From the IMG/VR virus record IMGVR_UViG_3300028177_000001, positions 62,001 through 126,000 of that record: a stretch of DNA of 64,000 bases; one strand, 5' to 3'. Below the pieces are notes generated by a model. The model ran no database searches and was not told the DNA's origin. It saw nothing but the letters and a program-made list of their open reading frames with translations. The position numbers were made by a program, and so were the translations under genes. Positions 1 to 64,000 of the stretch are shown here, one piece after another; within the stretch, counting starts at the first letter, position 1, and the number at the start of each line of letters is the position of its first letter.

Positions 1-794
1 GCAGACGGCAGCACTGAGCCGTCGTAGTCGTACGAGAGAGCAGGGCCGACTGTGAGGTTGTATGTTGCGGACGTCATCGGGTGGACGTCCAGATCCACCC
101 TGGACTTCAAGACCGCGCTCTGAGACGCTGACACCAGGCTGGGGGCCACTGGGTAGGTCGTCGTCACAGCATAGGAGGCAGTGCTGTTCACACCCGGACT
201 AAACCCAGCCTCCGTGAGGAGAGTTTGAGCCAGGCTCCGAGAGTCCTTGAAGTCCAGGCGAACCGTGCGACCGTCATCCGGGCTCGGAAGCGAAACAGTG
301 ACAGTAGTGGTGTCGCCGTAGCTGGAGAAGGTGGCCGGGCTCGGGGAGATTTCGTTCCCTGCCAGGTCCTCCACTGATGACACAGTGGCCTGGTACTGCC
401 CTCCCAGAGAAGATCCGGAGTGCGTGACAATGACAGAGGTGTAGCCCCCGTAGGAACCCGCTGTGCCCAGAGCTACCGATACCGTCGTGAGAGGGGCACC
501 GTACACTGCTGTAAAGAGGTAGTTCCCCGCGAGGACGAGAGCGGCGTTGCTCCGCATCTCCTCGCTAAAGAACACCTCGACCCGGAAGCCGTCCAGGGAG
601 CTCGCCCCTGTCACCTTCGGGGGGATGACATCCAGCGAGCCGTAGGAGTTCACCCCAAAGCCCGAACCGCCGAAACCTCCAGTCGTTGCGAATGGGAGTC
701 TCGGAAACGCAGACGAGCCGTAGGCCGAGTGGCCGTAGGCAGCGCCTCCGTATCCGAGGCCACCCAACGTCAGTCCCGGAAGATATACCGGCAT
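1..794 (-). CDS. Virion structural protein with Ig-like repeats (runs off the left edge; absent from the ORF track)
   Basis: Translated by hand from the ATG at 794 (RBS GGGAGAG): MPVYLPGLTLGGLGYGGAAYG...RVEVFFSEEM...VEDLAGNEI. No stop before the window edge. The Gly/Tyr-rich N-terminus is followed by Big-type Ig motifs, and the late motif precedes the gene. Confidence 0.7.
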   Translation of the reverse strand, partial: MPVYLPGLTLGGLGYGGAAYGHSAYGSSAFPRLPFATTGGFGGSGFGVNSYGSLDVIPPKVTGASSLDGFRVEVFFSEEMRSNAALVLAGNYLFTAVYGAPLTTVSVALGTAGSYGGYTSVIVTHSGSSLGGQYQATVSSVEDLAGNEISPSPATFSSYGDTTTVTVSLPSPDDGRTVRLDFKDSRSLAQTLLTEAGFSPGVNSTASYAVTTTYPVAPSLVSASQSAVLKSRVDLDVHPMTSATYNLTVGPALSYDYDGSVLPS

Positions 795-821
795 TCAGCT
801 CTCCCTGAGCTATCGAAGCGA

Positions 822-836
822 ATAGGGGAGCCACCG
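822..836 (-). promoter_or_regulatory. Putative late promoter CGGT-N8-TAT
   Basis: cggt ggctcccc tat upstream of the ATG at 794. Confidence 0.65.
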
Positions 837-842
837 TCAGGG

Positions 843-1163
843 CTACTTCTTGACGGCTTCCTTCTCTGCAGGCTTCTCGGCTTCCTTCTCTGCAGGCTTC
901 TCGGCTTCCTTCTCTGCCCGCTTGGTCTCGGCTTCCATGGCCTGAGCGATGCGTTCGTGCTGCTCATCAGCTTCGGCGACGAACTTGTCCACGGCGGGCT
1001 TGTCGTTGTCGAGATCCTGGGTGGGGCGGGATCCGGGAAGCCATGGGATGTCCTGGCCTGCGTTGTCCAGGTTGTCGAAAGTCAGAGTAGGCTGACTACG
1101 AACAGGCCCCAGCATCCAGTTCTGGATGCTGTCGATGGGCACCGACCACTGCTTGACACTCAC
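843..1163 (-). CDS. Hypothetical protein with C-terminal (EKEAEKPA)n repeats
   Basis: 106-aa ORF in the co-directional gene run, GTG start with GGGAG RBS. Confidence 0.6.
   Translation of the reverse strand: MSVKQWSVPIDSIQNWMLGPVRSQPTLTFDNLDNAGQDIPWLPGSRPTQDLDNDKPAVDKFVAEADEQHERIAQAMEAETKRAEKEAEKPAEKEAEKPAEKEAVKK
854..917. repeat. 24-bp tandem repeat (~2.7 copies), coding for AEKEAEKP
   Basis: Unit cggcttccttctctgcaggcttct at 854 and 878, partial copy at 902. Confidence 0.9.
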
Positions 1164-1238
1164 CCAGGCTCCCGAAAAGGACTATGAGAGTCCGACAATC
1201 CCGGTGCACAGGATGTGGGTGGTGGGAGGTTGGTCTAC

Positions 1239-4079
1239 TCAAGTGTTGGGGTAGGACATTCGGTAGATGTCCCCTTCGGCCGTGATGTCAGCCCCGATCT
1301 CGAGAGCTGATCCGTTGAGCCGAAACTCTTTGTAAAGAGTAGGGTTCGCAGGGCCGACGTTATCAAGATCGTTTACTCCGTTCCGCGATAGGGTGATCAT
1401 TCCGATCAAAGCACTATTTGTATCGGGAGTCGCGGAAAGAGCCACGGAAGACACGGTGCCGTTCCATGTGAAGTCTGCCGAGGCAAACACATCCAACGTG
1501 ACTCCGGAAAGCAAGGCCCCCGAACTCGCGGCGGAGATGTTGATGGGCGAACCCCCAGTCGCTCCAAACTCATGGACAAAGTAGAGATCTCCCAGGACCG
1601 ATCCGCCGGTGCCGTCACCCACATACAGGGTTCCCGCGCCCGCTTCGAAGGCGGTCGGCGGAGAGTTGGTCTGGATGATGTACGTGGGGTCCAGGGGACC
1701 GGGGACCGTGAGCTTGCCTGTGACTGCGTTGTAGATCATGGGGTTAGGAGCGTTCGCCCCGAACGTGATCTCGTTCGCCGCAGAGACAGTGACTTCCATG
1801 ACGGAAGGGTAGGTGCCCTGCGTCATAGTCTGACCGGCGAACACTCCCAGCGCTGTATCCAGGCCGGTGTCCGCGCTCAGGAAGAACACCTCCGACATCG
1901 GCCCGTGGGAAACAGCGGTGAGTAGGATGACCCCTCCCCCTGCGTCAGTCGCGACCACGTACCGAGTTGCATTGAACTTGGCCAGGACTGCGACCAGATT
2001 GTCAGCTGCGTCTACACTGACCTGAAAGCCTCCCATGTCCGTAGCGAACCGGGCCACTCCCGTGACCCCTCCCACGAAGACTCCAGCGGCCTGCACCGAA
2101 GCTGGAGTGCCGTCCTGAGCGCGCACCAGGAAGATAGAGCCTACCGAGCCTCCCGCAGAATCTCCCGGTGCCAGGTAGAGGTTGCCTCCGTCGCCGCCCG
2201 CTCCGTCGGTGCCTCGACCCGCTTGCAGGAAGATCGATGCCGAGTCCACAGGGCTGAGTAGGGAATCCCCACCGCGCACCACCACGTTGCCTACACGGCT
2301 TCCTCCGTCGGCGGACTTCGTTCCGACTCGGAGGTTGTAGTTGCGGTATCCGGGGGTCCCAGTTGAGTCACCCAGGATCAGAGCCGAGGCCCCCAGCGCT
2401 CCGTCGTTGGGCCAGATCTCCCTTCCCAGAAGGAACTGCGGTCCGTTCCCGTAAGGGTTCGGGTCCAGAGTCATCTCAGGCTTGGTGATTGCCCCTACCT
2501 GGATCAAGCCGACTACGTTCAAGCCGCCGTTGGTGTTTGCCGGGGGGATCGGGTCCGAGGGCGAAGAAGCATCAACAATCTGTACAGCTCCCTGATCGGC
2601 CACGATAGTGCGCCCGCCGCCCGAGGCAGGGGTCCCCGCGTCGTAGGCTTCGTCCAGGGTGGTGACCGCTGTGGCAAGTCCCCAGACCTCGTCAAGTGCG
2701 TCCTGCACATTGACTGCTGTCATGCCGGTCACGGCGTTGTTGAAGAAGACGGTACTGGAGGGCACCGTTGCCGACAAGGTGGTGGGGGACCCTCCGGGGA
2801 AACTCAATGTCCCGTGGTCCACCGCCCCCAGCGAGAGAGAAGTCGTCCCAGTGACGCCCGTCTTATCGAAGACCAGGCCGTCCAGCACACACCACCGAAT
2901 AGTGGCCGCCACGTTCCCGGTCACTGCTGCGCCAGCGGGGTTGAACGCTACGTCGGAAGAAGAGGCTCCGCTAACAGCGGTGTAGTCCATTGTGAAGGTC
3001 GTGGCGTCGGACCAGATCCCGTAGGTGCCTCCCACTTCAAAGACTGAGTCCCGGATGCTTACAGTGGAGCCTGCTACAGCATAGAGACCTCGGACCGAAA
3101 AGTGGGAGTCCCAGATGTCGGCCGTGGTGCCCGCCCCGACCTGCAAGGAAAGGCTGGCCGCCGAAGCTGCTACATTCGAGAGCAGGTGGCAGTTGCGGAG
3201 CTCAAGACTTCCTGTCCCAGCCGTGATAATCGCAGGTCCCTGGGGGCTTCCCGACCCGGACGCGATCAAAGAGCAGCCGACTACCTTGAGGGCTCCCGCT
3301 CCAGTCTGGCTAAGGACTGCGTTCGCGCTGGCGTCAAGCCTCGCGAAGTACAGGTTGGACAGGACCAGGGTGTCGCCGCTTAGAGGCAGAACAGCGGTGT
3401 GTGTTGCAGAGGAGTTGCGGATCCGAACGACCTTAGTCAGCTCCCCGCCAGGCCAGCCGAACACGTGGACGTAGGGCTTGAAAACAAGGTCTTCGGTGTA
3501 CGTTCCTGGGCGGACGAGGACTACCCAGGGCAAGGCCGTCGAAGGGCTCTGCGCTTGAGCGTAGTCGACGGCTGCCTGGATGGTGGTGTAGTCTCCTTGG
3601 GCGGCATCCACGTAGAGCAACCGACCCGTCGACCCGGTTGTCTTGATAAGACCCAGGATAGCGAGCAGGTTGTCATTTTGATCGTCAGCCCAGCCCGCAG
3701 GGGTGATGTCAACCGGAACCGGCACGGGGCCGACAGCTTCTCCGGCGGGAACAAGCTTGACCCCGCCGACTGCGGTGAGAGCCCTCAGACGTACGAACTG
3801 TTCGGTGGTGCCTGTTCCGTCGGTGTACGAGAGCCGAACCAGGTAGGGTCCTTCCTTGTCTACTGTGAAGGAGCCTGGGCTCTGAGCCACGGCAGACCCG
3901 GAGAAGGCAGCGACACTTCCGGACGGCGAAAACGCAATGGACCATGCGTATGCGGTCCCCGCGTTGACGGAGTTTAGAAGGACGACATCGTTGACTTCGA
4001 GGTCGTCACGGCTGGCGCCGATGACACTACCTTTCGGTGTGGGTGCAGTGACGGAGCTGTCAATCGAAGCGGTGGCCAT
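1239..4079 (-). CDS. Tail fibre/spike-like virion protein: PKD-like N-terminal anchor, pectin-lyase-like beta-helix, Gly-rich region
   Basis: GDYTTIQAAVDYA...VLVRPGTYTEDL is a typical beta-helix start. The protein is G/A/S/T rich and its N-terminal domain is paralogous to 4127..4915. Confidence 0.7.
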   Translation of the reverse strand: MATASIDSSVTAPTPKGSVIGASRDDLEVNDVVLLNSVNAGTAYAWSIAFSPSGSVAAFSGSAVAQSPGSFTVDKEGPYLVRLSYTDGTGTTEQFVRLRALTAVGGVKLVPAGEAVGPVPVPVDITPAGWADDQNDNLLAILGLIKTTGSTGRLLYVDAAQGDYTTIQAAVDYAQAQSPSTALPWVVLVRPGTYTEDLVFKPYVHVFGWPGGELTKVVRIRNSSATHTAVLPLSGDTLVLSNLYFARLDASANAVLSQTGAGALKVVGCSLIASGSGSPQGPAIITAGTGSLELRNCHLLSNVAASAASLSLQVGAGTTADIWDSHFSVRGLYAVAGSTVSIRDSVFEVGGTYGIWSDATTFTMDYTAVSGASSSDVAFNPAGAAVTGNVAATIRWCVLDGLVFDKTGVTGTTSLSLGAVDHGTLSFPGGSPTTLSATVPSSTVFFNNAVTGMTAVNVQDALDEVWGLATAVTTLDEAYDAGTPASGGGRTIVADQGAVQIVDASSPSDPIPPANTNGGLNVVGLIQVGAITKPEMTLDPNPYGNGPQFLLGREIWPNDGALGASALILGDSTGTPGYRNYNLRVGTKSADGGSRVGNVVVRGGDSLLSPVDSASIFLQAGRGTDGAGGDGGNLYLAPGDSAGGSVGSIFLVRAQDGTPASVQAAGVFVGGVTGVARFATDMGGFQVSVDAADNLVAVLAKFNATRYVVATDAGGGVILLTAVSHGPMSEVFFLSADTGLDTALGVFAGQTMTQGTYPSVMEVTVSAANEITFGANAPNPMIYNAVTGKLTVPGPLDPTYIIQTNSPPTAFEAGAGTLYVGDGTGGSVLGDLYFVHEFGATGGSPINISAASSGALLSGVTLDVFASADFTWNGTVSSVALSATPDTNSALIGMITLSRNGVNDLDNVGPANPTLYKEFRLNGSALEIGADITAEGDIYRMSYPNT

Positions 4080-4102
4080 ACGAGTCCCGCCCTATCGGTG
4101 AA

Positions 4103-4117
4103 ATAGTGGTGTCACCA
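4103..4117 (-). promoter_or_regulatory. Putative late promoter (TGGT variant)
   Basis: tggt gacaccac tat upstream of 4079. Confidence 0.55.
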
Positions 4118-4126
4118 CAAGCATGG

Positions 4127-4915
4127 TCAAACCTCGAACAGGAGTTCGATGTAGATTCCAGAACCCGTGAACGCAGGGTTGTCCGAGGTCAAGGTGATAG
4201 TCCACTTCCCCAGAGCTGCAAAGGCGAGGTCCGCAGCGGTAGCTGAGAGCGTCAGATTGGTGACTGTGTCCGCCACCAGGGTGTTCATGTCGAAGGGGCT
4301 ACTGACGAGAACTGTGTTCCCGGTGGCCACGTTCTGAACAGTGAGGTCGTACGCACCAGCCGCGTTGATGACCGTCATGTAGGCTCGGACACCCACAAGC
4401 GTAGAAGTCTCGGACACCCAGCCTCGGTACGAGACTGACCCGGCAGCGACCGGGGCCATATTGAGGTGGTACGGAACCCGGTAGGTCGTGGCTGCTTCGA
4501 GCGCCTTCAGGTTTGCGTTCTGCTCGTTCGCCCAGCCCTCGGTGTCTACGTCAACCGGAATGATGCCGGTTCCGTCGCGACGCTCCCCTGCAGCTACCAG
4601 CTTGAGACCCAGGTCCGTAGTGAGGGCACGGAGACGGACGTACTGAGTACTCTCCGTTGAGAGCCCCGCGTCTACAATCAGTCGGACCAGGTACGCGCCC
4701 GTCACATCGATTGTGAAGGAGCCTGGGCTGACAGCAGTGGTGGAACCGGAGAAGGTCGCTGAAGAACCCTCAGGGACGAACACCAGGGTCCAGGCGTAGG
4801 TCGTCGCCGCGTCCAGGGCCGAAACCAGCACGACATCCGTGGCAACCAAGTCATCCCGACTGCCGTCATCAATGGGAGTGATCCCGTTGCGCAGACTACG
4901 AATGCTTGCAGCCAT
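4127..4915 (-). CDS. Virion appendage protein sharing its N-terminal domain with the 946-aa fibre
   Basis: SRDDL...YAW...SPGSFT.D..G.YLVRL...QYVRLRALT...PVD....GWA..QN.NL is present in both proteins. Confidence 0.7.
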   Translation of the reverse strand: MAASIRSLRNGITPIDDGSRDDLVATDVVLVSALDAATTYAWTLVFVPEGSSATFSGSTTAVSPGSFTIDVTGAYLVRLIVDAGLSTESTQYVRLRALTTDLGLKLVAAGERRDGTGIIPVDVDTEGWANEQNANLKALEAATTYRVPYHLNMAPVAAGSVSYRGWVSETSTLVGVRAYMTVINAAGAYDLTVQNVATGNTVLVSSPFDMNTLVADTVTNLTLSATAADLAFAALGKWTITLTSDNPAFTGSGIYIELLFEV

Positions 4916-4942
4916 TTGGAGACCTCCGCCCTCGAAACGGAG

Positions 4943-4957
4943 ATAGGCGAGAAACTG
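4943..4957 (-). promoter_or_regulatory. Putative late promoter (CAGT variant)
   Basis: cagt ttctcgcc tat upstream of 4915. Confidence 0.5.
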
Positions 4958-4986
4958 TGCCCACCCCGCAGGGTAACATTGGAGCG

Positions 4987-5403
4987 ATGTCAGCTCGCTA
5001 CCAGGCCCTTGTTGCTCTTCTGGACGACCCTGTAAACAGGGCTTGCGTGCAGCGCGAGCTTCTCCGCCGGGATCGGAACGGAGGCTTCAGGCCTCTCTTG
5101 CCTCCGATCCCCAGAGAGGGAGGCGGCTGGGTATGGCCTACCTTTAGGGAATCCCTAAGAAAGTCCAGACCTGCGGAATATCCCCGGGAGGCTGTGGTGG
5201 ACTCAGCCTTTGAGGTCTACACGGACGGGGAAGGGTGGTTCGGACACAGTCACGCAGGGGATCTGGAAGTAGGTCCCTTCGACAGCGACAGCGCCGCTGT
5301 GGCCGAAGTCCGCAACCTCGCACTGGAACAGGGCTATGTGCTCTTGGCCCAGCTGCCGTGGGAGGAAGAGGACACAGACACCTGGCCTATCGGGCGCAGG
5401 TAG
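4987..5403 (+). CDS. Hypothetical protein (only convincing plus-strand gene)
   Basis: Fills the gap between two minus-strand genes. Likely start MSARYQ at 4987 after GGAG, and it ends at the terminator hairpin. Confidence 0.65.
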   Translation: MSARYQALVALLDDPVNRACVQRELLRRDRNGGFRPLLPPIPREGGGWVWPTFRESLRKSRPAEYPREAVVDSAFEVYTDGEGWFGHSHAGDLEVGPFDSDSAAVAEVRNLALEQGYVLLAQLPWEEEDTDTWPIGRR

Positions 5404-5416
5404 ATCCGAAAACGAG

Positions 5417-5451
5417 TGGAACCCTGCTCGGCCAGGCCGAACAGGGTTCCA
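5417..5451. terminator. Intrinsic terminator hairpin between the capsid gene and the convergent plus-strand gene
   Basis: Inverted repeat tggaaccctgctcggcc-a-ggccgaacagggttcca, followed by TTTT on the minus strand. A second hairpin ctcctcagg/cctgaggag lies at 5462-5483. Confidence 0.75.
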
Positions 5452-5489
5452 ACGGGGTCTACTCCTCAGGTTGCCCTGAGGAGGCTTGA

Positions 5490-6362
5490 CTACCGAGCGA
5501 TGGTCAGACGGGCGAGGCCCTTGGGGTTGAATGCCCCCAGACCGATGTTCTCGAAGCAGCTGAAGCCGATGGTGCGAGCCTTCGGGTCATCGGCGGAGAG
5601 CACGGTCAGCTCGGTGCGGACGGGAATCCGACCGAACATCTCGGGCTCGCAGCAGATGTACACGGTGCCCACGGGGACCAGACGGGAGACGATGATGCTC
5701 GCGCCCCAGATGGTGCCCATGAGGCCGGTCTTCAGCAGGTCACGCTGCGTCTCGATGTCCAGGATGTCGCGACCGAACTTGCGCAGGTCAGCGTAGTCCC
5801 GAGCGTTCATGAAGACGCGGGCGACCCGAAGGTCGTGGCGCTCCACGAGCGAGAAGGCGTCAGCGAGGACGGCACCCGAGATGGGGGCCACGACGGCGGT
5901 GTCGGCGTTCTCGCCACCGGCGATGCTGTCGAACCCGTTGGTCGCGATGCTGTCGAGGACGGCGAAGACACGCTCGTCTTCCGCTGCCTGGATCTGAGCC
6001 CGTGCCAGGTCCTGGGCGCGCTCGATCAGGTCGAACCGGCGCTCCTTGATCTGGGTCAGGGGGATCTCGGGGTTCGAGGCGATCTCGAACAGCGGGAAGA
6101 TGACCCGGCGCGGCTTGGTGATGGCGAGGATGTTCTCGCCTTCCTCGCCGACCACGTAGGCCGTGACGTCGGGGTCCTTGTCGTAGATGGGCAGGGCGCC
6201 ATCGGGAAGCTGCTCGACCAGGAAGGTCTTGCGACCCACTGCCATGTAGTCGCGGCGCATGCGCAGCGGCTGGGTCATGGAAGCGGCGAGCTTGTGACGA
6301 CCCGCCTGTGTGCCGATGAACTCACTGATGAGCTTGGCCTTCACGTCGTTGGATACGGACAT
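5490..6362 (-). CDS. Major capsid protein (HK97-fold)
   Basis: 290 aa, located after protease, scaffold and decoration genes. Shows E-loop/spine-helix pattern (YVVGEEG, DLIERAQDLARAQIQAAED, GTIWGASIIVS), strong codon bias and a downstream terminator. Confidence 0.85.
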   Translation of the reverse strand: MSVSNDVKAKLISEFIGTQAGRHKLAASMTQPLRMRRDYMAVGRKTFLVEQLPDGALPIYDKDPDVTAYVVGEEGENILAITKPRRVIFPLFEIASNPEIPLTQIKERRFDLIERAQDLARAQIQAAEDERVFAVLDSIATNGFDSIAGGENADTAVVAPISGAVLADAFSLVERHDLRVARVFMNARDYADLRKFGRDILDIETQRDLLKTGLMGTIWGASIIVSRLVPVGTVYICCEPEMFGRIPVRTELTVLSADDPKARTIGFSCFENIGLGAFNPKGLARLTIAR

Positions 6363-6373
6363 GATGTTTCTCC

Positions 6374-7048
6374 TCAGACGCGCTGGTCGAAGACGATCTC
6401 GGACTGCGTCGAGTCCGAGGGCATCTTGAGCAGGCCCAGAATGGTGACGCCGCCAGCGGCAGCAGGAACGGAGTTGGTGTTCTCGAGGAACCCACCAGCC
6501 GTGTAGTCAGCTCCTGCGGAGTCGACCATCGGGTACAAGTACCCGTTGTCCGACGCACCCAGAGGCATGCCCGTGGTGTAGGTCAGGTCGTCAGCAGCGG
6601 TGTAGGCTGCAGCGGTGACCAGAGCCTGCGTCTCGAAGAGCTGCGAGGCGTAGGTGCCCTGCCCGGAGACGTAGGGGCTCTTGTTGCTCGCGACGGCAGG
6701 CTGGTTCTCGAAGGAGTTCCCGGCTGCAGTGTTGATGAACATGCCCAGGGGACGGGTCAGGATCGCCTGCAGAGCAGTGATCCCGGAAGCCGCGACAGTG
6801 ACGGGACCGCCGATGTCGTTGCTACCCGAGTCGGGGCGGGAGAAGGCGACGGAGCCGCTCAGGCAGCCGAGGACAGTCGTGTCCACGTTGGTGCTGATGA
6901 GCGTCGTCGTCGTACGGATGGGGGGGTTGGTCTGGGTGAAGGCATCGGCCGACAGAGTTCCCACCGAGTTCCGCACACCAACGTGCAGAATCCGGAGCGC
7001 ACTCGAAGACTCCAACCATCCACCACTCGCCTGTCCAAGCAGAGGCAT
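6374..7048 (-). CDS. Capsid decoration/cement protein
   Basis: Directly upstream of the capsid gene with its own late motif. Beta-rich, and paralogous to 29878..30447. Confidence 0.6.
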   Translation of the reverse strand: MPLLGQASGGWLESSSALRILHVGVRNSVGTLSADAFTQTNPPIRTTTTLISTNVDTTVLGCLSGSVAFSRPDSGSNDIGGPVTVAASGITALQAILTRPLGMFINTAAGNSFENQPAVASNKSPYVSGQGTYASQLFETQALVTAAAYTAADDLTYTTGMPLGASDNGYLYPMVDSAGADYTAGGFLENTNSVPAAAGGVTILGLLKMPSDSTQSEIVFDQRV

Positions 7049-7145
7049 TTTGCTCTCCTCATTGTTTACAGCTGAGAGATGAACTGGGGCTGAGGGCAGA
7101 TTTGCCGTCCAGCCAGACCTTTACGATCTACCTTCCCTCCCCGGT

Positions 7146-7160
7146 ATAAAGAGGGTATTG
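7146..7160 (-). promoter_or_regulatory. Putative late promoter (CAAT variant) for decoration and capsid genes
   Basis: caat accctctt tat. Confidence 0.6.
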
Positions 7161-7241
7161 CTTGGAGTTGGACCTTGCAGGGGCTAAAGAAATCCCTGAA
7201 GCCGAAACTCTGGCCCGAATAAGAGGTCTGCCCTAAACGAG

Positions 7242-7274
7242 CTGGTGCCCCGAGGGGGTTCCTCGGGGCACCAG
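7242..7274 (-). terminator. Hairpin terminator after the scaffold gene
   Basis: Perfect 14-bp stem ctggtgccccgagg-gggtt-cctcggggcaccag. Confidence 0.7.
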
Positions 7275-7294
7275 GTTTCGCCGATCTGGGAAGA

Positions 7295-8413
7295 TCAGAA
7301 GTGCTTGCTCACGTCCGGAGCCGACTCCCAGAGCTGCTCGAGCTGGTTGACCTCGGAGGAAGCCTCCTTGGTCACCGGGCCGCCGAGCTTCGCCGCGCCG
7401 ACGCTCGCCTTCTTGGGCTGCGGGCGGAGCTTCACGGCTGCTTCCTTGGCGGCGGGGGTCTCCTCGCCGTACAGGGAAGCCAGAACGGCCTGCTCGTCGC
7501 CGTCGAGCTCGGTGGCCAGAACGCCCATGGGGTCGTCCATGTCGCCGTCGAGCGAGACGTCGAAGTCGGGGAGGTCCATGAGGGCCATGGCCTCCTCGCC
7601 ACACGCCTCTTCGTCGCCCATGGCCTCTTCGCCGCAGGCCTCCTCAGCCTCCATGCCCTCTTCCGCGAGCATCTCCTCCTCGGGAGCCTCGTGGTGCATG
7701 CCCTCTTCCATGAGCATCTCCTCGAGCATGGCCTCCTCGTCGTCCATCATGCCCTCTTCCATGAGCATCTCCTCGAGCATGGCCTCTTCGTCCATGAACG
7801 CCTTCTTGGAGGACTCCTCTTCCTCGACGACCTCCTCCTCGACTTCCTCGGAGTCGTCGTCCTTGTCGTCCTCGTCGTCCTCGGCGAGGCGGATCAGGAT
7901 GCGCTCGATGCGGGCGATGCGAGCCTCGTTGGAGGCGATCTTGGCAGTCGCGGCCTTGTTCAGGGAAGCCTTCTTGGACTCCTCTTCCTCCATCTCCTCT
8001 TCCTCAACATCCTCGCCAAGGCGCTTCAGGCTGGCCTTGATGGAAGCGTCGGGGAGGTCCATGAGGGCCATGGCCTGGTCCTCGACTGCGGCGACCTTGG
8101 TCTCGTCACCCTCGGGATCACCCAGCATCGAGATGGCGATGCGGATGCACTGGGCGGCGCGGCGGTCGAGCGCAGCAGCCTTGTAGGCGGGGGAAGCGGG
8201 GCCCTCGTCGGGGGTGGCGGGGTGCTCACCGTTGGTGTAGGGACCGGGGTGAACATCTTCAGCCCAGCTGGAGGTGTCTCCGTTCTTGTAGTCATCCTGA
8301 CCGGGATCCACGCCGTCTCCTGCCGGAGATGCGGGGCCCTCGTCGGGGGTGGCGGGGTGGGCAGAAGCCTTGCGGGCCTCTTCGGCCCAGGTCATGCGCT
8401 GGCGGGTGGACAT
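7295..8413 (-). CDS. Prohead scaffolding/core protein
   Basis: Very acidic with internal repeats (HPATPDEGPASPA x2, DEEAMLEEMLMEEGM x2). Lies between the protease and the decoration/capsid genes. Confidence 0.65.
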   Translation of the reverse strand: MSTRQRMTWAEEARKASAHPATPDEGPASPAGDGVDPGQDDYKNGDTSSWAEDVHPGPYTNGEHPATPDEGPASPAYKAAALDRRAAQCIRIAISMLGDPEGDETKVAAVEDQAMALMDLPDASIKASLKRLGEDVEEEEMEEEESKKASLNKAATAKIASNEARIARIERILIRLAEDDEDDKDDDSEEVEEEVVEEEESSKKAFMDEEAMLEEMLMEEGMMDDEEAMLEEMLMEEGMHHEAPEEEMLAEEGMEAEEACGEEAMGDEEACGEEAMALMDLPDFDVSLDGDMDDPMGVLATELDGDEQAVLASLYGEETPAAKEAAVKLRPQPKKASVGAAKLGGPVTKEASSEVNQLEQLWESAPDVSKHF

Positions 8414-8424
8414 TTCGAACTCCT

Positions 8425-9930
8425 TCAGAGAGGGGGTGTCGGGTTGTTGTAGCCTTCCCAGAGGGAAAGCAGAGTGCCGACCCGGACAACAACCCGGAGT
8501 TCGGCAAGACTAAGATCTCTACCAAGGACCCGAGCGCACTTGCGCACGTAGCTCTGCTCTGAGCTGGAGCCCTTGATTCCGCCGTGTGCAAGCACGGCGC
8601 GGTACACTCGGGGGTCAACACGAACCCCGAACGTCTTGTTGGTGGCGGCGCACCCCTCTACGAGAGCGGCGTCCGAAGAGGCGACTCGCACCAGGTTCTT
8701 CAGGGTGCTGTTGTAGCGAGCCCCTGCCTCCCGGTTCATCTGGCTGCGATGCGCCTGCGAAGAAAGAGTAGGGGCTGGGCGAACCGAGACCCGAGCTTCC
8801 TTGTTGAGAGTGTCGTTGGGACCGTCGGAGGGAGCAATAGCCTTCGCGACTTCCTTCTCTCGCATCTCTTGTTCCAGGCGCTTCCGAACCCGGTCCTTGA
8901 CCCGGTCGTAGACCTCATCCTCGAGATCCTTGAAGGGCGGAGCTGCGGTCTCTGCGGCAGGGGCTTCTCCGCCCTCTTCCTTTTCGTCGTCCCCGCCGAA
9001 CTCAAAGGCGACCCGGCTGCGGGACTGACCCACCACCCCCATAGACGCAGCCTTTGCGATCGCAGAGTCGGACCAGGAAGGGCGGGGAGTGGAGAGGATC
9101 CTGCGGATCTCAGATTCCTGAGCTGCGACATCGCCCGTGCTCAGGATGTTACGCATCACCGCTCCGGTGAAGGCGGGGACCGCGACCCAGCTGGCCTCGA
9201 TGAAGTGCACACCACCCGTCTCGTCGTGGTCCACATGCCCGCAGAGCTCGGCAATAACACGGGTCTGACTGTTGTCGTCAATGAAGGTGTTCAGCTTCGC
9301 CGTCTTGACGTGATCGCAGAGGTCTGTCTCGTCGACGGCGTAGTGGCCGCACTTCGTACAGATTGTGAAGTCGGTGGTGCAGCCCATGGAGAGCGTGCCC
9401 ATCTTCTTCGAGCGGATGTCCGCGATCAGGCCTGTGTGCTTCAGGGAAGTGGCGACCAGGATATCGACGTAGACCGAATCTCCGATATCGCGAGCGACCG
9501 CATCGATGATGCGACCCTTCGACTTCTCCTCTACCTGCACGTGCTCCTGGAAGTTGTGGCCTCCGACGAAGGTCGGGTAGCTGGCCAGAAGCACCTGGCG
9601 AGACCAGGAGTCACCGTTGTTGTTGACGTACTGGGAGCTTTCGGGCTTGATGTGGTAGTCGGTGTAGCGGCGATCCACCGTGGCGGAGCCGACCTTGATC
9701 TTGCCCGGCTCAGCACCCGCGACCTTGTCGACGTCCACTGACGCCACAATGGTGCAATGAGTGAACAGCCACTGGTCCGGGTCCAGGGACCCACCCAGAA
9801 TCTCACGAGCCTGGTCGGAGAGGTTCTGCGTCGAAGCCCCTGAGGCGGCAACCCGACGAACACCGTCCCACCCGCGTCCCGTCACGCGGGGGTGTGTGAC
9901 CATGGCATTGGCTGTCTTGAGGTGTCCCAT
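8425..9930 (-). CDS. Prohead (maturation) protease, HK97/herpes-like serine protease with Cys-rich insert
   Basis: NNNGDSW, NFQEH..GRIIDA, LSMGC..CTKCG..CDH and FIEASWVAVPAF.GA motifs, plus synteny. Confidence 0.8.
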   Translation of the reverse strand: MGHLKTANAMVTHPRVTGRGWDGVRRVAASGASTQNLSDQAREILGGSLDPDQWLFTHCTIVASVDVDKVAGAEPGKIKVGSATVDRRYTDYHIKPESSQYVNNNGDSWSRQVLLASYPTFVGGHNFQEHVQVEEKSKGRIIDAVARDIGDSVYVDILVATSLKHTGLIADIRSKKMGTLSMGCTTDFTICTKCGHYAVDETDLCDHVKTAKLNTFIDDNSQTRVIAELCGHVDHDETGGVHFIEASWVAVPAFTGAVMRNILSTGDVAAQESEIRRILSTPRPSWSDSAIAKAASMGVVGQSRSRVAFEFGGDDEKEEGGEAPAAETAAPPFKDLEDEVYDRVKDRVRKRLEQEMREKEVAKAIAPSDGPNDTLNKEARVSVRPAPTLSSQAHRSQMNREAGARYNSTLKNLVRVASSDAALVEGCAATNKTFGVRVDPRVYRAVLAHGGIKGSSSEQSYVRKCARVLGRDLSLAELRVVVRVGTLLSLWEGYNNPTPPL

Positions 9931-9931
9931 G

Positions 9932-10486
9932 TTAGACCGTCACTTCCACTTCGACCTGGGGGGCTGAGGTGGGGTTGATAACGTCGGTGTCCTTGATCAG
10001 GAACATGCACTGAGGACAGCCCAAGAGCTTGTCGCTGGCCCCGCCACGCCGCTTGTAGATGGCCTTCTTGAGAGGGGGAGCGCCTTCACACCGAGGGCAA
10101 CAGGGACGACCCGAGTCACACTCGGACTTGTCCATCCGGTACTTGCGGTCTCGGGAGGCCCAGTACAACGCCTTGCGAGCGAATGCCTGGGCTACCCGAG
10201 AAGGAACCGGTCCGCCTGGGACGCTGACTGTCTCGGCGCCACCCGCACCCGTGTTGGTGTGGGTGGGGTTCGCCGACCCGTCGTTGTCCATCCTCTGAAG
10301 GTCCTCGACCGGGAAGCGACGGTTGCCCGTCGACATCTCCACATCAACCATGCCGATGGCGGGCCACACTGCTGTGACACGTCCGGCCTGGCTGTCGAAC
10401 ATACCGAACGGAACCACCACTCCCCCTACGGAGAACTCGGCAGCTTTCGCTTGGTAGTCGATGAAGTTGTCTGCTTCCCGCTTCAA
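9932..10486 (-). CDS. Head-associated protein with C-terminal zinc ribbon
   Basis: CPRC...CPQC. Carries the tag variant SRVAQAF. Confidence 0.6.
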   Translation of the reverse strand: MKREADNFIDYQAKAAEFSVGGVVVPFGMFDSQAGRVTAVWPAIGMVDVEMSTGNRRFPVEDLQRMDNDGSANPTHTNTGAGGAETVSVPGGPVPSRVAQAFARKALYWASRDRKYRMDKSECDSGRPCCPRCEGAPPLKKAIYKRRGGASDKLLGCPQCMFLIKDTDVINPTSAPQVEVEVTV

Positions 10487-10494
10487 GAGAGCCC

Positions 10495-11682
10495 CTACTG
10501 GAACAGGTTGAAGTGAACGGATGCCTTCTTGGAAGACTCTTCTTCCTCGACGACCTCTTCGACCTCTTCCTCAGCGGCTTCGCGGGGAAGCTGCGAGGAA
10601 GCGAGCTTGCCGCTCATGATGTCCTTGGCCACGCCCATGAACTCGCCGTGAACCTTCTCGACGGAGCGGCTGGAGCCTGCGACGATGCGGGCTGCGTTCT
10701 GCACCACCTGCACCATCTTGCGCCAGTTCTTCAGAAGGAGGCTCTGGAAGCGAGCGAGGAGATCGGCGAGACCGGCCACCTTCTCGGAAGCGGTGCGCAG
10801 GGCGCGATCTTCGAGCTCGAAGCCCTTGAAGGCGATCGCCATCGTCTTGTTGGTGTCGCGAAGAGCGTCCGTGGTCTCGTTGATGAACTCGGAGACCTCA
10901 GCACCGTACTTCTCGGAGATAGCGTTCATCAGCTCCTTCTGGACCTGCGTGGCGGTGCGCTTGCGCTCAACCACCTTGAGCATCGCCCGAGCCTCCACCA
11001 GAGCGGTCTTGCGCTCGATGGTGATGTTGCCGACCTCGGAGAGCTTGTCCTTGTACTCCTTCTTGATGCCCTCGTGCGCGGCCTTGAGCTCCTTGTCCAG
11101 ACCCGCCTTCGCTTCGAGAAGAGGCGCCACTGCGGCGTCGATCTGAGCCTGAAGCTCCATGGCCTCAGTGTTGAGTGCATCCAGGCGACGGATCTGGTCC
11201 GTGAACTGGTCGTAGCCCTGCACAGTGACGTTGGGCATGGCCGCCGACTTGCTGTCGCTGAAGTAGGTCTCGGCAGCGGTCAGGAGGGAAGCGAACTTGC
11301 CCAGACCTCCGGACTCCTGCAGATCACCCAGCTCGTGGAACTCGGCCTGCTGGAAGTGGTCCGACATGTAGCCCGCCTCGTCCGGCTCGCTCTCAAGCGG
11401 TCCGGTCTCAGGCTCGGCGATCTCGTTCGGGTCGAAGTCTGCCTTCTTGGAAGACTCCTCGACGACTTCCTCTTCCTCGACTTCCTCGGAAGCGGTGACC
11501 GGGAAGTTGAGGACCGCCCGATTCTCGACCGCGTCGGAAATCAGGTCGCTCCGATAGGCGAAGTCGATAGCGATCTTCGGATCGATACCAAGGATGTCGG
11601 CGTTCTGCTGGACTGTGTCGGCGATCTTGTCGATGGCCACGGTCAGTTCGCGAGCACCCCGACGGGTCAGCTTACTGGGCAT
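10495..11682 (-). CDS. Acidic coiled-coil head/core protein
   Basis: Likely start MPSK at 11682 after AGGAG. EEVEEE..SSKKA linkers are shared with the scaffold. Confidence 0.65.
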   Translation of the reverse strand: MPSKLTRRGARELTVAIDKIADTVQQNADILGIDPKIAIDFAYRSDLISDAVENRAVLNFPVTASEEVEEEEVVEESSKKADFDPNEIAEPETGPLESEPDEAGYMSDHFQQAEFHELGDLQESGGLGKFASLLTAAETYFSDSKSAAMPNVTVQGYDQFTDQIRRLDALNTEAMELQAQIDAAVAPLLEAKAGLDKELKAAHEGIKKEYKDKLSEVGNITIERKTALVEARAMLKVVERKRTATQVQKELMNAISEKYGAEVSEFINETTDALRDTNKTMAIAFKGFELEDRALRTASEKVAGLADLLARFQSLLLKNWRKMVQVVQNAARIVAGSSRSVEKVHGEFMGVAKDIMSGKLASSQLPREAAEEEVEEVVEEEESSKKASVHFNLFQ

Positions 11683-11749
11683 TGAAGTACTCCTGAAGAA
11701 GGAAAAGCTTGAGCGGGGCGGCAGGGCCGACACACTATCGGTGTTGTGT

Positions 11750-11764
11750 ATAAAGGAGTTACCG
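11750..11764 (-). promoter_or_regulatory. Putative late promoter
   Basis: cggt aactcctt tat upstream of the core-protease-scaffold operon. Confidence 0.7.
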
Positions 11765-11839
11765 CGAAAGACCCGCTTCTGCTGCGAGAGAAGCGAGCTT
11801 TGGCTTGTAGAGGATCGGTTTTAGCGGTCGGAGGGAAAA

Positions 11840-14800
11840 CTACCCCCAGGGGGCAAAGTCCCAGGTCAAAGCAACCTTCTTTGCAGGGCCCTGCGCGTGC
11901 GCGTCAGCTCCCGCCCTGTCATCGAAGTAGTCCACGTCGCCCGCAGGGTTCTTTGCCCCGTACTTGCCCTCGTCCGTCTTCCAGACCGTGCCCGCTGCAT
12001 GCTCTTCCTCAACCACCTCCTTCTCGGAGGGCTGCGGCGCGGGCTTCTTCTCGGCGGGGGGCGGGGCAGAAGTCGGCTTTGCGGGGGTCTTCTTGGAAGG
12101 AGTCTTCTTGATGTGCTTGCCCAGCGCCTGGAGAAGGGTGTCCACCCAGCTCTTCTGTTCCTTCACGTCCTTCGGGAACTCCTTCTGCTTCTTGCCCACC
12201 TGCGCTCGGGTCTTCTTTGCCTCGGCGTCATGCTCACCCACCTTCGCGCCTGGGCCGACCTTGCGGGTTGTCGCGGGGTCAAGGAAGGCAGTGTCCATCA
12301 CCAAGAAGTCGATCATCATCTCCTTCATCATGGCGTGGTCGTCGGCCGACATGTTCTTGTTCTTTTCTGGGTCCGACAGAAGCTCAGCGATGGGGTACGC
12401 CGGGTGGTCGTCCGAAACCAGACCCAGGAACTGCGATCCTGTGAGGTCATCGTAGACATCGCGGATGAAAGCCTGGTCATCCGAACCGAGGCTCTCGTCG
12501 CCCCCCAGGGTGCCGATGCTCAGGATCTTGCGCAAGTTGCCGCCCGCATCCGCAGCGCCGACGAGCCTCGCCATCGAAGAACCCACCCCCTGGGCATCCT
12601 TTCCGTCTTCCAGGGCCCCTGCTACGACCAGACCCCTCTGGATAGCCTCTATCTCGATGCGTCGAGGGTCACCTTCTTTGAGGTCTTCCATCTCGCGAGC
12701 CAGCTTGTCCAGATGGCGGACACGCCCGTCCTGGTCCATCTGGCGGTACTTGGCCACAGCCGTTTCGGCGCGGGCCACCGCTACATCCTGAGCTTTTCGA
12801 AGATCGCCCTCCGTGAGAGGAGCACCAGATTCGGAGAGAGGGTTGTCCGCGTCGACCATCGGGTTGTCGATCACCTTCTCGTAGTGCTCGACCTTAGCCA
12901 GGAACTCGGCCATCTTCTTCGGATTAGCATGAAGCTTCTCCCCGACATCCCCCGTGTCCTCCAGGTCCTCTTGCGCTTGCTTTGCGTCCTTGATGAACTC
13001 CGCCAGGTCTTCCGGCGCTGCGGCGGCCAGGGCCGTGCGCGCTGCGTCCAGGGTTTCCTTGAAGACGGCGTATTGCTCAGGCTTGAGATCATTAATGGCT
13101 CGGGAGACCGTACTCTCGGAGGTCTCGGAAAGCACGTTCACGACGTTGTCGATCAACTCGGTTTTTGCCTTGCTCTCAGCCTTCTCCCTTTTCACCTTGG
13201 CCTTCGCTTCAGCCTCGGCCTTCGCTTCAGCCTCGGCTTCAGCCTTCGCCGCGCCAGCCTTCTCGGCTTCCTCTTCCAGAAGCTCTACGGCTGCCTCAGC
13301 GTCGCTCTTGTCGGAAAGACCCTCGGTGACACCCTTGATTTCGTCCTCAGCCAGGCCCAGAGCCAGATAGCGGTCCATCAAGGACTTCTGGAAGTCCTCA
13401 AACTTCTTCGGGTCTGGGTCGTCGTCGGAGCCGGGCAGGTTGCTGGGGTCTGGCTTCGGAGGAACCTCCGCCTTGCCCCCGTCGTCCTTCGGAGAATCGC
13501 CTTCCGAAGCGTCTCCCTCCTCGAGAGACTCGTACTCACTGCCTCGGTCACGTAGGGTGTCCTCAGTGACCTCAGTGACCTGCCCTGTGTCCTTCTTCCG
13601 AACCCGAACCTTCTTAGTCTCCTCGGCCAGAAACCTCAAGGCGACCCGACGGGCCGAGGAGTCCTTGTAGTTCTGGGACCGGTCCTTCTTGTCCTGCTTC
13701 TCGTCCGGGTCCTGTTCCTCGTCCGTCTCTTTCACCTTGCGGGTCTGGAGGTCAGTACGAGGCGGCTTCTTGGTAGGGGACTGCTTGATGAGGTCCTCGG
13801 TTGCCTCGTCTTCCTTCTCAAGGCGGGTCTTCGTACTGAACAGAGTCCGCAAGGACTCATTGAACATCGGGTCGTTGATTGAGCCCTGGTCTCGCGAAGC
13901 CCAGCGCAAGGCGACCCGAAATGCAGACGCATGCATCTTCTTGCCCTTGTTCCGATCTTCCTGGACCCAGCGCCAGAACTGACCCACAGGCATAGTGAGG
14001 AACTCACCGTCCTTGAAGAAGCCGGGACGGTCGTACTGCTTCTTGTAGAGACCGATCGCCTCCTCGGGTGAGTCGAACCCGAGCATGACCTTGTCCTCGT
14101 CGAACTTTCCAGTCCCAGGGTCCTGCTGGTGGATGACGACGACCACCGAGGAGTCGTGGTTATCCCCCACGTACACGTCCAGCTTGTCCCCGTCAGTGCC
14201 CTCGGTCCCTCGGATCTCGCCGTAGTGGGCGTGCATCTTGATCGACCACTCGGTCCCGTCGGGTGCCTCGCCAGAGCGGGTGGCACCCTTCTTGTTCTCA
14301 ACGTCGATCTGGATGCCCTGGAAGTCAAGGTAGCCCTCGAACGGGAACTCCTTCCGCTTTGCCTGGGGGGGCTCCACCTTCACCGGGTGGTGGTTGTGGG
14401 GGGCCTCAATGATGTCTTGGTTGCTGGCAGCAGTACGTCGCTGCTCCTGGTAGACATAGTCCAGGTATCCCCCGTCGGGGTTAATCTGACGGAGGGTTCG
14501 CCCCTTCCGGATCTCCCCCAGATACCAGGCCCAGACTTCCGGGAACAGCTTGCTGTACGTGATCTTGATGGGGATATCCCGCCCCAAGATCTTCCCCGCC
14601 ATGGCTCGATGGTGACCGTCGGAGAAAGCCACCGTCCCGTCGCGGTGTACCAGAACCCCCACCGGCTCCGAGAAGTCCACGGTTTTCGCCCACTCGCGAG
14701 CTTCCCGAGATCGGGGGTTGAAGCCCCGCCACCACCCTGCCTGGTACTCCCCCACTCCGCTCTTCAGCTCTGACGCCGGGAACATCAGTCGCTGGCTCGC

Positions 14801-17800
14801 GGTCTTCGACCCCCAGCCGCTCTGGGCGAACCAGGCCTTCTGCTTTGCAGCTCGCTCCTCCATGATAGGCAGGCGAGGGTCTTCAGTGGGGATCGGCTGC
14901 CATTCCTCGTCCTTGGACATCCTCTCGCAGGGGAGCCCTTCGCAGGGAGTGTCGTTCCAGTGCTTCGAGAAACCGCCGAGGTTGACCTCGTAGGGACAAT
15001 CACCACACCTGTCGTAGAACTTGGCGCCGTCGTGCAAGATGCCCATGCAGTGAGGGCAGTGGGAGGTGATGTCGAAGGCTGCGGTCTTCACAGAAGCACC
15101 CCGAACCTTCGGGTGTCCGTACAGTGCCTTCTGGACCATGCCCAGACTTGCGAGCTGACGCTGATAGTAGCCGTCGCCCTCCCACTTGATGTCCTTCCCC
15201 TTGAGGACAGCGCGGACTACCTTCTCGTCCGTGATGCGGGGAGCTCCCGCAGACTCAAACATCCGAGCTACCTTATGGGAAGCCTCTCCGTACCAGCCCC
15301 GTTGCTTGATTAGAGCCATGGTCTGCCGCACCACTGCAGACTTCGCAGCGCGGGTGCCGTCCGTGCCCATCAAGGCCAACTTGTTTCCGAACGGGGTGAC
15401 CTTGTACGCAATAAAAGCGTCCGGAGCCTGGTCGGCATCCAGGTCAATCAGCTTGAGGATCTTGTACTTGCTCAGAAAAGTGGCAAGGTCTGGGATGTGG
15501 GTGCCCAACTGCCCGTACGAGATGGAGTAGAGGTCCCAGACGGTCTCTCCCTCAGCCCGTTCAAGATCTGAGGTGGAAACATCAATCCACTTATTCTTAG
15601 GGAACTGGACCCGAGCATATCGCTCAGCCACTCGGTGGGCGGACACAAACCCCTGCTTGTTCAGCTTCTGGGGGGGCTTCCCCTCCTTCAAGAAAGCCTC
15701 CTCCAGGCCGGGAACCAGGTAGCTGGAGCGCAGCATCGAAGGGGCATGACCTACGGCCTCCGCAGCGCCCTCGAGAGCCTCCTTGAACTCTGCTTTGAGG
15801 ATCTTCTCCCGCTCCTTCTTGTCCGAGGGCAGCGTGCCCCCCTTCGAGCGGACTTGCTTCAGCCGGGCCTTCATTTCCTCGTTGGCGTGCAGGCCCCGGA
15901 GGTCCTTCGCTGTGACGCCGAAGTCCTTCAGGTATGCGTTCACGCCCTCTGCCCCGACCACGCAGTCGTCGCCCTCACAAAGGATTTGGTCGTCCGGCTT
16001 CTTGCCCTTGAGGGCTGCCTTCAAGGCTGAGACCACCTTTGCCGAGGAGATCTTCTTCTCCTGGTCGACCCCGGACTTGCCCGTGTACTTGATGGTGGCG
16101 GTGTTCCCGGAGAAGGAGACGTGCTTCTTGAGCCAGCCCGTGACCCCGAAGTGGCCGTCCTTGGCGGATTCGGAGTTGCCTACCCGCTCGTAGGTCTCGT
16201 CAATAAGCGCCACTGCAAGGGCTGTGAGGCGCTCTCTGGGGTCGTCGGAGGTGAGCTCGCGCTTGTACTGAGATCGGAGATCCGGGAGGGCCTGGCGGAT
16301 CTTCTCGACCCGGTTCGCCTTTTCCTTGTCCTGCTTGTCGTGGTGCTGCTCGGTGTACTCGTACACCACCCGCTCGACACCATCAGGGGTCTTCACCTTC
16401 TTCTTGGACTTGAAAGCTGCGGACGCGTTGATGTCCCTCCAACGACCCCCCTCGCTGCGAAACGAGACGATCTCGGGCTCCTTGAAACCTTTGGGGGCGA
16501 GAGTGGACACATCCCAACCGTGCGCCATAGACCATGCGTGGTCGCGGGCCTCCTGGATGTCATCCGCAAAGAACTCGAAGCTCTCCTCTCGGCCTGTGGA
16601 GTCTCTGATCAGCAATTGGTACTTGTTCGATGGGGCGACCCCACCAGGCAACCGAACCCACCGACGGCGGATTCCCGACCCTTGCGGGGTGAATCCGGAG
16701 CGCTTGTACCATGCAGCCAATTGTGCAGAGGACAGGTTCTTAGAACCCACCGCTGCTGGGATCAGGGAAAGCTCTGTGTCCGTACTATCCGCAAGGCGGA
16801 GGATCTCCTTCAGGACAGTGGAACCCGCTCCCCGACCAGAACAATCACGGGGGTCCTCCAGCTGAATCATGACCAGGTGTGCGCGACCCTGCTTGGGCTG
16901 GATCACGGTATGGACTCTACAATCCTGGAACTCCCAGAAACGGTGTCCAGGCTTCTGGGGGTCTTCGGGCTCCGCCGACAGTGCGCGGTAGCCTGTGAAG
17001 AACCTCGAGAGAGAGGCGACCCTAACAGCGGAAGACTGGATAACAAGCTGCTTGCGGAGCTTGCGCACCTGCTGGCCCAGCTGCTGAGAAGGAGCCTTGT
17101 TCTGATACAGGGTCCAGAGCTGCCGAACAACCCCAGGCAGCGGCCTCAGCTTCTCTGTTAGAGTGCCCGTCTTGTCCAGGCCAACCGCCTCCTCGAGGAA
17201 TGCCTCGGCCGTGAGGAGGTGCTTGCGGATGCAGTCTGGACAGAACTTCGCCGGGTGCGCCAGATGGTCCTCGAGCAGCAGGAGCTGCTTCGCTGCCTCC
17301 CTCAGGTTGAAGAGGGGGTCCATGATGGGCAGCTTCGACGCCGCCTTCTTGAAGGGCTTCGTCTCGAACTTCCCGTCTTCGCTGAGCTCGGTGTATTTGA
17401 ACACCTTCAGTACCACCTTGGGCTTGTATCCCGCAGGGAGGTCCGCCTCATAGCCGAGATACTCGGTGTCTCCGGGCAGGATGTAGAACAACACCTCCTT
17501 CGCTGTGGAGTCAAGCACCATCTGGCTCGAGGTGATCATGTTGTCCGTATTTCGGACCATGTTGTTCGGGTCGGCGCGGTCCTTCTTCCGCTTCCCGTAG
17601 AGAGCAGGCGCGATGTCAGCGGGGGACTTGAGACCCCGGAGCGTCTTCTGCGCCTGGTTCCTACGTGTCACCGAGGAAAGGTAGTCGTCTGAATCGTGGG
17701 TGTACCCCGCATTTTCGTGCGCGAACCCGTGGTTGGTCCGAGTGTGGATTTGATCCCCGCGCACTGTCTTGGTCACGCAATCGTGCTTAGACGTGTGCTC

Positions 17801-18232
17801 GATGCTCAGGGTCTTGTCGGGAGATACCAGGAAGGTATGCCCCTTGACACCGCCCTGGTACTCGCACGCAATAGCCAGAGCCTCATCGAGGCTCTTCTGC
17901 TCCAGGACCTTTAGGATCCGAGCTCCGTCCTTCGACTTCTTGCCCACTTCCTTGACGAGACGCTTCTCGGCCTCGTCGCGGGCCACCTGCAAGGCGGAGT
18001 TGACAACGCCGATGCCGAACTCGTTCAGGCCTTCGACCCAGCCCGTCCCCTCATCCTTGAGATACAGAACCTCAACGCCCTCGCGGATCTCGTGGTAGAT
18101 CTTTACCTTGGGGGCGTAGTTCCGGTCGCGGTTCTTCAGCAAACACCGATGGCCTCCCCATTGCCCCGCAGCAATGATGCAGGCAGTTCTGCCCTGCATC
18201 ATCGCCACCACCCTCGCGGGGGAGGGCTTCAC
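11840..18232 (-). CDS. 2130-aa polyvalent protein: Ntn-hydrolase, GNAT, topoisomerase IB, ParB-like, inorganic pyrophosphatase-like and acidic C-terminal domains
   Basis: Ntn: C-IIAAG..KNRDR..EGLNEFG..RTNH. GNAT: GRGAGS..WYKRSGF. Topo IB: RVGN/GKSG/KDLR/GH/SY pentad. ParB/Srx: DGHHR. PPase: YGEIRGTEGTDGDKLDVYVG..FDEDKVMLG. Confidence 0.85.
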   Translation of the reverse strand: MKPSPARVVAMMQGRTACIIAAGQWGGHRCLLKNRDRNYAPKVKIYHEIREGVEVLYLKDEGTGWVEGLNEFGIGVVNSALQVARDEAEKRLVKEVGKKSKDGARILKVLEQKSLDEALAIACEYQGGVKGHTFLVSPDKTLSIEHTSKHDCVTKTVRGDQIHTRTNHGFAHENAGYTHDSDDYLSSVTRRNQAQKTLRGLKSPADIAPALYGKRKKDRADPNNMVRNTDNMITSSQMVLDSTAKEVLFYILPGDTEYLGYEADLPAGYKPKVVLKVFKYTELSEDGKFETKPFKKAASKLPIMDPLFNLREAAKQLLLLEDHLAHPAKFCPDCIRKHLLTAEAFLEEAVGLDKTGTLTEKLRPLPGVVRQLWTLYQNKAPSQQLGQQVRKLRKQLVIQSSAVRVASLSRFFTGYRALSAEPEDPQKPGHRFWEFQDCRVHTVIQPKQGRAHLVMIQLEDPRDCSGRGAGSTVLKEILRLADSTDTELSLIPAAVGSKNLSSAQLAAWYKRSGFTPQGSGIRRRWVRLPGGVAPSNKYQLLIRDSTGREESFEFFADDIQEARDHAWSMAHGWDVSTLAPKGFKEPEIVSFRSEGGRWRDINASAAFKSKKKVKTPDGVERVVYEYTEQHHDKQDKEKANRVEKIRQALPDLRSQYKRELTSDDPRERLTALAVALIDETYERVGNSESAKDGHFGVTGWLKKHVSFSGNTATIKYTGKSGVDQEKKISSAKVVSALKAALKGKKPDDQILCEGDDCVVGAEGVNAYLKDFGVTAKDLRGLHANEEMKARLKQVRSKGGTLPSDKKEREKILKAEFKEALEGAAEAVGHAPSMLRSSYLVPGLEEAFLKEGKPPQKLNKQGFVSAHRVAERYARVQFPKNKWIDVSTSDLERAEGETVWDLYSISYGQLGTHIPDLATFLSKYKILKLIDLDADQAPDAFIAYKVTPFGNKLALMGTDGTRAAKSAVVRQTMALIKQRGWYGEASHKVARMFESAGAPRITDEKVVRAVLKGKDIKWEGDGYYQRQLASLGMVQKALYGHPKVRGASVKTAAFDITSHCPHCMGILHDGAKFYDRCGDCPYEVNLGGFSKHWNDTPCEGLPCERMSKDEEWQPIPTEDPRLPIMEERAAKQKAWFAQSGWGSKTASQRLMFPASELKSGVGEYQAGWWRGFNPRSREAREWAKTVDFSEPVGVLVHRDGTVAFSDGHHRAMAGKILGRDIPIKITYSKLFPEVWAWYLGEIRKGRTLRQINPDGGYLDYVYQEQRRTAASNQDIIEAPHNHHPVKVEPPQAKRKEFPFEGYLDFQGIQIDVENKKGATRSGEAPDGTEWSIKMHAHYGEIRGTEGTDGDKLDVYVGDNHDSSVVVVIHQQDPGTGKFDEDKVMLGFDSPEEAIGLYKKQYDRPGFFKDGEFLTMPVGQFWRWVQEDRNKGKKMHASAFRVALRWASRDQGSINDPMFNESLRTLFSTKTRLEKEDEATEDLIKQSPTKKPPRTDLQTRKVKETDEEQDPDEKQDKKDRSQNYKDSSARRVALRFLAEETKKVRVRKKDTGQVTEVTEDTLRDRGSEYESLEEGDASEGDSPKDDGGKAEVPPKPDPSNLPGSDDDPDPKKFEDFQKSLMDRYLALGLAEDEIKGVTEGLSDKSDAEAAVELLEEEAEKAGAAKAEAEAEAKAEAEAKAKVKREKAESKAKTELIDNVVNVLSETSESTVSRAINDLKPEQYAVFKETLDAARTALAAAAPEDLAEFIKDAKQAQEDLEDTGDVGEKLHANPKKMAEFLAKVEHYEKVIDNPMVDADNPLSESGAPLTEGDLRKAQDVAVARAETAVAKYRQMDQDGRVRHLDKLAREMEDLKEGDPRRIEIEAIQRGLVVAGALEDGKDAQGVGSSMARLVGAADAGGNLRKILSIGTLGGDESLGSDDQAFIRDVYDDLTGSQFLGLVSDDHPAYPIAELLSDPEKNKNMSADDHAMMKEMMIDFLVMDTAFLDPATTRKVGPGAKVGEHDAEAKKTRAQVGKKQKEFPKDVKEQKSWVDTLLQALGKHIKKTPSKKTPAKPTSAPPPAEKKPAPQPSEKEVVEEEHAAGTVWKTDEGKYGAKNPAGDVDYFDDRAGADAHAQGPAKKVALTWDFAPWG

Positions 18233-20988
18233 GGTTGGCCTCGCCTGCGGCGAACTTCAACCACACTGCCGCGCATCTCAAGCAGGCGGGCCACCCGCTG
18301 CACGCTGGCTTCGGGCAGGGGTTCCCTAAGAGACACCCTCTCGCCGAAGGGGATCACGTGCTTCTTGGGAAGCCCCCAGACCTCCATCTCGCCGAACTGC
18401 CAGCTGCCGGTCGGAGCCACCAGCTTCATGTCGGAGTGAGGGTCGTCCAGATACGCAATCGTGGAGTGAGGGTTGTACCGAGGGAACTTGTCGGCGACAT
18501 CGAAGCCCGCTCCCTCAAGCTTTGCCCAGACCTGGTCGCGAACCGCGCTCAGATCCTTCGAAAACCGGACGGTGCTGAACACCACCTTGCCTGTGGGAGT
18601 CACAAACCTGTCCAGTTCCCCCAGGGAGGCTTGCACCGGGGCGTCCAGGTCTACCAGAGCCGTCTCCAGAACCTGAAGAAACTCGTCCTGCCTCGCCTTC
18701 GGAACAGCCCCCACGTACAGGAAAGTGACATGCTGGGGCGAGGTGTCCTCTTCCTTTCTGGGGAACTGGGCGGAGATCTCCTTCGGAACAGGGATGAAGA
18801 GCCCAACACCGCTGCCGTCTCCGGTCTCCGCTGCCATGCGGACTTCTCTGGGGATCGCCGAGTTCTGGGAAGGAAGGTGGAAGTCCTCAGGCGAGCAGAT
18901 CAGCTCGTGCGCAGGCTGGTGGATGGGGAACGTCTGGATCTTGAGAGGACGGCCCAGCGCCTTGGATGTAGCCTTCAGGTCAGACTCGTACGTGGTGATG
19001 TTCTCGTTCTCCCAGATGTCAATCTCACTCACCGTGTTGAGACCGGCCAGAAGGTTGCGCAACACCACGACCTTGAACCGAGCCGCTGACATACCGGGGT
19101 TGAAGTACATCGCGTCAAACCGGAGTCCCTTCTGTCCCAGGAGCTCCTTCACCCGCTTGCTGTGCCTGCGGATGCGCCCCGTGACCACGACGGTGTAGGT
19201 GCTTGCCTCGCGGATCGCTTTCTTGGCTTCCTGCACGGGGGTGGGGATCCAGTAGTTCGACGAGGGCCGATCGGGCACACAAGGCTCGCCAAGGGACTCC
19301 TCCCGCACAAAGAAGGAGAAGGGACCGTCGTCCAGCTCCGAACCCTTCCACCAGGTCGGTGTCTTCTCCCAGGAACGGAACAGCGTTCCGTCAAAGTCGA
19401 ACATCGCGATCTTGGTGTAGCTGCGAGCGATCTTGACTGAGCCCTGGCGGGGCACACCCAGAACCGCCTCGGCGATCGTCGCGCCCCACTTCTGCTTCAG
19501 GCCGTCAGAGTTCATTTCCAGTTCCCTTGAGATCATTTGCTTCAGGCGCGAGGCCTGCTGCGCCAGGTCGGGGTTGTCCAGCAAGAGCTTCTGGCCGATC
19601 TGCCTCACTTGAGCCCCGAGTCTGCCCATGTCCCGAAGCTCGAGGTCGTACTTCCGAGCCAGGTCGGGAACGAAACTCTTGTCCTTGTATGCGTTGCCTG
19701 GGTTCTTGAGCATACCCAGGAACTCCCAGGCGTCATCCCGCTCCATCCCCAGGGTGATCTCGCGAACCCGAACCTGCTCGCTTGAGGGCAAGAACTGGAT
19801 GCTGGCACCCAGAGGAAGACCCACGTCCAGAAGCCCGAACACGAGATCCATGCGCTGGTCGCGAACGTAGTTCTCAAGAGTGGAGCGGAAGCCCTTGTCC
19901 TTTAGGATCAGTTCCCGTACCGGCTCCAGCAGTCCCAGGTCCTCCATCATGGCCAGCGCCTTCTTCCAGGTGCTCTCGGTGAGAACGATCTGGGTGAGAA
20001 GCTGGGCGAGGTGAGACGAGGGGATGTTTTTGAGCTTCGGCGCGTTCTGCTTGATGGCAGCGCGAGTGTCCGGGGTGAGCTTGTGTCCGTACCGGAGGGC
20101 GAACTTGATCACCCGGATCATTCGACTGGGGTCATCCGAGAAGGTCTTGCCTGGGTCCGCCGGGCACTGCATCCGACCCTCGGCCAGGTCCCGGAGTCCG
20201 CACCCCGTCAGATCGAGGATGTCCTTCTTGTCTGGGCCGTTCGCCAGGGCCATCAAGCGGATCAGCAGGGTGTTGTAGGTAAGCTCTCGCCGGTAGACAT
20301 CGTCCTGGATTGTTGACGGCGCCACGCCCGTGGGCTTGTACCCGCCCTCCTCGTAGGACTCGGTCCGGGCGTTTGCAATCTCGATTTCCTCGCCCTCCAT
20401 GTCAAGCCCGTTGAGATCCCAGGGCTCAAGCACCTTCAGAAGAACGACGCCCCACTGGTTGGTCTTCTTGTTCATCCGCGCAGGCACCGCACGAATCAGC
20501 TTGTCCGCGAACCATTCCGAATCATGCCCCAGGTTGACCGCGTCAACGACCGCGTCCACATCCTTGATAGGCCGGTCCAGAACGAAGTCCCGTACAGCAC
20601 CTCCGACCACGTAGACGTGCTTGCCCGCCTTGGGTCCGAGCGTCCGAGCGAACCCCGACAGGAACTTCATCAGCGCGACGGACTTCTTGTGAGCAAGAGA
20701 GGCATGCAGGAACTTCGCGGCCACCCGGCTGTCCGGCTGCGACGCCTGCTTAGGCTCCTCACCGTACTTCTTGCCCACGACCCCGCTCTTCGCCTTCCGC
20801 TCCTTAACGATCTCGCGATCACCCTCCGCCTTCTGCCAGGGTCCGTAGTGCTTACCGCAGAACCACGCACGTCCTCGGCCGTCCGCCCAGATGCACTCGT
20901 GCTCCGGGGAGCTCTTACACCCCTCGTGCATGCACTGGCTGAACGGCGCGTGCCCTCGGGCAACGCGGCTGGCCGAGGGCTGGATCAA
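18229..20988 (-). CDS. tRNA nucleotidyltransferase (CCA/polyA class II) + HAD phosphatase + 2H phosphoesterase fusion
   Basis: NTase: VVGGAVRD..DVD, ARTESY, DDVYRRELTYN, DDPSRMIR. HAD: FDFDGTLF..VVTGR. 2H: HVTF and HSTI. Confidence 0.85.
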   Translation of the reverse strand: MIQPSASRVARGHAPFSQCMHEGCKSSPEHECIWADGRGRAWFCGKHYGPWQKAEGDREIVKERKAKSGVVGKKYGEEPKQASQPDSRVAAKFLHASLAHKKSVALMKFLSGFARTLGPKAGKHVYVVGGAVRDFVLDRPIKDVDAVVDAVNLGHDSEWFADKLIRAVPARMNKKTNQWGVVLLKVLEPWDLNGLDMEGEEIEIANARTESYEEGGYKPTGVAPSTIQDDVYRRELTYNTLLIRLMALANGPDKKDILDLTGCGLRDLAEGRMQCPADPGKTFSDDPSRMIRVIKFALRYGHKLTPDTRAAIKQNAPKLKNIPSSHLAQLLTQIVLTESTWKKALAMMEDLGLLEPVRELILKDKGFRSTLENYVRDQRMDLVFGLLDVGLPLGASIQFLPSSEQVRVREITLGMERDDAWEFLGMLKNPGNAYKDKSFVPDLARKYDLELRDMGRLGAQVRQIGQKLLLDNPDLAQQASRLKQMISRELEMNSDGLKQKWGATIAEAVLGVPRQGSVKIARSYTKIAMFDFDGTLFRSWEKTPTWWKGSELDDGPFSFFVREESLGEPCVPDRPSSNYWIPTPVQEAKKAIREASTYTVVVTGRIRRHSKRVKELLGQKGLRFDAMYFNPGMSAARFKVVVLRNLLAGLNTVSEIDIWENENITTYESDLKATSKALGRPLKIQTFPIHQPAHELICSPEDFHLPSQNSAIPREVRMAAETGDGSGVGLFIPVPKEISAQFPRKEEDTSPQHVTFLYVGAVPKARQDEFLQVLETALVDLDAPVQASLGELDRFVTPTGKVVFSTVRFSKDLSAVRDQVWAKLEGAGFDVADKFPRYNPHSTIAYLDDPHSDMKLVAPTGSWQFGEMEVWGLPKKHVIPFGERVSLREPLPEASVQRVARLLEMRGSVVEVRRRRGQP

Positions 20989-23312
20989 AAGTCCCAGCCC
21001 CCGAAGATAACCTCAGCCACCTTCTCGTGTTCTGGGAAGTCTGGGGAGACTCCTTCCAGGTTGGAGTTGCGCAGGCCGAACTCGGCGGCGTCGTATGCGG
21101 GAGCGAACATCGACTGAGTCTGCTCACCGTCGCTCATGTTCGCGACTCGGACGTTCGCAGTCTTGAGCTGCTGCAGCTCCGGCCCCGTGGTGTCTTCCAG
21201 GATTGCCTTGTTGTAGGTCCCACACTTGCGGGTGCCGTTCTCCAGAGTGCGCACCATGTTGCACCCCGCGCAACGATCCATTGCTGCCACGGCGGGGAGA
21301 GCGTTGGCCCGGTGCTTCAGGGCTCCCTTCTCGCAACCGGCCATTCCGGTGGGCGACGCATAGGCGGAAGCTTCCACGTACAAGAAGCCCGCGCCGCCCT
21401 CGTGGGCCTGCCTCAGTTCCTGCAGACCGTCCGCCATAGCTGTCTGAACGCGGTCAGAGAACCGCTGGCCGATGAGCTCGTCGAGCCTGGCGCCTGCGTA
21501 GCCCTCGGACATGGCCTGGCGGACGTACCGCAGCCCCGCCCGAACATTGCGGAGACTGTCAGGGGAAGCCTTCTTGGCAACTGCCCTCTGGAACTGCGTG
21601 CCCTCGTAGGTACGGTTGTCGTCGAGCTCCTCCAGAGCTCCGGTCTTGGTCAGAAGCGGATCCAGGTACTTCGATGCAGACGGAACCATGTCCGCCGGGA
21701 TCAAGCGACGAATCTCCTCTGCCAGACGCTTGCCTCGCAGCCCGGACTTGATCACCCGAGCCACCTTGCGAACGGCGACCTTCACCCGCTCTTCAGCGCG
21801 CTCGGCTGCAACCCGCTGAAGGTTCTGGTCGTGGCGGGCCACCCGAGCCTGCCGACCTTCCCGACGCTGACGCCGAGCAGAGATATCCCCAGCCTGTCCC
21901 TGGTTGGGAGCCCCGCTAAAGCCAGCAGTGCGCAGCCACTCTGATGCCTGCTCCAGAGCCCGGTTGACCTCCGACTCGCGACGTGCCTCCCGCGCCGCCA
22001 GGGCCGCGTCCTTCTGAGCCCCTCGCTGGTCGACCTCGGCCTGGCTGCTCGCAGCGCGAGAGCGAGTTGCCTGAAGGCGAGCATCCAGAAGGGCCTGGCT
22101 TCCAGCCTGACCCTGATTCACGGCTCCGGAGAAGTCCCTCGACTGGGCGAGCTTGATGAGACGCACCCCGGCCTGAACCTTACGCTCAGGACTGGCCTCA
22201 GCTGCCAGGATACGGTTGCACGCCTCCTGCGAGAAGAACCCGTCGCGGGCCCAGCGCTTGATTTGAGCATGCGCCGACGCGGTCTTGCGAGCCAGGTGCT
22301 GGACCTGGGGGTCCTCAATCTGCAACTTCTTGTCGGCCAGGAAGCCTTCCCGGACAGCTTCAGAGTGCTGGGGCAGCCACGTCTGGGATGAGTTCTTCGA
22401 CGGAATCTCAAGGAAGGCTCGCTGGAGCCTGTCCCGATCCGAGCCTTCCCAGGTCGGGACCAGTGCTGCGATCCGAGCTTCAAAGCGCGGGAAGTAGAAG
22501 TCGGCCGCTTCCTTCCAGGGGATCTGGGTGACCGCGTGCTTGCCTGTGTACCCGCACCGACCGTTCTGGATCCAGGTAGCCTGCTCCATCTCGCTGGCGG
22601 ACACGAGAACGTACCGAGCCCGAGAAGCATGCTTCTTGACAGCCGTGGACCACTTGCCCGTGCCGTACCCAGGATAGGCAGAGGCGCGGATGTAGACGTT
22701 GCCTGCCAGGCCGTGCTCGGCGCGCACCCTCCGAATGAAGGGGGCGATACGCCCCATCTCTTCACCCATGCTCTCAAGGGCCTGCTTGCACACGACCTCG
22801 ATGTCCTGACCCTCGGCCGACCGACGCATGGCGTGAGCTACCACAGCCCGCATCTGCCTTGTTGTCGCCTTCTTGGTCTGCGGAGCATCCGCAGTGAGGG
22901 ACTCCTCGTATCGGGCCTGGTTGAGATCGCGGGACACGTGTCCGCGTCCGTCCGTGCGTCGGTTCACACCCCAGGCTTCCACCAGCTCTGGGATTATGGT
23001 GTCGTTGGTGCTGTGGGGAAGCCGCTCAGGATCCTGGGAAACTGTAGGGTTCAACCAGTTCAGGTCCGCCAGTTCTTCACCCTGGAGCATCTCCGTGAGG
23101 TCCATGTCCTCCGCCGCCCCCCTGGTCAACCCGGTGGGCAACGCAGGCGACGGGAGAAGCTCAGGATCGAACACGGCTTCAAGCACGCCCATCCCGTACT
23201 CCATGTCGGGATACTCACCAACCCCGAAGCCGGACCCCAGGGTGGACGTCAAGAGGTCCGAAGGAAACTCCGAGTTGCCCAGCTGGTCGATGGTCGAGGT
23301 CTTGTCACTCAT
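20985..23312 (-). CDS. Large putative head protein with Cys clusters
   Basis: 775-aa ORF translationally coupled within the operon, with an internal FSGA.NQGQAG duplication and KKA/KTA linkers. Confidence 0.6.
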   Translation of the reverse strand: MSDKTSTIDQLGNSEFPSDLLTSTLGSGFGVGEYPDMEYGMGVLEAVFDPELLPSPALPTGLTRGAAEDMDLTEMLQGEELADLNWLNPTVSQDPERLPHSTNDTIIPELVEAWGVNRRTDGRGHVSRDLNQARYEESLTADAPQTKKATTRQMRAVVAHAMRRSAEGQDIEVVCKQALESMGEEMGRIAPFIRRVRAEHGLAGNVYIRASAYPGYGTGKWSTAVKKHASRARYVLVSASEMEQATWIQNGRCGYTGKHAVTQIPWKEAADFYFPRFEARIAALVPTWEGSDRDRLQRAFLEIPSKNSSQTWLPQHSEAVREGFLADKKLQIEDPQVQHLARKTASAHAQIKRWARDGFFSQEACNRILAAEASPERKVQAGVRLIKLAQSRDFSGAVNQGQAGSQALLDARLQATRSRAASSQAEVDQRGAQKDAALAAREARRESEVNRALEQASEWLRTAGFSGAPNQGQAGDISARRQRREGRQARVARHDQNLQRVAAERAEERVKVAVRKVARVIKSGLRGKRLAEEIRRLIPADMVPSASKYLDPLLTKTGALEELDDNRTYEGTQFQRAVAKKASPDSLRNVRAGLRYVRQAMSEGYAGARLDELIGQRFSDRVQTAMADGLQELRQAHEGGAGFLYVEASAYASPTGMAGCEKGALKHRANALPAVAAMDRCAGCNMVRTLENGTRKCGTYNKAILEDTTGPELQQLKTANVRVANMSDGEQTQSMFAPAYDAAEFGLRNSNLEGVSPDFPEHEKVAEVIFGGWDF

Positions 23313-24249
23313 GGTTCTTCTCCAGATAGCGGGAGGCTACTCGCTCGGAACTGACAGAAGCCAGCCGATAGCGAGACAGGCCCACATCTGCCTTAGTTGT
23401 AGTCCGGTGCAAGTCCCAGGCCAGGCTCGCCAGCTCGTCCGCTTCCTGCACCAGGGTGTCGAAGAAGCGGGGGCTGTCCTCGAAACTGAAGTCCTGCTCG
23501 GCTTCTTCAGCGTTGATCTTCATGGACCGCACTCGCCCCTGAAGGTTCTGTACTCGGTGCGAGAGGTTGTTCAACGCAGTCTGGGCATCCAGAAGGGATC
23601 GCTGGAGAGGCCGGTGCTTGACGCGGGCTGTCTTTCCCTGTGGGGAATCCTCGTCCAACTCGTCTTCCTGGTCTTCCGCCCAGCCCTCGGGGTCTTCCTT
23701 GATGGCCTCGGCGTCCTCCACGATCTCCTTGACCTCTTCCCTGTCGCGGGAGTCCAGGGTGTCCTCGGCCGGATCCCAGTGAGGCGCATTGAGCTCGTCG
23801 TGAACGGTGTCTCCGATCGCCGACAGGGCCTCGATGCTGTTCATCAACTGGCGTCTCATGTCCGTGATCTTCTGAATGTACCCCTTCCCGCCGAGGTTGC
23901 CGTCCGGGCTCACGTTCCTGCTCTTGATCTTGACGAACCGGGCGTGCGCCGAGGTTGCGTGGCCCAGGGCCATCAAGGTGGAGCGAAGGACCTGCGCAAG
24001 AGGCTTCAGGTGCCGAGCATTGAACAAGAAGTTGTCGTGGATCTCGCGCTCCGAAGGTCCCGGAGTGTTCCAGGCCCACTCGCCTTTGTCGCCGCCCCGG
24101 TCCTTGATGAACCGGACTTCGCCAGCGGTCTTCACCTGGCCTGCATGCTTCTGCCGGGCGAAGCGAACGGCGACACGCTGAGGGTTCGGGGTAGACATGG
24201 GGCAGAGCTCCTCTGGTGTAGACGCACCCATAGGGTCTCTACCGCTCAT
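23305..24249 (-). CDS. Putative head protein with tags at both ends (start may be 24198)
   Basis: RVAVRF near the N-terminus and RVASRY at the C-terminus. Confidence 0.6.
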   Translation of the reverse strand: MSGRDPMGASTPEELCPMSTPNPQRVAVRFARQKHAGQVKTAGEVRFIKDRGGDKGEWAWNTPGPSEREIHDNFLFNARHLKPLAQVLRSTLMALGHATSAHARFVKIKSRNVSPDGNLGGKGYIQKITDMRRQLMNSIEALSAIGDTVHDELNAPHWDPAEDTLDSRDREEVKEIVEDAEAIKEDPEGWAEDQEDELDEDSPQGKTARVKHRPLQRSLLDAQTALNNLSHRVQNLQGRVRSMKINAEEAEQDFSFEDSPRFFDTLVQEADELASLAWDLHRTTTKADVGLSRYRLASVSSERVASRYLEKNHE

Positions 24250-24272
24250 TCTTGCCCTGGGAGGACGTTGTC

Positions 24273-24866
24273 CTATCCCTTCAGGGGGTCACCGTTGCCG
24301 TCGAACAAACGCTCGACGAGCAGGTTCCCGTCTGCGTCCTTGTTGAACGTCCAGAGGTCCTTGGTGCTCTTGTGGATGAGGGTCCCCTCGGCCACCTTGA
24401 GGAAGGACGTCAAGTCTCCCAGGCTGGCCGCATGCATACGGACGTTGCCCGCCGAGAAGGCCAGGCTTCCCATCTCCGCCGCTGTGAGAGGCCTGGTGGG
24501 CACAGCCGTTAGGAACTCCGCGTGGACCGGGCGGAACTTGCCGTCGGCCCACTTGACGAAGACCAAGCCCTCGTGGGAAGTCACATCCCCGCCCGCCGAA
24601 CGCACCGTCACTACCTCGCCGGAGACTCCCGGGGCAGGAGGATCATCCATCGAGAGGTAGGACCCCAGGGTTCCCTTGAAGGACACCTTGGTTCCAGACG
24701 CCACGGGAAGCTCGAGTGCAGCTGCCTCACGCCCCTTGTCTGTCAGAGCGCGAACACCCTCAAAAGCCTCGCCGAAGCCCTTGCCTGCCAGACGCTGGTC
24801 TACGGCACTGGGAACTGTCGTAGCGGTGTGTCCCGCAATCAAGCGGTCCCAGAAGTCTCCGTTCAT
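24273..24866 (-). CDS. Hypothetical virion protein
   Basis: 197-aa ORF, first gene after a late motif. Confidence 0.6.
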   Translation of the reverse strand: MNGDFWDRLIAGHTATTVPSAVDQRLAGKGFGEAFEGVRALTDKGREAAALELPVASGTKVSFKGTLGSYLSMDDPPAPGVSGEVVTVRSAGGDVTSHEGLVFVKWADGKFRPVHAEFLTAVPTRPLTAAEMGSLAFSAGNVRMHAASLGDLTSFLKVAEGTLIHKSTKDLWTFNKDADGNLLVERLFDGNGDPLKG

Positions 24867-24904
24867 GGTCTACAGCCTACCAGAGGGTTTGCAGAGAGCG
24901 GGGC

Positions 24905-24919
24905 ATAGGCCGATCACCG
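24905..24919 (-). promoter_or_regulatory. Putative late promoter
   Basis: cggt gatcggcc tat upstream of the operon containing the cargo polyproteins. Confidence 0.65.
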
Positions 24920-26146
24920 GATGAGCTCGTAGTTCCGGGTGCGGTTCCGGAACCATGGGTCCTGCACGGCCTGGAGACCCAGTTGGTCCGTAGCCCGAAG
25001 CCCCGATGTGTTCCCCATAGTGGAGAGCTGGTCGTCCGAGAGAGCAGAGGCGATCTGGTCTGCCTGGACCGTGCCCTGGAGAATGCGCGTGAAGGCGGGT
25101 CCGTAGGGAATCCTGATAGACCAGTCCGTCAACAGGGACACAGAGAGGGACGCTGTGTAGAAGTAGGAGTCCTCGTTCTCATCGTAGGTCTCTTCGGCCT
25201 CGCCCCCGTGGTTCACCTGATCGATCTCGATCCCCTCGAAGGAGAGCCGGTCGCGCAGCTGGGCCTGGAGGTACATGAGAGTGCGGTCGGTAATCTCACC
25301 TTGAGCGTACACGTCGCGGGCCATAATGTCGAGGTCCACGCTCATTTCGAACTTGCCGCCGAACTCTCGAGCTGCCTCTTCGCGGCGCTCGGAAATGCCC
25401 ACCGCCATCACGTCGCCTTCGTAGGCTCGCCGACCGAACGCCAGGACCACCCCTGGGATTGCGGTGTTGTTGGCGCCGTTCTCTTCGACCGGAAAGGGGC
25501 CGGTGCTCGTGCCCGCGTAGCGGTAGTCCACAGAGAGGGATGTCCCTGAGGGCAGAGGACGCACCAGCGTGATGATACCAGTGGCCGAGTCGGCGGAATA
25601 GTTGATTCCTTCATACAGCGGGAGGTTGCCCGGCATTTCGTAGACCACCATGGAGCCGGGGTGGAACGCCCCCTGGCTCACCGTGTAGACACGAGTATCA
25701 ACAGACGCGACCGGACGCTCGTCGATTACCGACAGCAACGGGTCCACATAGAACACCAGGTAGTCTCGGGTCACGCCCTTCCACGCCAGGGCTTCCTTGC
25801 GGACCTCGATGTAGTAGATGCCGGGAATCGTGGGGAACACCCCTGCGTTCTTCTGGATGGCTCGACTGTCCTCTCGAACCCACTCAATCGAGGTCCCGAG
25901 CTTCCCGTATGCCTTGTACAGAGTGCAGTAGGACACAACGGTGCCCTGGAAGTTGTCCGCCGAGAACCGCTGCGGGGTGGCGGACGTGCTCTTGAGGATG
26001 ATGGCCTGCTGAGGCCGTTCCTCGAATGAGTACTTCCCCTGGATGTTCGGTGTCAGGGAGTCCTTGTACTTCGGGTCCTTAGCCCAGAACTCCCGGAGCT
26101 CTCCGATCATCCGCTCCTTGATAGCTTCTGAGAGGACGTAGTACAT
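24914..26146 (-). CDS. Putative neck/tail-completion protein
   Basis: 410 aa, downstream of the portal, with a beta-rich fold pattern. The function is inferred only. Confidence 0.4.
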   Translation of the reverse strand: MYYVLSEAIKERMIGELREFWAKDPKYKDSLTPNIQGKYSFEERPQQAIILKSTSATPQRFSADNFQGTVVSYCTLYKAYGKLGTSIEWVREDSRAIQKNAGVFPTIPGIYYIEVRKEALAWKGVTRDYLVFYVDPLLSVIDERPVASVDTRVYTVSQGAFHPGSMVVYEMPGNLPLYEGINYSADSATGIITLVRPLPSGTSLSVDYRYAGTSTGPFPVEENGANNTAIPGVVLAFGRRAYEGDVMAVGISERREEAAREFGGKFEMSVDLDIMARDVYAQGEITDRTLMYLQAQLRDRLSFEGIEIDQVNHGGEAEETYDENEDSYFYTASLSVSLLTDWSIRIPYGPAFTRILQGTVQADQIASALSDDQLSTMGNTSGLRATDQLGLQAVQDPWFRNRTRNYELIR

Positions 26147-26152
26147 GCTTCC

Positions 26153-26209
26153 TCAGGGGTCAGGGGTGCCGGCTGCCTCTTGCGCGAGGATCTTGCGGAG
26201 GTTCTTCAT
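26153..26209 (-). CDS. 18-aa mini-ORF MKNLRKILAQEAAGTPDP
   Basis: The ATG overlaps the upstream stop (TGATG) and the ORF fills the intergenic gap exactly. Confidence 0.35.
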   Translation of the reverse strand: MKNLRKILAQEAAGTPDP

Positions 26210-27768
26210 CAGATGTCCCTAACTACGACGTAGCCCACGGTGCCCGTGAAGCTGGCGCTGGCTGCAATGGTGAAGCCGGTCACAGCCTTCGTGGTCGCGG
26301 CCAGAATGGCAGTGGTGCCTGGGTTATCCAGAAGCACCGTGAAGGAAGCGTCGGACATCGAGATGTCGAAGGCGACAGCCTCAGAAGCCGACGCAGAGAA
26401 CGCAGCCGAACCGATCAGGCGCGACTCGTCGATGGTCGGAGTCCCTCCTGTGAGAGTGAGGGCTCCTCGTGAGCAGTGGGACAGCGTCGCTGCGACAGTC
26501 TCGTCCAGAGCGATCGTACCCAGCCCGCACCGAGTGGCGGTGAATGCCTGAGTGCCCGACAAGGTCAGGCCCCCGACCACCGGGTTGTTGTACAGCACCA
26601 GAGCCCCGCCCGAGGCGAGGTCGCAGATGATGTCCCCGACGTTGCCCAAATCCTGGAGCTGGTATGCAGTCGCAGTGTTAGCAGGCACATCGTTGGCTGT
26701 GTCGTAGGAGAGGTTGAAGTCGTTCGCCCACTCCAGACCAGAGACTCGGAAGCTGGCGCAGTCGGCGATCAGAGTCGTAGAGGTCGCGCTGGAGCCGCGC
26801 CAGGTTCCGCCCCGGACCCAGATGTCGTTCGCCGTACTTGCGTTGATCTGGTAGCCGCCTGCCCCAGAAGCAATGAGGATCGTGTCCTCCACCAGAAGCG
26901 CCTCAGACAACACGAGACTGCCCGAGGCCGAGCCTCCGGACAAAGTCGCACCCGACAAGGTGATCCCGCCAGAGGGGGTCGTAGAGGTGGCGAGAGTGAT
27001 AGCATTCCCCCCGCTCCCCGCAGTAATCGCCTGGATGGTGACCACACCCGCAGCCGCTGTGGCCTTCACCGTTGTTGCAAAGCCGTTCAGCGCATCGTTG
27101 ATCGCAGCCGTGAGCTCCGCTGCCACCGCAGTGATTGTGCTGCCCAGCGTGGAGAAGTTGTTGCTGCCTGCAGCTCGGGTTCCGGCGATGCCTGTGAGCA
27201 CCGTGCCGTTGATGGTGAGGGTATCCCCCGCAGCCAGGGGCGCAGTCACTACTGTGACGGTTCCCGATGCAAAGGTGTCTGCTCCGTCCACCTTGATACA
27301 GGCGTAGGCCGCAGTAGTGCTCTCGATCTCCATGCCCCGAATGACGGTCTTGAGCGGCACCGTGTCCAGAGACGCAGAGATTGTGACCGTGTGTGCCGCG
27401 CCGCTGTTGGTGATCTTCGCTCCGCCGGGAGAGCACAAGAACACTCCGTCCTTCTGGAGGGTCACGTTCTCCGTGTAGACGCCCGGTAGGACCCAGACGA
27501 TTGACGGCAAGAGCGTGCTCGAAGTATCCGGGATCGCGTCCAGAGCAGCCTGGATGGTGGTGTACGCCGCGCCGTCGCCTGCTCGGCCTACGACGTAAAC
27601 CCCTGTGATCGCTCGCATTCCCACGAGGGAGGGGAGAAGCACGCCTGCCGTGAGGACGGCATCGACGAGCTTCATTGCGCCAGCAGTACTGTCCCTGCCT
27701 ACGGTGAGGGTGTCACCGGAGCCTGGTTCGATCTGAAGTGCATCTACCTGGAACGGTGATTGAGCCAT
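26209..27768 (-). CDS. Fibre/appendage protein: beta-helix with inserted domain and C-terminal small beta domain
   Basis: AYTTIQAALDAI..VLPGVYTENV. The C-terminus is paralogous to 54961..55389 and the insert to 33102..34001. Confidence 0.65.
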   Translation of the reverse strand: MAQSPFQVDALQIEPGSGDTLTVGRDSTAGAMKLVDAVLTAGVLLPSLVGMRAITGVYVVGRAGDGAAYTTIQAALDAIPDTSSTLLPSIVWVLPGVYTENVTLQKDGVFLCSPGGAKITNSGAAHTVTISASLDTVPLKTVIRGMEIESTTAAYACIKVDGADTFASGTVTVVTAPLAAGDTLTINGTVLTGIAGTRAAGSNNFSTLGSTITAVAAELTAAINDALNGFATTVKATAAAGVVTIQAITAGSGGNAITLATSTTPSGGITLSGATLSGGSASGSLVLSEALLVEDTILIASGAGGYQINASTANDIWVRGGTWRGSSATSTTLIADCASFRVSGLEWANDFNLSYDTANDVPANTATAYQLQDLGNVGDIICDLASGGALVLYNNPVVGGLTLSGTQAFTATRCGLGTIALDETVAATLSHCSRGALTLTGGTPTIDESRLIGSAAFSASASEAVAFDISMSDASFTVLLDNPGTTAILAATTKAVTGFTIAASASFTGTVGYVVVRDI

Positions 27769-27795
27769 CCGGTCCTCCGCTGGTCCTTCGGAGTG

Positions 27796-27810
27796 ATAGC
27801 GTCAGTACCG
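27796..27810 (-). promoter_or_regulatory. Putative late promoter
   Basis: cggt actgacgc tat. Confidence 0.65.
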
Positions 27811-27817
27811 TGAAGGG

Positions 27818-29527
27818 CTACCCGAACCTGCCGTCGCCTTCTTCCACCTTGGGGGCGTAGTCCAAGCCGAGTGCCTCGGCAATCTTCTCGTTTGCGTTGG
27901 TAGCTTCGGCCAGAGCGCGGCCAGCTTCGCCGTAGATGCCTCGCAGGACCTCGTTGAAGGTCGGGTCGCTGACCGTGAACAGGTCCCTCTCGATCTTCTC
28001 CCGAACCGCGACCGGGTCAAGGTTGAGGAGCTCAAGGATTGTGTCCACGTCCAGGGATCCCTTCGTGTACAGGTTGTACAGAGCGTCGAAGGTGTCGCGG
28101 TTGTCCCGCAGGGCCAGGCGGGTGAACGTGAGTGTGGGGACCACGACCACGTCTTCGCCGTCAGCGTCTGTTTCTACGAAGCCCATTCGGGAGCACATCG
28201 GCTTGAAGATGTGTTCTTCGACGAAGTCCTGTAGCTGCTCTCGGAGGAGCATGTACCGGGTGTTGATGACCTCCAGGTTGATTCGGTCACCCGAGTATGC
28301 GCTCTCCCCGGAGAGGAGCCCCTCGGTCACACCCAGCCCTGCGTAGAGCTGGCGGTCCGTCAGGTCGTACTCGCTGCTCAGATCCAGAAGTCTCTGGTCC
28401 GCTCCCATCTCTTCCCAGGTGACCTGGAAGTTGGCAATGATGGAGTAGTCCGGATCCATCAGAGCCTGGTCGACCTGCTCCCGCAACGCCTCCACGTCCG
28501 CGACACTAATGTCCTCGCCGTACACGATCCGAATCGGGGTCATGTGGCGGGAAGCGATACTCGTCTGTGCCTGGCGCAGCTTGTCCCTGTACACCAGGGC
28601 GCGCATGCACCGTTCCAGGATGGAGCGGCCCCGAGGTTCGTAGTCGGACTTCCGGTTCGCCATGTAGTGGACGAACGACCCCGCCATGGGGTCTGTGTTG
28701 AGGGGGATGTTCCCCCCGGCCATCACAGCAGCCACCACATCCGCTGGCATCGACTTGACGACCCGCTGGGCCTGCTCATCCCCCTGTCTGGCCTGGTCGA
28801 TGACGCGCTTGGTCTTGGAGTCCGGGATCAGCTCGACAATCTTCTCATCGGTGAAGTTGAAGCTCTCCATCCGGATCTGTTCAGGGGGAAGACACCGGAT
28901 GGATGTCCAGCCCTTGTAGTTCTTCTTCAGCCACTTGGCAGCCTTCTCGTCCGCGTCTTCGACCTCAACCTGCTCCTCAATAGCGAGCCCGTCCTCGGTG
29001 AGGGTGCGGCGTGTCTCGTACCTGACTTCATCCGGCATCTCCGGATTGTCGTCCTCGCACCAGATGAATGCCTCACCGATGAGGTTCCTCTCGTGAACGA
29101 TGGAGATGAGTCTCTGGAGGAGGCCGACCTTGCGTGCCCACTTGGTGCAGAACTTTGCAGCCGCCTCGGCCAGATCTCGATTTGCCGCCTTGGGTGTTCC
29201 GATGCGGACCTTGCTAAGGGGCAGTTCCGTGTGGAGGTCGATCGCCTGACCGACGAAGGGCTCGCTCCGATAGAAGAACCTGTAGTAGTTCCACTGTTCG
29301 TGAAGACTCTGGGGGAGCTCGAGGAAGTCGGTTGAGAGCTCGGGGCTGTAGAAGTTGCCGCCCGCGCCCTGCATGGTGCCCGCGCCGCCCAGACCTCCTG
29401 CCGTGGCGATGCGAGAACGCATCGAACCTGTGACCACACGACGCGGCTTCCCCGTCTTGGCCTTCTGTTTGCCGTCTCCGTTCTTGAACGTGGCTACAGA
29501 AGTCCCGCCGGCATCCTGTTCACTCAT
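27818..29527 (-). CDS. Portal protein
   Basis: 569 aa, downstream of terminase. YRFFYRSEPFVGQAIDLH, PRGRSIL..LR.AQ and LYAGLGV pattern. Confidence 0.8.
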   Translation of the reverse strand: MSEQDAGGTSVATFKNGDGKQKAKTGKPRRVVTGSMRSRIATAGGLGGAGTMQGAGGNFYSPELSTDFLELPQSLHEQWNYYRFFYRSEPFVGQAIDLHTELPLSKVRIGTPKAANRDLAEAAAKFCTKWARKVGLLQRLISIVHERNLIGEAFIWCEDDNPEMPDEVRYETRRTLTEDGLAIEEQVEVEDADEKAAKWLKKNYKGWTSIRCLPPEQIRMESFNFTDEKIVELIPDSKTKRVIDQARQGDEQAQRVVKSMPADVVAAVMAGGNIPLNTDPMAGSFVHYMANRKSDYEPRGRSILERCMRALVYRDKLRQAQTSIASRHMTPIRIVYGEDISVADVEALREQVDQALMDPDYSIIANFQVTWEEMGADQRLLDLSSEYDLTDRQLYAGLGVTEGLLSGESAYSGDRINLEVINTRYMLLREQLQDFVEEHIFKPMCSRMGFVETDADGEDVVVVPTLTFTRLALRDNRDTFDALYNLYTKGSLDVDTILELLNLDPVAVREKIERDLFTVSDPTFNEVLRGIYGEAGRALAEATNANEKIAEALGLDYAPKVEEGDGRFG

Positions 29528-29867
29528 GGATATCTACCTCTCCAGCCCGCTCTTGTTGTCGCTGCGCATTGTACTCCAGCAACCTCTTCTCTTCTCTTGC
29601 AACACGGGCCAGACGGTTGCGCTCTTCCTCCGACATAGAATCCGGATCACCGGCGCTGTAGCGCGGCGCCATCGTAGAGATGTCCTGGAGGAACCCCAGT
29701 GCTCGGCCCAGGTCCCTTTCAGTCCGACGAGCTCGCACTCCGAAGGAAGGGCGACCCTGGCGAGCGACCGCGATCGCTGACTCCAACTCCCGCTCTGCAC
29801 GATCGAGATGCTCAGCGATCTGACGGTCGCTGTCTGAGGGAGCTGTGCTGGCGCGGAGTCTACTCAA
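29520..29867 (-). CDS. Hypothetical protein
   Basis: Coupled ORF overlapping the portal start. Confidence 0.5.
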   Translation of the reverse strand: MSRLRASTAPSDSDRQIAEHLDRAERELESAIAVARQGRPSFGVRARRTERDLGRALGFLQDISTMAPRYSAGDPDSMSEEERNRLARVAREEKRLLEYNAQRQQERAGEVDIHE

Positions 29868-29877
29868 TGACCATCTC

Positions 29878-30447
29878 TCAGTACTTCATGTCCATAGCCA
29901 GACGATCCCCGTTCCCGGAGGAAGGGATCGCTGACACTATACCGACCACGATGGGAGTAGTTACCCCAGCTGTTGACAACTCTCCGTCAGAATCGTTGCA
30001 CAGGAGCCCGTTTTCACTCACCTTGAGACTCTCGCCCAGGGTGTAGGTGATAGCGCCCCCTGTCCGAGCACCCCCAGAAAGAGCGACTGTCTCGTAGACC
30101 TTGAAGAAAGCTCGGGTGCCTCCGTTCACCATGGTCGCGACGTTCTGGCCCCCGACCCCAGACAGAAACTGGTGCGACACCCAGTTCTCTGGAGAGCCGG
30201 GCCCAGTGCCGTTGGGGCGAATGATGCTGTAGTCCTCAGAGGCAAACAGTAGAAACCCGGCTGCGGAGTTGCCGTCGCTGACTTCCACCGTGAAGTCGCT
30301 GTCGCCGGTTGCATACATCACCCACAACCCGCCGCGCCATCCCGTTGAGCGAAGGGTAGCCCCAGCCACCACGGGGAACCTGTCGCCTGGGAAGAAGAGC
30401 TCCACATCCCCGGCGTCTTGAATCGATGAGTTCTGGATGTGGGCCAC
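29878..30447 (-). CDS. Decoration-protein paralog
   Basis: YET...ITYTLGESLKVSENGLL..VGIV resembles FET...LTYTTGMPLGASDNGYL..LGLL of 6374..7048. Confidence 0.55.
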   Translation of the reverse strand: MAHIQNSSIQDAGDVELFFPGDRFPVVAGATLRSTGWRGGLWVMYATGDSDFTVEVSDGNSAAGFLLFASEDYSIIRPNGTGPGSPENWVSHQFLSGVGGQNVATMVNGGTRAFFKVYETVALSGGARTGGAITYTLGESLKVSENGLLCNDSDGELSTAGVTTPIVVGIVSAIPSSGNGDRLAMDMKY

Positions 30448-30450
30448 TGA

Positions 30451-32394
30451 CTACCTCTTGCGCCCGGTCGAGCCCGGAAAGATTTGCCGAGAGGGATGGC
30501 TTCCGCCGTTCCCCCGAGCAGTAGGCTGCCTTCCGAAGCGGGAATAGCCAGGGGACCCGCCCTGAGACCTATGACCTGTGACTGCATGGGTCTTCATACC
30601 ATTCTGCGTGGCGCACCACACCATCCGGACCACTGCGTCCGAGAGGTCGTCGTGCTTCCCAGCCATGTCTGGGGCTTCCACCTTGATGATATACTTGCTG
30701 ATGTACTCAGCCTGAAGCTCCAGGAGCTCCGCGATAAGATCTCCGTGTTCTCCGTCTATGGGGTCGGCGGGGAGAGGCCAGTCGTAGAGGACCAGCTTCC
30801 GATCCATCATGAGGTTCTTGAAGTTCTGGAACATCCGGCTTGACAGCTGCCGGGTGTGGTGTACCGAAAGAAGCTGCGCCAGACCCTTCCGCTTTAGGGA
30901 CTGCTCCATGGGGATACCAGCCCACTGGTCGAAGATCCCCTCTTCAATGTAGAAACGGCGGGACCAGGCGCGAACCCAGTCGGCTACATCTTCGAACTCC
31001 AGACGCTCGAGCCCGATGTAGTCCCCCTCCCCGGCTCGAATGCGCTCGTACGCATCCAGAACCACTCGGCCTTCCGTGTCGTTGTGCCCGATCGCCAGAG
31101 CGCTGTAGTCCCCTACCAGGGCGACGTCCAGACCCATGAAGTGGGGCATGCGCGGCGCTGCGCGAGTCTTCGGTCGGAGGTTCGCATCAATACAGGCCAG
31201 CAAGTCCTCAGGAGACTCAAGCCAGCCTCGTGTACGGTCCGTGAACTCGGCCCCGAACTCCGTGAAGAAGACAGCGGGATCCTTGAGGTAAGACCCCACA
31301 AAGGTCTCGGCCGGGACCGTAGGGTTGACCTCCCAGGTAGGAGCCTGGATACAGAGCAGATTGTCCGCAGCCTGGTTATCACCGAAGCCCAGCAGGTACT
31401 GCTTGTAGAACAACCCCTGCTTGCCGAGAGGCGACGAGATCAGGATGATCCGCCCCTCATTCGGCATGTGCTTGCCGTCTGGTCCTCTCAGGACACGGGT
31501 CTTGTCCCGGGGGTCCTTCGGAGAGAAGGTCCGGGTGGAGGGCTCAACAGCCTGGTAGACCTCGTCAGCGGACGCCTGCCCCTTCTCACCGAAGTGAGCG
31601 GCCTCATCCAGGGCGACGAGGATGTTGTTGCCTCCTCGAAGCCCCTTGGCCACACAGGACTTGAACGTGACCTTGACCGAGTAGCGAGCCTTCGGGTTGT
31701 CCCTGTAGCTCCCGTATCGGTCGATGTCGTGCGGGGTCTGGAAGGTCGCGAAGCTCTGGGTTGCGTTCGCTGTGTACGCCTTGTAGAAGTCGCACTTTTG
31801 AAAGTGCCCCGAGGCTTCCTGGTATAGAAGCCCTGCCTGATCCCTGTCGGTGGCAACAGAGATCAGCTGGATGACGTTGGAGGCCGACACTCCGTAGTAG
31901 TGCTGCGCGTTCCCCTTGAGCAACAGCTTGTAGGTCTCGTAGGCAACGATGCAAGAGGTGATGAGGGTCTTGCCAGAACGTCGACCGACCGACAGCACCA
32001 TCTCCCGGCGTTCTTTGCCCGGGATGACCTCGCGGATGTTACACCGCTTGTTGTCGTACAGATACCGCAGGTATCCGGCCTCTGTGAGGTACTGGTCCTT
32101 CTCCCTACGCCAGTCCGTAGTATGGACCCGGAACTTGTAGAACCCATCGAGGTCCGTGAGCTCAATGTCGTAGTTCGGATGGCTCTTCGGGATCGGAACA
32201 TCGAGCGGGAACCCGTGCGGGTTGTCGTCCAGCTCCATTCCGTAGTGAGCCTTCAGAATCACCCGCTGCACTGGGTACAGCCGTAGACCCAGACCCCAGT
32301 CCGACTCTACGAAGGTGATGATGTCCGCGATGTCGGACACCTGCTCGTCGGCCGACCGGCGTCCGACGGCTGCTGCGAGCTCTGCCAGACTCAC
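30451..32394 (-). CDS. terL: Terminase large subunit
   Basis: Walker A VGRRSGKT, Walker B LVALDEAAHF, coupling motif ISSP, nuclease GLDVA..HDDLSDA. Confidence 0.92.
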   Translation of the reverse strand: MSLAELAAAVGRRSADEQVSDIADIITFVESDWGLGLRLYPVQRVILKAHYGMELDDNPHGFPLDVPIPKSHPNYDIELTDLDGFYKFRVHTTDWRREKDQYLTEAGYLRYLYDNKRCNIREVIPGKERREMVLSVGRRSGKTLITSCIVAYETYKLLLKGNAQHYYGVSASNVIQLISVATDRDQAGLLYQEASGHFQKCDFYKAYTANATQSFATFQTPHDIDRYGSYRDNPKARYSVKVTFKSCVAKGLRGGNNILVALDEAAHFGEKGQASADEVYQAVEPSTRTFSPKDPRDKTRVLRGPDGKHMPNEGRIILISSPLGKQGLFYKQYLLGFGDNQAADNLLCIQAPTWEVNPTVPAETFVGSYLKDPAVFFTEFGAEFTDRTRGWLESPEDLLACIDANLRPKTRAAPRMPHFMGLDVALVGDYSALAIGHNDTEGRVVLDAYERIRAGEGDYIGLERLEFEDVADWVRAWSRRFYIEEGIFDQWAGIPMEQSLKRKGLAQLLSVHHTRQLSSRMFQNFKNLMMDRKLVLYDWPLPADPIDGEHGDLIAELLELQAEYISKYIIKVEAPDMAGKHDDLSDAVVRMVWCATQNGMKTHAVTGHRSQGGSPGYSRFGRQPTARGNGGSHPSRQIFPGSTGRKR

Positions 32395-33089
32395 TTCATC
32401 TTCTCCCGCATACGGGCTCGAGCCTCTTCCTTCCAGTCGTCGTCGAGGTTGCCCACCAGGTGTGTGAAGGTCTGCTCGATCTGCTCAGCCCGACAGCCAC
32501 TGTGCTTCATGGCTTCCTTGAAGGTCTCGAGCTGGTACTGGAAGAGGACCTGGAAGGGTCCGGCGTCCAGGTCAATCATGCCGCCCGCACCGACCTGCTT
32601 CCTCTTGATGAGTGTGTCGGCCAGGGCCTTTAGGATTCGTGCTCGCTTTGAGGCCAGGTTGGCAGCGTCTTCTCCGCGCCCGTGACGCTGGGCCTCCATG
32701 CGCTCGAACTCGATGTGGCTCGCTTCTTCGGAGAGACCAACCAGGACGAGGTCCAGAACACTATCGCTGCCTGTGTTCTTCCGGGCGTCTCGCATCAACG
32801 GACTGCCGTCGATGTGGTCTTCCCGCGCCTGGGCTACCTCAGCAATCTGGGGTGTCACCGGCTGCAGCTGGTTCTTGGGGCGGCGTCCCGGCTTTCCCCG
32901 CATGACTACGGGAATCCCCTCAAGGGAAAGCGCGATCTCGTCGTTGACAACGTCGACGTCGTCAGGACGCTTGTACTGCTGAGCTCCTTGCTCGTTGATT
33001 ACCGAAACCCGGACTGTTCCTTCCGGCAGGTTGTCCAGGATGTACTTGCGATCTTCCTGGGTCTGTGGGGCCTTGGTCTTTGGAGGCAT
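32391..33089 (-). CDS. Possible terminase small subunit
   Basis: Helical 232-aa ORF overlapping the terL start. Called from position only. Confidence 0.4.
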   Translation of the reverse strand: MPPKTKAPQTQEDRKYILDNLPEGTVRVSVINEQGAQQYKRPDDVDVVNDEIALSLEGIPVVMRGKPGRRPKNQLQPVTPQIAEVAQAREDHIDGSPLMRDARKNTGSDSVLDLVLVGLSEEASHIEFERMEAQRHGRGEDAANLASKRARILKALADTLIKRKQVGAGGMIDLDAGPFQVLFQYQLETFKEAMKHSGCRAEQIEQTFTHLVGNLDDDWKEEARARMREKMK

Positions 33090-33101
33090 CTGAACTCCCT
33101 A

Positions 33102-34001
33102 CTACACAGAGACAATCGGGCCGAGAGCAGGCTCTGCTCCGGACATAGACCCGTTGTCAGGACTGAGGGTGAACACGTAGGGGGAACTCCCGCCCGCACG
33201 GAAGAGGGCGTAGTTGCCCTCTGGACCCACAGGGCCGGTGACCGTGACCACGTCGTCCACTGAGGTCGCGCTGTACCCGGGAAAGCTGATGGCTGCCGCG
33301 AGGTTGGTGGCTGTACCGTCCACGCTGCCGTCGAACGTCGCACCACTGACAGTGATGTCCCCCGCATCCGAAGTAGTCAGGGTCACCGCGTCGCCAGGTC
33401 CCCCCAGACTCACCGCAGTCAGAGTGATTGCTCCTCCTCCGGCATCTGAGGCTGTCGCGATCGCGGCAAAGCTGTTCGCGGCATCGTTGATGGCGGCTAC
33501 GATGTCCGCAGCGATCAACGCGGCGGAACCCAGGGTGCCGTCGTAGTCGTCGCTTCCCGGAGTGCGAGCTCCGCCTGCGTCGGTGAGAGCAGTGCCTCCG
33601 ACAGTCAGAGTGGCTGTGGAAGGGAATGCGACCACAGTCGCGGTCGCTGTTGCCTGAACGACTGCGAAGTCCTCACCAGATGTCAGGACATAGTTTCCGA
33701 GGAGAACCGTGGTGGGTCCCGCAAGGGCTGCTGTTCCGACGGTGATGGTACCTGTTGCGTTCACGGGCAGGGTGTCCGTAGTGTACTGCACATGCCCCAA
33801 ACGGGTGGCAGTGCCTGGGGTCGTTCCCTGGTCCACACCCTTCGGCCCACGACCCGGAACCTCCACGAAGTGCTGCATGGTCATGGCCGTGCGCACCTTC
33901 ACCGGGTTCCCCGCAGTCCCCTTGGAAGGGTCGCTGCCCCCCCGGATGTGGGCCACCAGGACAGTGAATGGCTTCTGGGCACCTGTGAGCTTCTTGGACA
34001 T
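33102..34001 (-). CDS. Virion structural protein with nested A/G/T-rich domains
   Basis: Shares the TLT.GG..LT...RT.GS..IAA.I.AAINDA domain with 26209..27768. Confidence 0.6.
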   Translation of the reverse strand: MSKKLTGAQKPFTVLVAHIRGGSDPSKGTAGNPVKVRTAMTMQHFVEVPGRGPKGVDQGTTPGTATRLGHVQYTTDTLPVNATGTITVGTAALAGPTTVLLGNYVLTSGEDFAVVQATATATVVAFPSTATLTVGGTALTDAGGARTPGSDDYDGTLGSAALIAADIVAAINDAANSFAAIATASDAGGGAITLTAVSLGGPGDAVTLTTSDAGDITVSGATFDGSVDGTATNLAAAISFPGYSATSVDDVVTVTGPVGPEGNYALFRAGGSSPYVFTLSPDNGSMSGAEPALGPIVSV

Positions 34002-34025
34002 AGTATCCTCTACCCGGAGGGGAGG

Positions 34026-34040
34026 ATAGGCTCTGTACCG
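34026..34040 (-). promoter_or_regulatory. Putative late promoter
   Basis: cggt acagagcc tat upstream of the terminase-portal operon. Confidence 0.65.
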
Positions 34041-35042
34041 CTACCTCTTAAAGAGGGCAGCGTCGGCGCGTCCCCCGGTCTGGTACAGCTTGTGTCGGAT
34101 CGCCTTCAGCTGCTTGTCGGAGAGGCCCTTGCCCGCCTTCAGATCACTCAAGAAGCTCTCGAACATCCGGTTCTGAGTCTTAGCTACGAGGCGCTCCAAG
34201 ATGGGGACCATCTTCTGGATTTCCCCGCGATCGAATTGGAACCGATCCACAGGCCCCGCAGGCGAGGGCTTGGGTGCCGAGACAGGCGTAGGGGCTGAAA
34301 CCCTTGGGCCAATCACGAGGTCGTTGCCCCTGCCAGGGGTGAGGCCGAAGTGCTTTTCGATCTTGGCCTGGTCGGCAGGTCGCAACTTGCTCCCGTCAAC
34401 TGTCACCCCAGAGAAGGTGATCTTGAGGGGCGGGTCATCCGGCATGTCGGCCAGCTTTCGCTTGTACTTGTTCTCCAGGCTCTCAACCCACCGAAGCTGT
34501 CCGGCAGTCATGGAAGTCGAATTCGACTTCTCTCGGAGGAACTTCTTGGACTTGGTCTCCCGGGTCGTCTCCAAAACCAGGAGCAGCCTGCGGATACGCT
34601 TCTGGAGATCAGGGACAGTGTTCCGAGGCTTCCTGGGAGAGTAGCTCCGCTCTTGGGGAGCCTGCATCACGATACGGGTCTTGTTGCGCCCGCCGTAAGT
34701 GCCCTCACCCCACCCTCTGACCGGCCAGGAATTGCCCTCGTCGTCATGGGCCACCCCGTTCTCGTCCACGTACACTTCACTCGCCATCTTCTGGGCGTAT
34801 CGGGCGGCGAGCCGCTCAGGGGAAGTCCTCTTGAACGAGAGCAAACGGTGTGCCGTCTCTGCTCGAGACTTCACCCGCTGGCTAGTGGCCCGGTCGTTGT
34901 GGATCATGGTAACGAGAGCGACTGTCGTGTCCTCTCCCACCTGAGCGTCAATTCGCTCGGCCAGTCCTGTCAACTTGCGAAACTCACCGCTCTCGAGAAA
35001 GGCCAGGACCTCGTCGTAGAACTTCTGGTATCGGCTGTGCAT
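34041..35042 (-). CDS. Hypothetical basic protein (tagged cargo candidate)
   Basis: SPERLAARY tag. Confidence 0.6.
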   Translation of the reverse strand: MHSRYQKFYDEVLAFLESGEFRKLTGLAERIDAQVGEDTTVALVTMIHNDRATSQRVKSRAETAHRLLSFKRTSPERLAARYAQKMASEVYVDENGVAHDDEGNSWPVRGWGEGTYGGRNKTRIVMQAPQERSYSPRKPRNTVPDLQKRIRRLLLVLETTRETKSKKFLREKSNSTSMTAGQLRWVESLENKYKRKLADMPDDPPLKITFSGVTVDGSKLRPADQAKIEKHFGLTPGRGNDLVIGPRVSAPTPVSAPKPSPAGPVDRFQFDRGEIQKMVPILERLVAKTQNRMFESFLSDLKAGKGLSDKQLKAIRHKLYQTGGRADAALFKR

Positions 35043-35049
35043 CAGATCC

Positions 35050-36000
35050 TCAAGTCAGGTAGGTCAGAACTTCGTACTTGTCGTTCCCGAGCTTCGTGTA
35101 CGACAGGTGCAACATCGAGTTGGAGATGCTCAGGGGAGAGAACGGATCGTCCGAGTTGCTGAAGGCCAGGTCGATGTTCAAGGTCCCGGCGTCCAGGCGG
35201 AACAGGTGGGAATTCACCACCTCGTCAAGCTCGATGCCTTCCTGACCCAGGATGTCGAGAGCCAGGACATAGCCGTCTTCGGCTCGGCGAAAGCGAGCGT
35301 TGCCGCCGAGGCCTCGGCGGTCCAGTTGCCCGTTGATGATGGACCTGGTTCTCTGATCGAGTCTGCCCTGGGACGCTGCGTAGCGTGAGGAGACCCTATC
35401 GGGAGACGCCCGAGGAACCAGGCCCCTGGACGAGGCCATCATCTGGCGCCCCCCGGCGGAGATCTCTCGCTCCAGCATCAAGGCAGGACGCCGCACCAGG
35501 TACTGAGGCCACTTCTCGTACCACTTCTTGTAGAACTCGTCCTCGTGCACAACGCGGATGAGCTTCTCCGGGTGCGGAATGTTCGAGTCCGCGACCCACA
35601 CGTACAGACCAGGGCCGGAGCCCTGGACGATCGCCTCAGGCGGGATGTCCTCTGGGAGACCTTCAGTGACGTCGAACACACACGAGGCGTGGGACCAGTC
35701 GCGACCCTCGGGGTTCCAGGCGATCATCACCGGCTTCTTCGCGTCGGTCCAACCCTTCAGCTGGGTGACCGTTGAGGGGCACGTCAACGTGGCCCGGCAG
35801 CCGTAGTGCTGGGCCGTGGCGAGGGCCTGCTCCCAGCACGCGCCCTTGGATGGGGTCGCCCCCATCACCTTGTTGACCTCGTCCTCGTTGCAGTCATGCC
35901 CGAGAGCTCGGAGGCACATCATCATGGACGTTGCCATACAGCTGTATTGCGTCCTCTGGCGGACGGGGGTCACATCAGCGCGGGCAGTGCGGGAACTCAT
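35050..36000 (-). CDS. C39-like papain-fold peptidase fused to an unknown domain
   Basis: QRTQYSC (Q..C), WSHA and VADS catalytic pattern. An SPDRVSSRY tag separates the domains. Confidence 0.7.
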   Translation of the reverse strand: MSSRTARADVTPVRQRTQYSCMATSMMMCLRALGHDCNEDEVNKVMGATPSKGACWEQALATAQHYGCRATLTCPSTVTQLKGWTDAKKPVMIAWNPEGRDWSHASCVFDVTEGLPEDIPPEAIVQGSGPGLYVWVADSNIPHPEKLIRVVHEDEFYKKWYEKWPQYLVRRPALMLEREISAGGRQMMASSRGLVPRASPDRVSSRYAASQGRLDQRTRSIINGQLDRRGLGGNARFRRAEDGYVLALDILGQEGIELDEVVNSHLFRLDAGTLNIDLAFSNSDDPFSPLSISNSMLHLSYTKLGNDKYEVLTYLT

Positions 36001-37106
36001 GTAGCAGCCTCAAGCTCTCTCGCACGAACAGTGAACAGCTCGCCCGTCTTTACGTCAAGAACTTCGATGCGAGGGAAATCGTAGCTACCCACTTCCAGGG
36101 TGGTTCCTTCAGCAATCCATGCGGTGCGAAGCTCCTTCCTGTTGCGAAGCCCGCCTCGGTTGACCCAGTTCACCGCCTTCCGCAGCTTGACCCTCTCTCC
36201 GGGGGAGAAACCCAGGTCTTCCAGGTCCTGTTCAGAAAACCCGTAGCCCGCCCGCTTGGGTGGCTTGTACTGACTTAGGAGATCCCCCACGCCATCGATC
36301 CAGCTCTGTGCGGCCTCGGCCTCCTCCAAAGTGGCCCGGAGCACGGAAAGGGGATGGTCGCGCTTGATGTAGCGCAAGCCCTCGAGGATCTCCCGCACAA
36401 GCAGCTGGCGCTCTTCCTCATCAAAGGTCGGGGAAGTCGTTTCCGACAGTCGGGTGAGGTTCATCCCGATCTCATGGACCACGCTGTAGTAACGGTCCAC
36501 CCTCTTCAGGTGTTCGCTTGGCGTCCGGGATGTGAGAGCCATCAGACGCTCGCCCAGCATCTCCGCTTCGACTTCACGAGATCGGGCTCGCTTCTCCGAA
36601 GACCGGCGTCGGTTCTTGCGATCCAGCTCCTCGTTGGTGTACTCGAACTCGCGAGGACCCTGACCCTTGCCCATTCCCTCAAGGAAGGAGTCCACTGCGT
36701 CCTTCCGCTTGCGGAACCTCACGCCACCGGGTCCATCCAGACTGGTGTGCCACCAACCGTCCATGCCCTTCCAAAGCTCACCGAGCTTCTTGGAGCCGTC
36801 GAAGACCTCGAACTGGCCCTTCTCCTTGTGGGTGTACACCCCGTCTGAGAAGGTCTTCTGCTTGATCTTTAGGCTCGCAAGCCGAGGGTTCTTCTCTCGG
36901 GGCTCGGAACCCTGCTCCTCGCGGAACTGGTCGACGACACGCTTCATGATGTCGGTGCCCCCGGAGAGGGGCTGGTCGTAGCCGTGGTCGATCTCTACCG
37001 GGTAGATGGGCTGGCCGTCTGGGTTCCCCGTATAGGAGGCAGTGATCAACCCTTCTTCTGCGAGGATCTGGGCGACCTTGCTATTCTTCATAAGAGCCTC
37101 AGTCAT
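35997..37106 (-). CDS. Mosaic hypothetical protein (start possibly 37091)
   Basis: Coupled ORF with N-terminal KVAQILAEEGLITA. Confidence 0.6.
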   Translation of the reverse strand: MTEALMKNSKVAQILAEEGLITASYTGNPDGQPIYPVEIDHGYDQPLSGGTDIMKRVVDQFREEQGSEPREKNPRLASLKIKQKTFSDGVYTHKEKGQFEVFDGSKKLGELWKGMDGWWHTSLDGPGGVRFRKRKDAVDSFLEGMGKGQGPREFEYTNEELDRKNRRRSSEKRARSREVEAEMLGERLMALTSRTPSEHLKRVDRYYSVVHEIGMNLTRLSETTSPTFDEEERQLLVREILEGLRYIKRDHPLSVLRATLEEAEAAQSWIDGVGDLLSQYKPPKRAGYGFSEQDLEDLGFSPGERVKLRKAVNWVNRGGLRNRKELRTAWIAEGTTLEVGSYDFPRIEVLDVKTGELFTVRARELEAAT

Positions 37107-38232
37107 TGTAGACGCGGAGAGTATGGGCCTGAGGTCCGTAGAGGGTCCAGTACTGAACCTCGTATTCGCGATCCCGGGTGGCTTCTGGGTTGCGGAACGT
37201 CATCTTGCCACCCGTGGAAGGGTTCACCAACGTGGCCGGGAAGCCCCCCCGGAGCATGCTCATCTCAGCGGTGAACTGCTTCTTCCGGGCGTCATACTCG
37301 ATGCCCGTCTTCTTGCCGATCTCTATCGTGGTGGCGGCCTGCCGAATCCCGAGCTTTTTGAACGCACTACCAAGGTCTATGGCCCAGGCTTGCCGCTGGT
37401 TGGAATCATCCATGAAGGAAATCCCGACCTTCTTGGGCTGGTAGTCGCCGCTGTCGATCTCTTCGGAATGGGCGCGACCCCATCTCCGAAGGCCTGCCTT
37501 CAAGGCGTGGAGGAAGTCCTCTACGTCGCCCTCATTCGCAATCTTGAGGAGGTGGTCGATATCGGTGAAGTTGGCGCCTCTGTACTCGGGGGCTCCTTGC
37601 AATGTAATTGCGTAGGTGTCCCTCATGTTGTACACGGACCAACCGGAACGACCCCAGATATGGCGGGCAGCCGCTCCGATCACTTCGAAGAGACTGTCAG
37701 AAGCCTTCTTGGGGCGGGCGAAGCCCACGTCGTGCAGGTTGCCCTGAGACCGGTACTTGGCTCCGGCGATGGCCTTGGCAGTCTCTTCTGAGTCGGCACT
37801 CACTGTGGTGAGCTTGGTGTCGACCTTCCGCGTCCGCTTGTTGCGGACCATGACCTCGACCTCCCACTTCGAGCGAGCGGCGTACCGGGAGGCGACCCGT
37901 GCTGAAGACGCCAGAAGTCGACGCGGCTTCAGGATCTCATCGTCGAGGTCCTCTACGATGCGGCCCAGTGCACTGATTGCCCGGGAGAACGACATGAGGC
38001 CTCGGAGCCTGCGCCTCTCCTCTGAGATGTCCGCCCAGATGGACTCAGTGTAGTCTTCCTCGAGAAGCTCCTTCAACAGCATCCCAATCCGGGTGGCTGA
38101 AGCAGCGATGTCGCTGAGCCCGTCCTTCTTGAGGGTTTGACCCCAGAAAATCATCCGGCCACTCAGGTAGGTGACCCGACGTTGGTTGAGGTCCCCCGAG
38201 GACGGAGAAAGTCTTGCGAGGTGCGTTTCCAT
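37099..38232 (-). CDS. Mosaic hypothetical protein (tagged cargo candidate)
   Basis: SSARVASRY tag, preceded by the late motif. Confidence 0.6.
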   Translation of the reverse strand: METHLARLSPSSGDLNQRRVTYLSGRMIFWGQTLKKDGLSDIAASATRIGMLLKELLEEDYTESIWADISEERRRLRGLMSFSRAISALGRIVEDLDDEILKPRRLLASSARVASRYAARSKWEVEVMVRNKRTRKVDTKLTTVSADSEETAKAIAGAKYRSQGNLHDVGFARPKKASDSLFEVIGAAARHIWGRSGWSVYNMRDTYAITLQGAPEYRGANFTDIDHLLKIANEGDVEDFLHALKAGLRRWGRAHSEEIDSGDYQPKKVGISFMDDSNQRQAWAIDLGSAFKKLGIRQAATTIEIGKKTGIEYDARKKQFTAEMSMLRGGFPATLVNPSTGGKMTFRNPEATRDREYEVQYWTLYGPQAHTLRVYND

Positions 38233-38246
38233 GACCTCTACGCGGG

Positions 38247-38261
38247 ATAGTAGACCTACCG
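38247..38261 (-). promoter_or_regulatory. Putative late promoter
   Basis: cggt aggtctac tat. Confidence 0.7.
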
Positions 38262-38266
38262 AAGCC

Positions 38267-38623
38267 TCACCCAGCCGACCCGTGCTTCTTTAGGAGAAGC
38301 CTCAGAGTTTCCTTCTCTCGCGCCTCCCTCTGAGCCTCTCGCTTCTCTCGCTCCCGCGTGTGTCGGGCATGGATCAGGGGCATCGCCTTCGCGAAGGCAG
38401 CGTCCTCGTCAAACGGGACCCGCTCGGTCTTGTAGACTGGACCCACGTCCAGCTCGTACCGGAGATCCTCCTCGTCATGGGTCTCGAGACCCATCTCCTC
38501 GAGTTCCTCCGAAAGTTCAGCCAGCTGTTTGGGAATGTCGTCGAGGGACTTGACCTCGAAAGAGCCTCCGCCGCTGCGTCTGACCTCCCAGCAGACCAGA
38601 TAGGTGGTCTCGCTGTCGCTCAT
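38267..38623 (-). CDS. Hypothetical protein
   Basis: 118-aa ORF with ATGA overlap to the HD gene end. Confidence 0.6.
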   Translation of the reverse strand: MSDSETTYLVCWEVRRSGGGSFEVKSLDDIPKQLAELSEELEEMGLETHDEEDLRYELDVGPVYKTERVPFDEDAAFAKAMPLIHARHTREREKREAQREAREKETLRLLLKKHGSAG

Positions 38624-39195
38624 CCCAGCCCCTTGCCGTCACCGAAGTAGATGCGAGCGGAGACGTTGTCGCAATGGTGCACGTGTGTCGCCAGAGGGCT
38701 CGCCACCCGCTCATTTTTCTTGTGGTCCGAGCCTTCCCCGTGCGTGTACTTGAGGGCGTTCCACTCATCCGGGGTGAGCCAGATGTCGAACAACTCGAGA
38801 AGCTCTCGCAGGATCGCCTGCTTGGCAAACTCCCAGACCTCGTGCTCTGGGACGTCCTTCCGGAAAGACTTGACGTAGGTTCTCCACTCAACACAGACCG
38901 GGGAGTCTCAGGGCCCGTACCGGAAGGGCTTCTCGATGTCGTGGAGGAACAGGCAGATCGTGGCCGAGTCCGCCGTGAACGGGAGCGCTCGGTATGCGTT
39001 GAGGGCCTCCCAGGTGAGGAGGTTCACGCGGACCGCATCAGCGATGTGGTCCAGGTAGCCGCCCTCCCATGCCTGGTGGTTGTGGGAACTGCCCCGAGCA
39101 AATCTGAAGAGGTACTCGTACTTGTCGTAGAGTGCGAGAAAAGCTTCCCGACGAGGGTCGGACATCTCGGAGAGCAGTGTGCGAAGAGGCTTCAT
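38620..39195 (-). pseudogene. HD-domain phosphohydrolase interrupted by an in-frame TGA at 38908-38910
   Basis: HNHQAWEGGYLDH..LHDIEK lies before the stop. The same frame continues DSPVC..LTPDEWNALKYTHG..PLATHVHHCDNVSA to a TGA at 38620. Confidence 0.75.
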
Positions 39196-39199
39196 GCGG

Positions 39200-39724
39200 T
39201 CAGTCCTCGTAGAACTCTTCCAGTCCAGCGGTGTCGAAGCCTGCCTCTGCGAGAAGGTGGGCAATCAACTCGAGGGGGTCCTTCTCGTCCTCCATGTACT
39301 TGGCGAGGACTGCCATGACCCGGAGGCCGTCCTTCTCCGCGAACCGCATCAGGTTGCGGAAGGCACCCGCCTTGGACAACTTCACTGCGCCCTCGTAGTC
39401 GGGCTCCTTGGGGGGCTTCCCAGGCTCCGTTAGATAGCGAGGGGTGCGAGGAAAAGGGCTCTTCCGCCAGGCATCGTAGGCAGCGATAGACTCGGTGTGT
39501 CGCACCAGTGACTGCTCGTAGGACAGCTTCAGCTCCGCCTTCATGTCCTCGTAGTACTCGTCGGTGAAGCCGTACAGCTTCTCCAGACCTCGGATCTCAC
39601 CAGTTGAGAGAGCGAGACCGTTATGCGTCTGACCGCCCAGGAGCCGACACATCGTGGTCGAACTCTTGGTGGTGTGCACACACCCAGTCTCAGGGTGGCC
39701 TTCAAGGTGGGCAGGGTTGCTCAT
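39200..39724 (-). CDS. Hypothetical protein
   Basis: 174-aa ORF, no recognisable motif. Confidence 0.6.
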   Translation of the reverse strand: MSNPAHLEGHPETGCVHTTKSSTTMCRLLGGQTHNGLALSTGEIRGLEKLYGFTDEYYEDMKAELKLSYEQSLVRHTESIAAYDAWRKSPFPRTPRYLTEPGKPPKEPDYEGAVKLSKAGAFRNLMRFAEKDGLRVMAVLAKYMEDEKDPLELIAHLLAEAGFDTAGLEEFYED

Positions 39725-39827
39725 GACCCTGATTACCGCGATAGAAACTCGCGGGACCTCTTCCCTGTTGAGCTATGGGCGAAGTGCGGGGACTCGGGTG
39801 TTCGAGTCCCTGTCTTCTACCTGCCCC

Positions 39828-40301
39828 CTAAAGAAGCTCCCACCGACCCTCTGGAAGGCGACCACGCTCCAGGCCCCGAGCCACGTTTCCCACTGCCTCT
39901 TCGGCCCAGGCTGAGTCCGTGTCTCGCACCGCAGAGTACACGTTGATATCCCCACCGTCCTCCAGTTGTAGGTAGATCCCAATACCATTTGCGTCGGCAA
40001 CTACGTCTGCAGATGCTACGTCCCCGCTGGGTTCGTCCTCTTCTTCCAGCCAGTAGTAGATGTCTTCAGCCGTTAGTCTGGGCTTCCGCACAGAGGCCAG
40101 CCACGGGTTCCCCCCGTCTCCAAAAGGCCTGGAACCGCCGAACCCCGAACCAAGGTCTGACTGGGTCATCTCCCGGGGACGCACACCTGAGGTCTTCGCC
40201 AGGCCAGCCAGGATTGCCTTCCTCTCATCCGAACCCTTCTCCAGGGAGGAGGCCAGCTTGATGAGAGCGGAGCGGTCCGAGGCAGTGAGAGACTTAGGCA
40301 T
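39828..40301 (-). CDS. Hypothetical late protein with a helical N-terminal leader
   Basis: Preceded by the late motif. Leader SDRSALIKLASSLEKGSDERKAILAGLAKTS. Confidence 0.6.
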   Translation of the reverse strand: MPKSLTASDRSALIKLASSLEKGSDERKAILAGLAKTSGVRPREMTQSDLGSGFGGSRPFGDGGNPWLASVRKPRLTAEDIYYWLEEEDEPSGDVASADVVADANGIGIYLQLEDGGDINVYSAVRDTDSAWAEEAVGNVARGLERGRLPEGRWELL

Positions 40302-40338
40302 GTCGAAGAGACTCCGTAGACGGTAGCTCTACCGTGGG

Positions 40339-40353
40339 ATAGTAGACCTACCG
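40339..40353 (-). promoter_or_regulatory. Putative late promoter (identical to the 38247 copy)
   Basis: cggt aggtctac tat. Confidence 0.7.
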
Positions 40354-41856
40354 TGTCAGGGAATCCAGACGACCCTTTAGGTACATCACGTCGTCGAAGG
40401 GCTGGTCGTATCGGACCTCGAGATACCTCAAGTCCAAGGCTCCCTGGATCAACTCCCTCTTGTGCCGGTCCCTCGCTCTCCCAGCCAGGTACTGCTCCTC
40501 CGTCTTGTGGAAAGCGTTCGGGAACACGAAGTGCTGATGCCCGTGGAACTCTACAATCAAGGAGACATCCGGGAAGTAGCCGTCGAACTTGTATCTCCAC
40601 CCCGTCTTAGGGTTGAAGAACCTACGACTCTTCCACTCATCTTCCCACGGGAGACCTCCGAGAGCCTCGGAAACGGTCCCGAGGCATAGACCCTGGGAGA
40701 GCCCCCACTTGTATCGAGGCATCCCGTGCCGGTCGGCCTCTCGAGCCGCCACGCCCGAAGACACTCCGAGGCGGGACGCTGCCCAGGCTGCTACCAGCTT
40801 CCCGTTCTTGAGTCGATACGGGGCGAGCTGCTCCTCCGTGAGTCGGATGAACTGGGCCTCGCTCCGAGCCTTCACGTTCACGTCGGAGATCTCGAGTCCG
40901 TAGGTCGCCATGTATCTCTGACAAGCCTGCCAGGGGATCTCTGCGTCCAGTGCCTTCTGGCGGTCCAGTCGGCCATCCTCATCGAGGATCGGCTGGATAT
41001 CCTCCAAGGTCAGCTCAACCTTCAAGCCGTTGTGCCAGGGGCGGTTCTCTCCCACATACAACTTGAGCTTTGCTGAAGTCCGCCTCAGTGCCTCGTGATC
41101 CTCCGCTGTGAGACCTGCTGACCAACAAGGCTTCCCGAGCATCTTCTCCGCCTGCCGGGCGAGACTGGGGTGGGTCTCCTTTGTCAATCCCTTGTTCCAC
41201 CGGCCTGCGTTCTCGGACATCAAGGCTCGGGTCTCCTCCGACAGGGGGACTCCTCGGAGATGCCACTTCTGGGTCACAGCCTGGGCCATCTGGGGCGTGC
41301 CTGGATAGAGGGCCTGGTAGTCTGGGTGCTCCGCTTGGATATGGCTCACCAGACTGATCGCTCGGTGGCCGCATGCCCTGCACGTGACGTAGTCCTCGAG
41401 CTCCGTCTTACCAGCCCAGCGTCCGTCCTCTGCCGCTGCCTTGCACGCAGGACACATCCCCGGAGCTGCGAGCTTGTGTGCCTCGTAGGTCCCCGGACAC
41501 ACTGTGCAGGAGACTTCTTTGGTGCCCTCGTAGGCTGGAGAAGTGCGACGAGCCTTCGTGACTGCCTTGCGTTGACCCTGCTGAGAACTCAGCGAGCGTA
41601 GCAATGCCTGCGCACCGTGCTTCTCTCGGTACTGGGCGGCAGTCAAACTGTGAGTCCGCAAGTGGCCTGTCAGGCTGGGAGCCTTGAGTCCACACTCCCT
41701 ACAGGACACATAATCCTCGGGCTCCGCCTTACCAGCCCACCTCTGGTCCGCCTGCCAGGTCTTGTAGTCAGGGTGCGTCTCCGACTGGCGGCGGAAATGC
41801 GAGGCCATGCCTCGGGCATTCGCCACGCTCACGTTACACACAGGACACTCGGGCAT
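40348..41856 (-). CDS. Free-standing homing-endonuclease-like protein: zinc fingers, NUMOD3-like repeats, C-terminal Vsr/DUF559-like nuclease
   Basis: Repeated RWAGK..EDYV.CR.CG..L..H. SEETRALMSE..WNKGLTKE. YKFDGYF..IVEFHGHQH. Confidence 0.7.
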   Translation of the reverse strand: MPECPVCNVSVANARGMASHFRRQSETHPDYKTWQADQRWAGKAEPEDYVSCRECGLKAPSLTGHLRTHSLTAAQYREKHGAQALLRSLSSQQGQRKAVTKARRTSPAYEGTKEVSCTVCPGTYEAHKLAAPGMCPACKAAAEDGRWAGKTELEDYVTCRACGHRAISLVSHIQAEHPDYQALYPGTPQMAQAVTQKWHLRGVPLSEETRALMSENAGRWNKGLTKETHPSLARQAEKMLGKPCWSAGLTAEDHEALRRTSAKLKLYVGENRPWHNGLKVELTLEDIQPILDEDGRLDRQKALDAEIPWQACQRYMATYGLEISDVNVKARSEAQFIRLTEEQLAPYRLKNGKLVAAWAASRLGVSSGVAAREADRHGMPRYKWGLSQGLCLGTVSEALGGLPWEDEWKSRRFFNPKTGWRYKFDGYFPDVSLIVEFHGHQHFVFPNAFHKTEEQYLAGRARDRHKRELIQGALDLRYLEVRYDQPFDDVMYLKGRLDSLTR

Positions 41857-41932
41857 AGGGTTCCTCCGTAGAAGAACCCTACCCCGGTCGAACCGCCTTA
41901 GCTACCCGGCTGTAGGCTTTTGTAAGCCGGGG

Positions 41933-44900
41933 CTACAAACTTGCGCGGAGGTTGAACGTGAGAATAATATACAACAGGGGGAAGACGGGCTGGTAGTACG
42001 CCTCGACTTCCGCTGCCGTCGGGTCATCCTCGGAAACCTTTGCACTCACGCCCGTGTAGGCCGCGATGATCTGAGCCGCCTTGAGCTGCTTCAGAGTCGT
42101 GTTCATCTGGGTCTCGATCTGGCCGGTGATGCCCGCCAGGAACTTCGACCCGATGTACCGCTCCAGAGCCCCGCGTGCCTGACGCTGGACCTCGTCGGCG
42201 ATGGTGATCACCGTCGGGAGCTTCGTGAGCACGCTGGTCATGTCGGTGGTGAGACCCTGGCGGATCTTGATGACCGACTGCTGCTGGTCGATGACCGTGA
42301 GGCCTCGCACAGCGACCTGGTTCTGCTCGACGGCGTCCAGAACCCGAGCAACCGTGTCCAGACCGACGATGCGACCGCCAGTCCAGGGAGTGGCCACGTC
42401 GATGCTGGGAGCCGCTCGGCCACCGGCAACGGCTGCAGCCGCGTAGGTGCCGTCAACCAGGTAGGACTCCACGGTCCCGTCCGAAGTGCTGAGAGACAGG
42501 GTGTAGAGGTCCGGGTAGACCATCCGGAACCTGTACCGCTTGATAGCCTCGGCCACGGTGCCCGCGTCGCTGGGCTCCGTTCCTGCAGACAGACCGCCGA
42601 TGGCAGTACGCTCCGAACGGTAGCGCATACTGGACTGGATGTCGCAGTGCTGCGCCATGTACTGGAACAGCGTGGTGCTGTCACCCTTCAGGCAGGTGAG
42701 GGTGTCCGGGTAGACGCCCCCAGGCAGGGCTCCCTCGACATCGTCGACTGCTGCCATGTACGCAGCCAGGGTTGCCGTGTCCAGGACACCATCGCCGTCC
42801 GCATCGGAGTCCTTCTGCACCTGGCGAACCGCGACGACCACCGCGCCGTTGAGGATGGCCAGGTACGAGGCCAGCACGACCGGGTTCTCGGTCGAGTTGC
42901 TCCCGTAAGCGGCCTCAATCGTCGTCATCTTCGTGAAAAGGGCGGCGGTGTAGTCCGACTTGGTGTACTCATAGGAGACGTAGAACACGTCGCCGACCGA
43001 AGGCTGGCTGCCACCCTTGTCGTAGGTGGTTACCAGACCCGTGTCCCCAGCCGGGATGTCCAGGGTGTTGGAGACAGTGAGCTCCAGACCCGGGATGGTG
43101 TTCACTGGGAGGTTCGAGTCCGTGGTCACGTTGGCGCGAGATGTCAGGGTGACCGTGGAGGCTGCCGGGTAGCTGGACCCGCCAGACCGAGGAAGGATCG
43201 TGAAGGTCAGGCCCGTGATCGCGTCACGGTAGGTCTGGCCGACGTAGCCGTCCTGGCCCGTCCCGCTGTTGAGCACCGAAGTGTTCGCCGTTCCAGAGCC
43301 GTTCGCCGTGTCCGAGCTGGTAACGTAGAAGCCATCGATGGCGTCTTCGCCGGTGCCTCCGTCGCCGTCCGCCATTCCCAGCCCGGTTCCGGGGAGGGTG
43401 GAGGAGTCACTGGCGGCAGCGTCGATGGCGATGCTGGAGGTCGTGCCCGCTCCTGCGTTGCCGAGGCTCTGCAGGTAGATGTAGGCAGCGTTCGCCGAGT
43501 CGGTGACCCGCTTGGCCAGACCGGCGAAGGCGAAGTAGCCGCTGGCACCGGACCAGGTGAACAGAGACAGAGACAGCGTGGAGTTGGCGTGGGCCATCAT
43601 AGCCGAGACCAGCACCTTGACATCGAGCTCGGTGCGGTAGGCAATGTCGCCGTCGGAGAGACCCAGAGCGGTGTTGGCGCTCCCGGTTCCGACAACGATG
43701 CTCGCTGCAGTCGTGGAGAGGTCCCCGCGCAGACGCCAGCCCGCGCCTTCCTGGACCGGAACAGCCGAGAGACCCGCTGTGGTCATGGCCGCGCTGATCT
43801 GACCGAGGATGGTGTTGACCGAAGCGACCGGGCCCAGGGGCACATCAGCCGAGGCACCGGAAGCGATCGCCGTTCCGGTTGCGTCCGTGAACTCCACCGT
43901 GACCGGAGTGCCCTCGAAGGTGAACTTGAGGACGTTGTTCTGGGCGGTGGTGCCGCCCGCTGCGTAGAATGTGACGACCGGCTGGCTGTCCCGAGCGTCG
44001 GAGTAGGTGCCGCCCGCGACCTGTCCGTCTCCGAAGCCCACGATGCCGGCGAGGGTAGGCTCCATGACCGTGCCTCGGATGCCCGAGAGCCCAGTCTCCT
44101 TGGCGGTCAGACCGGCCTGGGTGGCACCCGTACCCCCCAGGACCTCAAGCTGGGTGAGACCCAGGATAAACGCGCCGTCCATCGAGCCACCGTTGCCCGG
44201 GATGAGCCGGTTGCGGAGGATGATGCGGTCGTGTACCAGCGGGGTAGCCGAGAAGGAGAACACCCGAGCGATGGGGGCGTTGACCACCTTGGCCTGTCCG
44301 CCCTGCGCGGTGTGGGTGTCCAGCCCTGCCAGGACTGCGAAGTCCACGGCGGTCGAAGCACCAGTCACAAACTCGAGGTAGCCGCCTGCGGTGTCGGCCG
44401 GATCGCATTCCAGAGTGAAGGTAAGGCGACCGCTGGTGTCGGTGCCGACGGTGACCTGGGGGGCCAGGGTTCCTGCGGCGATGGCTGCGTTCACCGCCGT
44501 CTGAACCGCTGTCGCCAGAGCCGAAGCGCTGGTGTAGACACCCGCCACGATGACGTTGGCTCCCGTCGCGGAGAAGGTCTCCTGACCTCCGGCCGACCCA
44601 GTGTAGCTGAACACCAGGGCGTCGTACTCACCCAGGGTGATGGTCGTCGAAGACAGGAACCGAGTGGCGCCAGTCATGTAGGGGGCGCTTTCGGAGTTCC
44701 AGAGCGAGAACACCGAGGTGGCGTCGTAGGTGACGCCACCGTCCAGAGTCAGGACGCCTGTGGAGCCGACGTAGTCCGTGACCGTACGAACAACGACGCC
44801 GTTTCCAGTTCCCGAAGTACAAACCACACTCCAACCGTTGTAGTGATCGTCCACATCGGAGGGGTCGGAAGCCGCAGGGATGGTGATGCTACCGGAGGCA

Positions 44901-47122
44901 CCCGCCGAAGCCGTTGCCCCGAAGATGCCGTGAGCTTCCTGGTTGAGGGCAGCGACGTAGTTGGCGGCGGTCGCCGTGGCGTCGGCAGCGGCCAGAGCAT
45001 TCAGAAGAACGCCGTCCACCTGCAAGTCAAGGGACTCGTTGGTAGCGTCAATCTCGTAGGTGATGCCGCCCGAGTCAGCATCGTACCCGATCTCGTCGCC
45101 GACCAGCTGGGCACTGAAGCCCGCGCCGGACCCCATGGGGTCCGAGAGGTTGACGAACCCGCCCGTCAAAGACGCGGCGTCAATCTCGACATCGAAGTTG
45201 TCGCTGGCGCCCGCGATGATGTAGTAGGGGCCAGGGTTGGGCACCGTGTACGAGCCCAGAGTTGCGTTGCGGGTCGAGAAGGTGACTGTGACGTCTTCCT
45301 CCACAGGACCCGTGAACAAGGTCGTGGTGAACGGGGACTCGAACCGAGTGTCGGCCGTGTTCTCCGAGCCGCTGGGGAACTGCACGGTGATGGTCGCCAG
45401 GCCTGCGCTCTTGGTCGAGTACAGGGCGGTGTACATCGCGTCGCCGTCAGCGTCGTCAACCGAGAAGGTGCCGACCCCCGAGGCCCCTTCCGAGACGGAG
45501 GTGAGGGTGTACTCCACATCCTGGATGGTGTTGTAGTAGAAGGTCGCGTAGACGCTCGCACCCACCGGGACTGCAGCGGCCAGAGTGACTCGGCTGTTGT
45601 CGGAGTCCACCTGGGTCACTTCAACCGCGCCACGGTTCACGGCGTCGCTGAGGCTGAAGCCCCAGTACACCAGAACGAGGTCGGGACGGTTGGTGGGGAG
45701 ATCCACGCGCCCGTTCGTCACGGAGAGGTAGGTCGCCGAGGAGATGAGGGAGTTGCGCCCGTTGCCCGTGGTGGGGGTGAGGGGCAGGGTGAAGATCTTG
45801 CGACCCTCGACCGGAGGACTCACCGAAGAGTCAACGTAGGCAGGGCACGCGGCCAGGTACTGTCGGGTGTCTACCAGGGTCCCGGAGATCTGCGTGTCGT
45901 CGAAGTAGGTGGACCCTGTGGTGTGGGTGCCCGACTCGATCAGGACTGCGGTGCCCCAGAGGATCAGGTCATCCTTGAGCACGAAGTCAGTGCCGTCGGT
46001 GTAGTCCGTCCGATCCGGGGTCAGGCCGCAGCGGGTGATGTCGGTGACATTCCGGTGGGCCAGGTAGTCGAAGGTGTCCTGCCAGGAGTTGAAGTAGTAC
46101 TGGCAAGTGACGACCGCGCCGACTTCGGGAGCGAAGGGCAGGGTCACTGCGCCACTGGCACCGTCAACCGCAGTCGGGATGACCTGGGTCCCGTCAACCT
46201 TGACAGTGACATCGGCAGGGTCGGTCGTGGTCACGCCGCCGTTGGTTCCGTCGACGATTGCCTTCTGGAACGTGTAGAAGACCTTGTTGCGTGCAGTGTC
46301 GGTGCCGCTGGTGAGGCCCAGGGTGGTGTTCGCCGTGCCCGCACCCACGATGACGTCGCGGTCTGCGGTGAGCGAGAGGACCGTGTTGCCGAAGTTGTCC
46401 GTGGCCGTCGAAGCGACCAGAGTCGTTCCCGTGGCCGCGCTGTTGATGAACGAGGCCACCTGCGCGGCGGTCCAGCCCGCCGTGGGGCTCTCGGAAAGCG
46501 TGACCGCGACGGCGTCAGCCGAGTCAACGGTGAACGCCAGGGTGTCGTTCGAGTCCGTTGTGATGACGAAGTTCTGGCCGACCGCGCCGTAGATCAGGGG
46601 AGCGGAGGTGCCAACCTGGTCGGTCAGCGTGTCCGTGATCAGCGTGTCCGTGCGGTTGAAGAAGTAGGTCACCTTGACGGTGTCGGTCAGCTTGGGGGCC
46701 GAGCTGAGGGTCAGGATGCCCCTCGTACCGTCGACAGCCAGGACTACGACCGGAGACCCGTTGAGGGTCACGTTGATGCTGGACGAGTTGGTAGCGGTTG
46801 TACCAGACCCGCCGCCCGTGACGATCGGGAAGTTCTTGACCTGGATCCGAACCGCAGCGCCGTCGAAGGCCCCCAGCGTGACCGCACCGGCCTCGGAGAT
46901 CGCCGTCACTGCACGGCCAGTCTCGTCCTCCTGGACGATCCGCTGATCAACGGAGGAGCTCGAGCCCCGGACTACTTCGAGAGAGTCCTGGAAGAGGATC
47001 TCGGAGCCAGTGCCCAGGATGAGGGGCACACGAATCGAGGCGGCCAGACCCTGCACCGGAGAGTCGAAGAAGGTCTGGGTGTATACGCCGGGAGGTGCGT
47101 AAATGCTGCCTGGAAAAGCCAT
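41933..47122 (-). CDS. Tail sheath protein (very long, with many inserted domains)
   Basis: N-terminal YAPPGVYTQT and C-terminal IRQGLTTD..IADEV..YIG..YYQPVFPLLYIILTF. Likely start MAFPG at 47122. Confidence 0.85.
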   Translation of the reverse strand: MAFPGSIYAPPGVYTQTFFDSPVQGLAASIRVPLILGTGSEILFQDSLEVVRGSSSSVDQRIVQEDETGRAVTAISEAGAVTLGAFDGAAVRIQVKNFPIVTGGGSGTTATNSSSINVTLNGSPVVVLAVDGTRGILTLSSAPKLTDTVKVTYFFNRTDTLITDTLTDQVGTSAPLIYGAVGQNFVITTDSNDTLAFTVDSADAVAVTLSESPTAGWTAAQVASFINSAATGTTLVASTATDNFGNTVLSLTADRDVIVGAGTANTTLGLTSGTDTARNKVFYTFQKAIVDGTNGGVTTTDPADVTVKVDGTQVIPTAVDGASGAVTLPFAPEVGAVVTCQYYFNSWQDTFDYLAHRNVTDITRCGLTPDRTDYTDGTDFVLKDDLILWGTAVLIESGTHTTGSTYFDDTQISGTLVDTRQYLAACPAYVDSSVSPPVEGRKIFTLPLTPTTGNGRNSLISSATYLSVTNGRVDLPTNRPDLVLVYWGFSLSDAVNRGAVEVTQVDSDNSRVTLAAAVPVGASVYATFYYNTIQDVEYTLTSVSEGASGVGTFSVDDADGDAMYTALYSTKSAGLATITVQFPSGSENTADTRFESPFTTTLFTGPVEEDVTVTFSTRNATLGSYTVPNPGPYYIIAGASDNFDVEIDAASLTGGFVNLSDPMGSGAGFSAQLVGDEIGYDADSGGITYEIDATNESLDLQVDGVLLNALAAADATATAANYVAALNQEAHGIFGATASAGASGSITIPAASDPSDVDDHYNGWSVVCTSGTGNGVVVRTVTDYVGSTGVLTLDGGVTYDATSVFSLWNSESAPYMTGATRFLSSTTITLGEYDALVFSYTGSAGGQETFSATGANVIVAGVYTSASALATAVQTAVNAAIAAGTLAPQVTVGTDTSGRLTFTLECDPADTAGGYLEFVTGASTAVDFAVLAGLDTHTAQGGQAKVVNAPIARVFSFSATPLVHDRIILRNRLIPGNGGSMDGAFILGLTQLEVLGGTGATQAGLTAKETGLSGIRGTVMEPTLAGIVGFGDGQVAGGTYSDARDSQPVVTFYAAGGTTAQNNVLKFTFEGTPVTVEFTDATGTAIASGASADVPLGPVASVNTILGQISAAMTTAGLSAVPVQEGAGWRLRGDLSTTAASIVVGTGSANTALGLSDGDIAYRTELDVKVLVSAMMAHANSTLSLSLFTWSGASGYFAFAGLAKRVTDSANAAYIYLQSLGNAGAGTTSSIAIDAAASDSSTLPGTGLGMADGDGGTGEDAIDGFYVTSSDTANGSGTANTSVLNSGTGQDGYVGQTYRDAITGLTFTILPRSGGSSYPAASTVTLTSRANVTTDSNLPVNTIPGLELTVSNTLDIPAGDTGLVTTYDKGGSQPSVGDVFYVSYEYTKSDYTAALFTKMTTIEAAYGSNSTENPVVLASYLAILNGAVVVAVRQVQKDSDADGDGVLDTATLAAYMAAVDDVEGALPGGVYPDTLTCLKGDSTTLFQYMAQHCDIQSSMRYRSERTAIGGLSAGTEPSDAGTVAEAIKRYRFRMVYPDLYTLSLSTSDGTVESYLVDGTYAAAAVAGGRAAPSIDVATPWTGGRIVGLDTVARVLDAVEQNQVAVRGLTVIDQQQSVIKIRQGLTTDMTSVLTKLPTVITIADEVQRQARGALERYIGSKFLAGITGQIETQMNTTLKQLKAAQIIAAYTGVSAKVSEDDPTAAEVEAYYQPVFPLLYIILTFNLRASL

Positions 47123-47220
47123 GAGAGATCCTGTTCTTGCCTGAGCAAGGGGCTCAGTGAGGTACAAGCGCCGAAGATTTGACCACCGGGCACACCGGGG
47201 AATACTCTTGGGCTGGATCT

Positions 47221-47235
47221 ATAAACAGGACACCG
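47221..47235 (-). promoter_or_regulatory. Putative late promoter for the sheath gene
   Basis: cggt gtcctgtt tat. Confidence 0.7.
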
Positions 47236-47242
47236 GGGTGTT

Positions 47243-47707
47243 CTACTCTGGCTTCGCCTTCTTGGCCGCCTGGGCAATCTGGAAGGCGGTCTCGCGGTTC
47301 TGGTTCGCCTTGACTCGCTCCTTTTCCTTGATCACTCGGTACTCGCCCGAACCGTCCAGCTTCGGAACCAGCTGGCTCCGGTTTACTGCCAGGCCTTCCT
47401 TGCGTGCGTCTCGAATAGCGGTGTCCTTGACGGTTCCTCGCTTCTCGATGATGCCCCACTTCTTCTCGGCGTCCCGGCCGATTGCCTTGTCCATTTTCCA
47501 GTCGTCCGAGGTGCCCGTGTTCGGCGGGGCCATGCCTCGGGTCTGGGAAGCCGGGTGCACGAACCTGTGGTTCGCTGCGGACACCTGCTTCTTCATGTCT
47601 GTAGAGCACTCAGGACACGGGATGGTGTCCTTGGCAATGGAGATGCGGCTCCAGATCTTCTCTGCCTGAAGCCCGCACTCGCCGCACTGATATTCGTAGA
47701 TGGGCAT
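47243..47707 (-). CDS. FmdB-family zinc-ribbon protein
   Basis: MPIYEYQCGECG...CPECS. Start at 47707 after GGAG. Confidence 0.8.
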   Translation of the reverse strand: MPIYEYQCGECGLQAEKIWSRISIAKDTIPCPECSTDMKKQVSAANHRFVHPASQTRGMAPPNTGTSDDWKMDKAIGRDAEKKWGIIEKRGTVKDTAIRDARKEGLAVNRSQLVPKLDGSGEYRVIKEKERVKANQNRETAFQIAQAAKKAKPE

Positions 47708-47735
47708 GAACTTCTCCGTGCCCACTCTACCCGCG

Positions 47736-47993
47736 CTACTCCCCCAGGGAGGAGAGCAGGTCGATGTACGAGAGATACTGCCCAGGCATGTCTGTGGGCG
47801 GGGCCACCTCCGCAGCATCGAACCGGCGCGCAAACAGAATGAAGAGCGCGGTGATGTCGGAGCCGGAGTAGCCTTCCTCCTGCAGTGTCTGTACAAACTG
47901 CAGGGTGTTGGCCGCGACAGCCTTCGACCAGAGAACGTCCGGGCCGAGGCTTCTAACGTAGACCGCCCACTCTTCGAGATTCTGCGGGTTCAT
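47736..47993 (-). CDS. Hypothetical protein
   Basis: 85-aa ORF coupled to the helicase stop. Confidence 0.55.
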   Translation of the reverse strand: MNPQNLEEWAVYVRSLGPDVLWSKAVAANTLQFVQTLQEEGYSGSDITALFILFARRFDAAEVAPPTDMPGQYLSYIDLLSSLGE

Positions 47994-50900
47994 CAGACTT
48001 CATCCTCGCCGAGATGGCTGGCGTAGGGCGAAAGTGAACGCTCCAGCATCCTTCGACTTACCGCGTGGAACTGGGAACGCTGCTTCTTGATCTTGATCCA
48101 CTCTTCGCCCAGCTTCTCGATCTGGGACTCCAGGACCACCTCGTCAAACAACTTCCCGTCGATTTCCTGCACGATGCTGCGGATCTCGTCCAGGGTCTGG
48201 TCGGCGTTGTCGTCCGCGACCGCGTCAGGGTAGACCATGTCCAAGGTGTACTCGGACACCTCTTGCTTGTTGCCAGAGCGCCAGGCTCGGGCGGTGCGCT
48301 GCTTCATGGTCTCGGCGTTCCAGTCATCTCTGTCCAGGTGGATGACTGTCGCGAAGGACTGTAGGTTCTGACCCAGGGCGTAGTGTCCGGTCAGGACGGC
48401 TGCGCAGACCGGCTTGTCCGGACGCTGCTTAGTGCCCAGACCGAGGATCTTGTTGAGGACGTGGGAGGCCCACTCGTCCGGATCGATCTTGCGCCCGGTC
48501 TTCTCGTCGACGTAGCTGTTGCGTCCCTTCCGCTTGCCGTAGCGCGTCTCCTCTCCAGACGGGGAAAGGTACAGGATACGATCAGACAGACCCAGGACCA
48601 GTCCCTGGGCAGGAAGGTCGCGCTGCAACCGGGCGAAAGCATCCTGGGCCATCTGTTCCGAGTCGGTGAACAGTAGGGTTCGGCCAGACAGTGCCTGGCG
48701 CACCAAACTCATCGCATGGTCGAGCTTCGGGTTTCCCACTCCCGGGAGTACCTGGTCGGGGGTGTCAGACAACAAGGACAGACGCTTTAGGAGTCTCTTC
48801 ACCTGCAGCCGGTTTCGGGACACCTCTACGCCCAGGGGGATGTTGTCCTTGAACGAACCGAATTTGGACCATTCCTGCAGGGCTTCCAGCATCTCGGACA
48901 TCGTCTCCCGATACGCAGACTCGATGCTGGGAGGCATAGTCACGGCGACAGGTTCTCTTTTGATGTCCCTCCCAGATTTGCCCATGCCTGTCAAAGCCAG
49001 CGCCGCGCCTTCCTCCTCTACGTCACGCTTGTCCGCAAAGAAGAGGTTGCGCTTTACCCAGACCCGAAGGTCGCGGGCTGCGGAGGGGTCCTGGGTAACC
49101 CCGACGATGCGGCCTCCGACACTCTCAGAGAACCTCTCGGAGAACTTCCTCGCCGTGAGCTGGCCCTCGGGAGAGTTGAGGTCCTCCCCGTTGGCCACCG
49201 AGGCCATCGTGAGGACCTCCATGGGGGACCGGGTCATGGGAGACGCGGTCAAGAGCACCTTGTGCGCGGACTGCATTCCCACAGCAGCCTTGTACCCCAC
49301 CCAACTCCGCTTCGAGAGCTTCGTGTGGGCCTCGTCGAAGTAGATAGCCAGGTAGCCGTCCCCGTAGGTCGGGTCTTTCCGGCGAGCGGCGATCATCTGG
49401 TCATACGAGACGATGTCCACCTGCTTCATGAGCTCGGCTGCTGAGTCTCGGGGGAGGAACTTGTATGCTTCCTTCGGAAGGTTGCCTGTCAGCTTCCCCT
49501 CCGTCACATACATGAACCGACCGGTCTCCCCCTTCTTGAGAAGGTTCATCATAGCGGCGATCGCTACAACGGTCTTGCCCATGCCTGTGTCCAGGGCGCA
49601 GATCCCCTTGTTGTCGTTCGCGTCCAGCCAGGCCAGCGACTGCTTCACGTGTCCGCGGATTCGGAGATTCGGCTTGTCCCTGAACCCGAGGGAGTCATTG
49701 CTGTAGCGGGACAGGTTCTCCGCCTGGGCTGCCTGCTCAGCGCGAGACAACTCGTCGTAGTAGTCGCGGAGCGCCTTTGCTGCGGAATGGCTCAGAGCCA
49801 TTCCCCCCAGAGTTTCCTGCACAATAGCGAAGTCGCGAGCTGTGAAGGTGTACTCCGTCCCTCGGCTCTTCTCGACATAGTTGACGGTCGGGATGTCCTG
49901 GACGAGGCCCCGGTGGGTCTTCGTCCGGCGCTTCCCGGTGTCGGGGTCCTTGTACTTTTCCTGGTGCCCCTTCATCAACTTCCGCAAGTGATCGAAGGGA
50001 CGCTGCATCGGAATGTGGATGAGGAACTTGTCGCCGTCGAGAGTGACGTAGGGCTCGGATGTACGACGGACATCCAGCTTGCCGTCGGACTTTCGGATTT
50101 CGCGTCGAGTGATGCGTCCTTGCTGGTTGTACGAGTAGCTGGACCCTTCGATCTGGCGACCCACTCGGTTCACCAGGCTGGACACTGGGATGCCCGTGAA
50201 CCGGCCCTCCGACACTACCTTCTTCCCCTCAACAACCTTCACGGGGTAGATGCGAGTGAGGGCCGACTCCTTGGTAGGGTCGTCAGTGAGGGCCAGGTAC
50301 TCAGCGCGCCCAGGCACCGAATCCATGTCGTCCTTAGAGTACTGTCTCAAGAAGTCCAGGTTCTCGGCCCACATGTACTGTGCCGGGTTGACTCGCGTGA
50401 GGTTGTCTGCGACCTCGCGCTTGCCCTTGATCTTGTCTGCGAACTCCGGCAGAGTAAGGACATCCCCGTCTGTGTCGTAGACCATCAGTCCGCCCGGACC
50501 GATCCCCACGTTCATCGGGCGGTTCATAATCCGACGGACGGCAGGCTCCAGACCATCGGCCTCAATCCGCGCCTTGATCTTTTCCATGATGACACGACGC
50601 TGTCTGCGGGACTCCTGGGTCCGCTCGTACAGGTCGGGGTCGGTGCGTCGCAAGTCCTCAATCTTCTCCTCTTTCGGAGAAGCCCTCTGGAGGCGCCACC
50701 AACGCACTGTGCCCGTACCGGGCATGCGTCGCTGGGTAAGGTAGATCTCCTTGTCCGCTGCCACACCCTGGATGATATCCGAGTATGCGTCGATCAAGAC
50801 CTTCCAGAGTGCGTCGGGCAACACCTGGGACTTGGCCCCAGGCCGTCTCCCGCGTCTGTCGAGTCTGCGCAGAAGAGGCTCGATCACCTTCACCTTGTCA

Positions 50901-51148
50901 GCCAGACGGTTCCGAGTAGCCTCCTGAGTGATCATGGAGTCGAGCTGGCTGGACGCCACTCGGAACTGCCGGTACAGACCAGACTCCTCGGAAACGAAGT
51001 CTGTCTCCTGGATGGCCTTCAGCTCTGAGTACAGCTCAAAGAACGCCTGCACACGGGGCGTTCTGCCGTAGGCTCGGGCCAGACTGCGCTGAGCCGTATT
51101 GGAGAGCGGCTGTAGAGCGTCGGAGACTTCAGGTGGCGACGGGGGCAT
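47993..51148 (-). CDS. SNF2-family SF2 helicase/ATPase with long N-terminal extension
   Basis: DTGMGKT, DEAH, LTASP, LGQNLQ, QRTARAWRSG. Confidence 0.85.
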   Translation of the reverse strand: MPPSPPEVSDALQPLSNTAQRSLARAYGRTPRVQAFFELYSELKAIQETDFVSEESGLYRQFRVASSQLDSMITQEATRNRLADKVKVIEPLLRRLDRRGRRPGAKSQVLPDALWKVLIDAYSDIIQGVAADKEIYLTQRRMPGTGTVRWWRLQRASPKEEKIEDLRRTDPDLYERTQESRRQRRVIMEKIKARIEADGLEPAVRRIMNRPMNVGIGPGGLMVYDTDGDVLTLPEFADKIKGKREVADNLTRVNPAQYMWAENLDFLRQYSKDDMDSVPGRAEYLALTDDPTKESALTRIYPVKVVEGKKVVSEGRFTGIPVSSLVNRVGRQIEGSSYSYNQQGRITRREIRKSDGKLDVRRTSEPYVTLDGDKFLIHIPMQRPFDHLRKLMKGHQEKYKDPDTGKRRTKTHRGLVQDIPTVNYVEKSRGTEYTFTARDFAIVQETLGGMALSHSAAKALRDYYDELSRAEQAAQAENLSRYSNDSLGFRDKPNLRIRGHVKQSLAWLDANDNKGICALDTGMGKTVVAIAAMMNLLKKGETGRFMYVTEGKLTGNLPKEAYKFLPRDSAAELMKQVDIVSYDQMIAARRKDPTYGDGYLAIYFDEAHTKLSKRSWVGYKAAVGMQSAHKVLLTASPMTRSPMEVLTMASVANGEDLNSPEGQLTARKFSERFSESVGGRIVGVTQDPSAARDLRVWVKRNLFFADKRDVEEEGAALALTGMGKSGRDIKREPVAVTMPPSIESAYRETMSEMLEALQEWSKFGSFKDNIPLGVEVSRNRLQVKRLLKRLSLLSDTPDQVLPGVGNPKLDHAMSLVRQALSGRTLLFTDSEQMAQDAFARLQRDLPAQGLVLGLSDRILYLSPSGEETRYGKRKGRNSYVDEKTGRKIDPDEWASHVLNKILGLGTKQRPDKPVCAAVLTGHYALGQNLQSFATVIHLDRDDWNAETMKQRTARAWRSGNKQEVSEYTLDMVYPDAVADDNADQTLDEIRSIVQEIDGKLFDEVVLESQIEKLGEEWIKIKKQRSQFHAVSRRMLERSLSPYASHLGEDEV

Positions 51149-52481
51149 CGTCGAGCTCTCGGATCCAGGAGGCCATGGTGACCTCGAAGCGGTTCAACGT
51201 AGAGAGCTCTGCGCCGCCAGGCTGGTCCGCGATCTCATCAGGCGTCGGAGGAGCCTTCAGAGCGTCCTGCACCGTCTCGGCTACAGGTAGGTCCAGGTTG
51301 TCCTCGTGCGCGGCGTCCTCGGCCACCTCGACGCTGTTGCTGACGGCCGAGGAGTCGGCGAACTCCCGCACTTCCCGCTTTTCAGGGTTGTCGAAGAAGT
51401 GGCCCTCGGCTGACGGGGCGCCAGAGCCGTAGTGTGGCGTGGGCATCTTCGAGGAGCGGACTTCATGGAAGTAGCTCTTCCCACCGTCCGGATGGATGAC
51501 GAACCCGTCCCGCCCCTCCCTGTGCATGCGAGCGACTTGGCGCTTCACCTGGCCCCAGTTTCGCACAGCCATCTCTTCTGTGTCGAGGACCCCATCAACC
51601 CGCGTGAAGCCCTTGACGACGTATTGGCCTGCGGCCCAGCGAGGATAGGGAGCTGGGCCCTTGTAGGGGCCGTCGTTGTTGGCAAGGGCTTCCTGGACGG
51701 CCCTCTCCAGCTTGGGCTTGGCCCAGGCCAAGAGCTTATCGAGGTTCTCTGTGCTCTGGCCGCCCCACTTGTAGGACTTGTGCCCGTAGGACTTCGGCCG
51801 GGAGAGTTTGCTGAACACATACCAGCTACGATCGTCCCCTCCTCGTCCTACGTTCCCCAGGTAGCCGTAGGACAGATTTGCCTCTGGGTACTTCCTCTTC
51901 AACCGGTCCACCAAGACCGCCAACTCCCGATCCGGAGTGGTGGAGGCAGTCTTCCCCGAGGGCTCGGCCAGAACCTGCTGCAGGAGATAGGTGTTCTCCT
52001 CGTGGGCGTTGGCGGCGGACATCAGCCAGTCATCCAGGCCCAGGGTCATTGCACCGATCTTCTTGATGCGGTCGTAGCCCGCCTTGATGGCGTCCTGGAG
52101 AGTGCTCTCCGAAAGAAGGCCGCGCTCATGCCGACAGGGCACCTGTTCCCAGTACTCGCAGAACCCCGTGATGTGCGGAAGCTGCGGACCCATGTCCACC
52201 GCGTCACGCCCCAGGTAGCCGACCATCTTCTCGGCGAGCTGGTCGATCTGCCCCTGGACCGAGTTGTAGAGTCTCTCGAACAGAAGGTGGTTCCCGTAGA
52301 AGGACGACCCCAGAGCTTGCCAGTGACTCACCTGATAGGAGAGACTCTGGGCCCGAAGAACGCAGAGCACCTCCAGCAGACAGAGGCGAACCTCCTCCCG
52401 CTGCATGGGAGTTGCGCTCAGGTACGCCTGCTTCTCGCGGGGGTCTACGGTCACCGGTTCTACTCCTGCCACTCCAGCCAT
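51129..52481 (-). CDS. Dps/ferritin-like domain fused to additional small domains
   Basis: SHWQALGSSFYGNHLLFERLY..IDQLAE matches the Dps ferroxidase signature. Confidence 0.7.
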   Translation of the reverse strand: MAGVAGVEPVTVDPREKQAYLSATPMQREEVRLCLLEVLCVLRAQSLSYQVSHWQALGSSFYGNHLLFERLYNSVQGQIDQLAEKMVGYLGRDAVDMGPQLPHITGFCEYWEQVPCRHERGLLSESTLQDAIKAGYDRIKKIGAMTLGLDDWLMSAANAHEENTYLLQQVLAEPSGKTASTTPDRELAVLVDRLKRKYPEANLSYGYLGNVGRGGDDRSWYVFSKLSRPKSYGHKSYKWGGQSTENLDKLLAWAKPKLERAVQEALANNDGPYKGPAPYPRWAAGQYVVKGFTRVDGVLDTEEMAVRNWGQVKRQVARMHREGRDGFVIHPDGGKSYFHEVRSSKMPTPHYGSGAPSAEGHFFDNPEKREVREFADSSAVSNSVEVAEDAAHEDNLDLPVAETVQDALKAPPTPDEIADQPGGAELSTLNRFEVTMASWIRELDDAPVAT

Positions 52482-54916
52482 TCGCTGACCGAGCTGGGGG
52501 TTGCGAAGCGAGAGCCTCTGGCAGCCAGGGATCCGGGGATGGCCCAGCTGTCGTTGTCTACCAGGACCACCTTGCCCCGGTTCTCCAGGCGCTGGAGCTC
52601 CTTGATAAGGGCATCGAGGTCCGACTGGGTGGGCTCGTCGGCTGAGATCTCGCGGAACACTTCCTCGGTGGTCAGCGGCTTGCGGGACCGGTTCTCCTGA
52701 AGGACGTACAGCAGGGCATGGCCCGCGACCTTCTGAGCCACCGTGTCCTGCATCTCGGAGTTGTCCTCCTGAGTGAAGTGGCCCTTCGGAGCACCGTCGC
52801 CTTCCACGGGACCCTTCTTGGTCTCGCCGATTTCGTCCTCAGTGTCCTTGGCGAGCTTCGCGAGCTCATCGGTGGACTCAGAGAGATCCTTCTGGGTGAA
52901 GTGACCTGCGGGGGCACCGTCCCCCTCCAGGGCACCAGAGGTCGGCTCGCCGATCTCCTCGGCGTCGAAGTCGGCGGCCTTCTTGTCGCCGTCGTCCTTC
53001 TTGGAAGCGGCTTCCTCCTTCTTCTTCTCGCAGTTGTCGCGCATGCCCCCCTCGGGGAGCTTCTCGCAACCGGCTTCCTTGTTCTCTCCAGCCCTGCGTC
53101 GGCCAGTGAGCTCCCGGTACTTGCCCCAGGCGAAGGCGGGGACCAGGTGGCCCATGTCCGCATCCTCGGCCTCGTCCCTCATAGCCTCGAATCCTTCCAC
53201 CCAGCCCTTCTTGTAGCCGGGGTCGTTCTCGAACCGCTTGTTCCAGCGGCCCTGGTAGCCGTCAAGTGCGCCCTGGCGCACTCCGCCTGAAGCCAGCCTC
53301 CCCTCCAAACCCTTTCGCTTGACCATCCCGCTCTCTTCGAGCTCGCTGAACCTACCGTCAGGGTAAACCCCCACCACGATCAATCCCCGAGGGAGATCCT
53401 GGTAGGCCATCACGGGGCCGTCCTCATCCTCCATGCGAGAGAAGAACTCGACCAACTTCTTAGACCTGGGGTCGTAGCTCCACACCCCCGGCTTCACGCG
53501 GGCTGCGGACTTGCCCAGAGGCCCGTCCGGGTAGCAACCCAGGAGCAGCTTGCTGTAGGCACACTTGCCCTGCTTGGAGTGCTGTCCGAGGAAGCCCGTG
53601 ATCTTCGCATACCGAGCGGTCCGTCGGGTGTGGAGGTCGGAGGCGACCTCACCGGCAAAGGCTCGGAAGTCTGCGCACACGGTGAGACCGAGACGGGCAG
53701 TCTTGGCCGGGTGCCCGTACAGGCCCTTGGCCTGCTTCTCAGAAGCATGCCGCATGGACTTAGAAGCATCGTACTTCTGGCTGGCATCCGACACGAACTC
53801 CAAGCTGGGCCCCTCTTCCCGGAACTCTACGACAACGTACTCTGACCGCCCGTCGTGCCCACTGTCATAAACCCGACCTCCGTGGGTTTCGATGAGATCC
53901 TCGATTCCCCAGAGCTGCCTGGTCGAGGTGTACCGAACGGTGACCCTGAACGAGCGAGCAATCTTCTCCGAAGCAGCTTCCTTCGGGGTCTCGGAGGCCA
54001 CCTTGGGTCCGATCTCCTTCATCGCAGCCAGGAGAAGCTTCGCCGAGGAGGACCGAGCTCGCTTCGAGTGGGCGACCAGGAACGGGGCGACACCTGCGTC
54101 CTTCTTGTATGCAGTCTTCACCAGGGACAGGGCTCGCTTCTGGAGCTTGCGGACCGAAGCCTCGACATCGCTCTGGGTCTGCTTGGTGAAGCCGTACAGG
54201 CCAGACGCTGCCTCCCTCGTCCAGGAGAGACGAGCTCGCTGGGCGGCCATGATCTCTACAGGAAGAAGGGGGCCATCCTTGCTCATCATCGACTCTTCCA
54301 TCTCCTGCTTCAGCTTCTCAACTGCAGGGGGAGGGTTCTCGACGTTGTCCTGGAGTTCCTGGGGCAGGTCGCTGAGGGGAACACTCTCGCCCTGGGCAAA
54401 CATCGCCTCTTCGGCGAGCTCGTTCTGGAGCACCACGTCGTCGACGTAGGACGGGGTGGCCTTCTTCAGCTTGTTGCCCATCTTGTTGAAGCCCGCGTCG
54501 TCCGGGTGCTTGTCCCGGTTGGCGATGGACTGAGCCTGGGCGAGACTAACCGTGCCCTGGTACTCCCAGGCATCCTCTTCCCACCCGTCCAGGTTCAGGT
54601 AGTAGAGCTCGCCGCTCTTCCACCAGTAGTCATGCATTTCGTCGGCGGAATCAAGCTTCTGGAATCCCAGGCGTTCCCAGCCCCTGTCGTCCTCAGGCGG
54701 GAACCGCCCAGCTTGCTTGTGCTTGTCCTTGACTACGTCGCCGTACTCCTCGTTCATCTTCTGCCAGGAGTCCTGGGTCTCCTTGGGCTGGGTCTTCATC
54801 CAGGCCTCGAACTGCTTGCGTCCCTCAGGCCCCTCAAGGAAGCGGGCGTGGACACTGCGGAGCTCGGTTTCGAGAGCAGCCTGGCGAGCGATTTCGGAAG
54901 GAAGAAGCAGAAGCAT
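52460..54916 (-). CDS. Mosaic head protein with numerous [KR]xA linkers and internal duplications
   Basis: GLYG..HSK...KLLL x2 and EIGE...G..EGDGAP.GHFTQ x2. Preceded by the late motif. Confidence 0.6.
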   Translation of the reverse strand: MLLLLPSEIARQAALETELRSVHARFLEGPEGRKQFEAWMKTQPKETQDSWQKMNEEYGDVVKDKHKQAGRFPPEDDRGWERLGFQKLDSADEMHDYWWKSGELYYLNLDGWEEDAWEYQGTVSLAQAQSIANRDKHPDDAGFNKMGNKLKKATPSYVDDVVLQNELAEEAMFAQGESVPLSDLPQELQDNVENPPPAVEKLKQEMEESMMSKDGPLLPVEIMAAQRARLSWTREAASGLYGFTKQTQSDVEASVRKLQKRALSLVKTAYKKDAGVAPFLVAHSKRARSSSAKLLLAAMKEIGPKVASETPKEAASEKIARSFRVTVRYTSTRQLWGIEDLIETHGGRVYDSGHDGRSEYVVVEFREEGPSLEFVSDASQKYDASKSMRHASEKQAKGLYGHPAKTARLGLTVCADFRAFAGEVASDLHTRRTARYAKITGFLGQHSKQGKCAYSKLLLGCYPDGPLGKSAARVKPGVWSYDPRSKKLVEFFSRMEDEDGPVMAYQDLPRGLIVVGVYPDGRFSELEESGMVKRKGLEGRLASGGVRQGALDGYQGRWNKRFENDPGYKKGWVEGFEAMRDEAEDADMGHLVPAFAWGKYRELTGRRRAGENKEAGCEKLPEGGMRDNCEKKKEEAASKKDDGDKKAADFDAEEIGEPTSGALEGDGAPAGHFTQKDLSESTDELAKLAKDTEDEIGETKKGPVEGDGAPKGHFTQEDNSEMQDTVAQKVAGHALLYVLQENRSRKPLTTEEVFREISADEPTQSDLDALIKELQRLENRGKVVLVDNDSWAIPGSLAARGSRFATPSSVSEWLEWQE

Positions 54917-54943
54917 GGGGAATCTCCGGAAGCGAACTTCGGA

Positions 54944-54958
54944 ATAGGGAGGCTACCG
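54944..54958 (-). promoter_or_regulatory. Putative late promoter
   Basis: cggt agcctccc tat. Confidence 0.7.
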
Positions 54959-54960
54959 TA

Positions 54961-55389
54961 TTACAGCAGCACGTCGTAGCCGACAGTGCCTGTAACGGTA
55001 GCGCCTGCTTCGATGGTGAACCCAGTGGTGGTCTTGCTGATGACTCTGAAGGGAGCGAAGACATCCGAAACGAGGTGCACCCGGTAGGTGGTGCCAGACA
55101 GCGCGGTGGCGAAGGTAACAGTCTTGGAGGTCTCAGCCGTAAAGGTGAGGGTCCCGTTGACTGCGCTGGTGAGTGCCAAGAGGTCCTCCACTTGTGTCAG
55201 GGCAGAGGCAATATCAGCCACCACCGTCTGAGGGATCTCAGTGTACGGGCTGACCACCAGCCCGTAGGGGTCCTGAATGTCCCGGACCAGCAGGGTTCCT
55301 GCCTGGTTCTGCATCAGGGTGAACGTGTACAGGTCCGGGCTTGTTCCCGACCGGTACGTGAAATCAGCCTGGATCAGTGTGGCTGCCAT
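54961..55389 (-). CDS. Small virion protein
   Basis: C-terminal KTTTGFTI...TGTVGY is shared with 26209..27768. Confidence 0.6.
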   Translation of the reverse strand: MAATLIQADFTYRSGTSPDLYTFTLMQNQAGTLLVRDIQDPYGLVVSPYTEIPQTVVADIASALTQVEDLLALTSAVNGTLTFTAETSKTVTFATALSGTTYRVHLVSDVFAPFRVISKTTTGFTIEAGATVTGTVGYDVLL

Positions 55390-55392
55390 CAG

Positions 55393-55713
55393 CTACCAGA
55401 TCCCCGTGGTGTCGCAGCCCGTCTTGCTGAGCCACTTTTCCAGAGCTACGATCCCCTCTCGGTCTGTTGACCAGAGATCCATTCGCGGACCCTTCACGTC
55501 GATCCCCAGATCCGCAATGCGGTCTACGTTTGCGATGCGAGCGCGTCCGTCACGGAATGCCTTGAGGTAGCTCGGCAGGTTCCGAACCCCGAAGGAAATG
55601 TCGAGGACTGCAATCCGGTACTCCGGCCGAACACGTTCTTCCAGCCACTTTGCGGCGACGCGCTTGGCCATTGCCACACGTACCACGGAGGGCTTGGTTC
55701 GGTTCTGGGCCAT
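55393..55713 (-). CDS. Small late protein with N-terminal tag
   Basis: Start MAQNR after AGGAG. Carries PSVVRVAMAKRVAAKW. Confidence 0.6.
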   Translation of the reverse strand: MAQNRTKPSVVRVAMAKRVAAKWLEERVRPEYRIAVLDISFGVRNLPSYLKAFRDGRARIANVDRIADLGIDVKGPRMDLWSTDREGIVALEKWLSKTGCDTTGIW

Positions 55714-55738
55714 TGTATGCTCCTGGCTTCGGTGGAGC

Positions 55739-55753
55739 ATAGGTCAGATATTG
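55739..55753 (-). promoter_or_regulatory. Putative late promoter (CAAT variant) at the replication/late boundary
   Basis: caat atctgacc tat. Confidence 0.55.
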
Positions 55754-55760
55754 ACCCGCT

Positions 55761-56369
55761 TCAGCAGATGCTGTGGATCAGGTCTTCGGACCAGGCTGAC
55801 CGGGAGGTGTTCTGGAGGATATTCAGGTTGTCGCGCACCTTGTTGAACAACTCCACGTACACCTCCATCCCCTTGACATCCTCGAGGGCTGCTACAGTCC
55901 TCAAAAAGCGGTAGCGAACGAACCCCTGGGACACATCGAGCTCTCGGGCTACCTCACTCTGGCAAGTAGTGCTCACCATACGGACCATGATTCGCCGATC
56001 AATCGGGTCGGAGATGTGAGGCACGAGGTCCAGAGCCATCTGGTCCAGGTTGTACTCTGGGATCTCCACCAGGTAGCGGAGTCGGGCTGCGCCTCTCTGC
56101 AGACGATAGCAGACCGTAGGTTGACTCACATTGAACAGCTCGGCGATCGCCGTCTGGCGCAGCCTGCGGAAGAAGTACAGTTCGATGAAGTCTGCCTCTC
56201 GGGGAGGCAGTTGGTCCAGGAGGTCCTTCACCTGGTCCAGCAACACCAGACTGTCTTCCTGGAGTTCCTCCCAGACAGTGGGTAGCTCGCCGAGCCCGTC
56301 TTCTTCTGAAAACACCCGCTCCAGATCTGCGGGATCAAAGAGCAGGTGTCCGCCCCAGTAGTTACTCAT
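55761..56369 (-). CDS. Protein with two tandem sigma70 region-4-like HTH domains
   Basis: LPPREADFIELYFF..QTAIAELFNVSQPTVCYRLQRG and QSEVARELDVSQGFVRYRF. Confidence 0.7.
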   Translation of the reverse strand: MSNYWGGHLLFDPADLERVFSEEDGLGELPTVWEELQEDSLVLLDQVKDLLDQLPPREADFIELYFFRRLRQTAIAELFNVSQPTVCYRLQRGAARLRYLVEIPEYNLDQMALDLVPHISDPIDRRIMVRMVSTTCQSEVARELDVSQGFVRYRFLRTVAALEDVKGMEVYVELFNKVRDNLNILQNTSRSAWSEDLIHSIC

Positions 56370-56911
56370 GGGAGTTTGTCCTTGGGTAGAAGGGCAAACC
56401 GAGGGAATGCCCGAATGGTGCGCAACGTGCGCAATGTGATAAGTACGTGCGCTGTATCCTCGCTGAGGGAGAGTACAGTGCCAGCCAGACCCTGGCAGAT
56501 CCCCTTGCGGACCTCCACTTCCATTCCATCTTCAATCTCTACCGCTATCATATCGTCCAGACGCTTCTGCAGCTCCTGGACATTACTGTCTGGAACCGTG
56601 AGCAACGCGGGATAGCTGCGATAGCCCCCGGAAGAGAACACCTTCTTCAGGAAGGGGGATTCCGAGGCGGCGCGAATGTAGAGGGTGTCTTCTTCCACCC
56701 CCGACTCCACGAAGCAGTACCCCTCCATAGCGTTGAACACGCTGGTTTGACCCCCGTAGGTGTAGGTCAGATAGGGGACAAATATCTGCGTGTCCTTCGA
56801 GAAGTAGTTGCGGAGATGTTCCTCGAGCAAGCCTTCGGCTGCGAGCCCCTCTCCGGCATAGGTCAGTTCAAAAACAACCCAGGTTCGTTCGTCACGGTCG
56901 TCCCCTACCAC
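56366..56911 (-). CDS. NusG-family transcription elongation factor (NGN + KOW)
   Basis: WVVF..IFVP..MEGYCFVE..VPDSNV..GMEVEVRKGICQGLAGTV. Confidence 0.8.
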   Translation of the reverse strand: MVGDDRDERTWVVFELTYAGEGLAAEGLLEEHLRNYFSKDTQIFVPYLTYTYGGQTSVFNAMEGYCFVESGVEEDTLYIRAASESPFLKKVFSSGGYRSYPALLTVPDSNVQELQKRLDDMIAVEIEDGMEVEVRKGICQGLAGTVLSLSEDTAHVLITLRTLRTIRAFPRFALLPKDKLP

Positions 56912-58259
56912 TGATTAGAGTCCTGAGGTGGTGGAGCACCAGCTCACGAAAAACCTCGGGGGCGAGGAATTTAGTTGAGGCACCGTTGCTCTGAGAGACT
57001 TCACCTGGACCCTTCCCTACAGCCCTCTGGTCTACCCATACACCAGCGACAGTCTTCGCTGTGCCCTGAGGCGGGGGAGCGCCCTCGGAGGGTTTCGAAA
57101 AAGTACCCTCCGACAATGGCTGAGGAACTTCTTTTTCGACCGGAGGGGCGGAAGTAACCCCCGCAACAACATTCCTGGCCTCTGAGGGAGCGATACCACC
57201 TGCCAGAACATAATACGAAGTTCCAGTATCCAGCACCAAGGTGTGGCTTGTAGGGCGATGAGGAGGCGCGGAGAACCGAGAGCAGATGCCCAGCAGCCCA
57301 GCTCCAAGCTCCGACAACTTCTGGATACGAGCTGCGTCCCACTGGGAGGGGATCTTCCCGACACCGAGGTGGCAGCGATAGGCTGCCAAGGCTGCTTCGG
57401 AGATTCGAGCGTATGCGGCCGAGGGGCTCACCTCGTGGGCCAGCGTCGTCGCAAAACCGACAGCTGCTGGGAGGTCGGTCAGCAACGACTCCAGCAGGGA
57501 CAGGACCAGGTCGTTGGCCCCGAGTTGAAGGTAGCTCTCGACGCCCGCCTGGTTCACAGGGCCGACCATCGAGATGCCTTCCACCAGCTTCAACGCGTCC
57601 CGGATGTGACACTCGCTGGCCTCGGCGACGGTCACCAGGGCCGACTCTTCGTACTCCACACCCTCTTGTTCGCAGATGTACGCCAGCCGCTCGGCGATTC
57701 CTTCGGGCGACACGGCACGGATCACGAAGGCGGGGGCGCACCGAGAGAAGATAGTGGAGCTCATCTTCCCAGGGTCAGTCGTGCAGAAGATCAGAACGAG
57801 CTTCTTCTCCTCCGAGCCCTCAATGCTGTCCTCCATGGGCTTCAGCAGGACATCCAGAGCCTGCTTTGACAGTCGGTGGCTCTCGTCCACAAGGTAGATG
57901 CGCCGCTTTCCCGAGAAGGTTGCGTAGGTGACGTCCTCTACAATCCGAGCCAGGTCCGCCTTGCCGGACTTCGAGGCCGCATCAAACTCCTCAAACCCCT
58001 CGTGGGGCTCACCTGCCAATAGCGTAAGGCACGAAGGGCACTCGCCGCAGGGATCCCCCTCGACAGGAGCGGCGCACAGCAGCGCACGCGCCAGAATACG
58101 CCCCAGGGTTGTCTTGCCTGAGCCGTGCTGGCCACAGAAGACGTAGCTCTGGTGGTAGCCTCGGCCCTCCTTGACGAACTGGCGGAGAACCGCCACGGAG
58201 CCGCCCTGGCCGAGGACGTCATCGTAGACTCGCGGTCTGTAGCGTGTGTCGAGTGCCAC
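56892..58259 (-). CDS. dnaX: DNA polymerase III gamma/tau-like clamp-loader subunit
   Basis: YRP..DVLGQ, GSGKTT, C..PCGEC.SC, DAAS, DESH, SRC. Confidence 0.9.
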   Translation of the reverse strand: MALDTRYRPRVYDDVLGQGGSVAVLRQFVKEGRGYHQSYVFCGQHGSGKTTLGRILARALLCAAPVEGDPCGECPSCLTLLAGEPHEGFEEFDAASKSGKADLARIVEDVTYATFSGKRRIYLVDESHRLSKQALDVLLKPMEDSIEGSEEKKLVLIFCTTDPGKMSSTIFSRCAPAFVIRAVSPEGIAERLAYICEQEGVEYEESALVTVAEASECHIRDALKLVEGISMVGPVNQAGVESYLQLGANDLVLSLLESLLTDLPAAVGFATTLAHEVSPSAAYARISEAALAAYRCHLGVGKIPSQWDAARIQKLSELGAGLLGICSRFSAPPHRPTSHTLVLDTGTSYYVLAGGIAPSEARNVVAGVTSAPPVEKEVPQPLSEGTFSKPSEGAPPPQGTAKTVAGVWVDQRAVGKGPGEVSQSNGASTKFLAPEVFRELVLHHLRTLISGRGRP

Positions 58260-58369
58260 TATGCCCCACTGGGTTGCATTTCAGAGCAATACCGGCTGAT
58301 GAGTTCATCGAACTCGCATGCACCCACAGACTGTTTCGCCAGAACCAGATTGGATAGCCGGGTCACGCC

Positions 58370-58849
58370 CTACGGAGCTTCCGGGGGAGCGTCTGGAGTG
58401 GCGTCGCCGAACATCTCCTCAACAGGAGTGGGTCCCTCTTCCTCTTCCTTCGGGAACCACATGCCGTATCGCTCGATGTTCTCGCGGTAGGCAGTGATGT
58501 CTGGGGCGAGCGTGGAGTACTTGGTCTCCCCGGACTTCGGATCCTCTTCCGCCCCGCAGCCGCAGAGCAGGTGGTCCAGCAGAGCTTCGCGCTGCAGGGC
58601 CGTCATCTCGTGCTCCCAGGTGTCAGCCGCGAGCTCCAGGATGAACTTGAAGCTCTCGCCCGCCAGGGCATTCGCCAGAGCGCTGGCTCGCTTCGAACGA
58701 CCCAGGATCACCTGACCACCCGACTTGCCCGCCTTCTCGCGGAAGACGATCGCGATCTCGTCCACTGCCATCGCCAGGTCCGGATGGTTCTGGCCGATCA
58801 AGCCCCGCATGGTGGTGTGGATGTCTTCGTTTGCTTTCCAGTAGTCCAA
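58370..58849 (-). CDS. Phage metallopeptidase-like protein with degenerate HExxH
   Basis: F..EL...W......REALLDHLLC..PDI..Y.E..ERYG.W family pattern. Confidence 0.6.
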   Translation of the reverse strand: MDYWKANEDIHTTMRGLIGQNHPDLAMAVDEIAIVFREKAGKSGGQVILGRSKRASALANALAGESFKFILELAADTWEHEMTALQREALLDHLLCGCGAEEDPKSGETKYSTLAPDITAYRENIERYGMWFPKEEEEGPTPVEEMFGDATPDAPPEAP

Positions 58850-58859
58850 GGTGTCCTCT

Positions 58860-59585
58860 CTACAGTTTGAAGGAATGCTTTAGGGCAGCGCGTCCGCCAC
58901 GCTCCCAGATTTCACCGGGGTCTTTACCCCCTCTGTATCGAACAGCACGGCAAGAGAGCTCTACCCGCTCCAGACGTTCGATCACTCCGAACACTCGGCG
59001 ACCCGTCTTCTCGTCCGTGTACCCGTCCACATGCGCTCGGCCTGTAGGGTCTTCGTCGAAGGCTACGTGGACGGTTGCATAGGACGCCAGGAATCGCTTC
59101 AAGAAGTTGATCTGGTTGTTCGATACTCGGGCGCTGCCGCAGGCCAGGACGGTGTCCCTCTCAGGAACGGCGTGGGCCAGAGCGATATCAAACACTCCCT
59201 CTACGAGCCAGACGTCACCGCCGTCCCAGATCTTCTGCATCGCCGCAGGGGTGAGCCCCATAAACACAGGGACCGTGGAGGCTTCGGGGAGCCGGTATTC
59301 CTGGACGCCCTTCTCACCGTCCCAACGACGATACTCGAGTCCTACCAGACGACCTCTGGGAGACCAGAACGGCACCGTGAGCCAGTGTTGACGACGTTCT
59401 CCGTGAGGGCCGTTCCGTTTGCGGTAGACCGGGTCGGGTGCCGGGGTAGCGGTCAGGCAACTCATGCCCACTTGCATGTCGTCTGCAAGCGTGGAACGGA
59501 GTCCTCTCCCCAGCACGTAGCCTTCGATCTCTTCGGACCGCTCCTTGTAGGCTCGAGCCACCGCTTGCACTAACCATTCGCGCAC
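58860..59585 (-). CDS. DnaG-like primase catalytic/Toprim domain (no Zn-binding domain)
   Basis: WLVEGVFD, AFDEDPTG, GKDPGE. Confidence 0.8.
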   Translation of the reverse strand: MREWLVQAVARAYKERSEEIEGYVLGRGLRSTLADDMQVGMSCLTATPAPDPVYRKRNGPHGERRQHWLTVPFWSPRGRLVGLEYRRWDGEKGVQEYRLPEASTVPVFMGLTPAAMQKIWDGGDVWLVEGVFDIALAHAVPERDTVLACGSARVSNNQINFLKRFLASYATVHVAFDEDPTGRAHVDGYTDEKTGRRVFGVIERLERVELSCRAVRYRGGKDPGEIWERGGRAALKHSFKL

Positions 59586-60301
59586 TATTCCCCCTTGAGG
59601 GAGAACCCCTGCACGAGCAACGCTGCGCGCACCTGTTCAACAGCACGGGGTCCCATCCCCTTGATGTTACGCAGTTCGGAAGCCGTGCTCCCCCCCAAGT
59701 CCTCAGCGAAGTTGTAGTCCTTCTGGAGAAGCTGGGCCACGCGGGGGGTGAGGTCGAGGTCCGAGAGCTTGGTAAGGCCCGGAGCCGCAAAGGCGATGCC
59801 TCGGGATGCGTTGTGCAACACCAGAGCAATCTGACCCGACCCGAAGTCTACAGCAGTGCCCACGAAAGCACGGTCTTCGGGCACGACCACTGCCCAGTCA
59901 GCGGGAACCCACGTCGTCTCCGTGGCCCTGACATCTGGGGGCAATAGCTCACGCTCAAACCGAGACCCGTGCAGAATCTCAACGGGCGTGAGATCGTACT
60001 CAGCCAGGTAAGCCATAGCCTCCAACAGGCCCTCTGCAGTGGGGGGATGCAAGCTGTCCCAGCCCCTCGCTACAGACTCCCGGGCCACCTTCAACAAAGC
60101 GTCTCTGAACAGGAACGACAGCGGCACCTTGCGCACAGCGGCGCGCACCACCCCTTGAGGGAACTTGTTCTTGATCCAGAGCAGATCCCGAGACGAGGAC
60201 ACCAGGAATGGTCCGTCCAGTTCCGGGGCGATAGGCACCTCAATCATAAGGGGCGTGCGGGCTTCTGCGTGGCTGGGAATGATCTGTGTGAGAGCGCTCA
60301 T
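59585..60301 (-). CDS. Unknown N-terminal domain fused to an RNA polymerase alpha-CTD-like domain
   Basis: LSDLDLTPRVAQLL...ELRNIKGMGPRAVEQVRAALLVQGFSL resembles alpha-CTD. Confidence 0.65.
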   Translation of the reverse strand: MSALTQIIPSHAEARTPLMIEVPIAPELDGPFLVSSSRDLLWIKNKFPQGVVRAAVRKVPLSFLFRDALLKVARESVARGWDSLHPPTAEGLLEAMAYLAEYDLTPVEILHGSRFERELLPPDVRATETTWVPADWAVVVPEDRAFVGTAVDFGSGQIALVLHNASRGIAFAAPGLTKLSDLDLTPRVAQLLQKDYNFAEDLGGSTASELRNIKGMGPRAVEQVRAALLVQGFSLKGE

Positions 60302-61119
60302 GCAAACATCCTCTGAAGAACACCGCGCAACCCCTTGCGGGGAACCGGCACCAGGGCTCGTTCCCGAGCGTCCAGGTCCGCAGACCGTTTGTCTACAGTC
60401 AGTTCCTTTTCAAGGAGGCGGGCCTTCTTGGCAGCCCAGTCCGAAAGGAAGTGCTCCAGTTTCTTCTCGCTTTCCAGGAGCTCCTGGACCCGAGCCTCGG
60501 GGGAGTCCGCTTCCCCGCCCAGCAGCTGCGTGAGATCTGCTATGTATTTGTCGGCCGCGTCCAGGAGGCCGAGTTTCGACACCAGAGTGTCGTGAAGGTC
60601 CTCTGAGAGACACTCCAAAAGGTCTGCGGCAGTGTCCGCCAGAGCCGCACGAGTCTGCCAGTCCAGCATTGCCTCTTGGAAGACGGCTACTTCTCCCGGG
60701 GAGTCAATCCAGACTTCGATCCCGAAGAAGGTGGGGCAGGGAAGCGCTCCAGGAAACATCGCCCCGGCCTGGGGGTCGTCGGGGTCCTGGAGCGCCCACA
60801 TGAGGGCAGCCACGTCGGGGAACCGCACGGAGACCTCGTGGGTGGGGCGTTCCCGGAAGAACGTCTGCAGGCTCTCCTTGATCTCCTCTCGTGTGTGAGA
60901 CTGCTGGAACATTCCGCAGGAGTCCGCTCGATCTTCAACGAGGGCGTCGCACGTCTGGTTGTCCTTGACGCAGATCCGCATGTGCCCAGTGGGGGTCTTC
61001 ACCCTCCGACTGTTTACACAGTTCTCGCCGGACACTCGAAGAAGTCGTATGAGCTCTCGCTTCAGGTGCCTGAAGCGAACCTGCTTGAGCTTCTGCGCGA
61101 CTTGCCCGGCAGTCTTCAT
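60298..61119 (-). CDS. Hypothetical protein (Cys-containing N-terminus, coiled-coil C-terminus)
   Basis: 273-aa coupled ORF. Confidence 0.55.
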   Translation of the reverse strand: MKTAGQVAQKLKQVRFRHLKRELIRLLRVSGENCVNSRRVKTPTGHMRICVKDNQTCDALVEDRADSCGMFQQSHTREEIKESLQTFFRERPTHEVSVRFPDVAALMWALQDPDDPQAGAMFPGALPCPTFFGIEVWIDSPGEVAVFQEAMLDWQTRAALADTAADLLECLSEDLHDTLVSKLGLLDAADKYIADLTQLLGGEADSPEARVQELLESEKKLEHFLSDWAAKKARLLEKELTVDKRSADLDARERALVPVPRKGLRGVLQRMFA

Positions 61120-61769
61120 CTTGAACGCACCCTGGTGAAGGAAGCAACACCACCCTGGTTCCGAATGCGGTAAGCCGAGTCGGCCGCGTCTACAATCACC
61201 GGATTGTGGCTGACAGCCAGAACGTCAATCCCCAGACGGTCGGCCAGGATAGAGAGAAACTGACCCACGCGGGGAACGTAGTGCTCCGCGACGGCGGACA
61301 AGCTCTCATCAAGAAGCAGCAGAGGGCGCAGACCCCTTCGCGTGAGCACCACGATGCGCAAGAGGACCGACTGGATGGTGCTGACTGATCCCCCGTAGGC
61401 ATCGGTGCTGGAGCCCTCAGTGATTGAGCCGTCCGGGTGCTTTTGAACTGTCAGCAGGTCGACCGAGACCTTGCCCCGCTGGATGTCTACTTGTGAGCGT
61501 ACACTGAGGTCCAGGTCATCGAACACAGCCTGGAGCCCCTCAGTGAGAAGCTCCTCGGCGGTCTTGGCATTGTCGATGACCTCCCGGTCCACCAGGAACC
61601 GGAACAGGTCAGCCACACGTGCAAGAACCTCCTCCTCAGCCGTGAGGCGTAGGATTCGGATCTCTTCCTCGCGCAGCCGCTTCACAGCGGAGTCCCGAAG
61701 AGCCTCAGCCCGAGAAAGGTCCTGGGTAAGGTCATCCAGCTGCTGGAGTGTGTCTCTCAGGTCCGCCAC
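61116..61769 (-). CDS. SbcC/Rad50-like ATPase, C-terminal half only
   Basis: Coiled coil, YGG signature variant, LLLLDES Walker B and AVSH H-loop. No Walker A. Confidence 0.75.
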   Translation of the reverse strand: MADLRDTLQQLDDLTQDLSRAEALRDSAVKRLREEEIRILRLTAEEEVLARVADLFRFLVDREVIDNAKTAEELLTEGLQAVFDDLDLSVRSQVDIQRGKVSVDLLTVQKHPDGSITEGSSTDAYGGSVSTIQSVLLRIVVLTRRGLRPLLLLDESLSAVAEHYVPRVGQFLSILADRLGIDVLAVSHNPVIVDAADSAYRIRNQGGVASFTRVRSR

Positions 61770-62914
61770 ACGATCACCGCGAAGTAGCTGGTGCCGTTAC
61801 CGTCCCCACCCTCTTCGCTCTTGAAGGAGACGAACCCGCCCCGGTTGCGCTTGGTGACGCCGAGGGGGATCACGTCCAGGTTGAACGCGGTGGAGAGACC
61901 CTTGATGTACTGGTAGTCCACGGTGAAGGGCGTGTCGAACTTGTCGGCTCCCTCCACGCTGGACCCGGAGAGGGGGTAGTGGTTCTCTCCGCCCGCGTCG
62001 CAGGGCATGCTGACCTTGAGCACCGACTCGGTCGGGTCGTACGAGAACGTGACCGAGCCGTGACCCTTGGGTGCTCCCGCCTCCAACACCGCCACAGCGG
62101 CCTGGAACTCTTGAACGTTGAGGTTGACAGAAACCTCGGGGGGCGCGTCGCGGTCCACGTTGAGAGTCGGGAAGGTAGAGAGCGGCCGAGTCACACCCAG
62201 GAAGGAACCGTCTGGGCGCACGAACAGAGCGCTGGCACCGCCGCCGTCCGCAGCCGGACGCTCGACCTCCTTGATCTCCACCGGGAAGTCCGTGGCCCGC
62301 TTGTCGGAGAGGAAGCGAACGATCGACGGCACGTCCTTGCCCGGAATCCGGATGCCCAGGGTGGGCAGGGCCTCGATCTTGAACGAGGAGAGGGCACGAC
62401 GGTCGGTAGCCCAGAGGACCCCTTCGACTGCCTCGACCTGACACAACTCCGGCTTGGAGGTGTCGTCGGCGGAGACGAACCACCGGCTGACGCTCAGGGC
62501 GCGGGCCAGGGAGAGGGGGTCAATGGAGCCCGCCACAGTGGAGTGCTTGAGAAGCTCGTCCATGTACGGGTACTTCGCCGGATCCAGAGACCGGAAGCGG
62601 ACCTTGCTGCGAGTGCTGCTGGCAGTCACCTCGCCGTCCTTGCCCGTGGAGAACTTGAGGACACCGTCAGCGACGCCAGCCACCCACTTGTCCAGACGCC
62701 AGCCCTCAAGGGTGAAGGCTTCGCCATCGTCGCCCTCGTAGTTGCAGATCACAGGGGCGGAAGCGAACAGACGCAGATCGAAGGTCAGCACCTCCACGCC
62801 CCCGTCTCGAATCCGAAAGAGGTAGTGGGAGGAGAGGTCCGACGCGGAACCCAGAGCCAGGCCTGCAACGGCCAGGGCATTGTCCAGGTCGGACTTGGCA
62901 ACTTCGATCTTCAT
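61757..62914 (-). CDS. dnaN: DNA polymerase III beta sliding clamp
   Basis: 385 aa, three-domain pattern (KYP, ATDRR.L, FP..), next to dnaX-like gene. Confidence 0.75.
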   Translation of the reverse strand: MKIEVAKSDLDNALAVAGLALGSASDLSSHYLFRIRDGGVEVLTFDLRLFASAPVICNYEGDDGEAFTLEGWRLDKWVAGVADGVLKFSTGKDGEVTASSTRSKVRFRSLDPAKYPYMDELLKHSTVAGSIDPLSLARALSVSRWFVSADDTSKPELCQVEAVEGVLWATDRRALSSFKIEALPTLGIRIPGKDVPSIVRFLSDKRATDFPVEIKEVERPAADGGGASALFVRPDGSFLGVTRPLSTFPTLNVDRDAPPEVSVNLNVQEFQAAVAVLEAGAPKGHGSVTFSYDPTESVLKVSMPCDAGGENHYPLSGSSVEGADKFDTPFTVDYQYIKGLSTAFNLDVIPLGVTKRNRGGFVSFKSEEGGDGNGTSYFAVIVWRT

Positions 62915-63192
62915 GACGGGTCCTTGATGTAGGGTGCGAGGGCCGATGCGGCCGACTGTACTTCGGTCTCGAGCAACTCCACGGCTGTTGCGTAGGCGTC
63001 CTCGAGCTGGGAGATGGTGCTGTCGAGGGTGTCCGGGTCCAGCTTGGCTGCGCGGACTTCGGCCTCTACGGTTTCGAGGGTGCTCTCTGCCGCTTCCTTC
63101 TTCCCCTGGACGCGCTGGGCCTCAGCCGCGAGGGAATCACGTAGTGTAATGGCCGCCCTCAGACGATCGTCCAGATTCAGATCCTGTTCCAA
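62911..63192 (-). CDS. Small coiled-coil protein
   Basis: 93-aa heptad-rich ORF coupled to the clamp gene. Confidence 0.6.
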   Translation of the reverse strand: MEQDLNLDDRLRAAITLRDSLAAEAQRVQGKKEAAESTLETVEAEVRAAKLDPDTLDSTISQLEDAYATAVELLETEVQSAASALAPYIKDPS

Positions 63193-63243
63193 CTATCACC
63201 TCCAGGGGGCGGAGTACCTGTCAGGCACCGCACGACTCCCCTC

Positions 63244-64000
63244 TTACATGCCGAAATCTGAAAACCCGCCGTCGCCCGCAATCCCCTCTACCTGAGAAGG
63301 AGTACGGTTGGCGGAGTTCTTGTTGCGCTGCGCCTGACGCTCAGGGCAGACGGATTCGTAGTTGCAAAAGTCGCAATGGCTGGGAACAGGGTTCGCCTCG
63401 AACTGCTCCTTGCGCATGCCGTTGCGAGCCTCCACGGCCCGAGCAGCCAGGCCCTGCAAGTCTTCCTTAGTGAACGGGATCCACTCGACCCCGGTTTCCT
63501 TCACCACTGTGCCGTCTTCCTCTGTGGTCTCGCTCCCGTGGGGGAATCTGTACCACACGAACCCAAGCCGGTCCGGCATCTTCTTATACGAGAGGAAGAA
63601 GCACAAGGCGTACCACCGAAGCTGGTCTGCGTCGGTGTGCTTCATCTTGTGTCGGGTGTTCTTCCCGTCGATAATCGTGAGACCTGTGTCGTCCCTGCGG
63701 ATGATAACATCGGCGATGCCCCCCACAGCGGTCCACTTGTCAATCCAGCCCAGAAGGGGCACTTCCGCTCGGGCGTAGGGGCCCAGCAGTTTGTGAGCCT
63801 TCATGGTCTGAATGTAGCCCCGAACGGCATCGCGGCATTCGGTAATCATCTCGCTGCGAGACTTTCGAGCCTCATCGTAGTCGATGAACCTACGGGGCTT
63901 GCCCTCTTGGCGGACCCACTCTCGCTCTGCCAGGGCTTCCATTCGGGCAGTGAGGTTCTGCGGGTCCACGTACAACTCGTCGTTGTACAGCTTCTCCACA
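63244..64000 (-). CDS. PD-(D/E)XK RecB/Cas4-like nuclease (5' end outside the window)
   Basis: GIADV..IIDGK..QLRWYA..CDFCNYESVC. Confidence 0.8.
   Translation of the reverse strand, partial: VEKLYNDELYVDPQNLTARMEALAEREWVRQEGKPRRFIDYDEARKSRSEMITECRDAVRGYIQTMKAHKLLGPYARAEVPLLGWIDKWTAVGGIADVIIRRDDTGLTIIDGKNTRHKMKHTDADQLRWYALCFFLSYKKMPDRLGFVWYRFPHGSETTEEDGTVVKETGVEWIPFTKEDLQGLAARAVEARNGMRKEQFEANPVPSHCDFCNYESVCPERQAQRNKNSANRTPSQVEGIAGDGGFSDFGM

What the first reader, a model, noticed from the sequence alone, without database searches (positions are those of the whole stretch)
11840..18232. 2130-aa polyvalent protein carrying an intact topoisomerase IB with at least four other enzymes
Seen, in order with approximate coordinates: Ntn hydrolase (~18180-17360), small CxxC helical domain, GNAT (~16940-16640), topo IB with full R-K-R-H-Y pentad (~16330-15670), unknown domain, Cys-rich module, ParB/Srx-like DGHHR (~14790-14440), PPase-like (~14400-13950), acidic tail. 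Known: phage and plasmid polyvalent proteins combine such domains and are proposed to be delivered with DNA. Inference: a toolbox for the first minutes of infection (relaxing incoming DNA, acetylating host targets, destroying nucleotide signals). It sits immediately upstream of the core/protease operon.
Basis: partly seen in the sequence, partly recalled or inferred. Interest (0 to 1): 0.65.

Follow-up and report, generated by a model that had tools for sequence, protein, structure and literature searches.

The report
Head-operon multi-enzyme protein with topoisomerase IB
A huge uncultured phage encodes, inside its head-assembly operon, one 2130-residue protein that strings together an intact type IB topoisomerase and at least six other enzyme-like modules separated by recurring linker peptides, probably a cargo of enzymes loaded into the capsid and sent into the host with the DNA.

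Summary
Window 11840-18232 (-) is one uninterrupted 2130-aa ORF, and near-identical sequence occurs on two other contigs. These are a C45-type Ntn hydrolase (invariant Cys18), a four-helix CxxC bundle, a probable GNAT, topoisomerase IB (pentad R683-K719-R779-H829-Y838, invariant in 40/40 relatives), a zinc ribbon, a ParB/Srx-like DGHHR domain and an InPase.

There are two corrections:
- The "unknown domain" (aa 870-1046) is a second, divergent GNAT-fold domain of a large virus-only family without a Pfam model.
- The "acidic tail" is a conserved C-terminal module of about 650 aa. Together with TopoIB it defines a family of 1200-3100-aa proteins on contigs up to 528 kb.

The gene lies between portal and prohead protease/major capsid protein, in a slot kept in related huge phages (the capsid protein is phage-G-like). 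Modules are separated by two recurring peptides, RVAxR[YFW] and K[KT]A[AS], both enriched in this genome.

Best reading: a capsid-loaded, processed polyvalent protein. Packaging, cleavage and delivery are inferred, not shown. I rate it a new variant of a known kind.

The parts
11840..18232 (-). Whole ORF, 2130 aa (P0001), GTG start overlapping the upstream TGA
18182..18232 (-). aa 1-17: putative Ntn propeptide holding a degenerate tag (PSPARVV)
   Evidence: alignment A1; an RVA- or RLA-containing segment precedes the Cys in five of the six homologs that extend far enough upstream
17342..18181 (-). aa 18-297: C45-type Ntn hydrolase module; Cys18 (codon 18179-18181) is the predicted nucleophile; R35, D36, N167 and H168 are invariant
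17339..17350 (-). K-K-A-A (aa 295-298): K[KT]A[AS] motif at the Ntn / helical-bundle boundary
17030..17332 (-). aa 301-401: four-helix bundle with an invariant C-x-D-C-I-x-K-H motif (C331, C334); it moves as an independent module in relatives
16997..17035 (-). aa 400-412: degenerate tag (SSAVRVASLSRFF) after the bundle
16598..16960 (-). aa ~425-545: probable GNAT domain (motif A-like G-R-G-A-G-S at aa 466-471)
16439..16597 (-). aa 546-598: small alpha/beta element of unknown role (pLDDT 75-82)
15638..16435 (-). aa 600-865: topoisomerase IB; catalytic R683 (16184-16186), K719 (16076-16078), R779 (15896-15898), H829 (15746-15748), Y838 (15719-15721)
15617..15634 (-). Tag RVAERY (aa 867-872) after TopoIB
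15095..15625 (-). aa 870-1046: second, divergent GNAT-fold domain; the 411-aa query that contains it drew 585 representative relatives, most of those listed matching this domain; no Pfam model
15077..15088 (-). K-T-A-A (aa 1049-1052): boundary motif
14858..15076 (-). aa 1053-1125: Cys-rich zinc-ribbon-like module (C1059/C1062/C1076/C1079, plus C1097 and C1102)
14795..14806 (-). K-T-A-S (aa 1143-1146): boundary motif
14432..14797 (-). aa 1146-1267: ParB/Srx-like domain; invariant D-G-H-H-R at aa 1205-1209 (14606-14620)
13934..14386 (-). aa 1283-1433: InPase (polyvalent-protein type pyrophosphatase-like) with D-G-D-K-L-D-V at aa 1347-1353
13901..13918 (-). Tag RVALRW (aa 1439-1444) after InPase
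13598..13825 (-). aa 1470-1545: conserved charged block (SPK.KPPR.DL ... DPDEKQDKKDRS.NYKD), ending in tag RVALRF (aa 1529-1534, 13631-13648); present in most family members after the last enzyme domain
11843..13597 (-). aa 1546-2130: acidic spacer, then a conserved domain of unknown fold (~1766-2015), then the C-terminal W-D-F-x-P-W end; always at the C-terminus in the family
18229..20988 (-). Upstream 919-aa gene: PolyA_pol/CCA-type nucleotidyltransferase + HAD_SAK_1 + 2H phosphoesterase, tag at aa 88; fused with the P0001-type protein in relative P0004
8425..9930 (-). Prohead protease candidate (501 aa), two genes downstream; carries a degenerate tag at aa 306

Best explanation
P0001 is a real, single-chain 'polyvalent' cargo protein of a phage-G-like huge phage.

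Architecture (shown):
- Variable enzyme modules at the N-terminus: self-processing C45 Ntn hydrolase, four-helix CxxC bundle, GNAT.
- A topoisomerase IB core with a complete catalytic pentad.
- Further modules: a second GNAT-fold domain, a zinc ribbon, a ParB/Srx-like domain and an InPase.
- A conserved C-terminal module of about 650 aa.

Proposed mechanism (inferred):
1. The protein is made late, together with the head proteins.
2. It is drawn into the prohead through its C-terminal module and/or the short RVAxR[YFW] linker peptides that it shares with about 15-20 other proteins of this phage.
3. It is cut into smaller pieces in two ways. The Ntn module cleaves itself at Ala17|Cys18. The prohead protease cuts at K[KT]A[AS] linkers.
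4. The pieces leave the capsid with the DNA.
5. In the host, TopoIB needs neither ATP nor Mg2+. It relaxes the incoming 300-kb-plus genome for early transcription and replication. The other modules, and the RNA-repair enzymes of the coupled upstream gene, modify host targets or blunt host defences.

Shown here: the domains, the catalytic residues, the conserved head-operon slot, the family, and the enrichment of both motifs. Inferred: packaging, cleavage, ejection and every activity.
For: - Domains and residues.
- Gene order on one strand: TerL (30451-32394), portal (27818-29527), 519, 410, 197, 314, 775, 919, P0001, 412, 184, protease, acidic 372-aa, 224-aa, MCP (5490-6362).
- Two relatives on 265-kb and 411-kb contigs keep the same slot and the same neighbour sizes.
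- The InPase domain matches the C-terminus of a portal protein in a solved structure (9b41, E 3.3e-15) and PHROGs named minor head or virion structural protein.
- About 40 TopoIB-bearing proteins of 1200-3100 aa were found on contigs up to 444 kb (a further relative without TopoIB lies on one of 528 kb); N-terminal enzymes vary and the C-terminal module is fixed.
- The Ntn module is internal in P0004, P0008 and P0013 with an invariant Cys. An Ntn hydrolase needs a free N-terminal nucleophile (established family property), so those proteins must self-cleave there to be active.
- The strict tag R[VIL]A.[RKT][FWY] occurs 17 times in 367 crude gene calls against 1.4 +/- 1.4 in shuffles. The looser RVA..[FWY] occurs 24 times against 3.0 +/- 1.5, and includes the protease. 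Codons vary, so the conservation is at peptide level.
- The tag occurs at module boundaries in the TopoIB family and not in unrelated InPase polyvalent proteins.
- K[KT]A[AS] occurs 19 times against 6.6 +/- 2.3. Eight of the 19 lie in four head-operon proteins (the 372-, 412- and 775-aa proteins and P0001), three of them at P0001 module boundaries. A relative keeps PQPKKAS in its scaffold-like protein.
Against: - There is no proteomic, structural or expression evidence for packaging or cleavage; the phage is uncultured.
- The C-terminal module matches no Pfam family and no atlas cluster, so its anchor role rests only on position and conservation.
- The cultured relative by capsid protein, Bacillus phage G, has no such gene in this slot and no match to P0001.
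- The first GNAT call rests on weak lines of evidence only.
- The Ntn assignment is below NCBIfam's curated cutoff, and the family profile found no solved structure.
- The short motifs were tested on a crude gene call of my own; the cleavage reading of K[KT]A[AS] is by analogy.
- The genome also has a separate stand-alone TopoIB gene, so TopoIB as such need not be virion-borne.
Confidence: 0.55

Rival explanations
1. Packaging-time swivel. The protein is brought to or into the prohead, but TopoIB acts during head filling rather than after ejection. It would relieve twist that builds up while several hundred kb of DNA are pumped in, or while that DNA leaves. The other modules would be passengers.
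For: - The gene is placed between portal and protease.
- TopoIB needs no ATP or Mg2+ (established enzymology), so it could work inside a capsid.
- A second, stand-alone TopoIB could cover replication needs.
Against: - It does not explain why TopoIB is joined to GNAT, ParB-like, InPase, Ntn and RNA-repair modules that vary between relatives.
- Phage G packs about 500 kb without such a gene.
Confidence: 0.15
2. Cytoplasmic polyprotein. The chain is made late only because of where it sits in the operon. It self-processes and its enzymes act in the infected cell (RNA repair, acetylation, nucleotide hydrolysis) without entering the virion. The recurring peptides would be docking or cleavage signals for some other shared partner.
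For: - Tagged proteins are scattered over the genome, not only in the head operon.
- No direct packaging evidence exists.
- In the closest sequenced relative, LR745208.1, the modules are separate small genes.
Against: - The slot inside the head operon is conserved in distant relatives.
- The InPase domain is repeatedly fused to portal or minor head proteins.
- The prohead protease itself carries a degenerate tag, which fits a prohead address.
Confidence: 0.2
3. Artefact: an assembly chimera, a run of fused pseudogenes, or a chance ORF in GC-rich DNA.
For: GC-rich DNA gives many long spurious ORFs.
Against: - GC3 is 0.78 against GC1+2 of 0.52, as in the other real genes.
- Every module has homologs.
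- The same protein is recovered on independent contigs.
- The catalytic residues are intact.
Confidence: 0.02

Closest known systems
Phage polyvalent proteins (Iyer, Burroughs, Anand, de Souza, Aravind 2017, PMC5512222), e.g. P1 DarB/DdrB-type and InPase-bearing proteins
   Same: Many unrelated enzyme domains in one chain; encoded among virion genes; InPase, GNAT and ParB-superfamily domains; proposed processing and delivery with the DNA.
   Different: - TopoIB is mentioned only once in that paper and Ntn not at all, and neither appears among the domain headings my term searches returned.
- No MuF, MPTase, ART or helicase domain is present here.
- The ParB-like domain matches no Pfam ParB model.
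- The constant part is a new C-terminal module plus TopoIB.
- The linkers carry recurring peptides.
Poxvirus (vaccinia) virion topoisomerase IB
   Same: A small type IB enzyme with the R-K-R-H-Y pentad. From my own knowledge, not checked here: it is carried inside the virus core and its loss lowers early transcription.
   Different: The vaccinia enzyme is a free protein of about 314 aa in a eukaryotic virus. Here the domain is embedded in a 2130-aa chain of a tailed phage. The best solved match is bacterial D. radiodurans TopIB, not a poxvirus enzyme.
T4 internal proteins / Alt, with a capsid-targeting sequence and gp21 processing; phiKZ-type inner-body and ejection proteins
   Same: A short peptide address for prohead loading and cleavage by the prohead protease at a simple motif. 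This is established knowledge cited from memory; the SPN3US paper PMC5694885 was listed but not read.
   Different: Those proteases cut after Glu. The candidate motif here is K[KT]A[AS]. The RVAxR[YFW] peptide sits at N-termini, C-termini and internal linkers. Nothing here has been tested.
Encapsulin cargo-loading peptides
   Same: Short conserved peptides on otherwise unrelated enzymes that direct them into an HK97-fold shell (my own knowledge).
   Different: No sequence similarity is claimed. No receptor has been identified. This is an analogy only.
Portal-InPase fusion of Pseudomonas phage (PDB 9b41, 'gp19 Portal')
   Same: The InPase domain of P0001 (aa 1304-1424) aligns to residues 639-754 of that portal chain at E 3.3e-15.
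   Different: There the domain is the C-terminal end of the portal protein itself. Here it is one module among nine.

Membership tests
Type IB topoisomerase (Pfam PF01028 Topoisom_I catalytic core) | Profile match above the curated cutoff | tested here: met
   84.9 bits against a cutoff of 23.7, E 6.9e-24, aa 631-833; phmmer to D. radiodurans TopIB 2f4q, E 2.8e-9
Type IB topoisomerase (Pfam PF01028 Topoisom_I catalytic core) | Catalytic pentad Arg-Lys-Arg-His/Asn-Tyr in order, with His 9 residues before Tyr | tested here: met
   R683, K719, R779, H829 and Y838 align to the motifs of 2f4q and are invariant in 40/40 family members
Type IB topoisomerase (Pfam PF01028 Topoisom_I catalytic core) | N-terminal DNA-binding domain of the bacterial/poxviral enzymes | tested here: inconclusive
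   The alignment to 2f4q starts at its residue 53. Whether aa 546-598, a small alpha/beta element, supplies the rest is open.
Type IB topoisomerase (Pfam PF01028 Topoisom_I catalytic core) | Relaxation of supercoiled DNA without ATP or Mg2+ through a 3'-phosphotyrosyl intermediate | not testable with these tools
   Needs an enzyme assay
Polyvalent proteins (Iyer et al. 2017) | Several unrelated catalytic domains in one polypeptide of a phage or conjugative element | tested here: met
   At least seven enzyme-like modules in a 288-kb virus record
Polyvalent proteins (Iyer et al. 2017) | Gene context of late or virion genes | tested here: met
   Lies between portal and protease/MCP; the slot is conserved
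Polyvalent proteins (Iyer et al. 2017) | Physical packaging into the virion and transfer to the host | not testable with these tools
   Needs virion proteomics or infection experiments
Peptidase C45 / AAT-type Ntn hydrolase | Profile match | tested here: inconclusive
   NCBIfam NF040521 E 1.2e-8 but 34.7 bits against a cutoff of 85. Pfam PF03417 E 0.12. Homolog P0008 carries PF03417. The family profile found no solved structure.
Peptidase C45 / AAT-type Ntn hydrolase | Conserved nucleophile (Cys) at the start of the mature domain, with downstream Arg/Asp and Asn | tested here: met
   C18, R35, D36, N78, N167 and H168 are invariant in 10 homologs
Peptidase C45 / AAT-type Ntn hydrolase | Autoproteolytic activation | not testable with these tools
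   Inferred from internal copies in P0004, P0008 and P0013
GNAT acyltransferases (second domain, aa 870-1046) | GNAT fold | tested here: met
   AF2 model pLDDT 92.6. All top 50 PDB matches are GNATs, E about 1e-4, TM about 0.5. Atlas rows TM 0.54-0.59 to Acetyltransf_1 clusters.
GNAT acyltransferases (second domain, aa 870-1046) | Match to a Pfam GNAT model / canonical acetyl-CoA motif A | tested here: not met
   No Pfam hit in P0001 or in five stand-alone relatives. The loop reads G-T-D-G-x-x-x-A-K instead of R/Q-x-x-G-x-G/A.
GNAT acyltransferases (first domain, aa ~425-545) | GNAT fold and motif A | tested here: inconclusive
   Motif G-R-G-A-G-S. Language-model lead 0.90-0.93. hhalign to a stretch near the N-terminus of P0045, which carries Pfam GNAT hits, prob 59%. 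Low-confidence model whose best PDB matches are mostly GNATs at E 4e-3 to 5e-2. No Pfam hit.
ParB/Srx superfamily | Conserved D-G-x-H-R type loop with the active-site Arg, in a beta-alpha core | tested here: met
   D-G-H-H-R is invariant in 12 sequences. The profile hits the ParB/Srx-fold protein SbnI (6nr6, 5ujd) at E 8e-6 across that loop.
ParB/Srx superfamily | Membership of a described ParB family (ParBc, DdrB-like ParB) | tested here: not met
   No Pfam ParB model matches P0001 or five relatives
InPase (Pfam PF18823) | Profile match above cutoff over the full model, with acidic metal-binding residues | tested here: met
   135.4 bits against a cutoff of 26.8, profile positions 12-135 of 135. 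D-G-D-K-L-D-V at aa 1347-1353.

The most novel reading that the evidence does not exclude
Huge phages of this lineage may run a peptide-addressed cargo system. A short amphipathic tag (S/A-S-x-x-RVAxR[YFW]) on termini and linkers would load a changeable set of enzymes into the prohead. The cargo would be led by a cofactor-independent topoisomerase IB and would include RNA-repair, GNAT, ParB-like and pyrophosphatase modules. K[KT]A[AS] sites and a built-in Ntn self-cleavage would then cut the chains into ejectable pieces. That would be a phage counterpart of both poxvirus core enzymes and encapsulin cargo loading.
Probability: 0.3. Interest if true: 0.8.

Novelty: new variant of a known kind. 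Interest (0 to 1): 0.6.

Why it matters
My searches of the open literature found no report of a type IB topoisomerase in a phage polyvalent or virion protein.

If the enzyme is really carried in the capsid, tailed phages and poxviruses would have arrived at the same solution: bring an energy-free DNA swivel along with a very large genome.

The fixed anchor with exchangeable enzymes, and the linker peptides shared with other proteins of the phage, give a concrete and testable handle on how huge phages choose what to pack into their heads. They would also give a way to load foreign proteins into capsids.

The work also defines a large virus-only GNAT-fold family and a ParB/Srx-like family that have no Pfam model.

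Tried and rejected
- Megablast of the gene against GenBank phages found no match.
- The profile of the Ntn module against PDB sequences gave only noise.
- Pfam scans of the sub-regions aa 296-410, 405-600, 1440-1760 and 1760-2130 found nothing.
- A word search for stand-alone relatives of aa 405-600 found none, and the IMG/VR scan found only the same phage.
- A language-model search of aa 1760-2130 gave no usable hit.
- A first joint alignment of aa 865-1275 misplaced the ParB-like fragments. I discarded it and aligned the modules separately.
- hhalign of the first GNAT region against the second GNAT family showed no relation.
- The neighbouring 775-aa, protease and 184-aa proteins showed no similarity to phage G gp14, gp21 and gp20. 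The 775-aa protein is not the portal; the portal is the 569-aa gene.
- The idea that the tag reflects a DNA-level repeat is rejected, because the codons vary freely.
- Complex prediction was not used, because I had no single likeliest receptor for the tag.
- A position-weight scan for degenerate tags added nothing beyond the three strict copies.

Full report
**1. The object**

- Window 11840-18232 (-) is one open frame of 2130 codons.
- Its third-position GC is 0.78 against 0.52 at positions 1 and 2, the signature of the real genes of this 61% GC genome.
- The GTG start overlaps the TGA of the upstream 919-aa gene (GTGA), with a purine-rich stretch about 7 nt before it. The two genes therefore look translationally coupled.
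- The window is part of a 288-kb IMG/VR virus record, judged 79% complete.
- A 99.8%-identical 2100-aa protein is recorded on other contigs (the longest 9.5 kb). A 44-kb IMG/VR contig is 100% identical over two tested stretches. An assembly chimera is therefore very unlikely.

**2. Modules**

BLASTP against relatives cuts the protein into units that occur independently elsewhere.

- **aa 18-297, C45-type Ntn hydrolase.** NCBIfam C45_proenzyme scores E 1.2e-8 but is below its cutoff, and Pfam AAT is weak. A 55%-identical homolog carries Pfam PF03417. Cys18 and a set of Arg/Asp/Asn/His residues are invariant.
- **aa 301-401, four-helix bundle** with an invariant CxDCIxKH motif. It is confidently modelled. 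Its function is unknown.
- **aa ~425-545, probable GNAT.** The evidence is a G-R-G-A-G-S loop, a language-model lead, hhalign at 59% to a stretch near the N-terminus of P0045 (a relative with Pfam GNAT hits), and mostly GNAT matches to a low-confidence model.
- **aa 600-865, topoisomerase IB.** Pfam gives E 6.9e-24, and D. radiodurans TopIB (2f4q) E 2.8e-9. R683, K719, R779, H829 and Y838 are invariant in 40 of 40 family members.
  - The 411-aa query that contains it drew 585 relatives among cluster representatives. Most of those listed match this domain, and many are stand-alone proteins of about 180 aa.
  - No Pfam model matches it.
  - The AlphaFold model has pLDDT 92.6.
  - All 50 best PDB matches are GNAT acetyltransferases. 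The viral and atlas libraries agree.
  - It is therefore a second, divergent GNAT-fold domain, with an atypical G-T-D-G-x-x-x-A-K loop.
- **aa 1053-1125, zinc-ribbon-like module** with a CxxC...CxxC pattern.
- **aa 1146-1267, ParB/Srx-like domain.** D-G-H-H-R is invariant in 12 sequences, and the family profile hits the ParB/Srx-fold protein SbnI at E 8e-6. No Pfam ParB model matches it.
- **aa 1283-1433, InPase.** Pfam gives E 1.5e-39. It also matches the C-terminal end of a portal protein in PDB 9b41.
- **aa 1470-2130, a conserved module rather than a mere acidic tail.** It consists of a charged block (SPK.KPPR.DL ... DPDEKQDKKDRS.NYKD), an acidic spacer, a conserved domain of about 250 aa of unknown fold, and a W-D-F-x-P-W end. 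It is always C-terminal in relatives.

**3. Context**

- All genes lie on one strand, in this order: large terminase (30451-32394), portal (27818-29527), five unnamed genes, the 919-aa RNA-repair protein, P0001, 412 aa, 184 aa, prohead protease (8425-9930), a 28% acidic 372-aa scaffold-like protein, 224 aa, and the major capsid protein (5490-6362).
- The capsid protein is 84% identical to that of the 485-kb uncultured phage LR745208.1, 49% to Tunturiibacter phage Tunturi_5, and 40% to Bacillus phage G gp27.
- Two relatives on 265-kb and 411-kb contigs keep the same slot and the same neighbour sizes.
  - In one, the RNA-repair domains and the P0001-type protein form a single 2792-aa chain.
  - In the other there are two overlapping genes, as in this window.
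- In LR745208.1 the bundle, TopoIB plus the charged block, and the second GNAT are separate small genes.
- Phage G has no such gene.

**4. The family**

- The word search returned about 40 TopoIB-bearing proteins of 1200-3100 aa on contigs up to 444 kb; a further relative without a recorded TopoIB domain lies on one of 528 kb.
- Their partner domains vary: PolyA_pol/CCA-type nucleotidyltransferase, HAD_SAK_1, RNA ligase, 2H phosphoesterase, PAP2, SAP, superoxide dismutase, phosphoribosyltransferase, NUDIX, ART, GNAT, C45 and InPase.
- RNA-repair domains are the commonest partners.
- TopoIB and the C-terminal charged block are the constant parts.

**5. Linker peptides**

Two short motifs sit at module boundaries.

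*RVAxR[YFW], usually preceded by A/S-S.*
- P0001 has strict copies at aa 867, 1439 and 1529.
- Degenerate copies lie at the N-terminus, near aa 405, near aa 603, and at the C-terminal end.
- The strict form occurs 17 times in my 367 crude gene calls of the genome, against 1.4 +/- 1.4 in residue shuffles.
- RVA..[FWY] occurs 24 times against 3.0 +/- 1.5.
- Carriers include the 919-aa RNA-repair protein, a HAD_SAK_1 phosphatase, a SWIM protein, a 314-aa head-operon protein tagged at both ends, the 184-aa neighbour and the protease.
- It lies at N-termini, C-termini or linkers.
- Its codons vary freely, so selection acts on the peptide.
- It recurs at module boundaries across the TopoIB family and is essentially absent (one probable chance match) from unrelated InPase polyvalent proteins.

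*K[KT]A[AS].*
- It occurs 19 times against 6.6 +/- 2.3 in shuffles.
- Eight of the 19 lie in four head-operon proteins: the 372-, 412- and 775-aa proteins and P0001. Acidic runs ending in SSKKAS occur in the 372-aa and 412-aa proteins.
- Three copies lie exactly at P0001 module boundaries, at aa 295, 1049 and 1143.
- A related phage keeps PQPKKAS in its scaffold-like protein.

**6. Mechanism**

*Shown:* a multi-enzyme chain with an intact TopoIB, in a conserved head-operon slot, with a fixed C-terminal module and recurring linker peptides.

*Inferred:*
- The chain is loaded into the prohead, addressed by the C-terminal module and/or the tag.
- It is then cut. The Ntn module must free its own Cys to be active, and in three relatives that module is internal. 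The prohead protease would cut at K[KT]A[AS] sites.
- The pieces are ejected with the DNA.
- TopoIB needs no ATP or Mg2+ (established enzymology), which suits an enzyme carried in a capsid.
- The parallel with the poxvirus core topoisomerase comes from my own knowledge and was not checked here.

*Rivals:*
- TopoIB acts as a swivel during packaging.
- The protein is a cytoplasmic polyprotein.
- The ORF is an artefact, which the evidence above already contradicts.

**7. Comparison and novelty**

- This is a member of the loose class of phage polyvalent proteins (PMC5512222).
- That paper mentions topoisomerase only once and Ntn hydrolases not at all, and neither appears among the domain headings my term searches returned. 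My literature searches found no phage virion or polyvalent TopoIB.
- New here are:
  - the TopoIB core and the C-terminal module;
  - the Ntn self-cleaving module placed at a fusion/fission point;
  - two unmodelled domain families;
  - the two linker peptides.
- I rate it a new variant of a known kind, with interest 0.6.

**8. Limits**

- There is no expression, proteomic or read-level evidence.
- The motif statistics rest on my own crude gene calls.
- The first GNAT domain and the Ntn fold are not structurally confirmed.
- The fold of the C-terminal module is unknown.
- Only table 11 was used throughout.

Noticed in passing
Genome-wide. In the window: 20725-20742, 23341-23358 and 24160-24177 (314-aa protein, both ends), 34797-34814, 37882-37899, 55645-55662. 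Outside the window: L005-L012.: The peptide tag R[VIL]A.[RKT][FWY], typically A/S-S-x-x-RVAARY, sits on termini or linkers of about 15-20 otherwise unrelated proteins of this phage. It occurs 17 times against 1.4 expected, and its codons are not conserved. Carriers include a HAD_SAK_1 phosphatase, a SWIM-finger protein and a metallophosphoesterase.
   Followed up: partly
window 7295-8413 (-) and 10495-11733 (-): The very acidic 372-aa and 412-aa head-operon proteins carry repeated 'EEEE-SSKKA-S/F/D' units. The 412-aa protein ends in ...EEEESSKKASVHFNLFQ. These look like maturation-cleavage sites of scaffold-like proteins. A related phage keeps PQPKKAS (L004:16928-18109).
   Followed up: partly
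L002:1324-2772 (-), = G000:C1 about 201943-203391, outside the window: A second, stand-alone topoisomerase IB gene lies in the same genome. It is 482 aa with Pfam Topoisom_I E 7.7e-8, and is about 22-27% identical to the P0001 domain. Four of the catalytic motifs are visible in a gapped alignment; the second Arg was not placed.
   Followed up: partly
window 18229-20988 (-): A 919-aa 'Swiss-army-knife' RNA-repair protein (PolyA_pol/CCA-type nucleotidyltransferase + HAD_SAK_1 + 2H phosphoesterase) sits in the head operon. It is translationally coupled to P0001 and is fused to it in relative P0004 (2792 aa).
   Followed up: partly
window 9932-10486 (-): The 184-aa protein conserved next to the protease in all three phages compared has a tag-like PSRVAQAF...YWASRD stretch and two CxxC pairs (a zinc ribbon). 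No family match was found.
   Followed up: no
window 41807-47182 (+) and 41933-47167 (-): Two ORFs of about 1750-1790 aa lie on opposite strands over the same DNA. GC3 (0.82 against 0.60) favours the minus-strand one as the real gene. The local GC is the highest in the window (0.65).
   Followed up: no
L003 (LR745208.1 396402-414106); W02:C1:14685-15179: In the closest sequenced relative (capsid protein 84% identical) the four-helix bundle, TopoIB plus the charged block, and the second GNAT-fold domain are separate genes of 143, 528 and 244 aa. This is a natural split of the modules that are fused in this window.
   Followed up: partly
P0062-P0208 (relatives of aa 865-1052 and 1139-1267): Two domain families have no Pfam model. 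One is a virus-only GNAT-fold family, which makes up most of the 585 representative hits of the aa 865-1275 query and is often a stand-alone protein of about 180 aa. The other is a small ParB/Srx-like family with an invariant DGHHR.
   Followed up: partly

What the first reader, a model, noticed from the sequence alone, without database searches (positions are those of the whole stretch)
18229..20988. Single-chain tRNA 3'-end repair machine (CCA-type NTase + HAD + 2H) encoded among head genes
Seen: a class II nucleotidyltransferase, a DxDGT HAD phosphatase and a two-HxT 2H phosphoesterase in one ORF, with tag copies near both ends. The templating motif reads DDVYRRE instead of the usual EDxxRRD. 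Known: anticodon and CCA-end nucleases leave 2',3'-cyclic phosphates, 2H enzymes open them, HAD enzymes remove phosphates, and CCA enzymes rebuild 3' ends. Some phage 2H proteins (Acb1) instead degrade CBASS cyclic nucleotides. Inference: a virion-delivered counter-defence against tRNA-targeting toxins, active before phage gene expression.
Basis: partly seen in the sequence, partly recalled or inferred. Interest (0 to 1): 0.7.

Follow-up and report, generated by a model that had tools for sequence, protein, structure and literature searches.

The report
Phage head-block tRNA-end repair enzyme
An uncultured huge phage encodes, inside its head-assembly gene block, one 919-residue protein that strings together three intact RNA-end enzymes able in principle to clean and rebuild cut tRNA 3' ends. 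It may be carried in the virion, but that is not shown.

Summary
ORF 18229-20988(-) encodes 919 aa with three intact catalytic modules. They are a full-length class II (CCA-type) nucleotidyltransferase, a HAD_SAK_1 phosphatase (DFDGT) and a LigT-like 2H phosphoesterase (HVT, HST). Disordered linkers separate them.

For each module the nearest solved structures are RNA-end enzymes: T. maritima CCA-adding enzyme (Z 22), T4 Pnkp 3'-phosphatase (Z 13) and bacterial RNA 2',3'-cyclic phosphodiesterases (Z 13-16). Acb1 is not a significant match.

The gene overlaps both neighbours (TTGA, GTGA) inside a portal-to-capsid block, and three related metagenomic phages keep this order. The nucleotidyltransferase core defines a phage clade of 212 clusters. 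Many members are 2000-3400 aa chains with shuffled partners. In one relative, RNA ligase, nucleotidyltransferase, HAD, 2H and topoisomerase IB sit in a single chain. This is the "polyvalent protein" pattern.

The "tag" is real: S-[SAP]-x-R-V-A-x-[RK]-[FYW], 15 observed against 0.45 expected. It recurs in relatives at termini and linkers, and its function is unknown.

A rival cannot be excluded. The phage has 43 tRNA genes, 17 without encoded CCA, and this is its only such enzyme. Virion delivery is inferred, not shown. I rate it a new variant of a known kind.

The parts
18229..20988 (-). Whole gene, 919 aa. The TTG start overlaps the upstream stop (TTGA), and the stop overlaps the downstream GTG start (GTGA).
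20950..20976 (-). Degenerate tag copy 1, residues 5-13 (SASRVARGH). It aligns with canonical RVAxxW[LA] tags at the N-termini of homologs and lies in a disordered stretch (pLDDT below 50).
20752..20934 (-). Small Cys/His-rich domain, residues 19-79 (C19, C24, C32, C44, H47), probably metal-binding. It is conserved in many homologs. No Pfam family matches, DUF5661 included.
20707..20736 (-). Canonical tag copy 2, residues 85-94 (PDSRVAAKFL). It starts the N-terminal helix of the nucleotidyltransferase, and its position is conserved in homologs.
19489..20703 (-). Class II (CCA-type) nucleotidyltransferase, residues 96-500, with head, neck, body and tail. Catalytic D143 and D145. Motif D is D229-D230-V-Y-R233-R234-E235.
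18865..19428 (-). HAD_SAK_1 phosphatase, residues 521-708. Key residues are D531, D533, T535, T603, K639 and E660-N661-E662.
18331..18840 (-). 2H phosphoesterase of the LigT/ThpR type, residues 717-886, with H753-V-T755 and H841-S-T843.
18274..18312 (-). Degenerate tag copy 3, residues 893-905 (EASVQRVARLLEM), in a low-confidence C-terminal helix.
11840..18232 (-). Downstream gene, 2130 aa, with overlapping start. It is a polyvalent protein with a weak C45-like N-terminal hydrolase match (34.7 bits, cut-off 85), topoisomerase IB (631-833), InPase (1300-1424) and three strict tag matches plus two looser copies. In relative P0136 its equivalent is fused to the nucleotidyltransferase-HAD-2H string.
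20985..23312 (-). Upstream gene, 775 aa, with overlapping stop. Function unknown. A gene of 776-803 aa stands directly upstream of the fusion gene in two of three relatives (L002, L003).
23305..24249 (-). 314-aa protein with canonical tags at both ends (QRVAVRF, ERVASRY).
9932..10486 (-). 184-aa tagged protein with a C-terminal Cys cluster, just upstream of the protease. It is conserved and tagged in relatives.
27818..29527 (-). Portal protein.
8425..9930 (-). Head maturation protease.
5490..6362 (-). Major capsid protein candidate.

Best explanation
The gene encodes a modular RNA 3'-end repair enzyme. Inferred mechanism: the LigT-like 2H domain opens a 2',3'-cyclic phosphate left by a metal-independent RNase. 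The Pnkp-like HAD domain removes the resulting 2' or 3' phosphate. The class II nucleotidyltransferase then adds back the missing C, C or A on a tRNA acceptor end. It is one module of a clade-specific set of polyvalent proteins encoded between portal and protease. That set is most likely made late, loaded into the capsid and released into the next host. The enzyme could then restore tRNAs cut by host or rival tRNases before phage genes are expressed. The same enzyme probably also adds CCA to the phage's own 17 tRNAs that lack an encoded CCA. Shown here: the domains, the motifs, the folds, the gene order and the domain shuffling. Inferred: substrate, nucleotide specificity, order of steps, packaging, and any role of the tag in loading.
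For: Domains and motifs are intact. The AlphaFold2 model has mean pLDDT 87.9, with folded modules joined by disordered linkers at 80-85, 503-520, 709-716 and 884-896. Residues 96-495 align with T. maritima CCA-adding enzyme residues 12-424 (Z 22.4). Residues 523-692 align with the T4 Pnkp 3'-phosphatase (Z 13.2) and with Pnkp1 of the Pnkp1/Rnl/Hen1 repair complex (Z 13.2). Residues 724-886 align with D. radiodurans CPDase (Z 15.6) and E. coli LigT (Z 13.3). The 2H profile hits LigT-type proteins at 4e-5. Of the 120 homolog clusters listed, 43 pair the nucleotidyltransferase with HAD_SAK_1 and 49 pair it with a 2H domain. Two carry an RNA ligase domain. P0136 (67% identical core) has RNA ligase, nucleotidyltransferase, HAD, 2H and topoisomerase IB in one 2792-aa chain. 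In L002 the 2H domain sits in the next gene. Gene order from portal through the fusion gene and the polyvalent gene to protease and capsid is kept in L001 to L003. Both gene junctions overlap by four bases, and a terminator-like hairpin follows the 2130-aa gene. InPase and 2H domains are listed as parts of phage polyvalent proteins predicted to be packaged and injected (PMC5512222). InPase relatives are annotated as minor head, structural or portal proteins in cultured phages. In relative P0012 an intein interrupts the clade's motif D exactly (RRELTYN|C...HN|T), which suggests the site is under strong constraint. tRNA 3' tails are a known immune target (Cas12a3, PMC12851939).
Against: There is no biochemical or proteomic evidence, and no cultured relative carries this clade of enzyme. 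No NCBIfam equivalog cut-off is reached: CCA_actino scores 92 bits against 439 needed, PcnB scores 80, and the A-adding model scores 64. CCA, A-only, CC-only or poly(A) activity therefore cannot be told apart. HAD motif IV reads E-N-E where many relatives have E-D or D-D. Fusion partners in this clade also include topoisomerase IB, superoxide dismutase, PAP2, GNAT and C39 peptidase. Fusion alone is thus weak evidence for a shared pathway. The phage's own CCA-less tRNAs give an ordinary reason to carry the enzyme. The complex test of the tag against scaffold and capsid proteins gave no answer.
Confidence: 0.5

Rival explanations
1. It is an ordinary cytoplasmic tRNA maturation and maintenance enzyme. 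It adds CCA to the phage's CCA-less tRNAs and repairs normal end turnover. It is not packaged, and its place among head genes is incidental.
For: The phage has 43 tRNA genes, and 17 lack an encoded CCA. This is the only PF01743 match in the 288-kb record. CCA-adding enzymes are common in jumbo phages that carry many tRNAs. The E. coli CCA enzyme also carries its own end-healing domain, an HD domain, for routine repair (PMC6961547).
Against: The position between portal and protease is conserved, with four-base overlaps to a polyvalent neighbour. The core recurs inside 2000-3400 aa polyvalent chains. Tags are shared with other head-block proteins. CCA enzymes of the cultured relatives Tunturi_5 and phage G lie far from the head genes and are only 29-32% identical.
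Confidence: 0.25
2. It is an offensive or signal-quenching effector. The 2H and HAD domains destroy cyclic or 2'-5'-linked nucleotide immune signals, in the manner of Acb1. The nucleotidyltransferase tails host RNAs, for instance with poly(A), to mark them for decay.
For: Iyer et al. proposed that 2H domains of polyvalent proteins act as RNases or degrade nucleotide signals, because they saw no link to RNA ligases (PMC5512222). The PcnB model scores nearly as well as the CCA models. Partners such as InPase and PRTase point to nucleotide chemistry.
Against: Acb1 is not a significant match (E 0.39) and does not appear among the top structural matches. In this clade the 2H domain does co-occur with RNA ligase (P0041, P0136). 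The HAD domain is closest to polynucleotide 3'-phosphatases. The body and tail regions align along the full length of tRNA-binding CCA enzymes.
Confidence: 0.15
3. It is mainly a structural or scaffolding head protein whose enzyme domains are relics.
For: It sits in the head block. Its tags are shared with non-enzymatic neighbours.
Against: Every catalytic motif is intact and nearly invariant across 62 aligned homologs. Inteins target the active-site motif.
Confidence: 0.03

Closest known systems
E. coli multifunctional CCA-adding enzyme (Cca, class II nucleotidyltransferase with an HD domain)
   Same: A single chain joins a class II CCA-type nucleotidyltransferase to a domain that removes 2',3'-cyclic phosphate from the tRNA 3' end (PMC6961547 citing Yakunin 2004). 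It has the same head and neck motifs.
   Different: Healing here is done by two unrelated modules, a LigT-like 2H domain and a Pnkp-like HAD domain, instead of an HD domain. The NF008137 model scores 43.7 bits against a cut-off of 451. This protein is encoded by a phage, in a head-gene block, and carries tags and an N-terminal Cys-rich domain.
T4 Pnkp with Rnl1, and the bacterial Pnkp1/Rnl/Hen1 RNA repair systems
   Same: The logic is to heal the end and then restore it, as a counter to tRNA-cutting defences. The HAD domain is structurally closest to the phosphatase domains of these enzymes (Z 13.2).
   Different: This protein has no kinase and no ligase, and no PF09414 ligase was found in the record. 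The restoring step is nucleotide addition at the 3' end, not ligation. Relatives P0041 and P0136 do add a ligase.
Polyvalent proteins of phages (Iyer et al. 2017, PMC5512222)
   Same: Several unrelated enzyme domains sit in one chain and are shuffled freely among relatives. The genes lie next to portal and head genes. The 2H and InPase domains are shared parts.
   Different: A text search of that paper for 'CCA' gave no hit, and its three 'HAD' hits are the ordinary English word, so CCA-type nucleotidyltransferase and HAD_SAK_1 appear not to be among its listed parts. That paper argued its 2H domains are never linked to RNA ligases, whereas here they are. No metallopeptidase processing domain was seen here. 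The clade-specific tag motif is not described there.
Stand-alone RNA-repair parts of jumbo phages (Iyer et al. 2021, PMC7824862)
   Same: CCA-adding enzyme, the 'Swiss-army-knife' HAD phosphatase and 2H phosphoesterases are all listed there as jumbo-phage RNA-repair components.
   Different: In that survey the SAK-type HAD 'tends to occur as a standalone domain'. Here it is fused to the nucleotidyltransferase and the 2H domain and placed in the head block.
Acb1 (phage 2H anti-CBASS nuclease)
   Same: It belongs to the 2H superfamily and is phage-encoded.
   Different: The profile match is not significant (E 0.39, against 4e-5 for LigT-type proteins), and it is absent from the top structural matches.

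Membership tests
Class II nucleotidyltransferase (PolyA_pol, PF01743; CCA-adding / poly(A) polymerase superfamily) | Motif A (GGxVRD) and the DxD catalytic carboxylates | tested here: met
   G129-G130-A-V-R133-D and D143-V-D145. These are nearly invariant in 62 homologs. Pfam scores 63.2 bits against a cut-off of 23.
Class II nucleotidyltransferase (PolyA_pol, PF01743; CCA-adding / poly(A) polymerase superfamily) | Motif D (EDxxRRD), the amino-acid template for the incoming nucleotide | tested here: met
   D229-D230-V-Y-R233-R234-E235. D230, R233, R234 and E235 are 90% or more conserved in the clade. It aligns to KKDLYRRD of the T. maritima enzyme.
Class II nucleotidyltransferase (PolyA_pol, PF01743; CCA-adding / poly(A) polymerase superfamily) | Full head-neck-body-tail architecture of the tRNA-binding enzymes | tested here: met
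   Model residues 96-495 align to residues 12-424 of 3h38 (Z 22.4). Foldseek gives E 4e-14 over about 430 columns.
Characterised CCA-adding, A-adding or PcnB orthologous groups (NCBIfam equivalogs) | Score above the curated equivalog cut-off | tested here: not met
   TIGR02692 scores 92.4 against 438.8. TIGR01942 scores 79.7 against 305.65. NF041569 scores 64 against 1440. It is a separate clade of 212 clusters at E<=1e-30.
Characterised CCA-adding, A-adding or PcnB orthologous groups (NCBIfam equivalogs) | Template-independent addition of exactly C-C-A to tRNA | not testable with these tools
   This needs an enzyme assay.
HAD phosphatase, HAD_SAK_1 (PF10307) | Pfam gathering score, plus motifs I (DxDxT), II (T/S) and III (K) | tested here: met
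   Pfam scores 42.5 bits against 25.6. D531, D533, T535, T603 and K639 are invariant in 18 sequences.
HAD phosphatase, HAD_SAK_1 (PF10307) | Motif IV acidic pair | tested here: inconclusive
   The motif reads E660-N661-E662. More distant relatives have E-D or D-D at the same place.
2H phosphoesterase, LigT/ThpR-like | Two HxT/S motifs on the 2H fold | tested here: met
   H753-V-T755 and H841-S-T843 are invariant. PF13563 scores 39.7 against 27. Z is 15.6 to 5h7e and 13.3 to LigT. The TIGR02258 equivalog cut-off is not reached (25.9 against 65.7).
Acb1 anti-CBASS 2H nucleases | Significant sequence or structure similarity to Acb1 | tested here: not met
   The profile gives E 0.39 against 9q2g. 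Acb1 is not among the 50 best structural matches.
Phage polyvalent proteins (Iyer et al. 2017) | Two or more unrelated effector domains in one chain, shuffled among relatives | tested here: met
Phage polyvalent proteins (Iyer et al. 2017) | Encoded beside portal and head-morphogenesis genes | tested here: met
Phage polyvalent proteins (Iyer et al. 2017) | Packaged in the virion and delivered with the DNA | not testable with these tools
   There is no cultured relative and no proteome. It is only a prediction in the source paper as well.
E. coli-type multifunctional CCA enzyme | C-terminal HD phosphohydrolase domain | tested here: not met
   No HD domain appears in the Pfam scan. NF008137 scores 43.7 against 451.
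'Swiss Army Knife' RNA repair proteins (Burroughs and Aravind 2016) | The domain set as defined in that paper | not tested
   The paper is not held. Only the Pfam family name and a one-line mention in PMC7824862 could be used.

The most novel reading that the evidence does not exclude
A clade of uncultured huge phages pre-loads its capsids with a set of enzymes, including a complete tRNA-end repair kit. It does so with a short conserved helical peptide, S-[SAP]-x-R-V-A-x-[RK]-[FYW], placed at protein termini and between modules. This would be a cargo-loading tag system in tailed phages comparable to encapsulin targeting peptides. The repair enzymes would then act in the new host before any phage gene is read.
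Probability: 0.3. Interest if true: 0.8.

Novelty: new variant of a known kind. Interest (0 to 1): 0.6.

Why it matters
tRNA cutting is now recognised as a common bacterial immune strategy, and it includes nucleases that trim the 3' tail. Known phage answers are spare tRNAs and the T4 Pnkp/Rnl1 ligation pathway, both made after infection starts. A 3'-end repair enzyme carried in the virion would act before phage gene expression, which would be a new timing for counter-defence. The clade is large, with 212 clusters at 50% identity, and it offers natural fusions of RNA ligase, nucleotidyltransferase, phosphatase and cyclic phosphodiesterase for enzymology. The conserved tag gives a concrete, testable handle on how huge phages choose capsid cargo.

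Tried and rejected
1. DUF5661: I first took the N-terminal Cys-rich domain for DUF5661, because homologs P0003 and P0004 carry that family. The HMM does not match residues 1-100, nor the genome. It is an unnamed domain.

2. Complex prediction of a canonical tag peptide (C-terminus of the 314-aa protein) with the scaffold-like 412-aa protein and the capsid protein gave no answer, with score 0.00 and controls not run. This is no evidence either way.

3. A HAD profile search against PDB sequences found nothing significant. Only structure comparison placed the domain.

4. Cultured relatives were no help for proteomics. The phage G and Tunturi_5 portal regions have no tags and no homologous cargo block. 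LR745208.1 (portal 67% identical) has a compact head block without the nucleotidyltransferase.

5. The Burroughs and Aravind 2016 paper that defines the SAK proteins is not held.

6. The sigma-70 promoter scan found nothing in the block. The terminator scan was barely above chance (17 found against 12.1 expected). Only the hairpin right after the 2130-aa gene is noted.

7. Tag as a protease site or as a docking helix: not resolved. The motif looks like an N-capped amphipathic helix, and it starts a predicted helix in the model, which leans towards docking. Its position at linkers would suit cleavage equally well.

8. Sequence signatures said to separate poly(A) polymerases from CCA enzymes were recalled from memory only. 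They were not clearly present in either form, so they are not used as evidence.
Full report
**What is there**

The window is part of a 288,255-bp IMG/VR virus record that CheckV estimates to be 79% complete. An identical protein also lies on a 350-kb contig. GC content is about 62%.

ORF 18229-20988 on the minus strand gives 919 aa from a TTG start. The TTG overlaps the TGA of the upstream 775-aa gene. The gene's own TGA overlaps the GTG start of the downstream 2130-aa gene. The three genes are therefore packed in the way usual for translational coupling. A terminator-like hairpin sits directly after the 2130-aa gene, although the scan as a whole was near chance.

**Domains**

Pfam finds four matches, all above their gathering scores:
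- PolyA_pol head (125-273)
- PolyA_pol_RNAbd (303-357)
- HAD_SAK_1 (545-663)
- 2_5_RNA_ligase2 (750-852)

PHROGs calls the first part a tRNA nucleotidyltransferase (1.5e-31).

An AlphaFold2 model built on 62 homologs has mean pLDDT 87.9. It shows folded modules on a string:

| Residues | Feature |
|---|---|
| 1-12 | disordered |
| 13-79 | small Cys/His-rich domain |
| 80-85 | linker |
| 87-500 | nucleotidyltransferase |
| 503-520 | linker |
| 521-708 | HAD |
| 709-716 | linker |
| 717-883 | 2H |
| 884-896 | linker |
| 895-915 | low-confidence C-terminal helix |

Catalytic residues are all present:
- Nucleotidyltransferase: G129-G130, R133, D143 and D145, and motif D D229-D230-V-Y-R233-R234-E235.
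- HAD: D531, D533, T535, T603 and K639.
- 2H: H753-V-T755 and H841-S-T843.

These are invariant or nearly so in the alignments. The one soft spot is HAD motif IV, which reads E660-N661-E662 where remoter relatives have E-D or D-D.

RRE in place of RRD is the rule in this clade. D230 and R233, which I take from my own knowledge of class II enzymes to be the templating residues, are kept. Only E229D is private to this protein.

**Structural neighbours**

| Model residues | Best solved matches | Z |
|---|---|---|
| 96-495 | T. maritima CCA-adding enzyme, residues 12-424 | 22.4 |
| 523-692 | T4 Pnkp 3'-phosphatase domain; Pnkp1 of the Pnkp1/Rnl/Hen1 repair complex | 13.2 each |
| 724-886 | D. radiodurans RNA 2',3'-cyclic phosphodiesterase | 15.6 |
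| 724-886 | B. subtilis YjcG, T. thermophilus TT0787, E. coli LigT | 13-14.5 |

Other full-length class II tRNA enzymes follow closely for the first module.

A profile of the 2H domain hits LigT-type proteins at 4e-5 and Acb1 only at 0.39. All three modules thus point to RNA-end chemistry.

No NCBIfam equivalog cut-off is reached. CCA, A-only, CC-only and poly(A) activities therefore cannot be separated by sequence.

**The family**

The nucleotidyltransferase core (87-520) finds 212 clusters at E<=1e-30 in a library of 1.84 billion representatives. That compares with 2521 at 1e-10 and 16065 at 1e-3. It is a distinct clade.

Members come almost only from metagenomes, often on contigs of 100-530 kb.

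Many are 2000-3400 aa long, with the core at the start, the middle or the end.

Counts among the 120 clusters listed:

| Feature | Clusters |
|---|---|
| HAD_SAK_1 | 43 |
| A 2H family | 49 |
| Nucleotidyltransferase, HAD and 2H together (this protein's own cluster included) | 4 |
| Inteins | 9 |

Scattered partners are RNA ligase, InPase, topoisomerase IB, superoxide dismutase, C39 peptidase, zeta/AAA_33 kinase, C45 hydrolase, PRTase and PF18760.

The HAD clade shuffles in the same way, with 2H, topoisomerase IB, SOD, PAP2 and GNAT as partners.

P0136 has a core 67% identical to this one. It carries RNA ligase, nucleotidyltransferase, HAD_SAK_1, 2H and topoisomerase IB in one 2792-aa chain. 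That is the 919-aa and 2130-aa genes of this window fused, with a ligase added in front.

This is the pattern described for phage polyvalent proteins, which are predicted to be packaged and injected (PMC5512222). A text search of that paper for 'CCA' gave no hit, and its three 'HAD' hits are the ordinary English word. So CCA-type nucleotidyltransferase and HAD_SAK_1 appear not to be among its listed parts. It also argued that its 2H domains never accompany RNA ligases, whereas here they do.

**Context**

All genes below lie on the minus strand with short gaps or overlaps. The order is:
- portal (27818-29527)
- 519, 410, 197, 314 and 775 aa proteins of unknown function
- this gene
- the 2130-aa polyvalent protein, with a weak C45-like hydrolase match, topoisomerase IB and InPase
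- a 412-aa acidic coiled-coil protein
- a 184-aa protein
- the protease (8425-9930)
- 372 and 224 aa proteins
- the capsid protein (5490-6362)

Three related metagenomic phages keep the order from the fusion gene through a polyvalent gene, the ~180-aa protein and the protease-sized gene, and the portal-sized and capsid genes appear where the loci reach them (L001-L003). In L002 and L003 a 776-803 aa gene stands directly upstream of the fusion gene. In L002 the 2H domain sits in the next gene, fused to SOD.

InPase relatives in cultured phages are annotated as minor head, structural or portal proteins.

Cultured distant relatives (phage G, Tunturi_5) have their CCA enzymes elsewhere and lack this block.

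**The tag**

The recurring peptide is S-[SAP]-x-R-V-A-x-[RK]-[FYW]. Statistics for the predicted proteome are:

| Pattern | Observed | Shuffle mean (maximum) |
|---|---|---|
| RVA.[RK][FWY] | 15 | 0.45 (3) |
| [ST][SAP].RVA..[FWY] | 13 | 0.1 |
| Cores with permuted order | 0-1 | n/a |

By my reading, about 17 proteins carry a copy that fits the full consensus. The looser pattern R[VI]A..[FWY] gives 26 matches in 22 predicted proteins, and some of those, such as the capsid protein's, are probably chance or structural. The carriers include the 2130-aa protein (three strict matches plus two looser copies), the 314-aa protein (both ends), the 184-aa protein, and a second HAD_SAK_1 protein elsewhere in the genome.

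The loose pattern R[VIL]A..[FWY] occurs in 55 of the 121 stored homologs, this protein included, and most of these copies read as the full tag, at termini and at domain boundaries. The tag also occurs in the same head-block proteins of L001-L003 and of LR745208.1.

This protein has one canonical copy (85-94) that starts the N-terminal helix of the nucleotidyltransferase. It has two degenerate copies (5-13 and 893-905). Relatives carry a further copy in the linker after the HAD domain, which this protein has lost.

The motif reads like an N-capped amphipathic helix, which leans towards a docking peptide. Its position at linkers would equally suit a processing site. A complex prediction with scaffold and capsid proteins gave no answer.

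**Alternative reading**

ARAGORN finds 43 tRNA genes in the record, and 17 lack an encoded CCA. This gene is the only PF01743 match.

No PF09414 RNA ligase was found. Only a short RtcB-like fragment turned up.

Maturing the phage's own tRNAs is therefore an ordinary job that this enzyme very likely does, whatever else it does.

**Mechanism proposed**

The steps below are inferred. The 2H domain opens a 2',3'-cyclic phosphate. The HAD domain removes the remaining phosphate. The nucleotidyltransferase then restores the missing C, C or A.

E. coli Cca does the same in one chain with an HD domain (PMC6961547), so the concept is known. What is new is the set of parts, the clade, the place in the head block and the tag.

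Immune nucleases that trim tRNA tails exist (Cas12a3, PMC12851939).

Packaging is an inference from gene order, overlapping genes and the polyvalent pattern.

**Verdict**

The finding is a new variant of a known kind, and I score its interest at 0.6.

Noticed in passing
genome-wide; in the window e.g. 23305-24249(-), 9932-10486(-), 11840-18232(-), 37099-38232(-): A conserved short peptide, S-[SAP]-x-R-V-A-x-[RK]-[FYW], marks termini and interdomain linkers of about 17 proteins. It recurs in homologs from many other metagenomic phages. Counts are 15 observed against 0.45 expected. Its function is unknown; a docking helix or a processing site are the candidates.
   Followed up: partly
window 11840-18232(-): A 2130-aa polyvalent protein has a weak C45-like N-terminal hydrolase match (34.7 bits against a cut-off of 85), a eukaryotic-type topoisomerase IB core (631-833) and a polyvalent-type inorganic pyrophosphatase (1300-1424). 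Tags separate the modules, and an acidic coiled-coil tail ends the chain.
   Followed up: partly
window 7295-8413(-) and 10495-11733(-): Two acidic, scaffold-like proteins each carry two copies of a second motif, VEEEE..EE(S)SKKA. It was found nowhere else in the genome. It could be the prohead-protease site or a partner for the basic tag. This was not tested.
   Followed up: no
P0012 (homolog), residues about 150-617; also 8 other homolog clusters: Inteins (LAGLIDADG type) interrupt the nucleotidyltransferase exactly inside motif D (RRELTYN|C...VVHN|TLL). This is a sign that the site is highly constrained.
   Followed up: partly
G000:C1:214412-272484 (outside the window): A cluster of about 42 tRNA genes covers most amino acids, and 17 of the 43 predicted tRNAs lack an encoded CCA. 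One odd tRNA-like call with a two-base anticodon lies at 20066-20142.
   Followed up: partly
G000:C1:36152-37162(-) (outside the window): A second HAD_SAK_1 protein (336 aa, 2.9e-20) is followed by a region with two HxT motifs (HITL, HLTL) and a C-terminal canonical tag (SSRRVAARY). Its three downstream neighbours are tagged too.
   Followed up: partly
G000:C1:239009-239140(-) (outside the window): A 198-aa ORF matches only the first 46 positions of RtcB (5.6e-8). It may be a fragment or a small related domain.
   Followed up: no
window 41807-47182(+) / 41933-47167(-): Both strands are open for about 5.2 kb (1791 and 1744 aa) in a stretch with raised GC content and reversed GC skew. Only the minus-strand product has a weak Pfam hint (DUF2460).
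   Followed up: no
window 20752-20934(-); homologs P0004, P0015, P0021, P0025 and others: An unnamed Cys/His-rich mini-domain (CMxxGC...ECIWADGRGRAWFCxxH...GVVGxKYGE) precedes the nucleotidyltransferase in many clade members. No Pfam family matches it.
   Followed up: partly
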